In this document: piece after piece, positions 1 to 64,000 of the stretch
Numbering within the stretch: the first letter of the stretch is position 1
How the letters are laid out: each line of letters starts with the position of its first letter
Source of the DNA: Klebsormidium nitens
Taxonomy: Eukaryota > Plantae > Klebsormidiophyceae
Assembly (NCBI GenBank): GCA_000708835.1
Contig: DF237111.1
Span: 62,001 to 126,000, forward strand
Direction: 5' to 3'
DNA length: 64,000 nucleotides
Made by a program: the position numbers and the translations under genes
The notes under the pieces: model-generated
Databases searched by the model: none
What the model saw: only the letters and a program-made list of their open reading frames with translations
What the model was told of the DNA's origin: nothing

Positions 1-185
1 GTACGCTTGTTCTGATTGGTCGCTAGTCGAATGAACGGAGGTTAGTAGCACCTTAGATTCGCCGAAGGCCTTCCATCTTGGAGCTCACAACAAAGAAAGG
101 CAAAGGTAAAGCTGCGCTTTTGACAAGCTCTATCCTAAGCGAGGCTGACAAGATGACTCGCAGAGTGCTGAAGTGTGAATTTCAC

Positions 186-1459
186 CTTAATGTTTGCAAA
201 GATCGTGCTGACGTGCACAAAACGAGGCACGCCAGCTGCCTTTGCCGTGTCGACCATACTTCTGGTGCCCTCAATTGGGAAGTCTGCCCACTTCCCCCAA
301 CTTTGGACCTTGGCTGCCAGATGAATGACAGCATCGCACCCCCGCATTCCTGCAGCAAAAAGGGGCTACTTACTTAGTGTCCATCCACAACACCACATAG
401 AAAAGAAACTGCGTTCTTCCTTGCCCTTTACTGATGGGAAAACATCAAAGTCGACAGCCTGATTCAACTGTCCTTGAAAGCTCAAAGTGGCAAGTGATTC
501 CACACAGAGAAAGAGCTTTTATACAGAAGTACATGCACCTTCGTGGATGTAACAGAGAAATCTGCTCATGTTTGCGCTTTAGCTGCAGTACAGAGGAGGT
601 ACTTGCTTTCTCTGATGGCCCCTAGACTGATTACATGCATGTTCGCATGCAACGTGAGCTTCCTTTTGCAGCTAGCTTGACAACTACCTTAACCGTCACC
701 TGACCCAGCCAGGCTGAGACAGGGATTTAGCTTCTATTCCCCAGACTGCATAGCTATTCAATTAGTATCTCAATCAGCGGTGAGACTGCATCCCAATTGA
801 AAGCTCTACGGGCAACTGGGCCTAGAAGCAGACCTGCAAACTGAGACACATGTCTACTGCTGATTTGCAACTGCTTTAGACCAATGAAAGTGAAGCCGTT
901 CCCGTTGCAGAGTGACATGCTGCAGGTGGCTGGGTTGTGCAAGAAAAAACTGCCTGATTCATCAATTATGCAATGCTAGTGTGAGAACATCTCTGATTGG
1001 CAAGCGTCATCTGGTTGTGTCCCAGGCTATAATTGATGGCCCTTCATGCTGAGCCGCGCAACTCAGAAGAAGCAATAACAACCATAAATAGGACTCGGAA
1101 ATCCCAGAATATTCAGATGCGGTAGCATCTGAGCAGCACAAAAGCAATCAGCCCCTGTCATACTGACACTGCCAACAGCTTGGCAGCTCCTTCGGCCACT
1201 CACCTTGCAGGATGGCTGCTCTGCTTTTCAGATCACCCCTCACAATCTCAAGTCTGCCCACAATGCCACTGGACTGAGGAGGATTTGCCTTAGTGATCGA
1301 CGGTCTATCTTTTCCAGGTCCCGCTGCTGCCGCCTGCTGGAGCTTCTCGTCAGAAGTGGCGCTTCTAGACAGAGCTACCACAGAGATGCCACTTTGGATT
1401 AAGGAGTGGACCAAGTGACGGCCAACGAAGCCGGAAGCTCCAGTCACAAAGAACTTCAT
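186..1459 (-). CDS. Extended short-chain dehydrogenase/reductase (NAD-dependent epimerase / 3-beta-HSD / OleD-like), 5' part
   Basis: Exon 1459-1204 MKFFVTGASGFVGRHLV (TGxxGxxG Rossmann motif) ends at CAAG|GTGAGT. Exon from 349 (TGCAG|GA) continues in frame: GMRGCDAVIHLAAKVQSWGKWADF..EGTRSMVDTAKAAGVPRFVHVST. The donor near 186 is uncertain; the gene probably continues off the window or is degenerate. Confidence 0.85.
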
Positions 1460-3640
1460 TCTGCTGTTCTGCTTCAATGTGATGTGTCGCAGATCTGGCC
1501 CGGAGTCCCCTGGCGCTTGTGGCTTCTCTGCTGTCGCAACAGTGTAAACCTCAAAAGCCTGCTTCAAAATGCTTCGAAGACTGACCGATGCAGGCTCCAG
1601 GAAAAGGGACAATTTGTGGGGGCAGTACCAATCCACCAGTCACAGATTTTGTCGCGTTTGATTTTGAAATGCAAATGACGGAAACCTGGTCTGGAACGAG
1701 ACTCCCGGTTGTTTCCAGATGCCGATGCCAAGCTAGGTGCTGCTCATGAGCTCAAGCTCAACCACCAGTGAAGCTCAATCATGGTAAAGAAGTCTCTGCA
1801 CATGGGGACGCCGGCGGACTACTGTTATAGGGATGTTGAAAGCCCACTTTCAACGCTAGCCCAGCTGCTGATGAGGGCACCGCAACAACGTGAGGAAACT
1901 AGATGCCAGGCACTCTTTTGCAGCTCGAGGTGAGTTCTTGCTGGATCAGGCTTCAGTACCCCTTTCGGAGGTTTGATGGTTTTGAGTCCGAATGAACATG
2001 ATGTCTAGCTGCTGAACTAGGTAATAACTCCTCTGACGTATTAGTACAGTACTTGAAGTTGGCAAGAGAGGTCTGTCAGTAGCTGCTACTAGCTAAGTAA
2101 GTACTACACAAGCGGGCTGCTTGTGTAACAAAAGCCTTTTCTCTCTTATTGCTTTGCCAATAACGTCGGCAAAGTACTGATGTCAATGGGACTGATGCGA
2201 GCTGGGGGAATCAAAAGGAGACGCTGACGTTCTGTGACGTCTACTTGACGTCCTTCTCCAGCGTCATGCTCTTCGAACCTTGTGAGGCAGCCGCTGCTTG
2301 GAATTATTTCAGGCAGCTGGCCGCCAGCTGGCAGACATTTGGACCGAGTTAATGCAATCACCGGCAATTGATTCTGCTGTCGACACAGTACTTATTATCA
2401 GGCGGCCGCGGCATCCGGCGAAATTTGCAACAGACTACACACACGTACGCACGCACCAAAATACGTCATGCTTCGTAACCAACAGCCTACGGAGGGACTA
2501 GATCCAGGGCGTATGTACAACATATCTTATCATGTGTGCTGTGCAACGCGCACGAATGCATCGCGCAATCCATTGTCTCAAATTTCAATCAATCGTTGAT
2601 CGCGGGTTTCTTGAAGCGCACTGGCTTTGCTGCAGTTCCCGACTGGCCCGTACCTATCCACCAGCGCAACGGCACTGAAAATAGCTGCGTGTATTTTCGC
2701 CTCACTAATTTCAAACTTCCTGCACTGAAATTACCGGTATAGGTAGCCATCCTCCTACAAATAGCATTGTAGTGCTCATCAGAACAGCTCGGGGCAGTCC
2801 AAATTGCAGTGGTAGGGAGGACAGTACAGTTGAAATGAATAGGATAGAGCTAGCTCACTCTCATATTAGTTTGTCGATTTACCGAACACTAACCCAGGAG
2901 TCAACTGCTGTGCAACCGTACTACCCAGCTAAATTCCCAAACCAAATAAACCCTACTACTATACCTGTTTGTTCCTATTATTACAACCCACTGTTCACTA
3001 GTACTAAACATAGATTGTCCCAACTACTGGTAGCTCTATTTAGGGGTGCATCATGCAGACTGCACTATTTAGTACCAGTGCACTGATCCGTTATATCGAC
3101 AGCTAGCACTCAGATACTAGCAGGCCGTACTTCTACCGTTTAGCTAGGAACGTACAGTCGGTGATGCGTTCACTGTCAAACGGTTTGGGTACGCTTCCTG
3201 TACGTCTAGGGCGGTGAGGGCCTTCACAGAAGCATCGAAGTTGCACGCAGCACTACTTAGGCATCAAAACCTGAATAGTGAAACCTGGGCAGAAGTTGTG
3301 CTTCCACAAGAAATGGGGGTGAGCTGCAATGTGGACAATGGCGAAAGGGTGAAGAGTATCTCGTACATGGTTTGAACGAGACTTGCCTTGTCTGTCGAGC
3401 GGATCTGCAGCAAACAGACGGAAGCGTTGACGCTCAACTTGAAAGGCATAGCAGCACCGGGGAAAAGCTACTTTGAAAACGAAGCTCAGTGATCTACCGT
3501 GAGTCCGGTCCTATAAAGCAGATAGGGGCCTTGAGCAATCGCTCATCGGATCGTGCACTGCTAATAGCAGCAGTGCAGTGCTTCTGGAGAGAAGAGCCTT
3601 CAGGACTTGTTGGGATACATCCCCAGGCACGCCTCCGAGT

Positions 3641-6600
3641 ATGGTGAGTATTTCCTCCCTCCTTTTGTACAGTCGAACCGCGATTGACGCTCCCCTAGGA
3701 TATCATGGGGGCCAAAAGCAGTTGGTAAAGAGTCCAGGAATGCTCCTCTTCCAAGCTACGTTTGCGTTTGGAAGCGGCCAAGGTTTAGGAGCCACAGTTT
3801 CTGTCAAGGTTTACTGCAGATCCCTTGCCTCGTTGCTTCTCCCTCAACATGACCACAACCGACCCTTAAGGAGCAAGCAGTGCACTTGGGAAGGCTGGCT
3901 TCTTGCTGGAAACCCTCTTTCCAGAACCTGCCAGTTCACTGCAAATTCGCACTGCCCACCAGGTTTACATTTCTTCAAAGCTTGCGCTCTCTGCATACTG
4001 ATTTGAGCGCCCAGGGTGACACCTGTCTTGGCAACACTTGCTATGCAGGCTGGGAATACAACCTTTGAGGGGATTCCCGCTATTTTGATGGGGTTTTTCA
4101 CCAGCACTGCGCAAAGCGTCCCAGTGATCGAGCTCGGCTTCTACGTCCTGTCAGCAAACATCTTGCTGCTGAGCTGGACAACTAGAGCGGCGACTTCGGA
4201 CCCATCTGCAGTAAGCCCAATGACTAGAATGCGAAACAGTCTGAGTTCCAAGAAGAAGTGAATCACGTTCACCTCCACGTCTGAGTCCAGCAGGGGTACT
4301 TTGTGTTGCACTTCAGGGGCGAGGAAAAGGTTGCTTTCAGGTCATACTTATGTTCTTCCGCTCTGTCTTTCGAGCTTAGGTGCGACAATCTAGATCGTTT
4401 TCAGCTTGTAGTAGACTTTTCAAGCCCTGTTTGATCTGAACAATTTAGGGTTCTTGATTCCGACATTGAACCGGTCGCATATTGTTTTGCTGCCTTTGCT
4501 GACTCCTCCCTCTGCTTCTTGGTCTAAATCTCTTGGTTAACGAACACCACATCTATGCTATCAGGCTGTACTTTCATAAGCTCACAACATACCACAAAAG
4601 AATAGGTCATAACCCATAACAAAACAAAGCGTTGTTTCAGAGTTTCTGCAATCAAGGGCCACGAAATTTGACGTTCTTTTCTCCATATTTTTAGGCAGCC
4701 CACCGGCTCGGCGTTTCGATTGGCCGGCTTGCCCCCGACTTCAACGTGGGCTTTCTCCTAGTCTTTGCTGCGCTTTACTTCGGAGCGTCCCTATCTAGTT
4801 GGGGCCTCGCCTGGACTCTTCTGTGCCTGGCGCTGGTGACGTGTCCCAAGCCCATTGAGTGGGATTTTATAGCCGCGATCCTCAAGTCGACCTTCTTTGG
4901 CACGACCGTAAAGGCGGAAACATTCATGACCGACTTGTTGCGGATTGCGCGGGAGCTGGGTGTCAGACAGGGGCTGCCGCAAGGTAAGCAAAATCGATCA
5001 TCGTGCCATTCGATACACAATGGCTCAAGAATAATGGCATAAAGACAGGAGATGGATCAAAAGACGTCCATGAATGAGTCTCTGCAAATTGCAAGCGAGC
5101 CGGGTGTCAGACACGGCTGCCGCAAGGTAAGCAGAATCTGCTGAGACCTTGATTGGGAAGCAGCGTAAGAGCGGAGTTTGTCTGATGCAAGCTCCCCATC
5201 TGTCGTCGAGATCTCTCCGATATTAGCCATCCCATCCGTTTTAGTACTATCCTATAAAGCTGTAGGAGCGGTCAAATATTTATATGTCCTAAATTGTTCC
5301 TCAAAGTTTTTATGTAGCCTCTGGCCTGAAGATATCAAACGTACGCTTTTGTAGCTTCCTACTAAGACAGCTTTATCTTGCGAACAGGCGGGCCGGTTTG
5401 CAGTCGAATTTACGTGCCACTAAGGGCGGGGCCCATTTTTGTGGAACAACCAGACTGGTCAACCGGTCCCATGACGTGCAAACGTCTTTTCTGGATCGTG
5501 AATACGACAACTTGCGGTCGCCAGAGAACTCAAGCGAAGATTGTGGATGCAGATGCTATGGTGGATGTCGTCAAGTTCGAGCTGCCCTTTATGGCTCCGG
5601 TCTTCCTCCTAATCGACGCCCGCCACGTGCACTTCACCCACGTGGCGCCGTCGTGTGAGCTCTTCGAGAGCCTGTGAGTCTCCGTGCTTGAAGAAGCTGG
5701 GCTGACATCACGTGACCTGGTCGAACCCTCCGCTTGAGGTCATCAGTCTCGTCAGAGACGTCAGAAGTTTTGCGGTGGCCTTTGTTCGCCCTTCGTTGAC
5801 TTCAACGGCCATTGAAAGATACGCCAAGATAGGACTGAAATTCAGCAAACACTTTGTACACTCTTTCGATGCCTGGGCTCACATCAATGACTGGCAATCC
5901 TCGGTCAATCTAGGCTTGGATTCAACTGGGTTACACCCCGTCTAATTCGAACCCGGAACCTTCCAAAATTTCTATGAGGTTTGAACGGCACGCAATTACT
6001 TCGAGCAGAGTCCAAAAAGTTCTCAAAAAGGAGTTCTAACATATATTATCTTTGACGATCTGATACTCCTTCGCTTCCCAGTTGACACCTTGTTCTTCCG
6101 TCGGTTCTGACTGGCCGCTAACGTGATGCAAGCGAACGGTTTCTCGCACTCGCTGACGTCATAGTCTGCTGCTTTCAGGGCGGGAGACTGGTTCCTGGGG
6201 CCGAACACGCTCACGGCGAAGAGCCCCCCATTGAAGAACCCCCAGTGGCTGCTCCACCGGGCGCTGACGTCACCCATCAACACCGACCGCAACGGAATCG
6301 ACTCCATGATGGGCAGTATGTTGGTTCGGGCGCTCACCGTATTTAGCGACCTGAGCCGCGAGCTGCGGAAGAAGCACGGGAGCGTGATAGACTTGTGCGA
6401 CGAGTTTGAGAACATCATGGTGAGAGAGATTGATTCGAATCAGTTTCTCAAAGTGATTGTAGAGAGCTGCAAAGAAGAATACGAAGTTCGGGCCACGCCT
6501 CCCCTGCTTCGCACCCATGTTAATCGCCCAAGCATCTCATTATTGCACTGTCTACGCCAGAATCTGCTTATGATGGCTCACGATTATTCTTCTCAACAAC

Positions 6601-9600
6601 TCCTCTGCGATGGTTCGGACTGATTTTGAGGATTCGTAGCACACGCGTACATTTTTGAGGGTAAAGTAAGGCTTCCTTGATGGTCTGATTGCTCAGCTTT
6701 GATGATCAAGTCCCAAACTCCGGTGCTTGCCTCCCTGTGAGAGCACTTCGCATGTAAACTGTCTGGTAGACGAAAGGCAGATCGGCAAAGCGAAGGCCTT
6801 CCAATAAAGAGGCCTGCGTTCTGATTCCTCGTCCCCAAGCGACGCAATGTGCATTTTTCATAATCGTCGCGATCGAATCCGCATCTTCTAAAGCGTAGTG
6901 AGGAAGGAGCACGGAATCTCCTCGAATATTGAAACTTCCTCCTGCTCGTTTGATCACAGCGACGCCCTATGATTCTCAGAGTATCCTTTCGCAGGTGGCG
7001 GCACATCAAAGCGCCATCTTCGGTCAGAAGTACATCGACCGTTACCCCCACATCGCTGCTGACATCAACTTCACGGCAGCAAAGTATTTCTGCCTGTCTA
7101 ACACCGTCAACATGAAAGCATGGATGCCGTGGGAGTTGCTCCCCTTCATTCGGGCGCGAAAGCGCGTCTACAGCTCGCTTTTGTGGGCAGTAGAACACAG
7201 CGAGTCGCCGCTGGTTGCCATCGTCAAGAAAGCCCACGAGGAGGTGAGGACACATATCTGAACGTGGGTTACCTGATAGTAGTTCCTTTAACACTCTACT
7301 TATAGGGATAGACACGTGTTTAGAAACGTGTTTAGAAAGTCCTTTCACCTATAAAGAGAGGTCCGCTTCCGTGCTTCCAATCGAGGCCTCTGAGAGGACG
7401 GGCTAAGAGTGTCGGTATTTTGATCTTTGAGGAGATTTTCCAGTGGATAATGTAGGCAGTGTGCAGACCTTCAGCGGAGCATCGGACTCAGAACTACGAT
7501 TCAGAGCGTTCACAGCACTCGATACCTGCACTGCCAGAAAGCTTCAATTGAGCCCACATTAGCAGTGGGCTTCTTGTGAACAATATAATTCAAACGTATT
7601 CGTTTGTTAGATAGTCACTCAAGGGGAATGGCGTCCTACTCCAGAATGCTCCTTGGAGCACTAAACGGTACTCGGGTTTTGCGCGAAGCAGATTCGAACG
7701 AATTTTGTGTCAAGCAATGCGCCCAGTAAGTTAGCGCGCAGCCTCTACTTCCAAAGCAAAGAGCTCTCTCCTCCTTTTCTGAAACGCGTCCTTACCTGGT
7801 TGGCAGGGCAAGATAAGCTGAGAAGAGATGATGGGCACGTTCCTGCTCTTCACATATGCCCTGGCGCCTTCCCGTACCGTCGTATACGCGCTCGCCCTCT
7901 TATCGAGTTTGCCAAACGAGCACGACCGTATTGCCAAGGAAGTTCGCACGAGGTTAATTCCCTTGCTTAATATAAAGACGGGCAAGGTCGATCCGCGCGA
8001 GTGGGCACGTGGATGAAGGACCTGGACGACATGGATAACCTCAAGCGATGCGTGAGGTAAGCGATGACGTCAAAAGAGCATGGGTCACTCGAATCGCGAC
8101 GAGAGCAGAGTTGCGGAGGCTTCTATAAGAAGCGCTTCAGGTCTTCAGGCGACGATGGAGTCATCTATGAGAACGCCTCGTTCTTTCTGAGTTATCCGAC
8201 AGCTTTTCAACGAGGTCAGGCGGAGTGGCAGGTCACGGTCTGATGTAGACCAGGCAATTCAGAATCTCTAATTTTATCCGATCGAAACACTATTTCGAAA
8301 CGGCTCCGTGTCTGGTGGGCTTCAGGCAAAGCTCATGATTCTGACTACATTGCTTTAGAGGAAAGAGTAGGTTCGGGCAGAAAGGCTCGTGTCTCACTCT
8401 GCTCCAATACTTCCGAGAAATCTCGAGCGAACGCATTGCACATCTTTTCCTGCTTCCCTGCGTCAGGGAGTAGATAGATTTAAGCGAACAAGCTGCGAAT
8501 ATCTTTCTGCGTCTCTGCTTCAGGGAGACGCTACGTTTGTACCCCGGGGTTCCGCTGCTCATCCCGCAAGTTGCGGCCCGCGATTTGCGGGTGGGCTCCT
8601 GGGACGTCAACAGGGGCGCCATCATTTTTACGTCACCCTTTCTGTCGCACCGGGATCGAAACGTCCACCCGGACCCCGACATGTGAGACCGCTTCCTTTG
8701 CACAGCAAAAATGATTAAAGTCCCAATGTTTTTGCTTTGAAAGAAGATGTAAAATTGGCAGAAAGGGTGTCGCCAAGACATGTTTCTTTCGAGAAAATCC
8801 AAATCTCTCTCTTCAGCCCTACGGACCGGTCTCCACTGTGTGTCTGACAGTTCCTATAGAAGCGAAGCATGTGAGCTAGCTCTCTGAGGTCAAATAAGCG
8901 AGTGTTCTGTAATGCTGGAAATGAGCGCTGATGGTTTTCAGAGGTGCTCGCCTTGAAAGCACTTTTTCAAAATGCGTTTATATTCATCAAGCCTCCATAA
9001 TCTCGCCGCGTCTTTCACCTGACAGTTCGTACAGCTTGCTCCGTGTTACATTCCACTTGCTCCGACACAGCTCAGAACTCACGCTGACCACAAGAAGAGC
9101 TTTGAATAAACCCAAGTTTCCGTCGTCAGGTACGATTCGAGCCGCAGTCTGGAGACTGGCGCTCCGCTCCCTGACGGCACCTCCACATTTTTCCCCTTCT
9201 CCGTCGGCCCCCGTTCCTGTGCGGGCCAGTTTTACTCGGAGCTTTTCGTCCAAGGCGCTGTGGCTATCGCTCTTCAGGATCACGAATTTGAGGCGAAAGG
9301 GCCGGTGCCACCACCGGCTATGGTTGCGTTCTGTCAGCCTATGGCGCCCGCCTATGCGAGGATCAGGGCGGCCCCGAGTGTCGGGAAGAAGCAGCAACCG
9401 CAGGTGCGGGAAACGTTCCGCGATTTGAGCCCTTGATGTTTGGAAAAGTTTTTGAGGCTCCCTTTGAAATGGGCGCGGTGTCTTCTTCTGGACTTCAGTT
9501 TCCGTTCACTCGGTCTTTTTTCTGACGGCAATCCAGCTGCCCGAATCGCTCGTCGAATCAGATGCTTAATAATGCGTTACTTTCTGAACCCTCATTCTGA

Positions 9601-12600
9601 TCTGATTCCTCTCTTCTTTAGCAAAGCAGCAGTGGGGTTGGCTCCCAGTAATGGATTTTACACCCACCTCTTCTTGAACATGGCTTCCTCGCTTAAGAGT
9701 TTTCAAACGCGTTAGTCCATCCCGGACCTTTTACAACTCCCCTTCGTCTTCTGTACAGGTGTCGACTCCAACCGTCAGCAGCAATTCGCCGGTTGCGGAT
9801 CTAGAGTGCAAAGTGGAGGCGCCGCATCTGGAGAATGTTGACGTCATCACGATCCTCTTCGCGTCCACTCATGGCACGTCGCGGGCGTTCGCGGACCGGC
9901 TCGCTAGAAGTCTCCAAGAATCGGACGTCGCTGCGCTCGAGCCCGCTCCTTTCATCCGGGTACGTACCAGAGTTTGAGACCCGTTTAACGAATCTAGTGG
10001 GGCTTTGAAATTCCAACAGATTCTGGCAGGTCTTTGATATGAATCCTGTGGAGACAATTCGTGCAAAGACGTTTCTCTTTATCAGATCCGATCTGATTGG
10101 TATCGTGATTTGGACTATCGCGAAAGTTCGCCACGAATGATCCGGATGTTTGTATGTTGCTTCCGGGCTAAGTTCGCTCTCCTCACATAGAAACAATGGA
10201 GATCAGATTGAGATTGAGACCTTACCTTCTGTACTTTTACCAAGCTTTAATCAAAAGTCTCGTTTATCGGCTCCGCATGAGAACGCATCGCAGGTGTTCA
10301 AGAACCCGCTGACCTGACGTCCGCAAATCTGTCCGCAGGTCTGCGACGCCGCGCGCTACCAGCCGCCGGAGCTCGCGCGCGAGTCGCTCGTCATCTTTTT
10401 GGTGTCAACTTTCGGTCACAACCAGCCGCCCTACTCCGGGGCGGCCCTCAAGGCGTTTGTAAACGACCCCGGCACAAAACTACCCGGATTAACTTACACC
10501 GTTTTTGCGCTCGGCAACTCGGTTTACCCAAGCTTCTGCAGCTTCGGCAAACTGTTCGATAAGCGCCTCGCGGAAGTGGGCGCCCGGAGGCTGATGCCGA
10601 TTACGCTATGCGACGAGGTGGGCTGTTTTGTACGACGTTTCTGATGATTCTTAAATAGCTCTAGGAGAGTGTAATCTTTGCAGAACGCGATGGAGAATCT
10701 TCAAAGCGATCTGAGGTTCACAAGTTGGGTTTTTCTAGTTTGGGATAGCTCTTATATAGCCCTTGGAGAGTCCGAGTGTAGAGTAAAAAGTGGACCAACC
10801 GCGATCGTTCCGAAGTACGTTCGTCGGTCACGTTCTCCCGTTCAGCGAGAATGGCGTCTCTGATTCTTTCCGTGCGTACATTTTGGCGCAGATCGAGGAT
10901 CAGGAGGGGGCCTTTGTTGCGTTTCTCGACCGAGTGACCGAAGTCCTCTACAGCTCCTTGGAAGGGATCCCTTCGAGTAAGTCAACCGACCTGACTGTGG
11001 CGCGTTATGCACGCGTATCTTTTCTGAGTGTTGATCCTGCAAGGAAAATAAGCAAGGACTCAATGATCAAATTCACAACCAGCTACGCCTGGCGACAGGA
11101 TCGAGCGCTTGCACGCCTTCATTACTTGACGAGTTTTCAGCTTTTGCTCGGATTGGTTGAGACCGTTCTGGAAGGCTAAGCTTCCTCACTGTCAATCCCA
11201 GGTCCCGCCAGTGTGCTGCCGTCGTCTTCCGGCGCACCACGGACCGCTCGCCCGAGCGGAAAGACGAGTGTAAATAAGCACAAGAGTGACGTCACACGTA
11301 CGGTGAAGTCTGAGCAGCCCCTCGGTCCCCGCTTCCGGTTGGTTGAGCTGGGGAGGGGGCGCGTCGGACGTCAGCGCGGAGACAGCGACGTCAGCGAGGG
11401 ATCCCCCAAGGGCACCCGCGACAACCCTCTGGAGTTCCAGGTAGGCCACGTGTCGAAGTTCTTGCGACGAAGCTCGATTGCACCAGGCAACGAAGTTAAG
11501 GCACGAAGCAACGGTGTCATTGCTTTTCGAGAGATTCTTGTCATCAAGGAGGCAGTGAAGCGCGCTGAATTGCAGAGCTTTTCGTTTGGCTTCCAAGGTG
11601 GGACGAAAAAGCAGACGATTCCTGAGACCTCGTACCGTTCAGGACATTGGAAGAAGTGATCATATCAAGTGGCAAGAGACTTGGTGATTCATGATGTTCG
11701 CACCGCGGTTTTCGCTCTTCTAATCCGATGGAAAGGCCGATTTTTGGTAGCCAGATGTACTGGCTCCTTTGATCCAACGTTCCCGAATTCGTCCCGACTG
11801 TCCGAATTTGTGTCAATACTAGAATGTTCCTAACTACTGGTTCCAAAAATTCAAGAAAACCTCGTGAGCAAATGGCACCTTTTTATGCTTCGGAGATTTT
11901 CTGTGCAGGTCCTGAGCAACAAGTGCCTTCGCCCCGACACTACCCTGGGACAGGTCCGCAACGTCGCGCTGCGGATGCCTTCGGACGGTTCGATCTCGTA
12001 CCAGCCAGGAGATATATTCGTGGTGTACCCAGGTATGCTCTTATCCCGCCTCTAGTTACTCCGCTTGCCGACGCATGATTTTACTTGCAATTGAACCGGT
12101 GGATTCGTATTCGACCGGTGGAACCGTTTTTTGAGCTCCAAGACTGCAACATGACAGATCTGCTTTTTACATCATATTGCTGTTGCAGGAAAGATTTGCA
12201 AGGGGAGTACTGATGAACCCTTGAACAAGTCAAGGAGCGTAAGAGAAGGCGTCCTTGACAGCCAACAATTGAGTAGCATCAATTCAGAACAGGCTAGGTT
12301 CCAGACCTCTCCAGAGCAACTCGGATACACTGGGGTCTTCAGGCTGACATGATCCGCTATACAAGGGCTGCATTCAGTGGATTGGGCGTAATTTCTGCAC
12401 ACACAAACCTCTTCAATGAAAAATTCTCCTCTCAAGTTCATCTTCGACAAATTACCCGCACAAATCCTCAAACCATGCATCTCTTCTGCAGTGAACCGGC
12501 TCGACTTAGTCGTCTCTTTGGCAACACGCCTAGGCATCCAGGATCTTGACCTCGAGTTTGAACTGCGGCCTTTGGCCCCGGAGAAGGTTCAACTGCAATC

Positions 12601-15600
12601 GCCCTTCCCCGAGAGGATGACGTACTGGCTCGCGCTGACGTCATACCTTGCGATTCAACGGGTTCCTCAGCCCCACTTATTGCAGATCCTGCGGCAGTAT
12701 ACCGACGACTCGGAAGAGGTAAGACTTTGTGAGATCACCGACTTTACTCAGTCAGTACGCACGTTTCTGGCCTCTTGACACAACCGGCTTTTTTGTCCGG
12801 TAGCTGGGCGGATGTGTCAAAGCAAAAGTTCGGAAAGGCGGCGACGCCCTCGCTCGATTTTCGTGCAGACGTCGCCGGCGAAGTTTAGGGGCCGAATCTG
12901 CAGAGAGCAGTAAATGCGAACCCCATCGGACGATCCGCAGGGTTGAAGTTGGGGGATGCCCCCATCGATCGACGAATCCGAACTTTTCTTGCCGGGACCA
13001 TGAGCGTGCCTACTGACTGTACTAGGAGACAACCACGTGGCGCCTGCAAGGACTTTTCGTTCATACAGTCCGGTCTATGAATCCATCAGATTCAACTGAG
13101 AGACGCATGTTTCATCCTTTTGAACGAGTTCAACCCGAATCTGTTATCCAACACTTTGCTTTACAAACCATTTGAGGAGACCGACTGCCACGCTCCTGGG
13201 TTGGTCAGCTCGTTGGCCCTCCATCGACTAGAACAGAGTCTGCCTTCTTTTATGACGTCAGACCGTTATCATACCTTCCCAAACCCTTCTTTCCATACCG
13301 CTTCGCAGGCAGCCCGGCTCGCCATGCTGGCAAAAGGCGGTCCCAAGTACACGGAATGGGCTCTTGGAAGCCACTCTCTATTGGAGACGCTGTACCAGGT
13401 TCCCTCGTGCAAGCCGAGCGTTGGGCACCTCTTCGAGTGCCTCCCCCACCTGCAGCCGCGCATGTACTCGCTTTCCTCCTCGCCGCTGTATCTTCCGGGG
13501 GAAGCGCATCTCACGGTCGCAGAGGTAAATGCTGGAGTGTTACTCTTTGCGCTTGTTTTGGTCTCCAGCCTCTCTCCAGCCCTGTTCCACCTCCGGATTC
13601 AAAAAACCTGAAACCTGGCAATCAATTGCACGAATGGACTTCATACAGTACATTTCAAGCGCCGGAAAGAACGACTGCCGTGCCTAAAGGCGAAGTGCAA
13701 ATTATCCTTAGGTCTCCGCTGGTGGGTTGTTCAATCTCGGAAAATAAGGAAGATCAAGAAAGGGCGCAAGGATCTAAAATTGGGAGGTGATCACTTTCAA
13801 CGGAGCCCAATTGCCCACACGCCTCTCGACCCACTTGTATTCGCTCAACAGTAACTCAGCAACCAGATCCTAAGATCTTTACACCCCAAAGTGAACTCTT
13901 GAACCCCAATGTTCACCCACTAGTCTACCTCACCAGGTGATTTACCAATCCCACGAGCACGCGTGGCGGCGCGGCGTGTGCTCCACGTTCCTGGGAACGG
14001 AACGCATGATTCCGTCCTCTGCGGCGGACGACCGCCAGAAACTTCTCGGGTTTGTGATGCCCAACCCGGGGTTCCTTCTCCCAGAGGACGTCCGTACACC
14101 AATCATCATGATTGGCATGGGCTCGGGAATTGCTCCCTTCCGGGCCTTCTGGCAGGAACGGTTGGTTCGCGCCGAGGTGAGTGACGCTTCTCTAGAGCAA
14201 CCTGCTAGTTTTAGTGCAGCATCATGTGCAAGTTAGTCATTCTGCTACTAAGTGGAAAATTTTGAGTCAGTTAACACCGATTCTTGGCAGGAGTGGTTGG
14301 TTCGCGCCAAGGCAAGCCTCCCGGTCTACAATTCTTGTGTCGATACGACTGATGTTTCAAGAAACTCAGGACGTCGTTCTCTGTCTGCGGAAAGTAACAA
14401 TACTGGCTCAGACGCTGCCTCCAGTTTGCCGCGTGAATCGGGCATACGAGATGAGAACGACGAAACGAAAACGAGAGCCCTTGCGAGAACGAGTCAGCTC
14501 GTAACCAGTCCGTCTAATCTGACGTTCCAGTCTCAACGGCTTATCTTTGCAGAAACTTTGGTGAAAATGTTCAGAGATCCGGTCCCTGTTTGGTGACCAA
14601 AAAGCAGGAACCAAGTTTCGTGGCGTTGTTTACTCCTTCCAGTTGATATTCGCGGCGACCGCGACAGTGCTACCACTGCTATGCAGACGTCCGCGATCCG
14701 TTTTTCGAAGTGCTCCTTAATCCGCTGCTTTTAACCTGTAGGAATCAAAAAGTGGTGGGCAACTTGGGGATGCGCTGATGTACGTCGGTTTCCAGAGCAG
14801 CGTCAACTCGTGCTATTTGGACGAGCTGCAAGACGCAAAGGCGGGTGGCGCGCTTTCTAAGGTAAGGGTAACTGAAGTAACCCTAGTGGGTTCCAGTAAC
14901 CAGCCCAATCATACTCATTTTCAGCCAGGTGGCCGTCCACTTGTTGAGGTGTGCGACAGGTTCCGAAGAGAAGTCCGGTACTGGGGTGCCTTGGTGTCGG
15001 GAAGGAACGGTAAAGGTCTTGTCGGCTTGAAGGGTTGATCCATGGATTCGCGAAGGAAAATTCACCGTTGTGCAAGACACGTTGTTTTTAGAACAGGGAG
15101 CGCGTAGGATTGAGAACGTACTCATAGAGGGCTAGGAAAAATAGGGGTTCCGAGTTCTTCTAGGAATCTGAATTCAGGGTTCAGAGACCAAATAGGTCTT
15201 CGACTTTGATTACACTGCCAGCTCTGTCAAAGTACGTGCGGATATGCGCCATGCAAACGAAGTGCTGCGGTCAACGTTCAGAGACGTGGCTTAACTTTTG
15301 CGTCGCCAACAGTTACAATCAAAGGTTGAGGGCTTGTCGACTAAACAGGCTCCGAGAGTTCTTTCGCCGAAAATTTCATTCGTAAGCACGAGCCTGGTTC
15401 AATTAGCCACAGGGCAATACAACTTGACCGTACACGCTTTCAAAACCACAGTTTGGCACTACTTTGTGCAAGCTCTTCTGGGAGGACGCGGTTCCGCTGA
15501 GAGTCGCCTGTTTCCATATGCTTTTCTACAGCTGCGAGTGGTGTTGAGCCGTGAGGGAGAGCGCAAGTACGTCACGCACGCACTCGCAGAGGATCAGTGG

Positions 15601-16587
15601 TCGCTGTGGCACAATCACCTGAGCAAAGGGGCGGTGGTCTACATCTGCGGGACAATCGACGCCGCAAATGACGTCAGATCCACCATGCTGGATGTCTTGA
15701 AGGAGGTGGGGGGAACGCGTTCACAGTCGCAGAAGCTTCGAGACAGCAACGATCTGCGGCGATTGTGAATGAATCCAATCGGCGGAATGTAAACCAGTCC
15801 AATTGGCAGAAAGGGTGGAAGTGGGTGGCCTGCAAATGCGCGTAGAAAGGCAAGGGTTAATATCTAGTAGCAAGGGTGTTCCGTACTCGCGCTTTGAGTT
15901 GATGTTTTTGACAACCGACAAGAGTCGCTTCGCTTCGTCGGTCGCTTACCAGCGCTCAGGTAGTCGGCTTTTCTGCGTGAATTCTTTCAGATCCTGGCTA
16001 TCGGCGATCACTCAACGGGAATTACCTTTTACAACTCAACGGTGCTTCAAATTGCAGGCCGGAGGCATGGCTGAAGACGAGGCTGCAGCTTGGTTGGAAA
16101 GCGCTCGCGACAGTGGGCGGTACAAGGAGGAGGTCTTCGGCGAGAGTACCCAGTCCTACTCAAAGACACGGATGGAGGCACGACTCCGGAAAGCAAGGTA
16201 CGTTTGCGATCTGTCGTCTCGTTATGATTAACTAAAAGTCAGCCCCGTGGTTGCTTTACGCACAAGCGAAAACCCTGTCTGACCTTGGAAGCACGTGTCA
16301 AGCTTTCAAAGGGAGCCTCTTCGTAGATGGAAATTTTGCAGAAAGTATAAGAAGCTTGGCCGCTATGGTTCTGCTTTTTGCACGGTTACCAAAGCTTCTA
16401 GGATTTTTTCGACCTTCTCTTGCCCAAGACGTACAATACTGACCGCTTTTCCCGGCCCCCTCCGATCAAATTGGTGAACATTTGTGCTCACGCGTTGACT
16501 TGCAGGGCAAAGCTCCGCACTGCTTTCGCCCTCCTTGGTGCGAAGGGGATTCAGCGCATCTTGGAAACCGCTCCACCAGACCTTTAG
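3641..16587 (+). CDS. Cytochrome P450 - diflavin (FMN/FAD/NADPH) reductase fusion; carries an in-frame TGA and a 1-nt frame break in this assembly
   Basis: Exons: ATG 3641-3643 (ATG|GTGAGT; alternative ATG 4043), 4049-4210, 4695-4983, 5388-5673, 6179-6419, 6995-7243, 7807-8056, 8524-8682, 9130-9403, 9759-9959, 10339-10617, 10892-10976, 11202-11440, 11909-12032, 12492-12718, 13309-13524, 13937-14176, 14742-14861, 15532-15705, 16058-16197, 16506-16587. All introns are GT-AG and phase-compatible except for a break inside 7807-8056. P450 motifs: WLLHR (WxxxR), RETLRLYP (ExxR), HRDRNVHPDPD, FPFSVGPRSCAG (heme Cys 9218-9220). Reductase motifs: ASTHGTS, STFG, ALGNSVYPSFC, LQPRMYSLSSSP, GVCSTFL, GMGSGIAPFRAF, SREGERKYV, VYICG, RYKEEVFG. 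First and last exons are less certain. Confidence 0.9.
5102..5137 (+). repeat. Intronic echo of P450 exon end plus donor
   Basis: gggtgtcagacacggctgccgcaag|gtaagc copies 4958-4995. Confidence 0.9.
14285..14316 (+). repeat. Intronic echo of reductase exon end (donor GT to GC)
   Basis: tggcaggagtggttggttcgcgccaaggcaag vs tggcaggaacggttggttcgcgccgaggtgag at 14150-14181. Confidence 0.85.
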
Positions 16588-17528
16588 ACGACGATACGCT
16601 GCTGAGAAGCATACCTCCGAGTCTGGTCGTACGTTCAGCTTTGGAACCTACTACTATCCTGGCGCGAAAGGATTGTTCTTGAACCAGCCTTTTTCAAGCA
16701 CTTGTTGGCGGAGACTCAGCCGTACTGGTCGTTGTATACGGCCCCGGAACAATCCTGTGTTTCAGATTGGATTCACGGTGGCATGCAGCGGTAACAGCTG
16801 ATGCTACCCAGGGGCTCCTTAGGGGCCCGCTCCCAATTTCGGTGACTGAAGCCTCGATCATAGGTTTGCAGCACATGGCATGCCTACTATGGTGACTGAA
16901 AAGATGTAATAGCGAAAGGTTGAGCCAGAGCTTCGATCTGGGTTTTGCGTAGCTTAATTGCAGATATGCATGTCCGATCGGACCACATATTGAACGTACT
17001 GGCCCGGGCTGTCCGACAACGACACGGTGCATGACGCCACGGTGCGGCTTCACAGTATAGCGTACAGCCATGGCCGCAACGAACGAAAACTTTTGAATCT
17101 CAACCAGCATGCACGTGTTGCGCAGTCATATGCATGAGCGAACTTCAGTTTGGAAGAGTGGGCAACCATCATTGAAGTTGTCCGACTTACCGGCTGGCGC
17201 ATCCGACAGTTTGCAAAGCTATTCTGACCGGATACTGGCACTGACAACATGCTTGCATCATGGCATGCCGCGCAGGCTCCATGGTTGCTCAAACAGAAAT
17301 TTCAAAAGTGGTGTCAATGAGGGGCCTGTGCGCCATGAGCCAGACACAGAACAACCACATGGAAATTGACTCTGACCTTCTCAGCATTCATCTGAACACC
17401 AGTACTGACATTCAGAAAAAGGCGTGGCTTGACTGTATATGAAGCGGTTTCCGGCCTTACAACACTGCTCGACACGGTAACATTCACACCTGTACCGACA
17501 CTACGACTCAGTTCGCTACTGGATCCCC

Positions 17529-20500
17529 TCAGCTTGCGTCCATCGCATCCGTTGCCACTAGCGTGTCGCTCTCGTGCTGCACAGCATTAAACTTCTCCGC
17601 TAGAGTACCGGTCCGAACCACACCACTCAGGAACGTCTTAAACTTAGCGCTGCTCGTCTCCGCATCCGGGATCTTAGCGAGCGAGTGAATGGCCCTCAGA
17701 GCGCTTCGAATCATGTCCTCGTTCCGGTCCACTTCCTGCTTCACGGCGTCCGTCTTCACCTTCTTGGTCACCGTTGCTTGCAGAGGCTCCACCAGCGCAT
17801 CCAACTCTGCGGCAAAGCGTGGAGTTGAGAGTTGAACCGGGACGTGCCCTTGTTTGTCAAAACACCCAATCTAAATCCTACGGCTGTCAAAATCGCTGCG
17901 CTGACTTAAAAAGCGTTTGGTTGGAGCTTGCTACCAAGCTGCACCGGAACTCAGCGCTTACAAAATTCTTTGCTGTTGGAACGACCAACCGTGCTTTTTC
18001 TGGAAGATTCGTTGTTCAATCCGGTTGATAAACGTGAGCTGCAGGCCATCTTCTCGAGAAGAACTTCCGAACCAGGTTTCCAAGATCCTTTCTGATGTTT
18101 TAAGGTCTGCATAGCCTGCACCAGTTCTACACTTTGCCAAGCCGCAGGGTAGAAGACTCGTCATCAGAATTCCCTCAGCATCACATAAGCTTGGCATCAC
18201 ATTACGGATATGTACTAACACCCTACTCAAAGAGCAGCGTGACATCACGCTCACCTGCGACAACCGCCGGCCCACATGTGACCGCGAGCTTGGACAGGAT
18301 GAGGTGACACGGCATCTTGACGTCAGCGTGATCCCCGAGGCCGCTCACGAGGTACGGGTTGATGAAGCGCGACGGGTCAATGCGGTCCAGGCACGCGTCG
18401 AGTAACGTGTCCATGCACTCGAAGGCCGTCTTCCGGATTTCCAGGCCGTCGTCGATTGTGTGCTTGAACGGGCCTAGGTCGACCACCCTGTAAAGGTTTG
18501 CGGCAAAGGGATGAGAACTTGGTTCTTGACGATGGGCCTTGAAAACGATCTGCTTTTCGAAGGGGCTTGAACGCCTGTGCTCTTAGATATGAGAGCGCTT
18601 TGGCCTGATGCAGTCAGGACGCATAAGAAGGGGCTTCAAGCGAAACGCCTCACTTCGAGATCGCATAATCGGGCTACTCAAACACCGATCGCCCTTGCAA
18701 TCAAAGAACGGGCAGAGGGGACGAAAGGCACTGCCTGGGACCAAAGTTACCAAACCAGACGTTTATAGTGATACGAATCGTAAACCCTACGTCCCCAAGC
18801 TTTGCAAACGCGATCGCACCTGATTAGCTCCTCCTTGACAAGTGTCAGGTCGTACAACTTGGGCCGTATCGAACTCATGGACGTTACTTCACTTTTGAGA
18901 CCAAGACCACTAGAACAGCTTAGACCCGAATTGCAAACTCTGACCCACCTGATGAGCTTCTTATTAAACAGCGTCAGGTCGATATAGCTTCACCAGTTTT
19001 CGAACCCTCAGGCACGCCAATCATCCTTAACATCCGCCGGAGACAAAAGCACTGACGTAGCTCACACCCTGAACTTCAAACCCAACCCAATCCAGAAATC
19101 TTAGCCAACCCAATAGTAGCTATGACCCACCTGATGAGCTCTTTCTTAACCAGCGTCAGGTCGTACAGCTTGGGCAGCAGCCCCGGGAGGTGATCCGCCA
19201 CCAGCCCGGCCTTGTTGTGCGCTGCCGTGCTGAGCGCCGACACCGTCGCGCGCCGCACGTGGCGGTCGGAATCTTCGATCAAGCTCAGGAACTCGGCGAT
19301 CGACGCCTGGATGAAGGAATCGACGGCCTGCGGACCCTCCACGATAGTGAACTTGAGGGCTGTCACGACGGTGGCGCGCGTGAACGCGGACGGGTTCTTG
19401 GTGTGCTCCTGCGCAGGGTTTGCGGGGTTGGCGTTAGCTTTAGAGCAAGTAGGACGAGTCTTTGGAGTGATCTTGTGCACGGTTAGACTGGCGGGGGTAG
19501 GGTGAAAATGAAGTGCAGTATGTTCGTTTGTTCCGTGGTTTTCACCTACTGTGTTTGGTGTACTCTTACGACAAAAGAATCAAAGATGCACGGTCTTCAT
19601 GCCTTTTTTCGATTCTTTTATGTGTGCTTCCTGCCGTGATGCGCAGCAACGTGGACGCTCTGAAGGAGCTTCGGGTGTCTGAGTTTCGTGGTCGGAGTGT
19701 TCAGTCCAGTCGTTTCATTCATTCGTTGCGGAGGTTTCGTAAGCGGATTTGACAAGCTTCAATCCTCACAAATTAAGCGGAAATCTGTTCCGGAGCAGAC
19801 GCAACTTCTTTCAAGACTCTTCAAACAGCTGGACGGAGCAAAGCAATCTGAGTTCACGGCTTGGACTCTTTTCGGAACAGGAACTCTGTTCCCGAAGAAG
19901 CGATGTATCCGTAGATCAAAGCCGCTGCCCAACTGGTACAATCACGAGTACGTTATGCTCAGCGGTCATGTTCTTACCTGGAGGTCCGGTACAATCCTCG
20001 CGGGCTCGATAAGCGCCAGCTTCCCGAGGCACTCGGCGACGACGTTCCGCACGCCCTCCTCCTCGCTCTCGCAGTGGGAGAAGAGCAGCCGCAGGATCTT
20101 GTCCACGTCAGCAGACTGGAGCTCCACCTGGCGGGACACGTGGACGGGCTGCCGGGCAATCACCTGCAGACAAAGGGAGAGACTATTTGAGGATGTTTCT
20201 GAGGAAGCAATCCAGGGAAGCAATCCAGGAAAGCCAGCTGCGCTGCCCCCTAAATTGGTGTTTCTCACCAGATTGTCCTAGCGGACGACTGAGAATTGTG
20301 ACTTTCGAACAAATATTGAAAAACTTGAGAGAGTTTGAGAGAGCTCCGCACCCAACCTGACGCTTTCGTCTATGAGAACGGGGTGCACTAAGAACAAGAA
20401 TGGCTCTACCCTTGCCGAGTCGAGCTTCGACAACTTGCAGGGATAAACAGCCTTTGGTCGGATCAAAATTCAAGAGCGACTGTGCGTTAAAGTTGCCGGG

Positions 20501-23500
20501 CGAATGCAGCGGGCACCTTACCTCCTTGAGCGAGTGCAAAAGCAGGTATTGCTGCTTGGGCTGCGCGTCAATTTGCGCAAGGATGAAGCCCAGGTACTTG
20601 TGGAGGTTGCCGACCGCGATGTTGCCCAGCGAGTAGGAAGCCGCGGCCTTGATCTCTTCGCTTGGAGACCTGCGGAAACGTGCAGATTATAGGTTGAGTG
20701 TCTTTGAAGACGGTCAGGGAACTTCAACCATAGAGAAAAAGGCTCAAAGGATATGTCCTGAATTCAGAAGAATCATCGATCTTCAAGCAGTCGGCGTTGC
20801 AACCATGCAGGCGAATAAAAGGCGCAGGGCTATTAGGAGATTGAAAACGGTCTAGCAAGCTTTTAGGAGCGTGGAACGAAGTGCGTGACCGGTAACGACA
20901 CCTTATGCGCTGTTGCAAGGAGACGAGGCTCCAGCGAATCAAATCGCAACCAGCTAAGGGCCGGATGACATTCCCAGTCCTTACAAATCCAACCATTCGC
21001 CAGTCCTGCGCTTCCTCCTCAGATAATCCACGAGGAGTTAAGTAGTGCGACATCAGCGATAAGGCGTGAACTGAAATGGGCAAAAGGTTACGTTTCTTCA
21101 CGTACCCGAACGCGCTCGTGACAATCCCCTCCACGTCCGCGTGCTTGCTCAGGTCCCGCCGCCGCCCGATCTCGCCCAGCGCCAGCAGGCTCAGCAGCTG
21201 CACCGGCTCTGCGCCCTTCGCCCCCGAGTCCCGCAAATTTTTGATCAGCGTCTCCACCGTCGATTTCACTTTGGCATCCCCGGCAGCCGTACACAAAACC
21301 GCCACGCACTGCGCGACCGAGTGGTATGCTTGCTTGCCGGCCGGGCCAGTGCCGGTGGGAGAGCCCAAGGGGGCGGTGATGCCGGAAGAAGAACCGGCTG
21401 CCGAGCCGGAGGGTTGGGGCTTGGCCGACGCAAGGAGCGCGCTGAGGAGAGAGTCGAAGCTGGCGGTGTTGCTCTGGACGAGTGCGGCGAAGAAGGCCTG
21501 GAGGGTCTGCAGGGGCGGAGAGGAATGGGGGAGTGTGAGTCAAGGGCGTTGTGAAATCGAGAAGCAGTTTGGCTGTTTGCTACGTTGCTCAAGCAGTGAA
21601 GAGACGGTTGCTTGAGCATATTTGCATCTGATTGATGTCTCCATTGGTATCAAAGAAGAGCTTTCAGCGGCGCCTCAAAAAGATCGCTGCGACAGTAGTA
21701 TGTTGCGGGTCTCTCGGGAAAAGGCTTGAGTGACCCCTCAGGTGTGACGGCACAGCACATTGACTCTCTTCGATAGCAACAGCGGATGAGCGTGCAACTA
21801 CAGAAGCGGCTCTACGCGAGCAACTCTTCCAACTCATTTTACACACCCAAGAAAAGGACAACAGATGCTTGGCTTTCCGCGGACCGACCTGGAGTGCCTG
21901 CCCCTGCAGCAACGAGCTGCGCACGAGCAGCAGCGTCTGCGGGAGGACCTTGTCCCGCACGGCGCCGCCCGCCGCCTGCGGCTGCTTCGCGACCATGCTG
22001 ACGCACAGCGACAGCGCAGACGCAGCCATCTGCAGGTCCGAATCGCTGACGAGGCCCGACAGCTCTCCAACGATTGCCTCGATGCTCGGGGCGTCTAACT
22101 GGGCACTGTAGTTGGTGGCGAGGGCGTCGAGCGTGGAGAGCGCCGCGAGGCGGAGCGCCCGGTTGGCCTTGCGGAGGAAGGAGGTGAGTTCGGCGACGGC
22201 GGGGGCGAGGATCGGGGAGAGGTCGACGTGGAGGGGCGAGCGGGCGATGGTCTCGAGGGCCTGTAAAAGGACGATATCTGTATGTTTTCAAGATGTCTTC
22301 AAGTCCTTGAGCGTCAATATGAGGGTTACAATTCTCCAGATCGTGCTTGAAATTGAGTGCAACAAAATGAATCCTGCAGAGCATTGACCGACGGCGTGTT
22401 TCAAAAAGCTCCTTGGAAAGTACTCCCTGCTTTCAGCTACATCGCAGAGTTGTAAGTAAATGCGAGGCGGTGTTCTTCCACAATCCAGTTAATAATGGAG
22501 GGCAATGTCGAAACTACGCGAAGCCAGATCAAGTCTCCTTGGACCTAGAAGTTTCAATCCAACCCGATACTTTCACCGCAGTCGATTCAACCCACCTTGA
22601 CAGCTGTCAGGCGCGTAATCTCATTCCGGAGGCGGTCCAGCAGCAGGTTCAGGCTAGTGGGCAGTTCCGACTGGAGCTTATCCCCCAGGATGGAGATGAC
22701 GAGCCCCGTCGCAATGATGGCCGACTCCTTCACCTCCTGGTCCTGGTCCTGGGCGGTCAGCCGCTTCTCCACGGCGCCATAGATCGGCCGGACGTACGAC
22801 TCGAAGGCGAAGCTCTGCAGGCAAACAAACGGTCCATCATTGTATCCCGATCCGACGACGGGTTCCAACACTTTCGGCCTTCTGCAGAGCAACCTGGGTA
22901 GAAAGCAGAAAAGGCAGACCCAGGCTCGAAGAACGTTGACTGCCGCGAACATGGCGGCCCTTTTTTAAATCAAAAAAGGGGGTCTCTCTTTTTCCTTCCA
23001 GCAAAAGTTACAGCAGGACAGATTGAGTGCGCCCTTTACTTCAAGCGGAGGTAGTGCTTTTAATGCTTGGAACTGCCTTCGAAAAGGTCCTACACAAGGC
23101 ATCTTCTCACCGTGACAAAGGGAAGCGGCAGTCACAGTGGAACTCTGACCGGAGGTCAAAGATTTCAGAAAGGGATGACATTGAAAAAGGACCTATTCTC
23201 ACCTGGCCAGAGGCTGGCCGAATGACCTTCACTAGCTCGCCAGTCACTCGCAGCGCCTCGGATGTGACCTTGTAATACCGCTCCCCGACTGCTGCCAGGA
23301 CAGGCGATGAGAGGGCCTGCAAGATGGATACGGGCTGAGAACTTGCTCCTAATAGGACCGTGCAAAAGACTCCGCTGGCTGGACAGACAATTGCTTCGCA
23401 CGCGGACCAACCCCCAAATCAACGCCGAATAAAATCTATACCCTCAGGTGAAGCACCGGTTCGAAATGACGCCGTTACAGGAGTGGTAAAGCTGTGTAAG

Positions 23501-26500
23501 CGTGCCAGGACATCTGAGGCTCGCTTCAAAATTTGCCAGTCCAAGGTCGCTTGAAAAGCACGGAATCTTCTGCCAGTCCAAGGTCGCTCGAAAAGCACGA
23601 ACGGGGCTACCTGGGCGTGGTAACGGACGGCCAAGCTTCTTTACCCAAGGAGAAGCTTTCTTTGCCGAGGGTAATCGAGTTCTACCTTGATGTGGGGCTG
23701 GAAGACCTCCGGGCTGTGGGACGAGAGCACGAGGCGCGTGAACACGAGCGCTTCGATCTTGAGGCTGGAGTTGGAGGACCGGTCTTCCAGGGCACGCTTG
23801 ATGCCCGGGACGAGGGACGCGAAGTGGTCGGCGAGGCTGTTGGGCAGGACCACCACGAGCTCCCGGAGCACGGAGAAGACGCCGACCTGCAATGGCGAAT
23901 CTCAGCGCCCTCAATGTGGCGCGGTTTATAACAAGACGGGTTCCCTTACAAGACGCTGTGGTAGAACGAGACTGCTTTCAGTGTGGTTTGCCAACTGTAA
24001 CCGGACTGTGCGGACCTCGAGAATATGGTGTGGAGTAAGTTACTGGCTATGATGCACTTGCTATTGATCGAAGCGTTTGCGTTCCTGACAAGCAGGAGAA
24101 GCAGTTTAGTCACTTAGTGGAGACAACCCTGACAAGCAGGAGAAGCAGTTTAGTCACTTAGTGGAGACAACGCTGCCGCGTAAAGGAATGTTTGGACATC
24201 TTACTCTGGTCTTGACAGACTTGTGCTTGAGCTGCTTGTTTAGCGAACGCACAAGCTTGGGCACTTCTTGTTGGAGGAGGTACAGGGGGCTGCAGGAGCG
24301 CAGAAGAATCAGCACTTCTTCATTTGCACGCATGGTTGTTCTTTGTACGTTCACATCGACCGGACCGAGACTCGCAGAGTTCTGTACCAAAGTATTGCGG
24401 ATCCCCCAAGCAAAAGATACGTGACTGAGCCTTTTTACTCATCAAATGCATAAGCATCCCCGACGATTAGCACCTTACCAGCCGACTCATGTTGGCAGGT
24501 TCTCAAAGACGAGGAGTTTTGGTGTCTGCCTGAGTTGCGGATCGATGGACTGTGTCATTGGCTGCACGAATGGTCGCCTACCTCGAAGGAGTGAGTTCCC
24601 CGCCCTTTGTGATGAGCCCCGTCTGTCGAAGAAGGTCGCTGAAGGCGTTGAACAGGTCAATCTGCAGGACAGACAAACGGCGTTGTGTACAACTGGCACA
24701 GATCTGTAAAGGTGCAGAACTACATACTGCGAGAAGGTCGGCAATCGAAGAGGAAGTTGCGCATCCAGGCACTTTCTAAATTGCACTGGCTGAATCGCCG
24801 ACATCTCGTGGTCTCCTGCTATTACTCAGCCCTGTTTGTCCGTGGTTGGAATATCTCACCTTTACATTCTCTTCCCGCTCCTTGAAGCGGTTGATCAGCT
24901 CAGGGCATGCCTGCACAGCGTGAGCGGCGGTTTTGAGGGTGCAAGTCCACAACCCCTGATCGATTCGAGACTGATGTGCAAGAGGAGCCGACGATGATAC
25001 AAGAACCTCTTGCTCGAAAGGAAGTCTACTGTCAGCAGAAACGTTTAATCTGGAGTCGTCTGGAAAAGTCGACCCCCCCTGGCCATCTGATTCTCTCTCA
25101 GAAAAGCAAGCACCTACCTTGTACGTTTTGAATTCTCTTCTTGAAGGTAGATCCTTTAGCTGGATCTACAAAGCCATCACGCACAACTAACGAGAGAGCG
25201 TCAATTACAGTTGGTCAACAAACCCAGGTACTGCAGTCCCTCACCTTCTGATAGAGCAGGGCAATCATCTCGGGCCTTGACGTGATCACCGCCGACAGCG
25301 TCTTTGCAGCTGCCCGCCGCACCTTCCAGCTCACGTCCTCATCATCGCTGTACTCGTCTGCGCTCTCCCTGCAGATCCAAACGCGCAGATTCAGTGTTTC
25401 AAATTACTCCCAGATGTTGAGTCGATCTTACCTTGTGTTACTCGATCACAGAGAAAAGACCTCTGTCGCAAGCAAGACCCTTCCGCGTGCCGCTTCACGT
25501 CTCCAAGCAACGGATGACAGCACAGTGCCTTGTCCTAGCTAACCGAGTCGGAGCTTCGAGAAAGGTTCGCTCGCTGTCGCCCAAACAGCCTTCATTTTCT
25601 TTCTCTTCTCAAGTCCAAGCTGAAATCAGGGGCGACGCCAAAATGTCGCTCATCGTCCTCTTCCTCCTCCTCCTCCTCATCCTCGTCTATGTCATCGCTG
25701 TGCTTCGGGTCGTAGCTCGAGAACACCAGACCACAAACTAGAGGTGGAATCAAAACGAATGCTGCTCACTCGTCCTCTTCCTCTTCCTCCTCCTCATCTC
25801 CCTCCTCTTCGTCCTCGTCCATGTCTTCGCTGTAGTTCGGGTCGTAGCTCAGAAACTCGAGTGCTAGGTTAAGGATCGCGTCCGTGTGCTCCGACACGTC
25901 GCGCGGGCAGCGCAGCACGAAGCTCTCCAGCGCCTGCAGGCTGTACTCGCGCAGCTCGTCGTCGTTCTCGGAGGCCTCCTTGCAGTATGTGATCAGCAGC
26001 AGTACAACCTCGCTCAAGTGGGGCCCGAAGCGATACCCAACGGAGCGGCTGCAAACAGAAGGAATATCTGCGTTGTGAACTGGCGAGGAATTCCGACATA
26101 TGCACGTGTGTTTCGATGATTGAAACTGAGCGACAGAAAGTGCATGTTGGAGGCCACGGCGAAACTTCGGGTGCACTGAAGCAAAAGAGTGGTGGCCCAG
26201 GATGTGAACCGGCAGAGCGACCGTTGAAACTGTCAACATCTGCAACATTCATGTGTGCTTCTTACGATGCGCCAATATTGCCGCCCTGGCAAGGCCCAAT
26301 TACAGATGCGAACGACCTCCATTGGCATCTCACGAGCACACTGAATTGGTGCTCAACTAAGATTCTCGTTGGTTAGCTCAAGAACCTCGTTTGGAAAGAA
26401 AGACCGGTCCCACTTACCTCAAGGATCCGATTGTCTGGATGTACGTTCTTATCATGTCCACTTTGAGGGACGTGTCCTTCAGCTGCTCGACTACCGCCTT

Positions 26501-28762
26501 CGTCGCTTGCCGGAGAAGATCGTCAGAGAGGCTAGCGGCCAAAGTGGCTGCACATGATGTCAACTCAACGAGCATCAGCTCAGGATACAGATTATGGCTG
26601 TTCATGTCCCTTCCTCAGATTACTCTCTCTTGAAACTAACCACAGAGCTAGATCTGAGGGAATGTACATTCCCGGCATGATCTCAGGTAACAGGACCAGA
26701 TGTAGGAATGTATACACCCTTTTCACTACCAATCTTGGAGGTCGTTTGAGTCTTTTTTCTGCAAAAGAATGCTCCAACTTCGATTGTGTAGATAATCAAT
26801 CCGTAATGTAAAAGCTAACAAGATACCTGGGTGGGCCAAGGAATCCTGTTCCAAGTCGTCGACTGACCCTTGACCAAGAGCTCCAAGCCGTGGCAACTGC
26901 CACCCCTTTTCTGTTAGCACCACCACAACACAAACATGCAGGTCTGTATAATCGACATGGGTCAACCATCTCACCGAGAGCTGTGGTGGCTCGTTTCCTG
27001 AGGCCAGCCTTTGGCGAAGCCAGCTGAACGAGAAGTGCCGCCAGGATCTTGCCGTGCAGCGGAACGACCAGGTGACCAAAGCGATGCAAGACATCGCTCA
27101 GGATGTCCAAAGCGTCGCTCTTGACTTCCACCGAATTATCCTGCAGAAGGTACTCGTGATGGGATTTTGTTCACCCATGTTCAAGACCACCCCGTGGAGG
27201 AATACTTCTCTGAACCTTGCTGGCAGAATCTCAAATCTTTCTGTTTGCGAGAGCGATCACTTGGAGAGCCACCTTAAAAAGGAGACTGATTGCACTCAAT
27301 TGCACGTCGTTATCGTAGACAACAAAAGAGTTCCTTACTCACATAAAGCCAAACTCTACACGTCACCGCGTACTCGGGTGCCATTGTGACATTGTTTGAG
27401 GACTTTTGAACCAATCTCGAATCTTTCCCAGTGACAAGGCAGCCCAAGACCAGAGTGAAGAGACTCTCTTACCTTTTCAATTGCGTCAACCAGGAGTGGA
27501 GTGAGTGTTTCCACCACTCCCGTTGCTGTCGGTCCATGCACCTCGGTCACGATTGTCTTCAAAGCAATACCCGCAATGTCCCGAACCTGCTCCTTGCCAC
27601 CCTTCCCAGTTGGTGCCACCGTTAGCTTCCCGCTGAGGAGTTTGACCATGTCCACAACGCGCGCTTCGTTCACCTTCTTCACGAGAGGGGCCAGGCTGCA
27701 GACAAGCAGCGACTGTGGTTTGTCCCTTCTTCTCACTCAATTGGGACTGAAAAATCACCAATCGTCAATTAGACTACTCGTCAAAGACCAGATTTTAACA
27801 TTGAGCCCCGACCTTTCACTGCTGACGCAAGTGAACAAGCACAACCGCTCTTGGAAAGCGTTGACAGGATGATTGACGACAGTCAATAACCATGATCTCC
27901 TCTCTGAAGCTCGAGAGAAGAGTCCAAGTGATGCCACCGAACTTGGCACCTCCGATACCCTTACGTTTGGTACACAAATGAAACCTCTGCTTGTCAAAAT
28001 GGAGAGGAGTTACCACAAATTGTCCTACTCAAGAGCCAGATCACGTCCCCTTGGCAAATTTTCTTGGCATCATCCGCAGCATCGTCTGGCCAGGGAGATA
28101 GTCTCCTCATAGTCCATCGTTTTTGAGTTGTGAGCGCACCATTTCACGGCAAGTCCAGAAATGTCCCCTGACTGGTCTTCCAGCTGTTGCAAAACAATCT
28201 GCACCACTTTCTTTTCTATCTCCGGGTCCGCTTTGAACGTGTCTTTCTGCAGCTCGTTCAGGAGGTCCGATGTGGCCATGTACCGAAAGTCCTTGTCCTT
28301 CGATGCAATCTGCGCAGATAACATTGTTCTGAGGATCCACGAAAACAAAAGCAGTGGCGATTCTGATGCCATGACGTAGTGACTCCTCTGACCCTCCTCC
28401 ACGTATACAAGCACAAACTCTCCAACTTATGGTGGTGCATACTGCCAAGCCAGGATAAGTACTGCAGGATATCTGAAAGACGAATCACATGCTGCAAAAA
28501 ACAGAATGGCTGGTTTTTATGGAATTCGTAACAATTTATGTTGGGATTACTTCAGGCGACAAATCCATACTTTTCTGTGCATGCTAAAAACGACGGTTGG
28601 TGGTTGAGCAACAAGCTACATAAGCACAAGGAACAAAAGCAGCAAGAAGTAGGCTTGTATTCCTACATCAACACAGGCATGCTAATGTGGTCAAATGCAA
28701 CTGTCACAACCTGGCAGTTTGCTCACCTTCTCCAAGATGAGCCCCACTGCAAGACTCGCCAT
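17529..28762 (-). CDS. CAND1: Cullin-associated NEDD8-dissociated protein 1 (HEAT-repeat)
   Basis: Exon 28762-28727 [12 protein letters not shown]|GTGAG, then [23 protein letters not shown]. Internal exons include [47 protein letters not shown] and [29 protein letters not shown]. Last exon ends ..ATDAMDAS* at 17529. Multi-exon; not all exon boundaries were mapped. Confidence 0.97.
18811..18990 (-). repeat. Two intronic echoes of a CAND1 exon end plus donor
   Basis: 18820-18863 and 18949-18990 copy the exon end [12 protein letters not shown]|GTG at 19131. Confidence 0.9.
23534..23600. repeat. ~37-nt tandem duplication in a CAND1 intron
   Basis: tgccagtccaaggtcgc(t/t)(t/c)gaaaagcacg x2. Confidence 0.9.
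24084..24171. repeat. Perfect 44-nt tandem duplication in a CAND1 intron
   Basis: cctgacaagcaggagaagcagtttagtcacttagtggagacaac x2, identical. Confidence 0.97.
25648..25722 (-). repeat. Intronic echo of the CAND1 acidic exon end
   Basis: Reads [22 protein letters not shown] vs the exon's [18 protein letters not shown] ending at 25770. Confidence 0.85.
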
Positions 28763-29385
28763 GATGGAAGCACACACAAAACTGTTGGGGGCTTCCCAAA
28801 CGCTAGGATCAATTCACTCCTTCACAGACAGCATTAGCTCGTCAAGGGCAGACGCGCTACACGGAGATCTAAAGATTGGTGGAAATCAGTAGCTTTTCCA
28901 GAAGAAAGACAACTGGAGATTGAAACTGAAAATTGGAGGGTGCTCTATCCAACGCCGCAATGCTCGGGTATCTTTCTGACACTTCCCTACTTACCAGCTT
29001 CCTGTGTCACTGTCAGTGCAGCAGCACAGCTCATCTTTTCTCTCATATCATGACATATGTATGGTGATCTCAGTTCGTCGGCGACCAACGCGAAAAAGAA
29101 AGGCTGGACGCTGTACATGGAAACCGAAAGATGGTCGCTGGATGTTCTTGACTCAACCAAAGATCAAGCTCAGTGCAAGTGACTCCAGAGCAGCAAACCG
29201 GCACTTCCAGGGTTCAAGAGCGTCAAGGGGTCGCTGCGTCTTGCCTAGATAAAATTTTATGCACAGTTCCTTTAGGAGCCCTTAAAATCTTCAAGGCTTT
29301 CACAGAGGAAGACACATTTGACGTGGAAACTTGGTTCTTCGCGAAAGCCACGACTCTGATCTGCTGATTCATAGAGGTGACAAAC

Positions 29386-33192
<3,807 letters not shown>

Positions 33193-33972
33193 ATATACGA
33201 AGCTGGACCCTCACAAAAGATTTTCCTTCCCAGCCGGTTAGTGCATGGCACCCATGCGCGTTTTCAACCCACCAGTTATTGGCTGACAAAAGTAAGCTGG
33301 CGTACATGTATATATTGGACGCAAGTTTGCAGGACTTAATAGATGGCTAGATTGGTGAAGTAATGGATCTTGATGTGGCCATAAGCCTGCCCGACAAGAG
33401 GCTGTTTGCATAGTAAGTTTGCAATGCACGGAAACACGATGAAGCGCAAGCAAAGGTAAACTTGGCCCAATCTTGGCGTCTAACTAAATTTCCTATATCT
33501 ATGCAATCGCCAGACCCGTGAGTCTCAGGTGGATTCGATTGCCCCCGAGCGGGCCCATCATCTGAGTGCGTGCCTGCCAGAAGACATGTTGCCGGGAGTT
33601 CCAAGATCGACCAGTGTTGCATGCGGGCCGAGCTAGACTCGGGAGTCGTCAGGAGTATCACCTAGCTACATATCGAGCCCTCGGGAGTCAGACTCAGAAG
33701 TCTGAAGAGGATCACGGGAATCACGTGGTCAGCGAATCATTGTTGCCGACAAGGTTTTCGAGCCGTCGATGCCTTCGAAACAGCGCTTTCAATACTTGCC
33801 ATCTGTCACGGTGACGTTTGCAATCGATCCGAACTTTCCACGGGAATCTGCCATGTGGCCATGCAGCTCGGATCGGGATCGAGCCGGATTTGATCCTGGA
33901 ACTGATTTCCAGGGCCGAAACAGTTGCACCTGAATCCTGATCCAAGCTAGAAAGTTCCTGTCTTCTGATGCA

Positions 33973-34578
33973 NNNNNNNNNNNNNNNNNNNNNNNNNNNN
34001 NNNNNNNNNNNNNNNNNNNNNNNNNNNNNNNNNNNNNNNNNNNNNNNNNNNNNNNNNNNNNNNNNNNNNNNNNNNNNNNNNNNNNNNNNNNNNNNNNNNN
34101 NNNNNNNNNNNNNNNNNNNNNNNNNNNNNNNNNNNNNNNNNNNNNNNNNNNNNNNNNNNNNNNNNNNNNNNNNNNNNNNNNNNNNNNNNNNNNNNNNNNN
34201 NNNNNNNNNNNNNNNNNNNNNNNNNNNNNNNNNNNNNNNNNNNNNNNNNNNNNNNNNNNNNNNNNNNNNNNNNNNNNNNNNNNNNNNNNNNNNNNNNNNN
34301 NNNNNNNNNNNNNNNNNNNNNNNNNNNNNNNNNNNNNNNNNNNNNNNNNNNNNNNNNNNNNNNNNNNNNNNNNNNNNNNNNNNNNNNNNNNNNNNNNNNN
34401 NNNNNNNNNNNNNNNNNNNNNNNNNNNNNNNNNNNNNNNNNNNNNNNNNNNNNNNNNNNNNNNNNNNNNNNNNNNNNNNNNNNNNNNNNNNNNNNNNNNN
34501 NNNNNNNNNNNNNNNNNNNNNNNNNNNNNNNNNNNNNNNNNNNNNNNNNNNNNNNNNNNNNNNNNNNNNNNNNNNNNA
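33973..34578. other. Assembly gap (606 N)
   Basis: Run of N; ORFs that cross it are artefacts. Confidence 0.99.
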
Positions 34579-35013
34579 AAGTAGGGTCTCCTTCTGATGC
34601 AACCTCCTGCCGTTGAATGCCTGTCTTTCAGGGCCACAAAGCTCCAATCTTGCTGGCATCATGATGATGGCAGCACAAATGGCTTCCGATGATCGATCCC
34701 CTGCTTGCATCCGGGTCTGCATGCATACCTATACATGATACAGGCTTCTATGACCTACCTAGCATTTCATGTCAGCTTGCATCTAGCATCTCTTCGCGAC
34801 TGTGAACCCTTTGTCATCATTGAAACTTCAGAGTTCCGGATTGCATCTTTGTTGAAGCAATCTTTGAAGAACCGCAGCTAGCTTTCGACATTTCGCGCTT
34901 GCAAATCTTACACTTTTGAACGCGTTTCTTCCTGGACTCTGCGCTGTCGACTGTTCTCAGCTGCACAACTCGCAACGTTAGAGCCATTTGTATTACTCCA
35001 TTGAAGCAGCAAG

Positions 35014-38000
35014 ATGGGAGACGCCAAGCACAACTGCGTCGGTTTCGCAGCTCGCGACAGTTCTGGCCACCTGGCGCCGTTCAACTTCTCTAGGCGGCCT
35101 GTGGGTGATGAGGACGTGTCGTTCAAGATTGAGTACTGCGGCATCTGCCACAGTGATCTGCACCAGGTCAAGAATGAGTGGGGCGGCGCAAAGTATCCGA
35201 TGGTGCCTGGGTAAGCTGGTCATTTAGCAAAGTTGGGGTGATGTTGTGTCTCGGTGTGCTTATCTTGCCTGGATCATGGTGGTGCGGTTCTCTCAGCTGT
35301 CGAGAGCATATGAGCATGCAATGCGGATCTGTGTGAATCTGGTGAAGATCTTGTCAAGAGTCCTTATTTGCAGCCCTCTTGATTGGTGTTGCTTTGCTGC
35401 AGCACTATTTGGATCCAGTAATCCAGCAAAGTTGGCTTCTTACTGCTCACTCAAGTTGACACTGATTGTAGTGGTGCGGGTTAATCTGTTTGTCACAGCC
35501 TTTTCAACTCCTGTCCTTGGAAGTGTGTGGAAGGGGAGGATTGGGAAGCGGAAGGATGGGAGGGGAATGGAGGAGGGTGCGCACTCAGCCGGGGAGGGGG
35601 GCTGAGGATGCCTGGAGAGTTGGGAGAGGGGGGTTGACGAAGTCAGGGGGCCTGGGCTTGGTCAACATTGGAGTACTGTCCAACTTGTCTGCTATTTATC
35701 AGAACATCTTGGACCTAGCAAGCATGCTCAGAGGAGCATGAAACATTTGACATGGTTGCATGGTTGCAAGAATTGTCCCTTTGAGTAGCTGATTGTCAGT
35801 ATATGGCCTACCGAAAATCATGTATCTTCAATCGAATACTCTCCCACCCATACCATCTTCTGGCTGAACCCACTTATTTTGATCCACGTTGCAAGAGCTG
35901 TCGAATCTGATTGGGTGTGCATGCTTGAATGGATATATTTTGTTCCAATGAAACTTCTTCGACTTTTCACATGCTTACAGAACTTTGGATTGCTTTTGGG
36001 TGAGCCTTTTCTAGGCGCTTTTATAGGTAATTAGTATCTTGCGGTAGCTGGATTGATGTGTAACCATTCAGTTTTATGTAACATGGTACTTGCCAATACA
36101 ACACTATCTTCTCTGAAAACTGGGGGGACTGGAGAAAGGCTGGAGTTGGATTAGTCACATCCTCACCGTCTTTCTCTATGAAGCGTTTTCCCCTTTGCGC
36201 AATCGGTTGTAACATGCTGATCAGTTGGTTATAGAATGGAGAGGACGGCAATCTCCATCTCTTTTATGAAAAAAGAGAAGTATTTGCAAAAGAACTAGAG
36301 TAGTTATCCTGAAAGAAAGTCCACGCCAAAGATGCGACGAGGGTCGTTCGTCTTCTTTCTTTCAGAACGGTTTGCATCTCCTCTTCTCTGGCTTCATATT
36401 GGTTCCTTTATTGGCTGTTGATATTGGATCTTTTGTTGTTTGGGAGATCTGTGTAATCAGCCCTAAAGCTCTGGACTTCATACCTGAGCCTTGTACAGAC
36501 ATATATTCTTTGCTTGTATTTGCTAGCCCACAGTTGGCTGACATGTCTTTTGTGTCAGGTCTTCCATTTTTTATTTTAGCTTGATTCAAAGTAGACTCCT
36601 TTTAGATCAAGCCAGACCCCTCTTTGAAGCAAATCCTGCTTTTCCTTGAGCACTTTACCCTCACTATCCTACTATTTGTTTCGCTAACATAGACGCTCAT
36701 CGTGCAGGCACGAACTGGTGGGCCATGTTGACAAGGTTGGCAGCAAGGTGACTGCCTTCAAGGTGGGCCAGAAGGTCGGGGTAGGGTGCATGGTGAATTC
36801 ATGCCGGGAGTGTGAGTTCTGCCAGCGTGATGAGGAGCAGTTCTGCGTCAAGGGGATGATCCAGACATACAATGCCACTGACGTGGACGGGACGCCAACA
36901 TATGGAGGCTATTCTGACTCTGTTGTCGTGAATGAGAAGTGAGTTGTTCAATCTGAAACTTTGGAACTCTTTGCCCTAAATGATCGTACGATCTGTGGCA
37001 TTGGAGGGGTACTTTATTTCCTCCAGCACAACTTGATTTACTTCATATTACCCTGGAATGCAGTGGGTTTTTTCTGCTCTCCTTGCTGTGGAACGTTTTG
37101 GTTGTGAAATAGCGCTTTCATGTCTCGAACTCATCTGCTGATTATACTACTAATTTGTTAAAGACTGCAAGACTTTAGCAGGACGGGGGAGCAGAAAAGC
37201 TTCTCTTCATCGTTTTCGACCTCGTTGTGTGGTTCATAATCCTGTCATTGTTTCCTTTAGTAACAGTTATTTTGAGTTCCAGCTTGCTTTCTTTGGAACC
37301 CCGTGCTAACCCATATTCCTAACCCGCCCTCAGGTACGTCCTCCGCATGCCCGAGAACCTCGACTTCGCCGCAAGCGCCCCCCTGCTCTGCGCCGGAATC
37401 ACAACTTACAGCCCGATGCGTTACTATGGTATGGACAAACCGGGCAAGACGTTCGGCGTTGTCGGTCTTGGGGGGCTGGGTCACATGGCCGTGCAGTTTG
37501 GCAAGGCGTTCGGCATGCACGTGATTGTCTTCTCCACGTCACCCAACAAGAAGGACGAGGCCCTCAAGGGTTTGGGTGCGGACGAGTTTGTGGTGTCCAA
37601 GGACGCAGAGGCGATGAAGGTGAGCGGGTGGCCCGAGGTCCTTTGCTTGTGTTTGTTGCTTGGGAGGACATACCTTGGACATCTCTTCTGTCAATGTTTT
37701 AGTAGAAGAGCCCAAGAGCCCAAGGCAAAAGTGGGTGTGAAGTTTGCTCTATTCACGATCGGGCGGAGGGTATCTCTCACGTCTCCCACAAGCTTTCCTG
37801 AGGAAAGCAGTGGTTTCAATGAGTCCCTTGTCTGGACATTTTATTCGAAGGGGGTAGACTTCGAGTGGCTTTGCGGACAGGACCGAGTCGAAGGGGTAAC
37901 AAAGTTTTAGTCAGGCAGACTCTGAAGCGGGAAGAGATTTTCCGCGTGCTTTGTTGACAAGAGGCCACTTCCCCTTTCGAGAACGGAAAGAGAACGGGTT

Positions 38001-39294
38001 TTCTAAGAACGGGAAACTTCTTCTGGAAAGCATTGTTCCAACGGGGAGTGGGGCCTGCTTCGAGCCCGCTCTATTCTGCTCATGGTGGTTGCCCCAGTTC
38101 TTCAAAAGTAGTTATTTTTTGAGTCCACTATGATTTGCTTACTCTGGTTTTCTCAATCTCCTCGAGCCCCATGATCTGCTCACATAAGTTGCCCGCTTCT
38201 GCAGGCACGTGCCAACACCGTCGACTACATTCTAGACACGGTTTCCGCGAAGCACCCGATCATGGACTACCTCAGTCTGCTGAAGCCCGACGGGAAGCTG
38301 ATCATGGTCGGCGTGTCGCCCGAGAACCTTGAATTCAATGCGGGGGGCATTGTGATGGCTCGCAGGATGATTGCCGGGTCCCTCATCGGGGGTATCAAGG
38401 TAAGTCAACAAAATGAGGCTGTTTGGAATGTTTAAGTTCGCTCGAGCAGGATTTGGGATCGCAACCAGATAGTGTTTGCTGTTTGATCTTGCAAAGTTCG
38501 TTTGCTTTTGGGAAGTGCAATTGGCGAAGGGCCTGGGAAGGTTATGTCGAGCACGTCGGACGTCCGTCTGATTACGAGTAGATGAGAAGCAGAGTAGATG
38601 AGAAGCAGACAAGCGACATCAGTCAGAGTGTGATAAGAGGACTGCTTTCTGGATGAAAGGTCGACTTTCAGAAATCTCTGGTTTTTTTGGCACAAGTTGC
38701 CTTTGCTAAACTACTAAACTGCCCGTTTGACTTTACTAGACTACGAAACTGCCCGTTTGAACTCTCACTTCGAACATTGCTTTGTGTTGTCACAATCGCT
38801 TTTTCTGGTGCCCTCGTGGCAATGACGTGTCGTACAGGTCCTCAAGCCTTCTGCGACTGCAGTGGCCTCTCTATGTTTTGCTTTGCTGCTGTCATTCTTT
38901 GACTTCTTTAAACAACTTTTGAAGTATAATCAATCAAGTTTTTTGAGACTCGCGACTGACGCTACTGCCCCTTGTCCAAACACAGGAGATGCAGGAGTTG
39001 GTTGACTTTTGTGGCGAGCACAGTATCGCGTGCAAGATTGAGAAATTGAAATGGGGAAATACTCTTAAACCCAAATGTCACTGACGTCACTGCTCCTCTT
39101 TTTAAAAACAGGAGACGCAGGAGATGCTCGACTTCTGCGGCGAGCACAACATCACGTGCAAAATCGAGAAGGTTCCCATGGAGTATGTCAACACCGCCAT
39201 GGACCGTCTCGTCAAGAATGACGTGAAGTACCGTTTCGTCCTCGACGTGGCTAAGACGCTGGGCAAGGCCGTGGAGAGCAGCAAGGAGGAGTGA
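35014..39294 (+). CDS. CAD: Zn-dependent NADP(H) alcohol dehydrogenase, cinnamyl alcohol dehydrogenase-like
   Basis: Exons 35014-35210, 36708-36938, 37334-37619, 38205-38399, 39112-39294. Motifs: [69 protein letters not shown]. Confidence 0.93.
38981..39045 (+). repeat. Intronic echo of the CAD last-exon start plus acceptor
   Basis: acag|GAGATGCAGGAGTTGGTTGACTTTTGTGGCGAGCAC.. vs acag|GAGACGCAGGAGATGCTCGACTTCTGCGGCGAGCAC at 39112. Confidence 0.9.
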
Positions 39295-41544
39295 ACGGTT
39301 TGAGAGTCTGACTGGTGATATGCTCGCGCAGAACAAATATTTTGGAAGGTTTTGAGGTGAAGTTGGTAGGTGGAATTCAATATTGGTGGGTTTGAAGAGG
39401 TCGAGATGTGAAGACGGACGGTGGACGTGAAAGGCGATCAGAGGAGATCAGAGGAGATTGTTCTGAGTCAAATTCTGTATAGAAGCGCCGCAAAATATAA
39501 TGGTTAGTCAGCAAGTAATGGCATGCATTGTTGTGGAGGAGGTTAGCTAGATAAATGACTTTCAAAAATGGACGGTAGAACGTTATGACCTGTCAAATTA
39601 TGATTCCAAAGTTTGATTAGTATCTGGGATATTTGTCCGATGTAATCATGGAGAGCAGTAATCCACTTGTGCTCTCGATTTGAGTTTCATGCACTTATGT
39701 TCATGTATCTTTTCCGGCCCACCTCAAGCTAACTAGCATGAAACTTGATTGATTGTTTTGCGGACCTTGGCGTGCGGAAGGAGATTATCCTGAGACACAA
39801 TTCCAAAGAGAAATGAACGTACATCTGGTGGAAACTGTAGGCAGCTAGCTTTTCTTGCGTAACAGACCGTAAATTCATCATGCTTTGTACGAGGGCATAC
39901 ATACTGCTTAATCCATATACGCTATATACTCGGTTAAGAAATTGATAACTTGATCATGTGTGGTTGCATGCCCTGGCACATGTGCATGCAGGGGCCGGCC
40001 ATCCGCCAAACTTCAGAAAGTACAGTATGTACGCGCACGATGCGGCACCAATGTTCTGTACTAGCAGCAGAACCCTTCAATGATAGTTCATAGGTTAGTA
40101 CCAATTGGAGTCGTTTCTGGCGACAGCTGAGAAGCATTTGGAATAATTTTCCTGACGTACATACATCAAATCATGCGGCATTACCATATGTCATGCATCG
40201 AATGTAATCTAAGGAGAACCGTCGCATCGATCAACAATGCCAAGTACATAGCTCGGCCAATAACAACGCCCGAGGATCCACTAGCTATGTGTCCGCAGGA
40301 GCTTGGAAACGACACGCTGCCACGTCAATAATAGGCCGCCGAACACAGAGGGTGGTGCTGTAAACCGAGTTCGACCAGCGCAAAATCCAAGATGCGCGCA
40401 TGCAGAGAAAATAGTATCGTACCAGCAGCCAACTTCAAAATGCGACTGTTGTACCTGACCGAGTTGTCCGCCTTGGAGCTTTTCTTGAGAAATAACAGAA
40501 CGGCAGAACCCTGCTCAGCCTGTCACGTCGGAGTAGTCACTTCGGCCGCTTTTCTTGAACCCGAAGTCCAGAAATCAGAGGCGTCTCGCCCTCTGCATCG
40601 TCAACCATCAATTGTTCAGCTTCGATGATGAATTTCTGAACAGCATTTTCTAGAAGTGTTTTGCAGACGTATGGTTTTGGTGGGTGAGTATCACAGGTTG
40701 ACGTACATCAAAGAGCAGTCTTCATCGACAACTGCACCACGAGTAGCACTCAGCAACTCCAAATCTCCCGCAAAAAGCACTCCGTTTATCCATACCCTAC
40801 CGCAAATTGCACTCCGTACATCCAACTCGGAAAGAGTAGTAGGCACAAATCAGGCGCAGCGCTGGAGCCCGAGCTATTTTGTCCGCGTGGCCCGCGTGGA
40901 CGCAGGCGACGATGGGGACGCCTTTGAAGCTTGGCAGCTTTCACCAAAGGGGCAAAGCCAGATTACAGCAGCACACACACCAGCAGACTCGCTCTCCTCA
41001 ATGAATGAGTGTTGAACCGACGGAATATGAAATCCTGACTCGCTTCTCCCTCTTGGTACTTTTACCGCCTCCAAGTCTACTTTCAACAGACGAAACGAGA
41101 AGCGGCGTCGCAATCACAAGGCCGTCAATGAGCTGAACGTGCATCACCCGGCCAGAGATGACTGCACGGCTTCAAGGCCCGTCCAAGAAGACAGGAACTT
41201 CCACTTGAAGCCAATCTCAGATTACATCAAAATCCGACAAGACCGCGGCTTGGGCAAGTTCCCAACTCACCGGACAGCAAAATGGCCACCGTCCAACCGA
41301 CGGACCGTCCGATATCCGCCGAAGGGACCGATCGTCGGGTACCCTTCATCGCTGCACGTGCCAATCCCGGACACGTGTCCAGCCGCGAGCGTTCGGATGT
41401 CCGCCGCTCAGCAGCACTCCATCGTCCGATTCCGGCACCGCGATTACTGGGCATCAAAAACCTTGGCTAGGAAGGAGTCTCAGGTTTCGGAATAAACCCA
41501 AGTGATAGGACGACCGCCTATAAGACGCTTGACTCATTGACCCG

Positions 41545-44500
41545 TCATTTCCTCTCGTCCCGCAACTCGATCGCCGGACACATTGTCAACCACTCCCGGA
41601 CGCTCTCGCTAGAAGCGACCAGCAGCCCCTCGTTTGCCGGGCTCGTTTCGAACGGCGCACCCATTTTTTCCAACACCCCCCCGACCGCCGCCTGCACGGC
41701 CGACACCCCCGCGGGGCGCCCCCCCACGAGCGAGTGCTTCCCCCACCCCGTGACAATCTCGACCACCGCAGGGGGATCCCCCGCAGCCTCGTCGAAGTCA
41801 GCACCAAGTATTGCATCGCCTCTGACGTCAGCCTGACGCTCCCGCAGCCAGCTCAGCAGGAGCGCGCACGCGCCGCCCTCGGAGAGCCGGTGCAGGTCGA
41901 GCCGCCGGGATCGCGCCACGTGGACGGGATCCGACGGTCGGATGGGGCCCCCATGCGGCGCCCGGTTGAGCTCCAGGGTGAGGACGGTACGTACCAGGGT
42001 CGCGGCCCGGGCCCTTAGTCCTCGGAAGCACAGCGCGTCGGCGGTGCGCCCCAGGAGAACCAACAGGAGGCTTGAGTCGTCGGGCTCGACTGCTTGCACA
42101 AGCCGGACGAAGCGGTCGGTAGCCTGCACCGCCCACTCTTCGTCCGGGTCCAAGCTTCCCCTCACTATGTCATTTTTTGCCCGGTTGGCATCCTCAAGCA
42201 CACGCCAGGGCGACCGCGGCTCCGCTGAGAGGAGTTCAGAGGCGGCTTGGAAGAGCTGGCCGTCGATGCGGCCGAGAAGTGAAACGAGCGGTTGGATTTG
42301 CTGCCACGTGTCGGCCTGGCTAATGAGGATGAGCAGGCTGACGAGCGCGGCAGTCGGGAGAGAGCCGGACGTCCGGTGCAGGTCTCGAAGAGTTTTGGAC
42401 AGGCTCTCAAGATCCGGATCCTGCAAGAATAGAAGTGCTGTCTGAGGAGTGCGAATACGAACTTCGGCTAGTCCTTTGGTCGCGCTTAGAAGTGGCACGA
42501 AAGAGATGTCAGAATGGACGTTTGGAGGAAGATAACGAGAACGAGCGAAACGGATACGGCAGAGGCACACATGGTAATGGCCCCCGGTACTTCGGACAGA
42601 TGCTCGGCACTCCAGCATCTGCGGATCGAAACGGACTGTAACTCAGAGACGAGATCGAAAGACCGGGTCTGATGTCCGGCATGCCGATGTCAGCATCGTA
42701 ATGACTCTCAGTATAAACAACCAGGAAGCCTCGAGCTGCTTTACATCGTGGCCAGCGGATCGAAGAGGGCAATTAAGATCAGCAAGCGAAGGTGGACTGA
42801 CTCTCCCAGTGAATACAGGACATCCAGAAGCGTTTAGCAAAGCAGAAAGTGGAATGCACTCGCTCGAAGGGTCAGCCGACGGAGCGAGGATTGGACTTTT
42901 GTCACAGTCACACTCGGCCCGATGCTAAATTCACGCTCCGGGGTTGGCTTACACCGAACGAGACTTCCGTACCTCGAGCTGCTTACCTGATCCGGAACGT
43001 TCACGTGCGCCCTGATGACGTGATGCCACATCCGGCCCGGCACTTCTCCGCCCCCTTCCCGAATCGTCTTCAGAAGCACCAGAAGTTCTCCCACGCGCCC
43101 CCCCCTGGCGAGCGCCCGTGCCACGTGGTCGTTTGCCGCGACACCAGGTGTCAGCCCCTCGTTCAGCATCGCCGCGAGGGCGTCCGCCATTTTGCCGTAG
43201 TCGAGCTCGGCGGCATATGCCGCGATCAGGAGCTGGTGCATCCGTCGCGTCAGCACCAACCCCTCGTTACGCATTTGGGCGATAACGGTCTCGCAAGCTT
43301 CAACCATTGCCGCCGGTGCAAAGTTCTCGAGCGCCTCCCGGTGGACCAAAATGCGTTCCCCGGGGACCGAACGCGCCTCGAGGAAAGCGGCGTAGATTCT
43401 CTGGGCAGTGTTGGCACGCCCCTCCTGCTTGCAGACCTGCAGCAAAACGCTGTACGTCGTGCAGTCTGACTCGGCCCCCGCGGCCCGCATCTTCTTCACA
43501 ACGGGTTTCATTTGGGCGAAGGTTCCCTCCCCCTTCCGTAACCCGCTCAGGAGGGCGTTCCAGGTTATTGTCGTTCTCTCTAACCCCTGGGTTAGCATCT
43601 CGGTTAGGGTGGCCTCCGCCCGGGGAATGTCTCTGACCACTCCGCAAGCAAACACGAGGCTCGTGTAGTGCTTCGCATCAGGCATAATCCCAAACGCCCG
43701 CATCTCGTCAAATAGCTTATGGGCCACGGCCAGGTTCTTCTCTTGCGCGCACGCCCGCAGAAGGGGGTGATAGACCGTTTTGGGGGGGCGGATCCGGGCC
43801 TCAGCAAACCCCCAATAAACCTCCAAAAGCTGCCCGAGCGACGCTCCCCCTCGGACGCACGCCTGAAACAGGGTTAAATAACTGCCGCCGTCCGGTTTCA
43901 CCCCGTGGTCCGGAAATCGTCCGAACAGCTCCAGGGCCCTTGCCACGTGTTCCCCCCCAGCGTAGACTTCGACGAGAGCGGTTAGTGTAACCAGGTTGTG
44001 CCGGACCCTGGACGCGAGCATGCTTTGGACTAAACCGTCCGCAATCTCGATCGCCGTTCTGGTTCCGCCTTCCCCGCTTCGAAATGGCGCCCCATCTCTT
44101 CCATCTGAACGGTCGGCTGCATGCTTCGGAATCCGGCCGCCCTGCCCGCGTGCCAACTTCAAATCCGCTTCCTTCGTTGGACCCGACTCTGTTTGAAAGT
44201 CAGGAAGACCCACAAACGGATCGAACCCCGGGTTACCACCTTCATCAGGGCCTAAAGTTTCTTCCACGTCGAAACCGAGGTTTTTCTTTAACGCCAACCC
44301 GCTTTCAAACTCCGGGTCAGCAACCAGGTTCGGATTCAAACCTGGGTCAGAATCTAGGTTAGCTCCAGGGTCAGACGCCAAACCCGGGTCCCAGCGGGCG
44401 CACCCCTGGAGCAGGTACGTGTACGTCCATTGCCCCGGTTTGCACCCAGATGACGTCATCTGGGCGAAGACCTCCAGAGCGGTTGGAAGATCTCCTTGCT

Positions 44501-46618
44501 GACAGTGCGCGGAAATGACGCCATTGAAGAGTTGCTCCGGGGGGGTGATGCCGTGCCGAAGTGCTTGGTCGTAGAGGGCGATCAGAGGGGCTGCTTGGCC
44601 TGCGGCTTGAAGCGTCATTGCCTAGGGGGGAGAAAGCTGGGAAATCGTTAGGTTAGGAATTTAAGAGCATATGCCAAGGCAGGCCGGATTTCTTGAGGAG
44701 TCACCTTCACAGTTGGATGCTTGAAGGCTGTCACCATCGGAATTCGAAAAGTCAGGAAAGTGTCAACCACGTAGCTAGATCTTGTACCTAACAATCAAAG
44801 AGAACTTATTGAAAGTTTGTGAAGTCAGGGGCTTCAGGTAACTGCAACCTGCAGATACAGCATGGGCTTGAAAGCTTTGAACAAAAGGACTGGACCAGCG
44901 CAATCCGGAAAGACAGCACTTGCATGGACTCGAAATGAGAAGTCGGAGTGAACTTGCATCCGATCTGACTCTCGGAATTGTGTCTCTTGGAGTATAGATT
45001 AAAGAGGAAGTTGGGCGTACTTCGTTCTCCTGCTGTCCGGAAATTGACGTTCATTCGAATCGAGAAAATGGAAGATCGAGAAGAATCATAGGTGCTCGGC
45101 AGCGAAATCGAACCGAGCCGAGCCAGATCAATCAGCTCCGATCCCTTGACTACTCTTGCACTGGACTAAGAAACAGCGTTCCTAAGCTTCATCATAATGA
45201 GCAGAGCTGATCACCATCAACCAGAGCAGAATCCCAGTCGATCACACAAGGTAATAACTCCATTGACAGAAACCGATCAAGCGCATCGATGGCCAGATTT
45301 TGAAGCTTTCCAAGAATGATGAATCAAAACATAAGCACACCATAAACATCCGAAGAAAGTCGATGCCAATAAATGGGAAACGTCTCCAACTATCCAAGAC
45401 CACATGCCCAACCAGCCATATGATAAAAAGCCATGGTATTCCGCTGCAAATCATGTAGGAGCGAAATTGTTTAGAGTGCGGTTCACACAGCAGACCACTG
45501 ACCATCTGAGCGTAAGTGAAGGCGTTGGGCTTGATTCTCAGGTTCTCCTGCGCCCAGTAAAAGACGTTCAGCGCAACCGCCCAGTGGCCGCGCTCCCCAA
45601 GATCCTTTAGGACGTCCTGCCACCTGTAAAGGCTGAGCGAGCCCCCTAGAGCTTCTAGCGTCCGTGCCAGGGCGGCTTTCTTCTCCTCACCCGCTGTCTC
45701 GAAACCTGCCCCACTTTCCGAAGATGCGCTGTTCTCGTCTGCCGTTGGAACTGGACCCTTTCCTGACTCCACCTCTTGCAAGTGAAGCCCAGGTGATAAC
45801 CCCCAACAAGAAAGAAGCCCACTTTCTGGAGCCCCGTTCACACCCATCTGCCCGCCTGCAGTTCTCCCCTCCTCCCCACCACAGGCCGTTGAATCCAACC
45901 CTTCTTCCGGTGCATCCGTCTCGACAGCTGTCAGCACGCTGGCTTGTTTATCCAACCCTTGTGACGCCAGAATAGCTTCTACAGCCCTCCTTGCCAGGCG
46001 AGCATCGTCTCTCCATTCCTTCTGATTGTCACCGCCCCCTCCCCTCTGAAACTGCCGCTTGTCAGGACGGCGCCCACGTTCTGAGTGGGGGGCCACGCAG
46101 GCTGGAATTTCTTCCCCCCTCTCGCGGTCAAGTTCAAGGAGCTGCTGCCTTGCACTCACTCTCCTGGCGAGGCGGACTTTCGCTTCCCCTCCGTGCATTC
46201 CTGACAGCTCTAGTGCAAGTCTCTGCTGTGTCGTGTAATTGGAAGAACTGGCCTTCCCATCTTTCGAAACGGCTCGTCTCTTCTGCGCGGTGGCGGGTCT
46301 ACTTTTGGACCCAGAATCCATAGCCCAGGGAAGGGCAGAGTCACCGTTCATCGATTGTTTTTGCGCTCCATTCAGAGCCTCCTCTTCTGACCTTGATTCT
46401 GGACCAGAAGTCTTCAGGGCGACTGCTGCTTGCACCTCTCTAACTCCACTTCTGCCAACCTTAGTGGCAGCTTGCTCATAAGCCCGAGCACCAGAAAGCG
46501 TCATTGGGTTCGGAACTGCCACCGATGCTGGGGGTGGTTGAGGCGCGCGACACATGCCAAGTGCCATTCCTTCCGCCCTGCTGGCCGCAATGGCACGATT
46601 TCTTGCGAGCGCCTTCAT
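41545..46618 (-). CDS. P-class pentatricopeptide repeat protein with C-terminal SMR domain (PPR-SMR)
   Basis: Exons 46618-45503, 44621-42987, 42420-41545, all phase 0. PPR motifs include PDAKHYTSLVFACG, RTTITWNALLSGL and PKTVYHPLLRAC. SMR domain LDLHRLSEGGACALLLSWL..VEIVTGWGKHS. The Arg/Ala/Ser-rich N-terminus may be a transit peptide. Confidence 0.92.
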
Positions 46619-47472
46619 TGTCTACCCCAACGATCATCGGTGTTTCTAGGCTTTGATGAGCACATGAGGTCTTAACAAGAGCTACCGCCAGCTCTTCTGG
46701 GTCTGAAATGCAAAATTCTTTCAAAAGCAAAGGTGGCGATCCAGTAGCGCGAAACAACTACTATTTTGGTCAGTGCCCCGAACAGCTGTCAGGGCGTTGC
46801 ATATGCAGTCCGAGGCGAAACAGGGATCTCAAGACTTTCTCCAGAGCTATATCGCAGCATCACTACCACCAGTTGGCTATCAAGGTGTAAAGCGGCGCCA
46901 CAATTTGCCACCATCCGGAAATGAAGTGACGCCCCCTGATCCCCCCACAAGCAAAAGGACGCTTTGTAACTAGGCTGGCATGAAAGCTGGCAAGAAGGGC
47001 CGGCGGAAGTGAAATGTGATTCTTATGACAGCGTTACCGAACGGTAACGGAGCAGTTTCCTTGCTCGCAAGGGGTCTCCAGCTTCGAATGCAAGTTCAAC
47101 TTCGTGGATGACCAGAAATTTGGACCGACTCAAAATTGTCTGGCAGGCTCGCCTTGGTGTTCATTTCTCAAGCGCTCTGCCATTGTGGTGGTACGGTGTT
47201 GTACACAAGGATACTAGAAATCTGTAACTGATTGGGTTTGCCATTGAGTGAGTCCAGAGGAGCAAGTCAGAGCATCTTCTTGTGTCCACCTGCCCGCATC
47301 CTTTGTCAACAGCATTGATTGCCTCTTAATCAATAAAGTTTTCATCGAGCTCTGCGAAAGAAACCCTGCCATACTTGGTCAGGAGTCTTTTTTTCACTGT
47401 TGCACGAGGGACCCGCTCACCGTTAGATCCGCATAAGCCATTGTCCCGGTTATTAAAGGCACCCTCGTAGCA

Positions 47473-50400
47473 ATGGACACAGAAAAGAAAAAGAAAAAGA
47501 AGGCGGCGGCCGCGGCGCAGGAGGCCGCCGGCGCATCGACCAAGCTGCCACAGCATTTGCAGGACCAGAAGACGAGGGTCTTCTGCGCAAGCGATGCGCC
47601 AACTTATGTGAGTTAGTCGATATTATATCGTTCGGTTCAATGTTGGGGAAATCGCTGGATTTATTGAACATTATCAGGCCAATTGTAGCCAGAAGTATCT
47701 AAAAAGAGATGCTCGATCAGTTGAGCTTGGTGGTTGTAGCAGTGGTTACATACCACTCATTCATCGCAGGACATAACATTGAACGTTTCCTTTTCCGAGA
47801 GAGTGGGCGAGTGGGCCGCTTTGAAGTGCTGGGTGGATGATCCTGTGGCCCATTAATCAAGTCCTAAGCGCCGAAAGCATTGGTGCATTCTTATCGGGTT
47901 AACCGTTAAGAATAGCCCATTTCGTGGGCAATCAGAAGAATGTGAAGGTGTTGAATACGTAAGCGTCACTGTGCCCCTGTTGTTGGCACTCTTCTGACTG
48001 CCAGAAAGTTCCACCTTTTTTTTTTTTCGGAGATGACGCATTCTATGGGGAGGTGGCGCCGCTGATTCATTTATGCACAATTTTTTTGAAGAGAGCTCTT
48101 TGGAAGGTATTGTTTGTAGTGGCCAACTCATGTGATGTATTGTGAGTTCCTCATATTTGCAGAGATGCAATGCTGTCATCTATCTTTGTCTACTTCAAAA
48201 GCAAAGCTTTCTGTTTCAAGCATCTGTGTCTGCCCTTACTACAGAGAGATTACTTGCGTTCCAAGCGCCTGCTCCTGGACTGTTCTGTTTGCTTGTCTGT
48301 CGTCTGTCCACAGAGATCCTCTTCTTCAATCTCTCTGCCTGCTTTCCACCAGATGGGTTCTAAGAGTTCCATCCATAGCAACCCAGCAACCGAGTTTTCA
48401 ACGACTGTTTAGGACCGAGGGGAGATGTTCCATTTTACATCAGTCGGATGCACAAATCCGCTTGCTGAAAACGATTGTTGGCCTCACGGCCTGCAGGGAT
48501 TCTTGGTCTGACATTCTTTGGAAGAAGAGAACTGTGTCATGCTGAATCTCTCTCGGATCATCTGACAGTGGTTGAATCGTACTAGAGATTTGGCCAACGA
48601 TATCTCTAACAGTCCCTGATCATTCCACTGCTCTTGTGCAGCAAAATGTGTCGTACTCTGGGGCGTACATGGCCTCGCGCATCGACGACAGTCTGAACAT
48701 GGCGGACTTTGTGAAGAACTTGAAAGTGGAGATCAAGAGCCTGACGGAGGAGGAAATGGTCTTTGATATTATTGGCATCGACCCTGCGATCGCAAACGCA
48801 TTCCGGCGGATTCTTATCGCCGAGGTAAGGCTGGTTTTTGTACTTGGTTAGCGGTGACTTAGCGGGTTAACGGGTGCAAAGGGGTTTTTGCTTATGCAAC
48901 TTGGAAAGCAACAAAAACGTTACTTACAAAAAGAGGCAGAGATCTGGAGGGAGTTCATTGGCTTTGTGCAATAAACTGTCATGTGGGAGAAGGCTTTGAT
49001 TCCAGGAATCCATGTTGGTCGATTGCTGCGTTTGATGGGGGACTGCAGATTTGACGGAATACCAAAGCCGGCGCAGGAGACATGTGTCCTTTCAAATTCC
49101 ACATAGCAGAGACTTTCCTTGTTCCATCAATGACTGTGGAAGAACCGTCCGCTCGAAATCGTTTGAACCACCTATCATTCATCGAGTCAGCTGGCAGAGC
49201 CCTTCAATTATTTCGCTTTGTTCGCTTGTCAGTCTCGTATCCCTCCGTTTCGCTGCGATGAAACGTTGGTCGCGAGGATTTGACGCAGGCTTGATCCTGA
49301 CGTCTTTCGATCCTGGCAGGTGCCGATGGTGGCGATTGAGAAGGTGTTTGAGTGGATCCGTCGACTGTCTTATGATTGGTAGAAATCAGAAATCAACTCG
49401 ATCCCCCTACCTCGCACTGCTTCAACACTGGTAACAAGCCCTTGACCGAGGTCTAGACATTGACATCGTTCACGCTCGCAGGTGCCGATTATGGCGATTG
49501 AGATGGTGTTTTGTTGTCTTACTCATCGCAGATACTGATGCTTGGAGATATCAAGCCTTGGATGATCTGATTTTCAGGGACGGTCGATTACGTTCGAGCA
49601 TCTACCAACTCGACCCCGTGCTCCGCACTGGTCAAGATCGGGTTACGAGCGCTTGACCAAGGCATAACCATCCACGTTTTAGGCACGCACAGGAGCTGAC
49701 GGTAGCGGTTGAGGACTTCTTCGGTGGATCAGTATCCTCTTGTTTTCTGTATAAAAAATTTCGAACGGATTCGAACCTCCACCTCTGCAGTAGCACAGCT
49801 GGTCAAGACTGGTTACGACAACCTGTCTGATGCTTCACCATTGACGAGGTCGTCTCCGCAGTTCCCGACGATGGCGATCGAGAAGGCGTTCGAGGGGGTT
49901 GCTTATCCCAACCTCCGATTGGTCGCGATTGCTTTTCTTCGGAGTCCCACCAAGTCAAAAAAGTGCTGGTTCTAAAACTCTTTATGAGCGCTTGACCCAC
50001 GCCTAACCACCGTCATCATTCATCCCCGCAGGTGCCGACGATGGCGATTGAGAAGGTGTTCGTAGTGGACAACACGAGCGTGGTCCAGGACGAAGTGCTC
50101 GCGCACCGGCTCGGCCTCGTGCCGCTTAAAGTCGACCCCCGCAACTTCGAGTACCGCACAGGTGGGCGCGAGGAGTTTAATTGTGGTGACGTTCTCAAAA
50201 CTGTTTATTGCGTTGACGTTTTCACGGTGACGTTTTTGTGGTGACGTATCCAAGATCTGTGGTTGTGGTGACGTTCTCAAGATTCCTTATTGTGGGTGGT
50301 TCTCAAGATCCGTTACTGGGGTGTCGAGTCTAAGTAATCAGTGAAGTGCTTAGTGTTTTCCGCTAGGGCGACCTGTGCCTTGACCCGGCGATATTGAGAG

Positions 50401-53400
50401 GTTTCACTAGACCCACTAAGTCGATGGTACTGCTTTCAAAATGGTCCCTTGCCCAGTTGCTGACACGCAGAGGAGTAGACCTGTGCACGAAAACGCCACG
50501 GAAGACGCACGTGTCGTATTAATGCAGATTTGCCCTCTCAAGTTCGAACACGTGATTGTCCGGGTCTGCTAAAGCGCTACGAAGTGAGGTTATGAGCTTA
50601 TGACCCACTGTATCTTGCAGACGTTTCTCGTTGGCCAAACATCTTTTTGGTGTTAGTGTTGCCCAATCGGCAAATATCCTAAGTTTGTCAAAGTACTGTA
50701 AATGTTCAGAACCTGCTCAGCTGGAGGGTTATAAGAAGCGGCTTGTTCGCATCTGCAGAGGCCGACAACGCGACGGAGAAGAACACGATTGTGTTCCGGC
50801 TGAAGAAGCGGTGCTGGGAGGAGGGGCCGAAAGGAGCGGAGACGAGAGTCAACGAGAAAGGTAAGCCAATCGCGAAGTCGGTTTCCAGCCTCCGTTTTCT
50901 TGAGCGTCTCCCGCGAAATCTTGTCATAGGCGAACGTTATTTTGGGGATAAGGTACGCGCGCAAAGTAGCCATGTCAGCATTTGCATGACGGCTTATATG
51001 GAAACCGGAGCAGTCACGTCGTGTCACTGCGCGTCGCGACTCTCACTGTGGAGATTTTATTCCAGCGTTGCGTTAGTCCTCGTCAAGAGGAGTTCTTAGA
51101 ATGAACTTTGTACTTTCGAGCAAGACTCTTCTGCTCGTTTGTCTCTGGGAAACACAGTTCCGCTAAGGGTTTGACTGCCTCAATTTCGCTCTGTCCCGTC
51201 GAAGCTTCTTCTAATTGCGCTCAATCATTCGCACCAAAGCATCGCTTCATCTCCTGCTTTTACTGACCCCCCCACAAACCACTGCAAAATTGTATCATAC
51301 CATTCATCTCTGCCCACTCCCCACAATCTCCTCCAGTCCTCTTTCAGATTTGCTCACCTTCCTCCCCCCCCTTTTCCCGCAGTCTACTCGAGCGACCTGG
51401 ACTGGCTCCTCCTTACCAGCGAGCGTCACTGGCTCTTCTGCTAGATCTAATTTCTATTAGGATCCCCCCCCTGGCGCTGATTCTGAATCTATTTTCCCCC
51501 TCTCCTCTCGCAGTGTACTCGAGCGACCTGGAGTGGGGCAGCGAGCTCCCTCGCACTCGCACCTTGTTTCGTTACGCCCGCCCCCCAATCCGAAGTGTGT
51601 TTTCTTACTCAAACCCCAGCCCTCTTCCCGCAGTCTACTCGAGCGACCTGGAGTGGCTCCCCCTGGGCAGCGAGCTGCCCCGCACTTGCATTCTCGGTCA
51701 TCTCTGTATCCCCAATCGAACACTCGCACTTTCGTTTTCCTTTTCAAAGCCTCGCTTACCCTCTCCCCCCCTCCCATCACGCAGTCTACTCGAGCGACCT
51801 GGAGTGGCTCCCCCTGGGCAGCGAGCTCCCCCCCGACGAGGAGACCAAGTTCACAGCATTTAATGCACCGCAAACCGCGCCGGGCGGCCAGCCCATCGCG
51901 CCGACGCATCCGGACATCGTCCTCGCGAAGCTGCGCAAGCGGCACGAAGTCGAACTAGAAGCGCACGCGGTGAAGGGCGTGGGGAAGGAGCACGCGAAAT
52001 GGTCGCCGGTGGCGACGGCAGCTTATCGGCTACTGCCGGAGGTAGGTTGGGCATTCTATATGTTTTGTGGATCTTTTTCGTTCCTCGTTTCTTATTCCAG
52101 GTATCGATGTGAGGCTGCGCAAGCGGCACGAGATCGAATTGGAAGCGCAGGCGGTGAAGGGCGTGGGAAAAGAGCACGCGAAGTGGTCGCCGGTCGCGAC
52201 GGCGGTGTACCGATTACTGCCGGAGGTGGATTGGGCGTTTATATGTTTATCACTTTTTTGTGTTCGTTGTTTTTAATGTGAAGCTGCGCAAGCGGCACGA
52301 GATTGAGCTGGAAGCGCATGCGGTGAAGGGCGAGGGGAAAGAGCACGCAAAGTGGTCGTCGGTCGGGGGGTGCGAGGATTACAAATTTCTGAATCCGATT
52401 CAAGAAGCATGAAGCGTACGGGTCCAAGTCTTGGAGGATCACTTTGTGTCTTCTGAGCTGTCATATTCTGCCTTCATTCGTTGACAAGAAGCACGCGAAT
52501 AGTCTTGGGTCGTGATCCGGTTGTTGTGCAAGGTGGGTTAGAGTCTCAATTGGTACCTTTCTGAGGGTTGAGGGACCTTACCAATTTGGGCTTGCGCCTT
52601 TTGAATGATGAGGTCGGGCGTACTCAGGTTCCCTGACTTTTCCTGTTCTGAATTTGTGGACTCTGTTTCGGCCTTCATTCTGGCAAGTCACGGCTCTCCA
52701 TTCGCAGTTTGACAGCATTCTGATAGTTAATGGGACCAGGGCCAAGGCGGGTTAAGTGTTGCGACTGGACGTCCATGTTTGGAAAGTATTACTCGCGCTC
52801 GTTTCTGCCTCTCCCGGTTGGAAGACTCTGATTGAAGACTTCTTACCTCTTCCAGGTGATACTCAAGGAGGACATCAGGGGCGACGAAGCGGACGAGCTC
52901 GTCAGAAAGTGCCCGGTACACGTGTTCGACATCGAAGATCTGGGGCCAGGTGAGGGGGAGTGCCCTGCAGGAGGAATCGAATATTTTGCTGCCGTCTCTC
53001 AGACGCATGGTTGGGTCTTGCGGTCATGAGGATCGTCGCGCCACCGCCTGGACTGGTGGGATAGTTCTGCAGTCCAGGGTGGCTGCGGTTGCGCTGCGGT
53101 ATAGGTATCGGTTCTGTTTCCTGTGTTAGCTGGGTTTGTACCGCCCGGATCGAACGGTACGTTTTGGGAGAACTATATCGTTGTCTCACCTGTCTTCAGT
53201 CTCGTTATCTTGGAACGGATGAGAGCAGCACTCAGCGGACAAGCAAAGGAAGACTGTGCGGACGTTTGCAAAGGTTACATTTGACACCACAGGAGGAGAT
53301 TTTAGACGGATGCTTTCGAGACGCTCCTGTGAAGCATGTCGGTTGTTGCCTGCGTGAACCTTTCGTCAAGTAGTCCGCTCAATTTGGAAACGCGATTTCT

Positions 53401-53627
53401 CTGCAGACGGAAAGCGGGCTACGGTGGCGCGTCCTCGGGACTGCACCCTGTGTCGAGAGTGTATACGAGAAGAGGGGTGGGAGGAAAAGGTGGCGCTGCG
53501 GCGAGTCAAGGATCACTTCATCTTCTCGATCGAATCTACAGGAGCCTTGAGGCCCGAGGAATTGTTCACAGAGGCGATCAAGATTCTTACGGACAAGTGC
53601 GAAAAGGTGCTGGCGGATCTGTTTTGA
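47473..53627 (+). CDS. RPAC1: RNA polymerase I/III shared subunit AC40 (RPC40/POLR1C)
   Basis: Exons 47473-47607, 48642-48824, 50032-50161, 50759-50860, 51785-52041, 52856-52949, 53407-53627. Motifs: [91 protein letters not shown]. Confidence 0.96.
49310..50061 (+). repeat. Degenerate ~160-210-nt tandem array carrying acceptor + exon-3 start of AC40
   Basis: CAG|GTGCCGAxxxTGGCGATTGAGAxGGTGTT-like copies start at 49320, 49482, 49693 (decayed), 49862 and 50032 (real exon). Confidence 0.88.
50170..50312. repeat. Short degenerate minisatellite (gtggtgacgttctcaa) in an AC40 intron
   Basis: About 4-5 imperfect copies directly after the donor at 50162. Confidence 0.7.
51370..51830 (+). repeat. Tandem array of AC40 acceptor + exon-5 start
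   Basis: CGCAG|TxTACTCGAGCGACCTGGA copies start at 51383, 51514, 51634 and 51785 (real exon). Confidence 0.95.
52115..52365 (+). repeat. Two intronic echoes of the AC40 exon-5 3' half
   Basis: 52115-52225 and ~52281-52365 copy 51931-52041 ([22 protein letters not shown]). Confidence 0.95.
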
Positions 53628-54786
53628 GCGGATCTGAACCATACGTGTCTAGTAGAGTCTCTTATATCCCAACGATTGGTACTGAGCCCGCGCTGCGGCT
53701 CAACCTAAATTGTATGGTGAGGTTTGCAAAGCTGCGCAAGCTCCATGGACGCATTCCGCGTGGTCAATTTCTCGGGTCACAAGACGGCAAGTCGATTCGC
53801 TTTCCCTCTAACCTATTTCAAGTTGGCGTGCACCCATAATCGCCTTAATTTGAAGTATGCAATGTGGACTGGATTCGTAATAACACGTGATGCATCTGGG
53901 CTGTGGGTGCTGTCACACGGAAAGTTCTTTTCGTGCGTTATAATGTTAGAATTCCCGACGAAGTGAAAGCTATCTTAATGATACTCTTACATATATACCA
54001 GTAGGATACTGCTTCCGCACGGAAACGATCTGCATGCGGTCCATACATGCCATGATGCACGTTTAACGATTTTCCGACACAAACAGCTAATATCATATAT
54101 GATACCTTGCCGCCTTCACGCCAAGGTATTCAAGCCGGGGGTAAAGTCGGGTATACGTTGTTCTCCCACATCAAGCATAATCCGCGTGCATGTGCGGCAG
54201 ACGGGAAGTTTATCTACGATCGACGTCTTGCAGTGCTTCAAGTTTCGATCGGCTTTACACAACGTGTGGAGCTCACGCAAATGTTCTTTCTAGCTTTGGT
54301 GAATCTGCAGTAGCGCGTGCCAGATCGAGCAATATACTGCATGATCAATTCTAGCTAGAGACTCCAAAGTCACTCGCGAGAGAGAAGGCATACTAATGAT
54401 GACAGGTTGACCTAGTGGACAGAGAACATGGCCGGCCTGAAGAATAACATGCATGTCAAAAGGATGCCATTATAACATGGACATGAATATGAGAGTGGAT
54501 GATTGGATATATTCATACAGGTACAATCCTGGACTTACTTTACGTTCCTAATCAATTCCGCGGTCAGGTTGTTCTCTGGGGACTGGAAGGCCACAATACG
54601 GTCTGAATGCGGCCCTTCAGTTACCTTATCATGCCATCGTCAAGACGTGTGGGCTTTCCTGTACAAGCACGGACAGCATTCTATCGACTATTTACAGTTC
54701 GCACGAAGAAATGCGAAGAACAGGAGCTATCACTACATGTCGTCCGAATTTTCCGACTTGTCTTCTCATTCGCTCTAGACTTAACC

Positions 54787-56159
54787 TCAATCTCTTTCTG
54801 AAGAGATAGTCTCTAGCCAGTGCTGCGCGAGAGGATACCCTTGATTGGCTGCCCTCCCAAGCCACTCCAGCGCGCTGTCGTCGTCTCTTTCCACCCCTCT
54901 GCCGTCGTGATAGCACATGCCCAAGATCCATTGCGCCTGGGAGTTGCCTTGGTCGGCAACCTCTCTGTATCACCGCGCAGCCATTTCGGAATCTCGGTCG
55001 ACGCCTTTCCCGGTAGCGTAGGCCGAGGCAACGCCGAGCGCCGCTTATGCATGGCCATTTTCTGCACCCTTTCAGTGTACCACTTAAGTGAGCGAGCGTA
55101 ATCCGGTTTCGCAGCCAACTTGAACAGCGACCCGAGGCTGCACTGCGCGTCTGAATGGTCTTGTTCCGCAGCCTTCGTGAGCCACTTCTCAGCACGTGCC
55201 AGATCGGTTTCCACGCCACTTCCGTGCAGATAGCACCAGCCCAGGTGGTTCTGACCGTCAGCATTGCCGCGTTCCGCGGCTTTCCTGAACCACCGAACCC
55301 CCGCTTCTTCGTCTTCAGCCACACCTTTTCCGTTGTAGTAGCACAGACCGATGTTGTACTCCGTTCTCGCTTCTAGTTTCAGGCTTTTCAGGGCTGGGAG
55401 GCTTTGCAGAACGGGAGCTAGCGACTGGGCGCCTTCGAAGCCAACTGGGTTGTTTGATAGGTCGAGGGCTGTTAGAGCTCGAAGCTGCCCAAGGCTTTGG
55501 ACACTCAGGACTTTTTCTCGACCGTTCAGCTTGCTGCCCGACAAGTCCAAGCTCGTAAGCGAAGTGAGACTCTCAAGGCTAACCGGCAGCCACCACTTGT
55601 TCTCAGACATCCGAAGCTCTACCAACGAATGAAGTGTTCCGATTGCCTCATTCAATGGACATCGGGCGTCGTCGTAGAACGCGTTTCTGCAAAGGTCCAC
55701 ACTCTTGAGCCGTAGGAAGCCCTTCAAGCCTGTGAAAAATTCTGGGCCCAGCTTGCACGATGACAAACGTAGCTCAGTAAGTGTCTTCGAGTACATGGGG
55801 CCTGGGAGCCCTAAAGAGCCAATAGCGAGAGCGCGTACATCAAGGGTCTTCAGAGACGGCAGCTTCGAAATGCGCTTTCTCAGCAGAGGCACGTGCAACC
55901 ATGCCACGTCTTTTAAGGTCAGGCTCTCCAAGTCCTCGCGTCCTTTCAGGAAGGCAACAAAAGAGTGCACTTTGTCCTTCTCCGCTGAGCGCGTCCGCCC
56001 CAGCCTCGATTCGAAGAACGCACAGTGCGTGTCGCGCGCAAGCTTTCTAAACTGCTTGGACACAAGGCTGACGCTGACGAAGTCCTGCCCAGATGACGCC
56101 ACCACTCTCTGCAAGATGAGGAGCACGACCTCCTCCGGCAACGCCCGGAAATCCGCCAT
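54787..56159 (-). pseudogene. Intronless F-box + LRR + Sel1-like-repeat gene, 3' part disrupted
   Basis: From ATG 56159: F-box (LPEEVVLLILQRV), LRRs (LTSLDLSGSKL, LTALDLSNNPVG) and Sel1 repeats (NIGLCYYNGKGV..WFRKAAERG). A frame change near 55070 moves the Sel1 repeats to another frame (KGAENGHA*..AYATGKGVDRD..AAR*YREVADQG..LGMCYHDGRGVERD), which has stops at 55045-55047 and 54970-54972 and ends at 54787. Confidence 0.85.
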
Positions 56160-59075
56160 TTCTGTTGGGCGGTGGGCGCTAGGAAAATTGAACAAGTGCC
56201 GATTCACGAGACTTCAAGGAAACTGATCTCTGATTCGATCTTCGCCTCTTCGCTTCTGCTGCGTCGCGCCGTCGCAGCTAAGCAGGGGCTCGCTGTAGAG
56301 AATCATGTCTACCCAAAGGTCAGTTTCGAACGCATGATGATGCGAGTGGATTGCTCACATGCAGATTCTCAGAGTTTCAAGCCGTCGCCGTACGTCCGTG
56401 CGCGCGCAGGACCGGTTGTGCCTGCGCCATGCATCGATCATCATATCAGTGTACGAGGTCATGGGCGCCCAGTTGATTTGTGACTAACCATGAGGCCGGG
56501 TCACCTCGCCGCAAACTTTTCTTTATGCAGACGGCTGATCTCCAGTGCACGTATTGAAGGCGCACTGTCAGTTTCTACCAGAGTCGAGCAATGACTTCGG
56601 GCATTTCTGGGAGTCAAAAAGCGTCCTTTGGTACTGTTATATTTGCGGGCTTGTTCGACTTGTACGCACTCACGACGTACGCATCCATGCGCCGATGAAG
56701 TTTTCACGATCAGATTGGCTGTAGTATGTATATCAGCGATAGCGCTATCGAGCATGAAATAAGTATTGATATGTGGGAGTAATATAAGTGCCGGGATGTG
56801 TCGAGTCCGAAGTCCCTTTCTCATTTGGCCTCAGTCTGGTCAGAAGTATTGGGAACGGACATGTAGTCGTCGAGCCATTGAGTATGCGCTACTGACCCGA
56901 AGATGGATCGAGCTTTCACCTTCTGTTTTCAAATCTAGATAAGATCTAGATGAAGAGTCGCGGTGCATATAATAGAGAGAGCGGCGTGTGTTGAATTTCT
57001 TTGGCGTATTTGCATTGTGAACTTTGCTCAGTACCAATAGTAGGTAACTTGTTTGACAACGTATGAAAAAGACAGGAAGTATTAGATTGATCAAATCTTT
57101 GCTGGATCGAAGGAGCCTCTTCAGCTCCTCCTCAGCTACATGAAGGTACGTCAAAGAAAAGGCTCGACAAAACGAGATTGAATTAACGGGCAACGAGTCA
57201 ACTTGGCTAGTGAGCGAGCCGTCCGGCTAGCTAGAATTGTTCCGTCCGATGTCGCAAGCCTTGTAGCAAAGCGGTAGCAAAGCTGCTTGCATGCATGAAT
57301 CTGCTGAGGCGCTTCAACTTGTTAATAGTGATGGCGACCCGGCCAGCGGTCTTCCGGGTATGAGAGCCAGTTACGTACCCGGGCAGTCCTCAGAGCCCGG
57401 CGACTGGTAGCGACTTGAAGGATGAGCATTGAGGACTCCGAGTCGGAGTTGGGGCTCCGCCAGGGATTCCCATAGGCGGGCTTTAGTGGCGATCTCAGCC
57501 GGTTGGAGTGGAGGACCAGCCGGTGCCGAAGGCACCCTGCCGGCTCGCTTGCCGGCTTGCAGCCGGTAGAAACCACACCCCACCGGCTGAATCTTATACC
57601 ATATGTAACAAAGCCCCGCTATAAAATCATCATTTCCCCTCTGTTGATGTTCCAAACGGCCCAGAATGGCTCTGAGTCTAGGTATTTGTGCCTGAAATTG
57701 GTACGGAGCGCCAGAAAATGGCTTGAATATTGTCAAAGGCGATTTCTTCGGTACCGGCCGGCACAAATGGAAGGATGCCGGCCGCCGGCTTGAAGGCTGT
57801 GAGGAAGTTCTGGCCGGTAGGAATCACCAAGTGCCGGCTCCGTGACTGGCTGCCAAAAAATCCATGGGAAACCCTGGGCTCCGCCCTTGGGGGCGTTCAT
57901 CCCGACTGCATTGTATTACGGCCGCAATTCCGTACTTTCAGCTGCATTCACCAGCATTAAAATATCTGCCGTCGAGGGCGCTCTCAGCCACAAGTCTCAC
58001 ACGCGTATGCACAAGCCGTTTATCAAAGTCCATGCGTGTGGATTTTCTTCGAGCAATTGTAACGCTTGAATCCTTCAGGAGGAGCCATGAAGTCAAGTGG
58101 AAACGATGCACTGGCTTGGACACCTATGATTACTTTCACCGTTACACCGCGGCTAGCACATTTGTTTCTGGAAACCTCCATATTCCGGAAATAGTGTTGT
58201 CGCCTTCATTCACGTTTGGACACGCGGTGTACTTGCAAGTAGGGCACCAGAATCTTTTTCTGCCCTGCGATTGGTCAGGAACTAAAGAGAGGATCCTGAA
58301 AACCAGTCAGATCCGCGCCCGAAAAAGTGTAACATGGTCATAAGCGGAGGGTTCGAACCTCTACTTATGGACCATTTTCTGGATAGGCGAAGCTCCATTC
58401 GAGTCGCCCCGTACACTTGAGTGTGGTACGTACCCAGTGACTTGGTAACGCTGTGGGAGCGAAAAGGCGAGCGTTACGTACGCGCTGTGCGGGAAGTCGG
58501 TGTAGCGAGGAAACTGGAACGCGACAAAGGTGCATGTTCTCAAGTTCGTTCCCTTTGTCCCATTCTGAATTTGTACAGTCAGACTGCAGGCTGATCTTGT
58601 GACCAAGAAACTCGATGAGGGCGCTCTAGATCTGAGAAGAAGGGAAGCCGCCCAGGTATTCGCAGGAGGAAGGCGGCAAGGACAAAGCTGGCGCCCCGAA
58701 AAGGGTTTCACGGAAGCACACTACGAACCACCCTAAGCGTGCCGACCATTTTTGGCCTCAGGAAGAGCCGTTTGAGGATAGCAGGTGCTCAGAGCTTGGT
58801 GTTGTTTTGCACGGGTTCCGTGCATTGAAGTGAGTTTTGAGAGAGCTTTGACCTGTGCTGCACTTGCTAGAAGGGTTGATAAGCCCCTTGGTTGGTGAGG
58901 CAGGCTGAAGAGCTCGAGTTTCCAAGGTCTACTGTAAGGTTCCTTCCCTGGTTTGCAACCGACAATCTCTGCCCCCCTGACTGTTGGCCGCTTCTTAGAT
59001 CTCAATAGACAGGGTAGAAAGACGCTTAGCAGGGGCACCAGTGTTGATGTTTCAAAGATTGTGAGGGGAAAGTTC

Positions 59076-62000
59076 ATGACAGAGCCAGTCATAACAACGA
59101 CCCCAGAGCTGCCAGGGTCTACTTCGGCTGGAATGGGTATGCTGGCTACTGCAGAAGCAGACCCCAGCGACTATCTCAACAAGCTTGCCAAGCATCCAAG
59201 ACTCTCCAGGTGAAGACCCAATGCGCCCCCATTCCTTTCTGCTCCTGAAGTACTGGCACGATGCGAACAAATATGTATGTCAGGTTGTGAGGACTAGGTA
59301 CAAGCCTGTTTTGTACCGAGTTAAGGCAGTTGCTGGTTTGCATCCGCCTCATTGATGCAATGCTGATGGGAAATTTGTCTAGATCTGTTATTTAGCAAGC
59401 AATCTTATGGATTGACTCAACAGGTCAATGTTGTTCTAAGACCACTTAGCTGCCATTTCCTATTAATCCTATAAGACCACTGATCTAACTACTACTGATT
59501 CTGGTGGTTGTACTGCATTAGTATCTTTGGGTTGAACACTTACTGACCAACCTTGAACTGGAAGTGGTTGTGATCCTGAAAAACCACTCATAGCATCAGA
59601 AGGAATCAGGTTCTCTGATCACCAGCCCGGTCCGAAGAGAAGATTGAGAAACGAGTTGAGGCACCCAAAAAGCGGTCAGAATCTACTTTTAGTTCTGCGT
59701 GAGTTCCTGCATGAGACCTCTGTATTGTGGTCTTCTTCTGAAGTCTAAACCTGGGAGAGCTGCAATATGCTTGTGGCACTTGGCAGTTTGTGCTTCACAT
59801 TGGCTGGGTATTCACTGTGTTCAGTTTAAGACCTGATAATGACATCTAGACTAGATAGAATTTGCACTATTGTGCAAACCTTTTCCCAGTTGCACATGTC
59901 TGCAGCAATGAATGCAATGATTCATGCCTGTCTGCAACAAGATCTCTTGCAATGTTGTTTGCTGGCCATTGTCAGGAGACTTTGACTGTTCAAGGTTGCA
60001 CTGCGGAACCTTCCTAAGGCAAGGGGGCTCCCTCATCGGTTGGCATTTGCTAACAGCATCCGAACAGCTGCAGTCTGGCTCTAACTGATGCAACATAATT
60101 CCTGCAGCTACATCGTTTTTGCTGTTGATGTAGGTCTTGCCGGCCAGTGTCACGGTTGAAAAATGCCGTCAGGATCTGAATGCTAAGGGTTTCCTTCTCT
60201 TCATGAGTAGGGTGACATGCGCTAAGGGGTAGTGTATGATGGTCTTGCTGATACACTGGGTGTCTGCTGCAGGATGCACGGTATTCCTGAAGGAGCGAAC
60301 GGGGAGTTCCTCTACCGGAGTAAACAGCCCCGCCCCCTGGAAGATGGGAACTGGATGTGCGAAGATCCAGCCTGCAGGAATGTCAACTATCCCAGGCGGT
60401 CAGAGGTGGGAAACATGCTGATCCTCATGATGCATTGCTGCTGTCATTCCATGTTCAGAGTCTTGAGTTTGTTAAACAGCTGCTCTAAGAGGTTCCAGGT
60501 GGTGGATAATTTGTTGCAGGTTGAGGAAAGAGGGACGGCATATCTGCTCGAGGAGGGGCATAAGTTGGTTGAAGTGTGCCAGGCAGGGGATAACCCCTGG
60601 CCTCACAGATGTTCCAACATGCACTATTCTAGATAGATATTCTTCTTTCTTGATTGCAGTGAGCTAGAACAGCATTTTTTTCCATCTGCTCTGAAGTCTA
60701 TAGCGCTCAGTACAATTAGAGTAGCCCCTTGACCACTATCTTCTTCCAGCCACATTGGAAATCGAGTCATGGGACATGCGCAAGGACGAGATTGAGTTGA
60801 GTTGCTGACAGAACCTAGTTTAGCTAAGCCTTTTGACGGTCCTTCTTCCACTGCAAGATCAAGCTCTTTTGGACTTAAGCTGTGCATAAGTCTCAAGACA
60901 GATATGTGAACTGAACTCTAGAGTGAGCCAGTTCATGCAGCGGTCATGTTCTCATACTCGATCTTTCCTGGTTGCAGTGCAACAAGTGCGGGAAGAAGCG
61001 GGGGTTGATAGGAGACACCATCGTGAAGAATTACGTGGAGTCCATCAAGCTGGCCCGGGGCGAGTCAGCACCTAGCGCCTTGCAACATGTATGTACCCGG
61101 GTTCTGTACTGGGGTTTGCTGGGACCTATTGAGTCACATTTTATGCTCTACTGGAATGAAGTTGCTGTTCTCCTTATCCAATCTGCTCCTCATCACTGTA
61201 GTATTTGAGCTCTAGAGATGGTGAGGATAGCGCCAAAACACGATTTGCCTGAAGCAAAACTGCCAATTGGAGCAGGGAGTTCTTTACAAAGAAGACGTGC
61301 TGGCGACTCAGCTCTGATTGGTCTAGACGACCCATCGGGAATCTGTTTGTTCTGCTCCTACGAGACAAATGGATTCACCAGCTGCAGTTGTGCAGTCGGC
61401 TTTGCACATGTGTTAGTAGCAACTACCCGTCAAAATGTCATGCACCCTCATTTGACACGCGAGACCTTTTCAAATCCCTTCCCCCTCCTTGGATCTAGAT
61501 AGGTAAGTCCTCTTTCAAACCCGGTCAATTGTTTGCCCAATTTCAGGACACCATCTTAAGACTCGGAGATTGGAGAACGAATCCAAGATTCGAGAATAAT
61601 CACTTTCGCAGGCTTCTCGACTGGCGAACATGTCGACCTACGAACGGGGGCCGTACTATCCGGACGTCATGGGGGCAGACCTGCGCTACTCGACTTCGGA
61701 ACATGATGCGTGGTTGGCGGCGGCTAATGGTGGGGGACTCGACGCTCCGTACACTCCGCAGTATACCACCAACGGGGGGTCGCACAGTCGGAGGTCAGCC
61801 TTCACGTGAGCTGATCTCCGCTCGTTCCCCTTTTATCACGACTATTTGCAACATGGAGAGAGGCCGTTTTTAACCCTCAATTGACCGAGTTACCTCTGGA
61901 CCGAGTTTTTAACCATCAGTGAATGTTGCCTATCTGCATGTCTTCCTGTTTGCTCGTTCCCAGTTTCCAGGAACCTGCCCGCACTAAGCCATGTAGCCAG

Positions 62001-63625
62001 CAAAAGGTTCCAATTTTTCCTTTGTACTCGTATTCCCAATTTTGGGCGTCTAGGAGGGTGCTCTAGGATCTCGTTACAAGAGCGGAAGCAAGTGTCTTAC
62101 AGGCTACCATACTACGTTCAGTTCCTCGAACTTTGGTTACAACTTTTGCGCATTGTTCAGTCAGCTATCGTTCGATTGCCCTAATCCACCGTGAAACCCT
62201 TTCTGGAAGGGGATTCAAGAGTTAGGTCGGCGTGGTCAAAACCACTCACACCTCCACCACTCTCCTTGCAAACCCTATCTAAACCCTTTCGAAATCTCTT
62301 CTAACTTCTCTAAATCCCTTCTCAACCTTTTTCTTGCCCTTTTATCTTTCCCAAACCCCAGTCTTCTCATCAAACCTCGGTTGTCTCGGTGCAGGACCGC
62401 TAGCGAGGGTCGCCGCTTGGCTGAGCAGCTCCTGCTCCAGTTTGCCAACTCTTCAGACCCGGTCGGGGACGCCCGCGAGTGCGTGGCAGCAGCCGCGCTC
62501 TGGCTGGGCTCTGTCACAAAGTCACGCTCCCAGGTGAGGAGAGAGTTTGTTTCTTCTTTCTACAGAAAGCGCGTCGCCCTAGGTCAGGAGTCAGCTTATA
62601 GAGTGTTCACTGTTCCATATCAGTCTGAAGCCCCCTTGCTGTTACTTGACTACAGCTTCTGCACTGTAACTGGCCCCGGAGCCGTCCTAAGTGCGCCCTT
62701 TCTTGAGCGAAACCTTCGGCTGAAATGGTTCGAGCTGTTCCTCGTTGAAGTTAACTTTCAACCTGCGAAGATCTTCCTTGTTGTCAACCCGCTCGTCATC
62801 GCTTCCTGTACCCGTCTTTAGCACCGGCGACCATCGTGACCACTGCTGCGAAATGAGACTGAAAACCTCGTTTTTCCTAACGCTGTCAATCGGACCAACG
62901 TCTCGGCCGTTCCAGACAGGCAGAAAAAGTCCGAGGCGCTTTCGACCCGTTGCAGATCCTACCTCAACCATTGCACCTTAGACGTTGCCATTGCACCTCA
63001 GACGTTGCACCTCAACTCCGTTTCCCTTTTCAAATCCTCATTTCGCGAACTGGCCCTTTACCAGCTCTGTCACCGCCGTCTTTGTCAACTCGCTCGGATC
63101 ATCCCGTTTAAATCTCCTTCCTTCCCTTCCTTCACGACTCTTTCGTCGAGAATCTTTCTCGCCGGACCTTTGAAACCTCCTTCCTTTCCATTCTCACTTC
63201 TTGGACCCACTTCTTTAACCCACGTTCCGAACCGAACCCCCGTCTCCTTCGCAGGCCGACTACTCGCACCGCGTCTCCCTTTCGCGCCTTCCTTCTGTCA
63301 CCAGAAAAGCTAACCCACGTCTTGACCTGGTTCTTAACCATTCCAATCTTCTTCGCAGGCCGACTACTCGCACAGCGTCTCACCCTCGTCCCTCTCTCCG
63401 GTCTCCTCTTCGTCCCTTAGTAACCTGGCAGCGCTCTCCCAGGCGGACCATACCTCGCCCCTGGTTCTCCCCTCGGCGTACTACGGAGGGCCTAACGGCA
63501 TGACACCTGGCATGGGCCTGAACGCCCACGTGTCCACTCTCCGAGGGGTGGCCGGGAGGGTGCCCCCGATTCGGCCCGTTGTGTCGTTCGAAGACTACAA
63601 GGACCGGCCGAGCGACTACTTGAGG
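59076..63625 (+). CDS. RanBP2-type zinc-finger protein (partial, probably continues beyond the window)
   Basis: Phase-compatible exons 59076-59209, 60273-60405, 60978-61088, 61612-61793, 62395-62533, 63359-63625. The finger W-M-C-EDPA-C-RNV-N-YPRRSE|C-NK-C spans an intron and matches W-x-C-x2/4-C-x3-N-x6-C-x2-C. Confidence 0.8.
63247..63279 (+). repeat. Intronic echo of acceptor + exon start of the zinc-finger gene
   Basis: cttcgcag|gccgactactcgcaccgcgtctc vs cttcgcag|gccgactactcgcacagcgtctc at 63351-63381. Confidence 0.9.
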
Positions 63626-64000
63626 GTGAGAGATCTTGGTCGATCCTATTTTGCTGCCAAAAGTCCAATCCCTGCAAGAGAATAAGCAGCGTTTGCGCGG
63701 GGCGTGGTGGAGAAACAGAAGTAGTTTCTGCTGCGCGACGGTTGGTCCTTCGACGCAGCTTGTCATAAGGTGCGCATCGATTCAAATCTGGCTTATCCAC
63801 CCCTACGAAGTTGGCGAGGAGCTTTGACGGACGTTGGTCCGCAAAGAAGAAGCAGCCCATCAGCATTTTGTAAGAAAGTTCTTCTGACAGGCTAACTTCT
63901 CCACGCCAGCTTTCACACTGGGAAGGCTGATTTGTCACTTGCGAGGCTGCTTCTATGTCCGTGTATCTTCAAACCAAGAGCCGAGCACGGGTTTGGCTGC

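Follow-up and report, generated by a model that had tools for sequence, protein, structure and literature searches.

To our knowledge, the characterised natural fusions of a cytochrome P450 to a diflavin reductase belong to two families, CYP102 in bacteria and CYP505 in fungi, both of which are workhorses of biocatalysis. BM3 (CYP102A1) is a soluble enzyme. In BM3 and CYP505, as in the gene reported here, a P450 lies N-terminal to FMN, FAD and NADPH domains on one polypeptide, the presumed electron path runs from NADPH through FAD and FMN to the heme, and no separate redox partner is involved. In a 2022 review of P450s in algae, the systems listed for eukaryotic species all use a separate CPR, and the open-access literature yielded no account of a natural fusion of P450 and reductase in algae, in agreement with the suggestion of a preliminary description of this locus that such a gene may be undescribed in the green lineage.

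In this study, we report the analysis of a single gene at positions 4043-16587 (plus strand) of a 64,000-nucleotide stretch of DNA, referred to as the window. We consider it likely that this is one 20-exon gene whose intact form is a self-sufficient monooxygenase, and that the copy in the window has most likely been inactivated recently.

Gene structure and the junction of the two halves

The gene comprises 20 coding exons, and those for the P450 and for the FMN, FAD and NADPH domains are all on the plus strand. All 19 introns are of the GT-AG type. Intron phases are the same as in L002, a genomic relative, and seven of the nine exons mapped in a second relative, L001, are equal in length to their counterparts in the window; identity to L001 is 82-89% in exons and 52-61% in introns. 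The stop codon lies at 16585-16587, and the gene end at 16587 given previously was borne out. The start and the length had to be revised. The ATG at 4043 is conserved in L001 and L002, and the start formerly placed at 3641 cannot be joined to the gene without an unsupported intron because an in-frame stop (4004-4006) lies between the two. The coding exons total 3,878 nt; read through, they give 1,292 codons and not the approximately 1,347 first estimated.

The P450 half is joined to the reductase half by intron 8 (9404-9758). As the preliminary description had it, the boundary 9403|GT...AG|9759 is canonical and of phase 0, and its position and phase proved to be identical in L001 and L002. Identity to L001 within this intron is 61%, compared with 52-58% in the other introns. 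The first reductase exon has no in-frame ATG in the window or in L002, and the one ATG found in L001, four codons upstream of the acceptor, is absent from the others, which upholds the view that the reductase lacks a start of its own.

Spliced evidence was obtained from L005, a metatranscriptome contig of 4,377 nt from a related alga. It carries a single ORF of 1,286 amino acids, with an in-frame stop just upstream of the ATG, and Pfam searches of this ORF identified p450 (E = 4.8e-25), Flavodoxin_1 (1.2e-25), FAD_binding_1 (4.8e-34) and NAD_binding_1 (3.1e-9). When its exons are mapped to the genomic sequences L002 and L003, all introns prove to have been spliced out, the P450-to-FMN intron included. 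The 3' UTR of L005 contains TGTAA, the green-algal poly(A) signal, which is a slight hint of the green-algal origin suggested in the preliminary description. The P450, FMN, FAD and NADPH domains are therefore encoded by one mRNA and one ORF in L005, and the window has the matching exons and phases; the transcript is from a different species, about 62% identical to the window gene at the amino acid level. The alignment between the two runs end to end at 62% identity and revealed no lesion in the window gene outside exon 6.

RNA from the window organism itself (four runs, assembled over window positions 6600-12500) yielded three small contigs. One confirmed the splice 9959/10339, two were unspliced (8622-8824 and 10761-11030), and no read or contig crossed 9403/9759 or covered exon 6. 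Expression of the gene in this organism is very low, and part of the RNA signal could be pre-mRNA or DNA. With no RNA from this organism over the junction, and with the P450 frame stopping ten codons later (at 9434-9436) if intron 8 is retained, it could be argued that two adjacent genes are present, a P450 ending at that stop and a separate diflavin reductase, and that the fusion is a read-through or assembly artefact. This is very improbable, since intron 8 is precisely removed in the L005 transcript and the ORF is continuous across it. Splice sites and phase are conserved, no ATG is common to the three species in the first reductase exon (only L001 has one, four codons upstream of the acceptor), and the read-through peptides past the donor vary in both sequence and length among the window, L001, L002 and L004. 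The halves are separated by just 355 nt, with the intron-like identity given above. The single spliced P450-diflavin reductase gene of the preliminary description is thus supported by the transcript of the related alga, which contains both halves.

A HEAT-repeat exon neighbours the fusion gene. Pairing with an upstream epimerase was considered as a clue to function and rejected, as the epimerase is present in L001 and absent in L002. A scan of viral contigs gave no match.

Exon 6 and the state of the window copy

Exon 6 (7807-8056), which encodes the I-helix with the sequence YALAPSRT, is broken in the window, where it measures 250 nt versus 251 nt in L001, L002 and L003. An in-frame TGA at 7819-7821 stands where L001, L002 and L003 have AGG (Arg), and alignment with the relatives revealed a 1-nt deletion at 7993-7994 (CC versus CCC) that shifts the frame and leads to a stop at 8014-8016. 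That the window ORF is not intact was left unclear in the preliminary description; the fusion proposed there stands.

The deletion was checked with two sampled 31-mers spanning it, both of which were present in four DNA runs of one sample, probably that used for the assembly. The dN/dS between the window and L001 is 0.135 (dS 0.54), and a relative-rate test counted 22 versus 22 lineage-unique residue changes, so the damage to exon 6 appears to be recent. Because of the nonsense codon and the frameshift, the window copy is probably a recently disabled allele and not a working enzyme, most likely unable to make the heme-binding or reductase parts.

Could the copy nevertheless be functional? An alternative acceptor AG at 7826-7827 would begin the exon at 7828 and skip the TGA in frame, and if the deletion were an error or confined to a single haplotype, a full fusion protein would be made. 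Identity to L001 is only 70% over the initial 27 nt of exon 6, compared with 86% over the remainder, as if this segment were drifting; the other exons are all intact, and the low dN/dS comes with no surplus of lineage-specific changes. The alternative acceptor, however, is weak (splice score 6.2 versus 8-10 for the others), and the conserved CAG at 7804-7806, 21 nt upstream of the 7828 acceptor, should be preferred in splicing. No splicing rescue of the frameshift was found, and the 31-mers across the deletion occur in all four DNA runs. We therefore consider a functional window copy unlikely and retain recent inactivation. No second match to the exon 6 region was found in the first 20 kb of the window. 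The broken copy is also a caution that a recent pseudogene can escape exon-by-exon motif reading.

The P450 half

Exon 1 (4043-4210), running from the start ATG to a GT donor, encodes an N-terminal hydrophobic segment. Exon 2 (4695-4983; AG/GT flanks, 55% amino acid identity to L002) adds further hydrophobic segments; the P450 fold begins in this exon, which differs in length from L001 by 12 nt, in frame. Hydropathy peaks above 1.5 were located at residues 25-46, 68-95 and 86-107. Exon 3 (5553-5673) and exon 5 (6995-7243), both with AG/GT flanks, have the same lengths as in L001, and exon 4 (6179-6419), which carries the WxxxR motif as WLLHR, is 91% identical to L001 and 61% to L002 at the amino acid level. 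The K-helix motif ETLR is encoded by exon 7 (8524-8682; Pfam p450, E = 1.6e-9, with the match at 8474-8683). Exon 8 (9130-9403), also matched by Pfam p450, encodes the heme-thiolate loop FPFSVGPRSCAG; the P450 domain ends and the linker begins within this exon, whose amino acid identities are 91% to P0001 and P0011 and 70% to L002.

Membership of the cytochrome P450 superfamily is indicated by the PF00067 match in L005 already given, by ETLR and FPFSVGPRSCAG (the FxxGxRxCxG Cys-ligand loop) in the window, and by the predicted structure of this half, which has the P450 fold. The I-helix departs from the oxygen-activation motif (A/G)Gx(D/E)T(T/S): YALAPSRT is found in the window, L001 and L005 where distant P450s read AGHETTA at the aligned site, and it sits at a helix break at model residues 247-248. 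Given such an atypical I-helix, normal O2 activation may not follow.

Relatives of the domain beyond this generic fold were not recognised. Identity to the best 50 structural matches is 14-19%, with no CYP102 entry among them, and the best sequence match, at 55 bits, extends over 15% of the domain. A phmmer search of a 1.8-billion-protein collection with the heme exon returned two small close clusters only, both of short genomic ORF fragments; the long matches were tandem P450s or unrelated proteins. None of eight window ORF translations had an exact match in the protein collection, and no annotated relative of the P450 domain was found. Word-index searches likewise gave no P450 relatives among long proteins (candidate search) and no full-length relative of the fusion (three protein searches), blanks that are weak evidence because NOS and CPR themselves were absent from the candidate lists. 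By these searches this P450 is an orphan at the level of sequence.

The top structural match was CYP184A1 of Streptomyces avermitilis in complex with oleic acid (PDB 7WZL/7WZM), which is also the second-ranked PDB sequence match of the P450 domain (54.6 bits, versus 55.2 for a sterol 14-alpha demethylase). The likeness is limited to 18-19% identity and a TM of about 0.6 with a model of pLDDT 70, and CYP184A1 is a bacterial stand-alone P450, unlike the fused P450 of the window. The match hints, weakly, at a lipid substrate.

The reductase half and comparison with known systems

The linker between the P450 and FMN domains is Pro/Lys/Ser-rich and 22% conserved, and no obvious calmodulin-binding or amphipathic helix was seen in it by eye. 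Exon 9 (9759-9959), with its donor at 9959 confirmed by RNA, encodes linker, after which the FMN domain begins. This domain continues in exon 10 (10339-10617; acceptor confirmed by RNA, Flavodoxin_1 E = 2.1e-18, with the Pfam match at 10318-10641) and, by comparison with the relatives, ends in exon 11 (10892-10976). Exon 12 (11202-11440) encodes a basic, S/T/P/G/A-rich hinge from the FMN to the connecting domain, 46% identical to L002 and 45% to L005 and with pLDDT below 50 in the predicted structure. FAD and the connecting domain begin in exon 13 (11909-12032; comparison with relatives), and the connecting domain continues in exon 14 (12492-12718; FAD_binding_1 match at 12392-12775). The FAD-binding region with RMYSLSSS is in exon 15 (13309-13524; FAD_binding_1, E = 2.6e-14, match at 13081-13608). 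Exon 16 (13937-14176) covers the FAD and NADPH region with GSGIAPFRAF (67% identity to L002; Pfam NAD_binding_1 in L005), and exons 17 (14742-14861) and 18 (15532-15705) were assigned to the NADPH domain by comparison with the relatives. Exon 19 (16058-16197) contains the motif RYKEEVFG, aligned to RYHEDIFG of nNOS, and the start of a C-terminal tail, the rest of which is encoded, up to the stop codon, by exon 20 (16506-16587).

The reductase is equally near to CPR and to NOS reductase and is not BM3-like: phmmer gave 251 bits for CPR, 235 for nNOS, 177 for SiR and 147 for BM3, and Foldseek gave E = 2e-46 for CPR and 1.7e-45 for nNOS, at 28% identity each. The layout of FMN, connecting, FAD and NADPH domains is shared with CPR, the best overall sequence match. 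Unlike CPR, the window reductase is fused and has no conserved start codon of its own, contains about 30 extra hinge residues, and has a Phe and a long tail in place of the terminal FAD-stacking Trp (Trp-Ser). The FMN-loop motif of CPR is YEHFN; in the window the loop reads YPSFC, resembling SiR and syNOS (YEFFC, YEHFC).

The tail extends 45 residues beyond RYKEDVFG, aligns to the nNOS tail, is modelled as a helix, and is the best-conserved segment between the window and L005 (78% identity). Among diflavin reductases, an extension of 21-42 residues at the C-terminus, past the point where CPR-type chains stop, is described for NOS only (PMC3509625), and the reductase half has a tail in that position. 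With nNOS (PDB 1TLL) it shares RYxEDxFG with Phe, followed by a tail that aligns (TY...RLRS) beyond the end of CPR, as well as the longest structural alignment (TM 0.68), and as in NOS it is fused downstream of a heme-thiolate oxygenase. Overall identity to nNOS is no higher than to CPR. The heme domain, unlike that of NOS, is a P450; the NOS oxygenase domain PF02898 was not found, and Pfam gives only p450 in the N-terminal half. The autoinhibitory FMN-domain insert of 42-45 residues (nNOS and eNOS only) was not found in alignments to SiR-FP and CPR, the FMN domain having 153 residues versus 145 in SiR-FP, and the Pro/Lys-rich linker is a further difference from nNOS.

From these features we infer how the intact form might work. 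It would be a membrane-anchored, self-sufficient monooxygenase of about 1,290 residues, in the order N-terminal hydrophobic region, divergent P450, Pro/Lys/Ser-rich linker, FMN-FAD-NADPH reductase and 45-residue tail. NADPH would reduce FAD, and FAD would reduce FMN, after which the FMN domain would swing and pass electrons one at a time to the P450 heme. The fused P450 may oxygenate a lipophilic substrate at the membrane. The tail, together with the Phe at the FAD-stacking position, would provide NOS-style gating of electron flow.

More tentatively, and at somewhat less than even odds, we propose that membrane-anchored, self-sufficient P450s of a hitherto undescribed family occur in a small green-algal clade. 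In this family an orphan P450 of a new CYP family, with an atypical I-helix, would have become joined to a reductase bearing the FAD-stacking Phe and a NOS-type tail, in an event separate from those that gave CYP102 and CYP505. The module recruited by NOS could have a surviving relative in this reductase, and gating of electron flow by the tail could be the first such case in a P450. If true, an independent algal fusion would represent a third origin of the self-sufficient design and an orphan P450 family with a conserved I-helix lacking the usual oxygen-activation motif, and a CPR-like reductase with a tail listed in a 2012 review for NOS alone would bear on the origin of regulated electron delivery in NOS. 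The intact L005 ORF (L005:105-3962) is directly expressible.

Could the gene instead be a diverged member of CYP102 (BM3) or CYP505 (P450foxy), perhaps acquired by horizontal transfer? The domain order is identical, and in a language-model feature search the top rank went to fungal clusters of bifunctional P450/NADPH-P450 reductases (score 0.97). Nevertheless, such an origin has hardly any probability. Members of a CYP family share at least about 40% identity in the P450 domain. With 14-19% among the best 50 structural matches, none of them a CYP102, and a reductase not of the BM3 type, the gene falls outside both families, consistent with the distinctness from CYP102 and CYP505 first proposed for it. 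BM3-type chains match the reductase half only (query 841-1240, at 131-150 bits, far below CPR and nNOS), the P450 domain being unmatched among the matches listed, and the 1.8-billion-protein search yielded no more than the two small clusters. Position 1240 of the query maps 2-3 residues from the C-termini of BM3-type chains, which end where the tail begins. A 2012 review (PMC3509625) describes every diflavin reductase but CPR as soluble. The window fusion differs from BM3 in its N-terminal hydrophobic segments, in the 45-residue tail, and in the Phe, not Trp, at the terminal aromatic position of its reductase; from BM3 and CYP505 alike it is set apart by a P450 domain unrelated beyond the fold and by a gene of 20 coding exons in an alga-like nuclear genome.

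Structure of the fusion gene

The gene model was built from conservation against L002 and L001, genomic contigs of a more distant species and of a close relative, respectively, together with splice-site scoring. It comprises 20 coding exons on the forward strand, from an ATG at 4043 to a stop at 16585-16587, with GT-AG boundaries at 19 of 19 introns and intron phases that agree between the window and L002. Of the nine exons mapped in L001, seven are equal in length to the window exons; identity between the two was 82-89% in exons and 52-61% in introns (61% in intron 8). Exon 2 (4695-4983) shows a 12-nt in-frame length difference from L001:5659-5935; four residues (GLAW / AAWA) in a hydrophobic segment occur in the window and in L005, a spliced metatranscriptome contig from a related alga, and are absent from L001. 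The start had been placed at 3641 in the preliminary description, which is unsupported, since the ATG at 4043 is conserved and an in-frame stop (4004-4006) precedes it.

The gene region has a GC content of ~50%, and its stop-free stretches are short and spread over the three forward frames. Pfam matches on this strand were p450 at 8474-8683 (K-helix with ETLR) and in the heme exon (exon 8, 9130-9403, containing FPFSVGPRSCAG), Flavodoxin_1 at 10318-10641, and FAD_binding_1 at 12392-12775 and 13081-13608. The two halves meet at CAG|GTGCGG ... TCTGTACAG|GTG, and the phase-0 GT-AG intron proposed there (9404-9758) was borne out, its sites being canonical and its phase 0. If this intron is retained, the P450 frame ends at a stop at 9434-9436; peptides read past the exon-8 donor vary in sequence and length among the window, L001, L002 and L004. 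The reductase had also been described as lacking a start of its own: the first reductase exon (exon 9, 9759-9959) has no in-frame ATG common to the three species; an in-frame ATG occurs in L001 alone, four codons before the acceptor.

An NAD-dependent epimerase/dehydratase-family exon (1151-1639, reverse strand) lies head to head with the fusion gene, a pairing kept in L001 and absent in L002. Also in the window are a multi-exon HEAT/ARM-repeat gene (17500-28500, reverse), in which 21667-22287 weakly matched the Pfam entry for CAND1-like TPR repeats, scoring below the curated cutoff; rRNA adenine dimethylase (RrnaAD/DIM1-type) exons (30745-32251, forward); a pentatricopeptide-repeat protein in a 595-aa stop-free stretch (42837-44621, reverse; PPR_2, E = 2.7e-34), unusually long and intron-free relative to its neighbours; a 459-aa Ala/Ser/Pro-rich stop-free stretch with no Pfam match (45245-46621, reverse); and a 466-aa stop-free stretch with F-box, leucine-rich repeats and Sel1 repeats (54816-56213, reverse).

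A fused transcript in a related alga

An exhaustive phmmer search of 1.8 billion representatives revealed only two clusters close to the heme exon, both consisting of short ORF fragments predicted on genomic contigs. These contigs yielded four genomic loci: L001 (~90% amino acid identity to the window, with upstream synteny), a further close relative (L004), and L002 and L003 from a more distant species. L005, obtained by a pattern scan of metagenome contigs, is 4,377 nt long and carries one ORF of 1,286 aa, whose ATG is preceded by an in-frame stop three codons upstream; its 3' UTR contains TGTAA, which we take as the poly(A) signal of green algae. Its identity was 99.6-100% to L003 exons and 92-98% to L002 coding exons, and the 1,292-residue read-through product of the window aligns with it end to end at 62% identity. 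All introns are absent from L005, including the intron separating the heme exon from the first FMN exon, and p450, Flavodoxin_1, FAD_binding_1 and NAD_binding_1 all fall in its single ORF (Pfam). The fusion of P450 and reductase is therefore shown at the RNA level in a relative. Positions 1-92 of L005 correspond to L002:2246-2328, a non-coding first exon located ~1.8 kb 5' of the exon with the ATG, and the gene of the relative thus has a 5' UTR intron.

RNA of the window organism was sparse, with three contigs from RNA runs on the gene. One confirmed the splice 9959/10339. The other two, 8622-8824 (crossing donor 8682) and 10761-11030 (crossing acceptor 10892 and donor 10976), were unspliced and represent either unprocessed transcripts or DNA carried over into the RNA libraries. 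The earlier reading as a single spliced gene is upheld by the transcript of the relative, but 0 of the 3 window-organism contigs cover 9403/9759.

Word-limited protein searches found no annotated full-length relative of the fusion, and the Atlas feature search recognised no more than the architecture, with fungal CYP505-like clusters as its matches. No description of a natural algal P450-reductase fusion was found in the literature searched; a 2022 review of algal P450s gives only systems with a separate NADPH-cytochrome P450 reductase (CPR) for eukaryotic algae.

Two lesions in exon 6

Exon 6 of the window copy (7807-8056, forward) carries two lesions. An in-frame TGA at 7819-7821 corresponds to AGG in L001, L002 and L003, and the exon is 1 nt shorter than in the relatives (250 vs 251 nt), one C having been lost at 7993-7994; this loss leads to a stop at 8014-8016, and the conserved frame resumes unaltered downstream of the deletion. 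Both 31-mers sampled from a 62-base probe with the deletion at its centre were present in four DNA runs from the probable source sample. The deletion is therefore real in the reads, as judged from two words in one sample, and is no polishing error. The TGA could be bypassed through use of a weak acceptor at 7828, which is in frame, and no rescue was found for the exon 6 frameshift. The dN/dS between window and L001 was 0.135 (dS 0.54), and lineage-unique substitutions numbered 22 vs 22 with L005 as outgroup, values which argue that inactivation of the window copy, if any, would be recent.

Affinities of the P450 and reductase halves

The P450 domain scored only 88.7 bits against Pfam p450. A word-limited search found no relative of this half among long proteins, and the domain queried alone retrieved weak generic P450s only (top match 55 bits, covering 15% of the query). 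Modelled with AlphaFold (pLDDT 70), the domain adopts a P450 fold, best matched by CYP184A1 with oleate, CYP3A4, CYP46A1 and CYP51, at 14-19% identity among the best 50 structures. The domain has WxxxR, ExxR and the Cys loop; in its I-helix, YALAPSRT, kept in all three species and located at a helix break in the model, stands where distant P450s have AGHETTA. The N-terminal 125 residues hold one to three hydrophobic segments.

Against solved structures, the reductase scored 251 bits with CPR, 235 with the neuronal nitric oxide synthase (nNOS) reductase, 177 with sulfite reductase flavoprotein (SiR-FP) and ~147 with BM3 (CYP102A1), and is clearly not of the BM3 type. The FMN domain alone gave 78 bits with E. 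coli SiR-FP, 72 with cyanobacterial NOS and 65 with CPR. The reductase model (pLDDT 76) was an equal match to CPR and to nNOS (28% identity in both cases), the longest structural alignment being with nNOS. nNOS was also the closest match of the final 137 residues, RYKEDVFG of the fusion aligning with RYHEDIFG, and the tail past the CPR terminus was likewise alignable (TY...RLRS). Among diflavin reductases, the C-terminal tail, calmodulin site, beta-finger and autoinhibitory insert are listed in a review as NOS-only elements (PMC3509625). The fusion reductase shares the tail, which is the best-conserved segment (78%), and lacks the autoinhibitory insert; conservation is only 22% in the heme-FMN linker, which is rich in Pro and Lys. 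How electrons would flow, and what role the tail may have, we infer from what is known of diflavin reductases. The reductase module is equidistant from CPR and NOS, with a NOS-like terminus.

Follow-up and report, generated by a model that had tools for sequence, protein, structure and literature searches.

Self-sufficient P450s are mainly represented by two families, the bacterial CYP102 and the fungal CYP505, both of which carry CPR-like reductases. In the window, a stretch of 64,000 nucleotides from the alga Klebsormidium nitens (contig DF237111.1), we analyzed a locus whose exons match the Pfam families for P450, flavodoxin, FAD and NAD domains. The best of these matches lie far above chance (Flavodoxin_1, E 2.1e-18; FAD_binding_1, E 2.6e-14; the upstream p450, E 1.6e-9). 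On balance, we favor the view that the locus encodes a self-sufficient P450, in which a short non-basic linker connects a divergent haem domain to a complete diflavin reductase from a lineage with affinity to nitric oxide synthase (NOS). As parts of this explanation, positions 9759-16587 would be the part of a single spliced gene that encodes the C-terminal half of its product, and the reductase would share its lineage with the NOS reductases and two protist P450-reductase fusions. We found no description of a natural fusion of this kind in the searched literature, whose coverage is incomplete.

The P450 part lies on the + strand upstream of the reductase. A coding segment at 8474-8683, whose limits need not coincide with exon borders, contains the ExxR motif of the K-helix (FRETLRLYP; Pfam p450, E 1.6e-9) and gives weak PDB matches to CYP51, CYP17 and CYP97, while none of the P450 exons matched CYP102 in the PDB. 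A second segment, at 9110-9403 (+; Pfam p450, E 8.4e-5), completes the P450 fold and includes its haem-cysteine pocket (FFPFSVGPRSCAG). The 5' end of this segment need not be an exon border, and its 3' end is a proposed donor read from the sequence (CAG/GTGCGG). From there, a putative phase 0 intron of 355 nt with GT..AG ends (9404-9758, +) would join the P450 to the reductase, a junction that we propose from the gene structure only. Position 9759 lies directly 3' of an AG acceptor, and no ATG precedes the FMN site in the reductase frame. The upstream exons match P450 (PF00067) and gave no match to the NOS oxygenase domain (PF02898). The initial annotation had proposed that domain shuffling replaced a NOS oxygenase with a P450; the present data give no support to this direction of events.

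The reductase corresponds to a model of 12 exons and 708 aa (9759-16587, +) with an FMN-FAD-NADPH layout. All 11 introns have GT..AG ends, and 16587 is the final base of the TAG stop. Exon 1 (9759-9959) encodes the linker and the start of the FMN domain (ITILFASTHGTS). Exon 2 (10339-10617) encodes the core of this domain (STFGHNQPP, GNSVYPSFCSF), gives the Flavodoxin_1 match with E 2.1e-18, and is 78% identical at the amino acid level in L001, a contig from a relative. The FMN domain ends in exon 3 (10892-10976), and exon 4 (11202-11440) contains a long low-complexity hinge and the start of the FAD barrel (NPLEFQ); both were placed by their splice sites, exon 3 being conserved in L001 and exon 4 conserved there at both ends. 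Overall, exons 2-4 show 58-78% amino acid identity to L001 with a dN/dS of about 0.17, so the FMN exons are under purifying selection. Database searches were run exon by exon, and the joined 708-aa model was used for alignment and trees only. No close full-length relative was found when the FMN exon was searched against 1.84 billion representatives: the search yielded just a 112-aa fragment (P0002, 76%), and multi-flavodoxin proteins took the highest ranks. Protein searches mainly brought up NOS of vertebrates and CPR of animals, and they yielded no plant or algal CPR, algal NOS, MSR or NDOR1. Of two metagenome scans, the one with exon 8 gave only bacterial FNR or CysJ-like genes, and the one with exon 11 gave no match.

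Downstream, exon 5 (11909-12032) encodes FAD-domain strands (YQPGDIFVVYP; splice sites and alignment), and exon 6 (12492-12718; FAD_binding_1, E 3.1e-6) encodes a connecting domain that lacks the NOS beta-finger insertion in the alignment. The FAD site (LQPRMYSLSSS) is in exon 7 (13309-13524; FAD_binding_1, E 2.6e-14). From here on, the model can be compared with RNA, namely spliced contigs from four RNA-type runs that all belong to one study and may be 3'-biased. These contigs exactly reproduce the introns at 13525-13936, 14177-14741, 14862-15531, 15706-16057 and 16198-16505. They confirm the 3' border of exon 7 and both borders of exon 8 (13937-14176), which has PDB matches and encodes GVCSTFL and the NADPH site (GMGSGIAPFRAFWQERL), as well as exon 9 (14742-14861; NADPH domain, aligned with GFQ replacing GCR), exon 10 (15532-15705; NADPH domain with PDB matches, the LSRE...K 2'-phosphate site and ICGT), and exon 11 (16058-16197), which contains RYKEEVFG and the first 19 residues of the tail. 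Exon 12 (16506-16587) completes the tail (AKLRTAFALLGAKGIQRILETAPPDL) and ends with the TAG stop, beyond which the transcript continues as 3' UTR.

The 5' side of the RNA evidence is different. In all four runs the contigs start at 13063-13181, inside intron 6, keep the 3' part of this intron (13063-13308) unspliced through the exon 7 acceptor, and never join exon 6; upstream there is a single unspliced contig of depth 2 (10761-11030). Because the contigs begin in intron 6 unjoined to the upstream exons, and thus stop short of the P450 and FMN exons, none of them represents a full-length fusion mRNA. These starts may reflect transcription initiated within the gene, or else retention of the intron. 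They could also mean that there is no working fusion and that the locus mainly yields a short 3' RNA from about 13050-13180, with the P450 and FMN exons silent, separately expressed or decaying; no RNA crosses the P450-FMN junction. We judge this improbable. The upstream exons all have open frames and consensus splice sites, and the FMN exons are conserved as described above. A protein started in intron 6 would miss the first strands of the FAD barrel, and a P450 plus reductase architecture also occurs in the protist transcripts P0081 and P0151. Moreover, contigs from four runs of one study with a possible 3' bias prove presence, not absence.

Of special interest is the C-terminus. The last exon and a tail of about 45 aa after RYKEEVFG had been predicted from the genomic sequence; the splicing of intron 16198-16505 in four of four runs shows that this exon is real, and the resulting tail is 45 aa long (ESTQ...PPDL) and basic. 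Even unspliced, the frame stays open for 30 aa past FG, so that RYKEEVFG is not directly followed by a stop. Exon 11 has nNOS as its sole PDB match (E 0.02), with an alignment that extends into the tail. An HMM of NOS tails did not score the tail significantly, 89 of 1000 shuffles scoring as high. The tail had also been described as a basic amphipathic helix; it is basic but not strongly amphipathic, since its basic part reaches a helical hydrophobic moment of no more than 0.29, vs. 0.53 for the NOS calmodulin site. One formal 1-8-14 match is present (LRKARAKLRTAFAL, +5); we did not adopt it as a calmodulin-binding site, given this low moment and a linker without a candidate site. No calmodulin-type linker precedes the FMN domain: the linker has a net charge of 0 and no basic amphipathic helix.

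All the peptides quoted in the initial annotation occur in frame on the + strand: exon 2 has STFG and ALGNSVYPSFCSFGKLFD, exon 8 has GVCSTFL and GIAPFRAFWQERL, and exon 11 has RYKEEVFG. The alignment likewise agrees with its observations that the FMN domain has no autoinhibitory insert, that GFQ replaces GCR, and that a Glu replaces the Asp of the catalytic triad; further substitutions are CGT for CGD and GMGSG for GPGTG. The changes from D to E, GCR to GFQ and CGD to CGT might lower activity. As marks of NOS, the quoted motifs fared unevenly. STFG, YPxFC and GVCS are all found in bacterial SiR-type reductases as well, and GVCS also in plant CPR. Of 407 fetched proteins, only NOS had the APFRxFW motif. 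RYKEEVFG aligns with RYHEDIFG of NOS and places a Phe over the FAD in lieu of Trp or Tyr, a position at which 187 non-NOS sequences have W in 146 cases, Y in 39 and F in two.

We placed the reductase in a careful maximum likelihood (ML) tree of 46 sequences under a site-heterogeneous model and in a quick tree from a set of 84. This covers part of the sampling that had initially been proposed: NOS is represented by metazoan sequences and CPR by 13 animal and protist ones, with algal NOS, plant and algal CPR, MSR and NDOR1 outside the set. In the whole-reductase tree the algal protein is sister to metazoan NOS (UFBoot/SH-aLRT 91/86), the FAD/NADPH part gives the same pairing (90/89), and so does a further quick tree from which the other long branches were omitted (SH-aLRT 95). 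A split with values of 84/80 separates the reductase, NOS, P0164 and P0081/P0151 from CPR, the CYP102/505-like fusions, the SiR-type and the multi-FMN proteins. In AU tests, a clade with these 13 CPRs is disfavored with p 0.029 and one with the CYP102/505-like fusions with p 0.031, both values barely below 0.05. A position outside the CPR and the CYP102/CYP505-like clades is supported, and affinity to the NOS reductases is moderately supported. The original claim of a NOS-type reductase, rather than one of the CPR or BM3 type, is partly supported. It agrees with the whole-reductase and FAD/NADPH trees and with the AU tests, but not with raw similarity, by which NOS does not surpass CPR or the SiR-type, nor with the FMN-domain tree, where the algal sequence groups with the protist P450 fusions P0081 and P0151 (92/89) and not with NOS.

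The similarity values illustrate this. All families share 25-35% pairwise identity with the reductase (NOS 29%, animal CPR 30%, SiR-type 31-35%), the median phmmer score of the FAD/NADPH part is higher for animal CPR (183) than for NOS (166), and the per-exon PDB ranking is mixed, with plant CPR equalling or outscoring nNOS and exon 10 matching CPR, not NOS. Long branches, of 1.64 for the reductase and 0.77 for the NOS stem, leave room for long-branch attraction. The reductase may accordingly be a fast-evolving offshoot of CPR or of another non-NOS diflavin reductase that was fused to a P450, with a convergent Phe, tail and FW and an artifactual pairing with NOS. Besides the similarity values, the long branches, the FMN-only tree and the wider distribution of STFG, YPxFC and GVCS, such an origin would fit a Phe at the stacking position of a bacterial P450 fusion (P0159) and the lack of a beta-finger, an autoinhibitory insert and a calmodulin linker. 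We nevertheless regard it as unlikely, if worth keeping in mind, since the site-heterogeneous model keeps the NOS pairing in both the whole and the FAD/NADPH datasets, the AU tests disfavor the two alternative clades, and CPRs that bear GVC(S/T) are placed firmly within the CPR clade. In addition, the Phe, the long tail and the FW are three rare states that occur here together.

If the locus encodes a fusion with a NOS-affine reductase, as we favor, NADPH would reduce FAD, which would then reduce FMN, and the mobile FMN domain would pass single electrons to the P450 haem of the same chain or of a partner chain. If they act as in NOS, the Phe and the tail would gate NADPH binding and the release of the FMN domain, which would provide a built-in control of electron flow. 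The absence of a calmodulin-binding linker and of an autoinhibitory insert implies that any such control is not the classical Ca2+/calmodulin switch. Tentatively, and with considerable doubt, we can imagine that the NOS reductases and scattered algal and protist P450-fused reductases derive from one tail-bearing, Phe-gated module that was joined to different haem domains in eukaryotes, and that the alga keeps, beside true NOS genes, P450s with a NOS-style tail switch responding to phosphorylation or a Ca2+ sensor. If true, the protein would be a self-sufficient P450 under regulation and an extant relative of the module that went into the making of NOS. On the favored reading, the combination of a streptophyte-alga P450 with a NOS-lineage reductase bearing the Phe and tail would represent a third, independent kind of fusion. 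This would make testable the origin of the NOS reductase module, and whether tail-based electron gating is older than NOS or was reused for monooxygenases. It bears on the assembly history of the NO synthases and offers a candidate regulated single-chain P450 for biocatalysis.

Compared with known systems, the nearest clade in the ML trees is metazoan NOS (NOS1-3), with which the reductase shares the FMN-FAD-NADPH layout, the APFRxFWQ motif, an FMN loop with YPxFCxF, and Phe-Gly at the FAD-stacking position. The C-terminal tails are also of similar length, with 45 aa in the alga and 29-87 aa in the NOS sequences sampled. It differs from NOS in its N-terminal partner, a P450 and not a NOS oxygenase, in its overall identity of about 29%, in lacking the basic calmodulin-binding linker, the connecting-domain beta-finger and the autoinhibitory insert (the latter a feature of constitutive NOS only), in the Glu of its triad, and in a tail whose sequence likeness is not significant. 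Microsomal CPR has the same three cofactor domains and the highest or joint highest raw similarity in the FAD/NADPH part, but its chain stops one residue after a Trp, its FMN loop reads YEHFN, and it carries a membrane anchor. According to the alignment and motif tallies, the algal reductase has neither the penultimate Trp ending nor the YEHFN-type loop, and a CPR clade is disfavored by the AU test.

The protist fusions P0081 and P0151, ORFs from EukProt transcriptomes, have the same domain order, FMN domains that are sister to that of the alga, the GSSV(Y/F)P..FAFGK loop and GVCSSYL, and P0151 has a basic tail of 35 aa. A clade of these two with the reductase is not rejected (AU p 0.32). Their identity to the algal protein is 25-27%, P0151 keeps a Trp at the stacking position, and their FAD/NADPH parts do not pair with that of the alga in the free tree. 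The P0081 model is broken at its C-terminus. The CYP102/CYP505 class differs in the clade of its reductase and in the lack of a CYP102 match for the algal P450. In its sampled members, the C-terminal aromatic (Trp in three of four, Phe in the bacterial P0159) is followed by no more than 3 residues. The present gene is intron-rich, eukaryotic and algal. What it would have in common with CYP102A1 (P450 BM3) and CYP505 is the single-chain order P450-FMN-FAD-NADPH, from which self-sufficient catalysis can be presumed.

The gene spanning the forward-strand reductase locus at 9759-16587 and the P450 exons upstream of it is best read, from its sequence, as a putative self-sufficient P450 whose reductase would fall outside both CPR and CYP102/505. 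The window DNA is eukaryotic, intron-rich and of ~52% G+C. Segments from 9759 (+) match the Pfam domains Flavodoxin_1 (E 2.1e-18), FAD_binding_1 (E 2.6e-14 and 3.1e-6) and the start of NAD_binding_1, and all peptides quoted in the initial annotation were found in place. Splice sites were taken from the sequence and the exons joined by script, giving a reductase of 12 exons (9759-9959, 10339-10617, 10892-10976, 11202-11440, 11909-12032, 12492-12718, 13309-13524, 13937-14176, 14742-14861, 15532-15705, 16058-16197 and 16506-16587, all +; 2127 nt, 708 aa), interrupted by 11 GT..AG introns, each 225-670 nt long. Contigs from four RNA-type runs of one study, placed on 10640-16639, agree base for base with the last five introns and extend beyond 16639 as 3' UTR; the last exon, previously inferred, is therefore real. 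Instead of a stop directly after RYKEEVFG, the RNA-supported C-terminus continues with ESTQSYSKTRMEARLRKARAKLRTAFALLGAKGIQRILETAPPDL, a tail of 45 aa with a net charge of +6. The upstream exons are supported by L001, a 1575-nt contig from a relative, reached via the fragment P0002, in which exons 2 and 3 are kept, as is exon 4 at its two ends, with 58-78% amino acid identity; dN/dS against the window is ~0.17 over 155 codons, indicating selection on the FMN domain.

The P450 half lies in open segments within 8474-9403 (+), which encode FRETLRLYP as the K-helix (Pfam p450, E 1.6e-9) and FFPFSVGPRSCAG as the pocket of the haem cysteine; the exons bearing these two elements are the only Pfam-recognisable P450 exons. 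The top PDB matches of these exons are weak, scattered among CYP51, CYP17, CYP46, CYP97 and CYP4, with no CYP102 match in this search, and among fusion P450s the top match is the protist protein P0081. Because good phase-0 sites close the P450 frame (donor 9403/9404, CAG|GTGCGG) and open the reductase frame (acceptor 9758/9759), and because the latter has no ATG upstream of the FMN-binding loop, the simplest reading would be that a 355-nt intron joins the two. Elsewhere in the window, ORF pieces at 135-1636 (-) with a Rossmann GxxGxxG start (MKFFVTGASGFVGRHLVHSL...) probably belong to an NAD-dependent epimerase/dehydratase-type gene, and 17529-26252 (-) holds a long multi-exon gene with pieces resembling CAND1/TIP120 (cullin-associated NEDD8-dissociated protein).

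A full-length fusion mRNA is a prediction of the gene model. The share of sequence words of the 8.3 kb present in the RNA runs, 0.14-0.17, is fully explained by the 3' contigs. In all four runs these contigs start at 13063-13181, inside intron 6, and run unspliced into exon 7. Within this stretch (13063-13308), frame 1 stays open beginning at 13081 and includes an ATG, in frame, at 13252. An internal promoter here may yield a short FAD/NADPH-only transcript, or the intron may be retained. A locus that fails to make the full fusion protein would also fit such contigs, yet we regard this as quite improbable given the conservation of exons 2-4 in L001 and their low dN/dS.

Simple similarity does not decide the reductase family. 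Against PDB, exon 2 scores 55 bits with the SiR flavoprotein, 45-48 with CPR and 46 with iNOS; exon 7 scores 42 with nNOS and 41 with plant CPR; and exon 8 scores 43 with plant CPR and 37 with both SiR and nNOS. Exon 10 matches animal CPR (25), with no NOS among its matches, and exon 11 matches nNOS only (E 0.02), in an alignment reaching into the tail. Pairwise identity is 25-35% across all families, and the median phmmer score of the FAD/NADPH part is 183 for animal CPR versus 166 for NOS. Exhaustive searching with the FMN exon turned up no relative that was both close and full-length. Its best-scoring matches, P0001 and P0003-P0012, are large eukaryote-like proteins in which 2-6 tandem flavodoxin domains precede one FAD/NADPH module ending in Trp, an unusual architecture for which we found no name; they form a separate clade (100/100, 46-row tree). 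Other odd fusions among diflavin reductases are P0017 (PDZ domains, two flavodoxins, FAD/NADPH) and P0145 (EF-Tu-like GTPase with a SiR-type reductase).

Trees (LG+C20+F+G4, PMSF; a fill filter dropped the tail columns) covered 8-10 metazoan NOS, 6-8 animal CPR, 8-14 protist CPR-like proteins, P0081/P0151, three bacterial and one fungal P450-reductase fusions, 9-23 bacterial SiR-type and 8-20 eukaryotic multi-flavodoxin reductases; CPR from plants and algae was absent, as were algal NOS, MSR and NDOR1. The careful 46-row tree pairs the window reductase with metazoan NOS (UFBoot/SH-aLRT 91/86) and separates these, the diatom protein P0164 and P0081/P0151 from CPR, CYP102/505-like, SiR-type and multi-FMN proteins (84/80); an 84-row quick tree recovers the same neighbourhood (82). 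P0164 (Cylindrotheca closterium, named NADPH-hemoprotein reductase) adjoins NOS and the P450 fusions and lies outside the CPR clade; its branch is very long, and its end, ...GRFCADLAG, has no aromatic stacking residue. In AU tests, grouping with CPR (delta lnL 12.3, p-AU 0.029, plant and algal CPR not included) or with CYP102/505-like fusions (10.8, 0.031) is marginally rejected, and grouping with P0081/P0151 is not (2.2, 0.32). The NOS-type assignment in the initial annotation thus holds in part: the FAD/NADPH part alone pairs with NOS (90/89), but the FMN part joins P0081/P0151 (92/89) with no NOS link. Convergence of NOS-like traits combined with long-branch attraction is a less likely but possible explanation, favoured by the long branches (window row 1.64, NOS stem 0.77) and the marginal AU values; in a quick tree without three other long rows, window plus NOS reaches SH-aLRT 95. 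We consider an alliance with NOS reductases and the rare protist P450 fusions to be moderately supported by these trees.

Discrete characters were tallied over 407 fetched proteins. APFxxFW occurs in 112 of 115 NOS and elsewhere only in four truncated NOS fragments. STFG, YPxFC and GVCS are not NOS-specific, since they occur 34, 56 and 17 times outside NOS (115, 110 and 111 times within it); plant CPR has GVCSTW. The FAD-stacking position is Phe in NOS and W (146), Y (39) or F (2) outside it; as one of these two F sequences is the CYP102-like bacterial fusion P0159, which ends in RYVADVFA, Phe is not exclusive to NOS. Tails longer than 10 aa are found in NOS and otherwise only in P0151 (35 aa) and P0011 (15 aa). 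The alignment agrees with the initial annotation on the missing autoinhibitory insert, GFQ instead of GCR and a Glu replacing the triad Asp, and adds CGT for CGD, GMGSG for GPGTG and a long Ser/Pro/basic hinge. Against a NOS-tail HMM, 9% of the tail's own shuffles score as high. Calmodulin binding by tail or linker, as had been proposed, is unsupported beyond basic charge: a 1-8-14 pattern is formally matched once in the tail's basic part, whose helical moment reaches no more than 0.29, versus 0.53 at the NOS calmodulin site, and the linker between P450 and FMN domain, of net charge 0, shows no candidate site.

The searchable literature yielded no account of a P450 naturally fused to a NOS-type reductase. 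Two true NOS genes, KnNOS1 and KnNOS2, are reported from K. nitens (PMC8728061), and they are the most evident proteins to compare and a possible source or sister of the reductase module. The window protein itself is not a NOS and is without the NOS calmodulin apparatus; its reductase also differs from NOS in lacking the connecting-domain beta-finger. The predicted P450-FMN-FAD order is the same as in the protist transcriptome ORFs P0081 and P0151.
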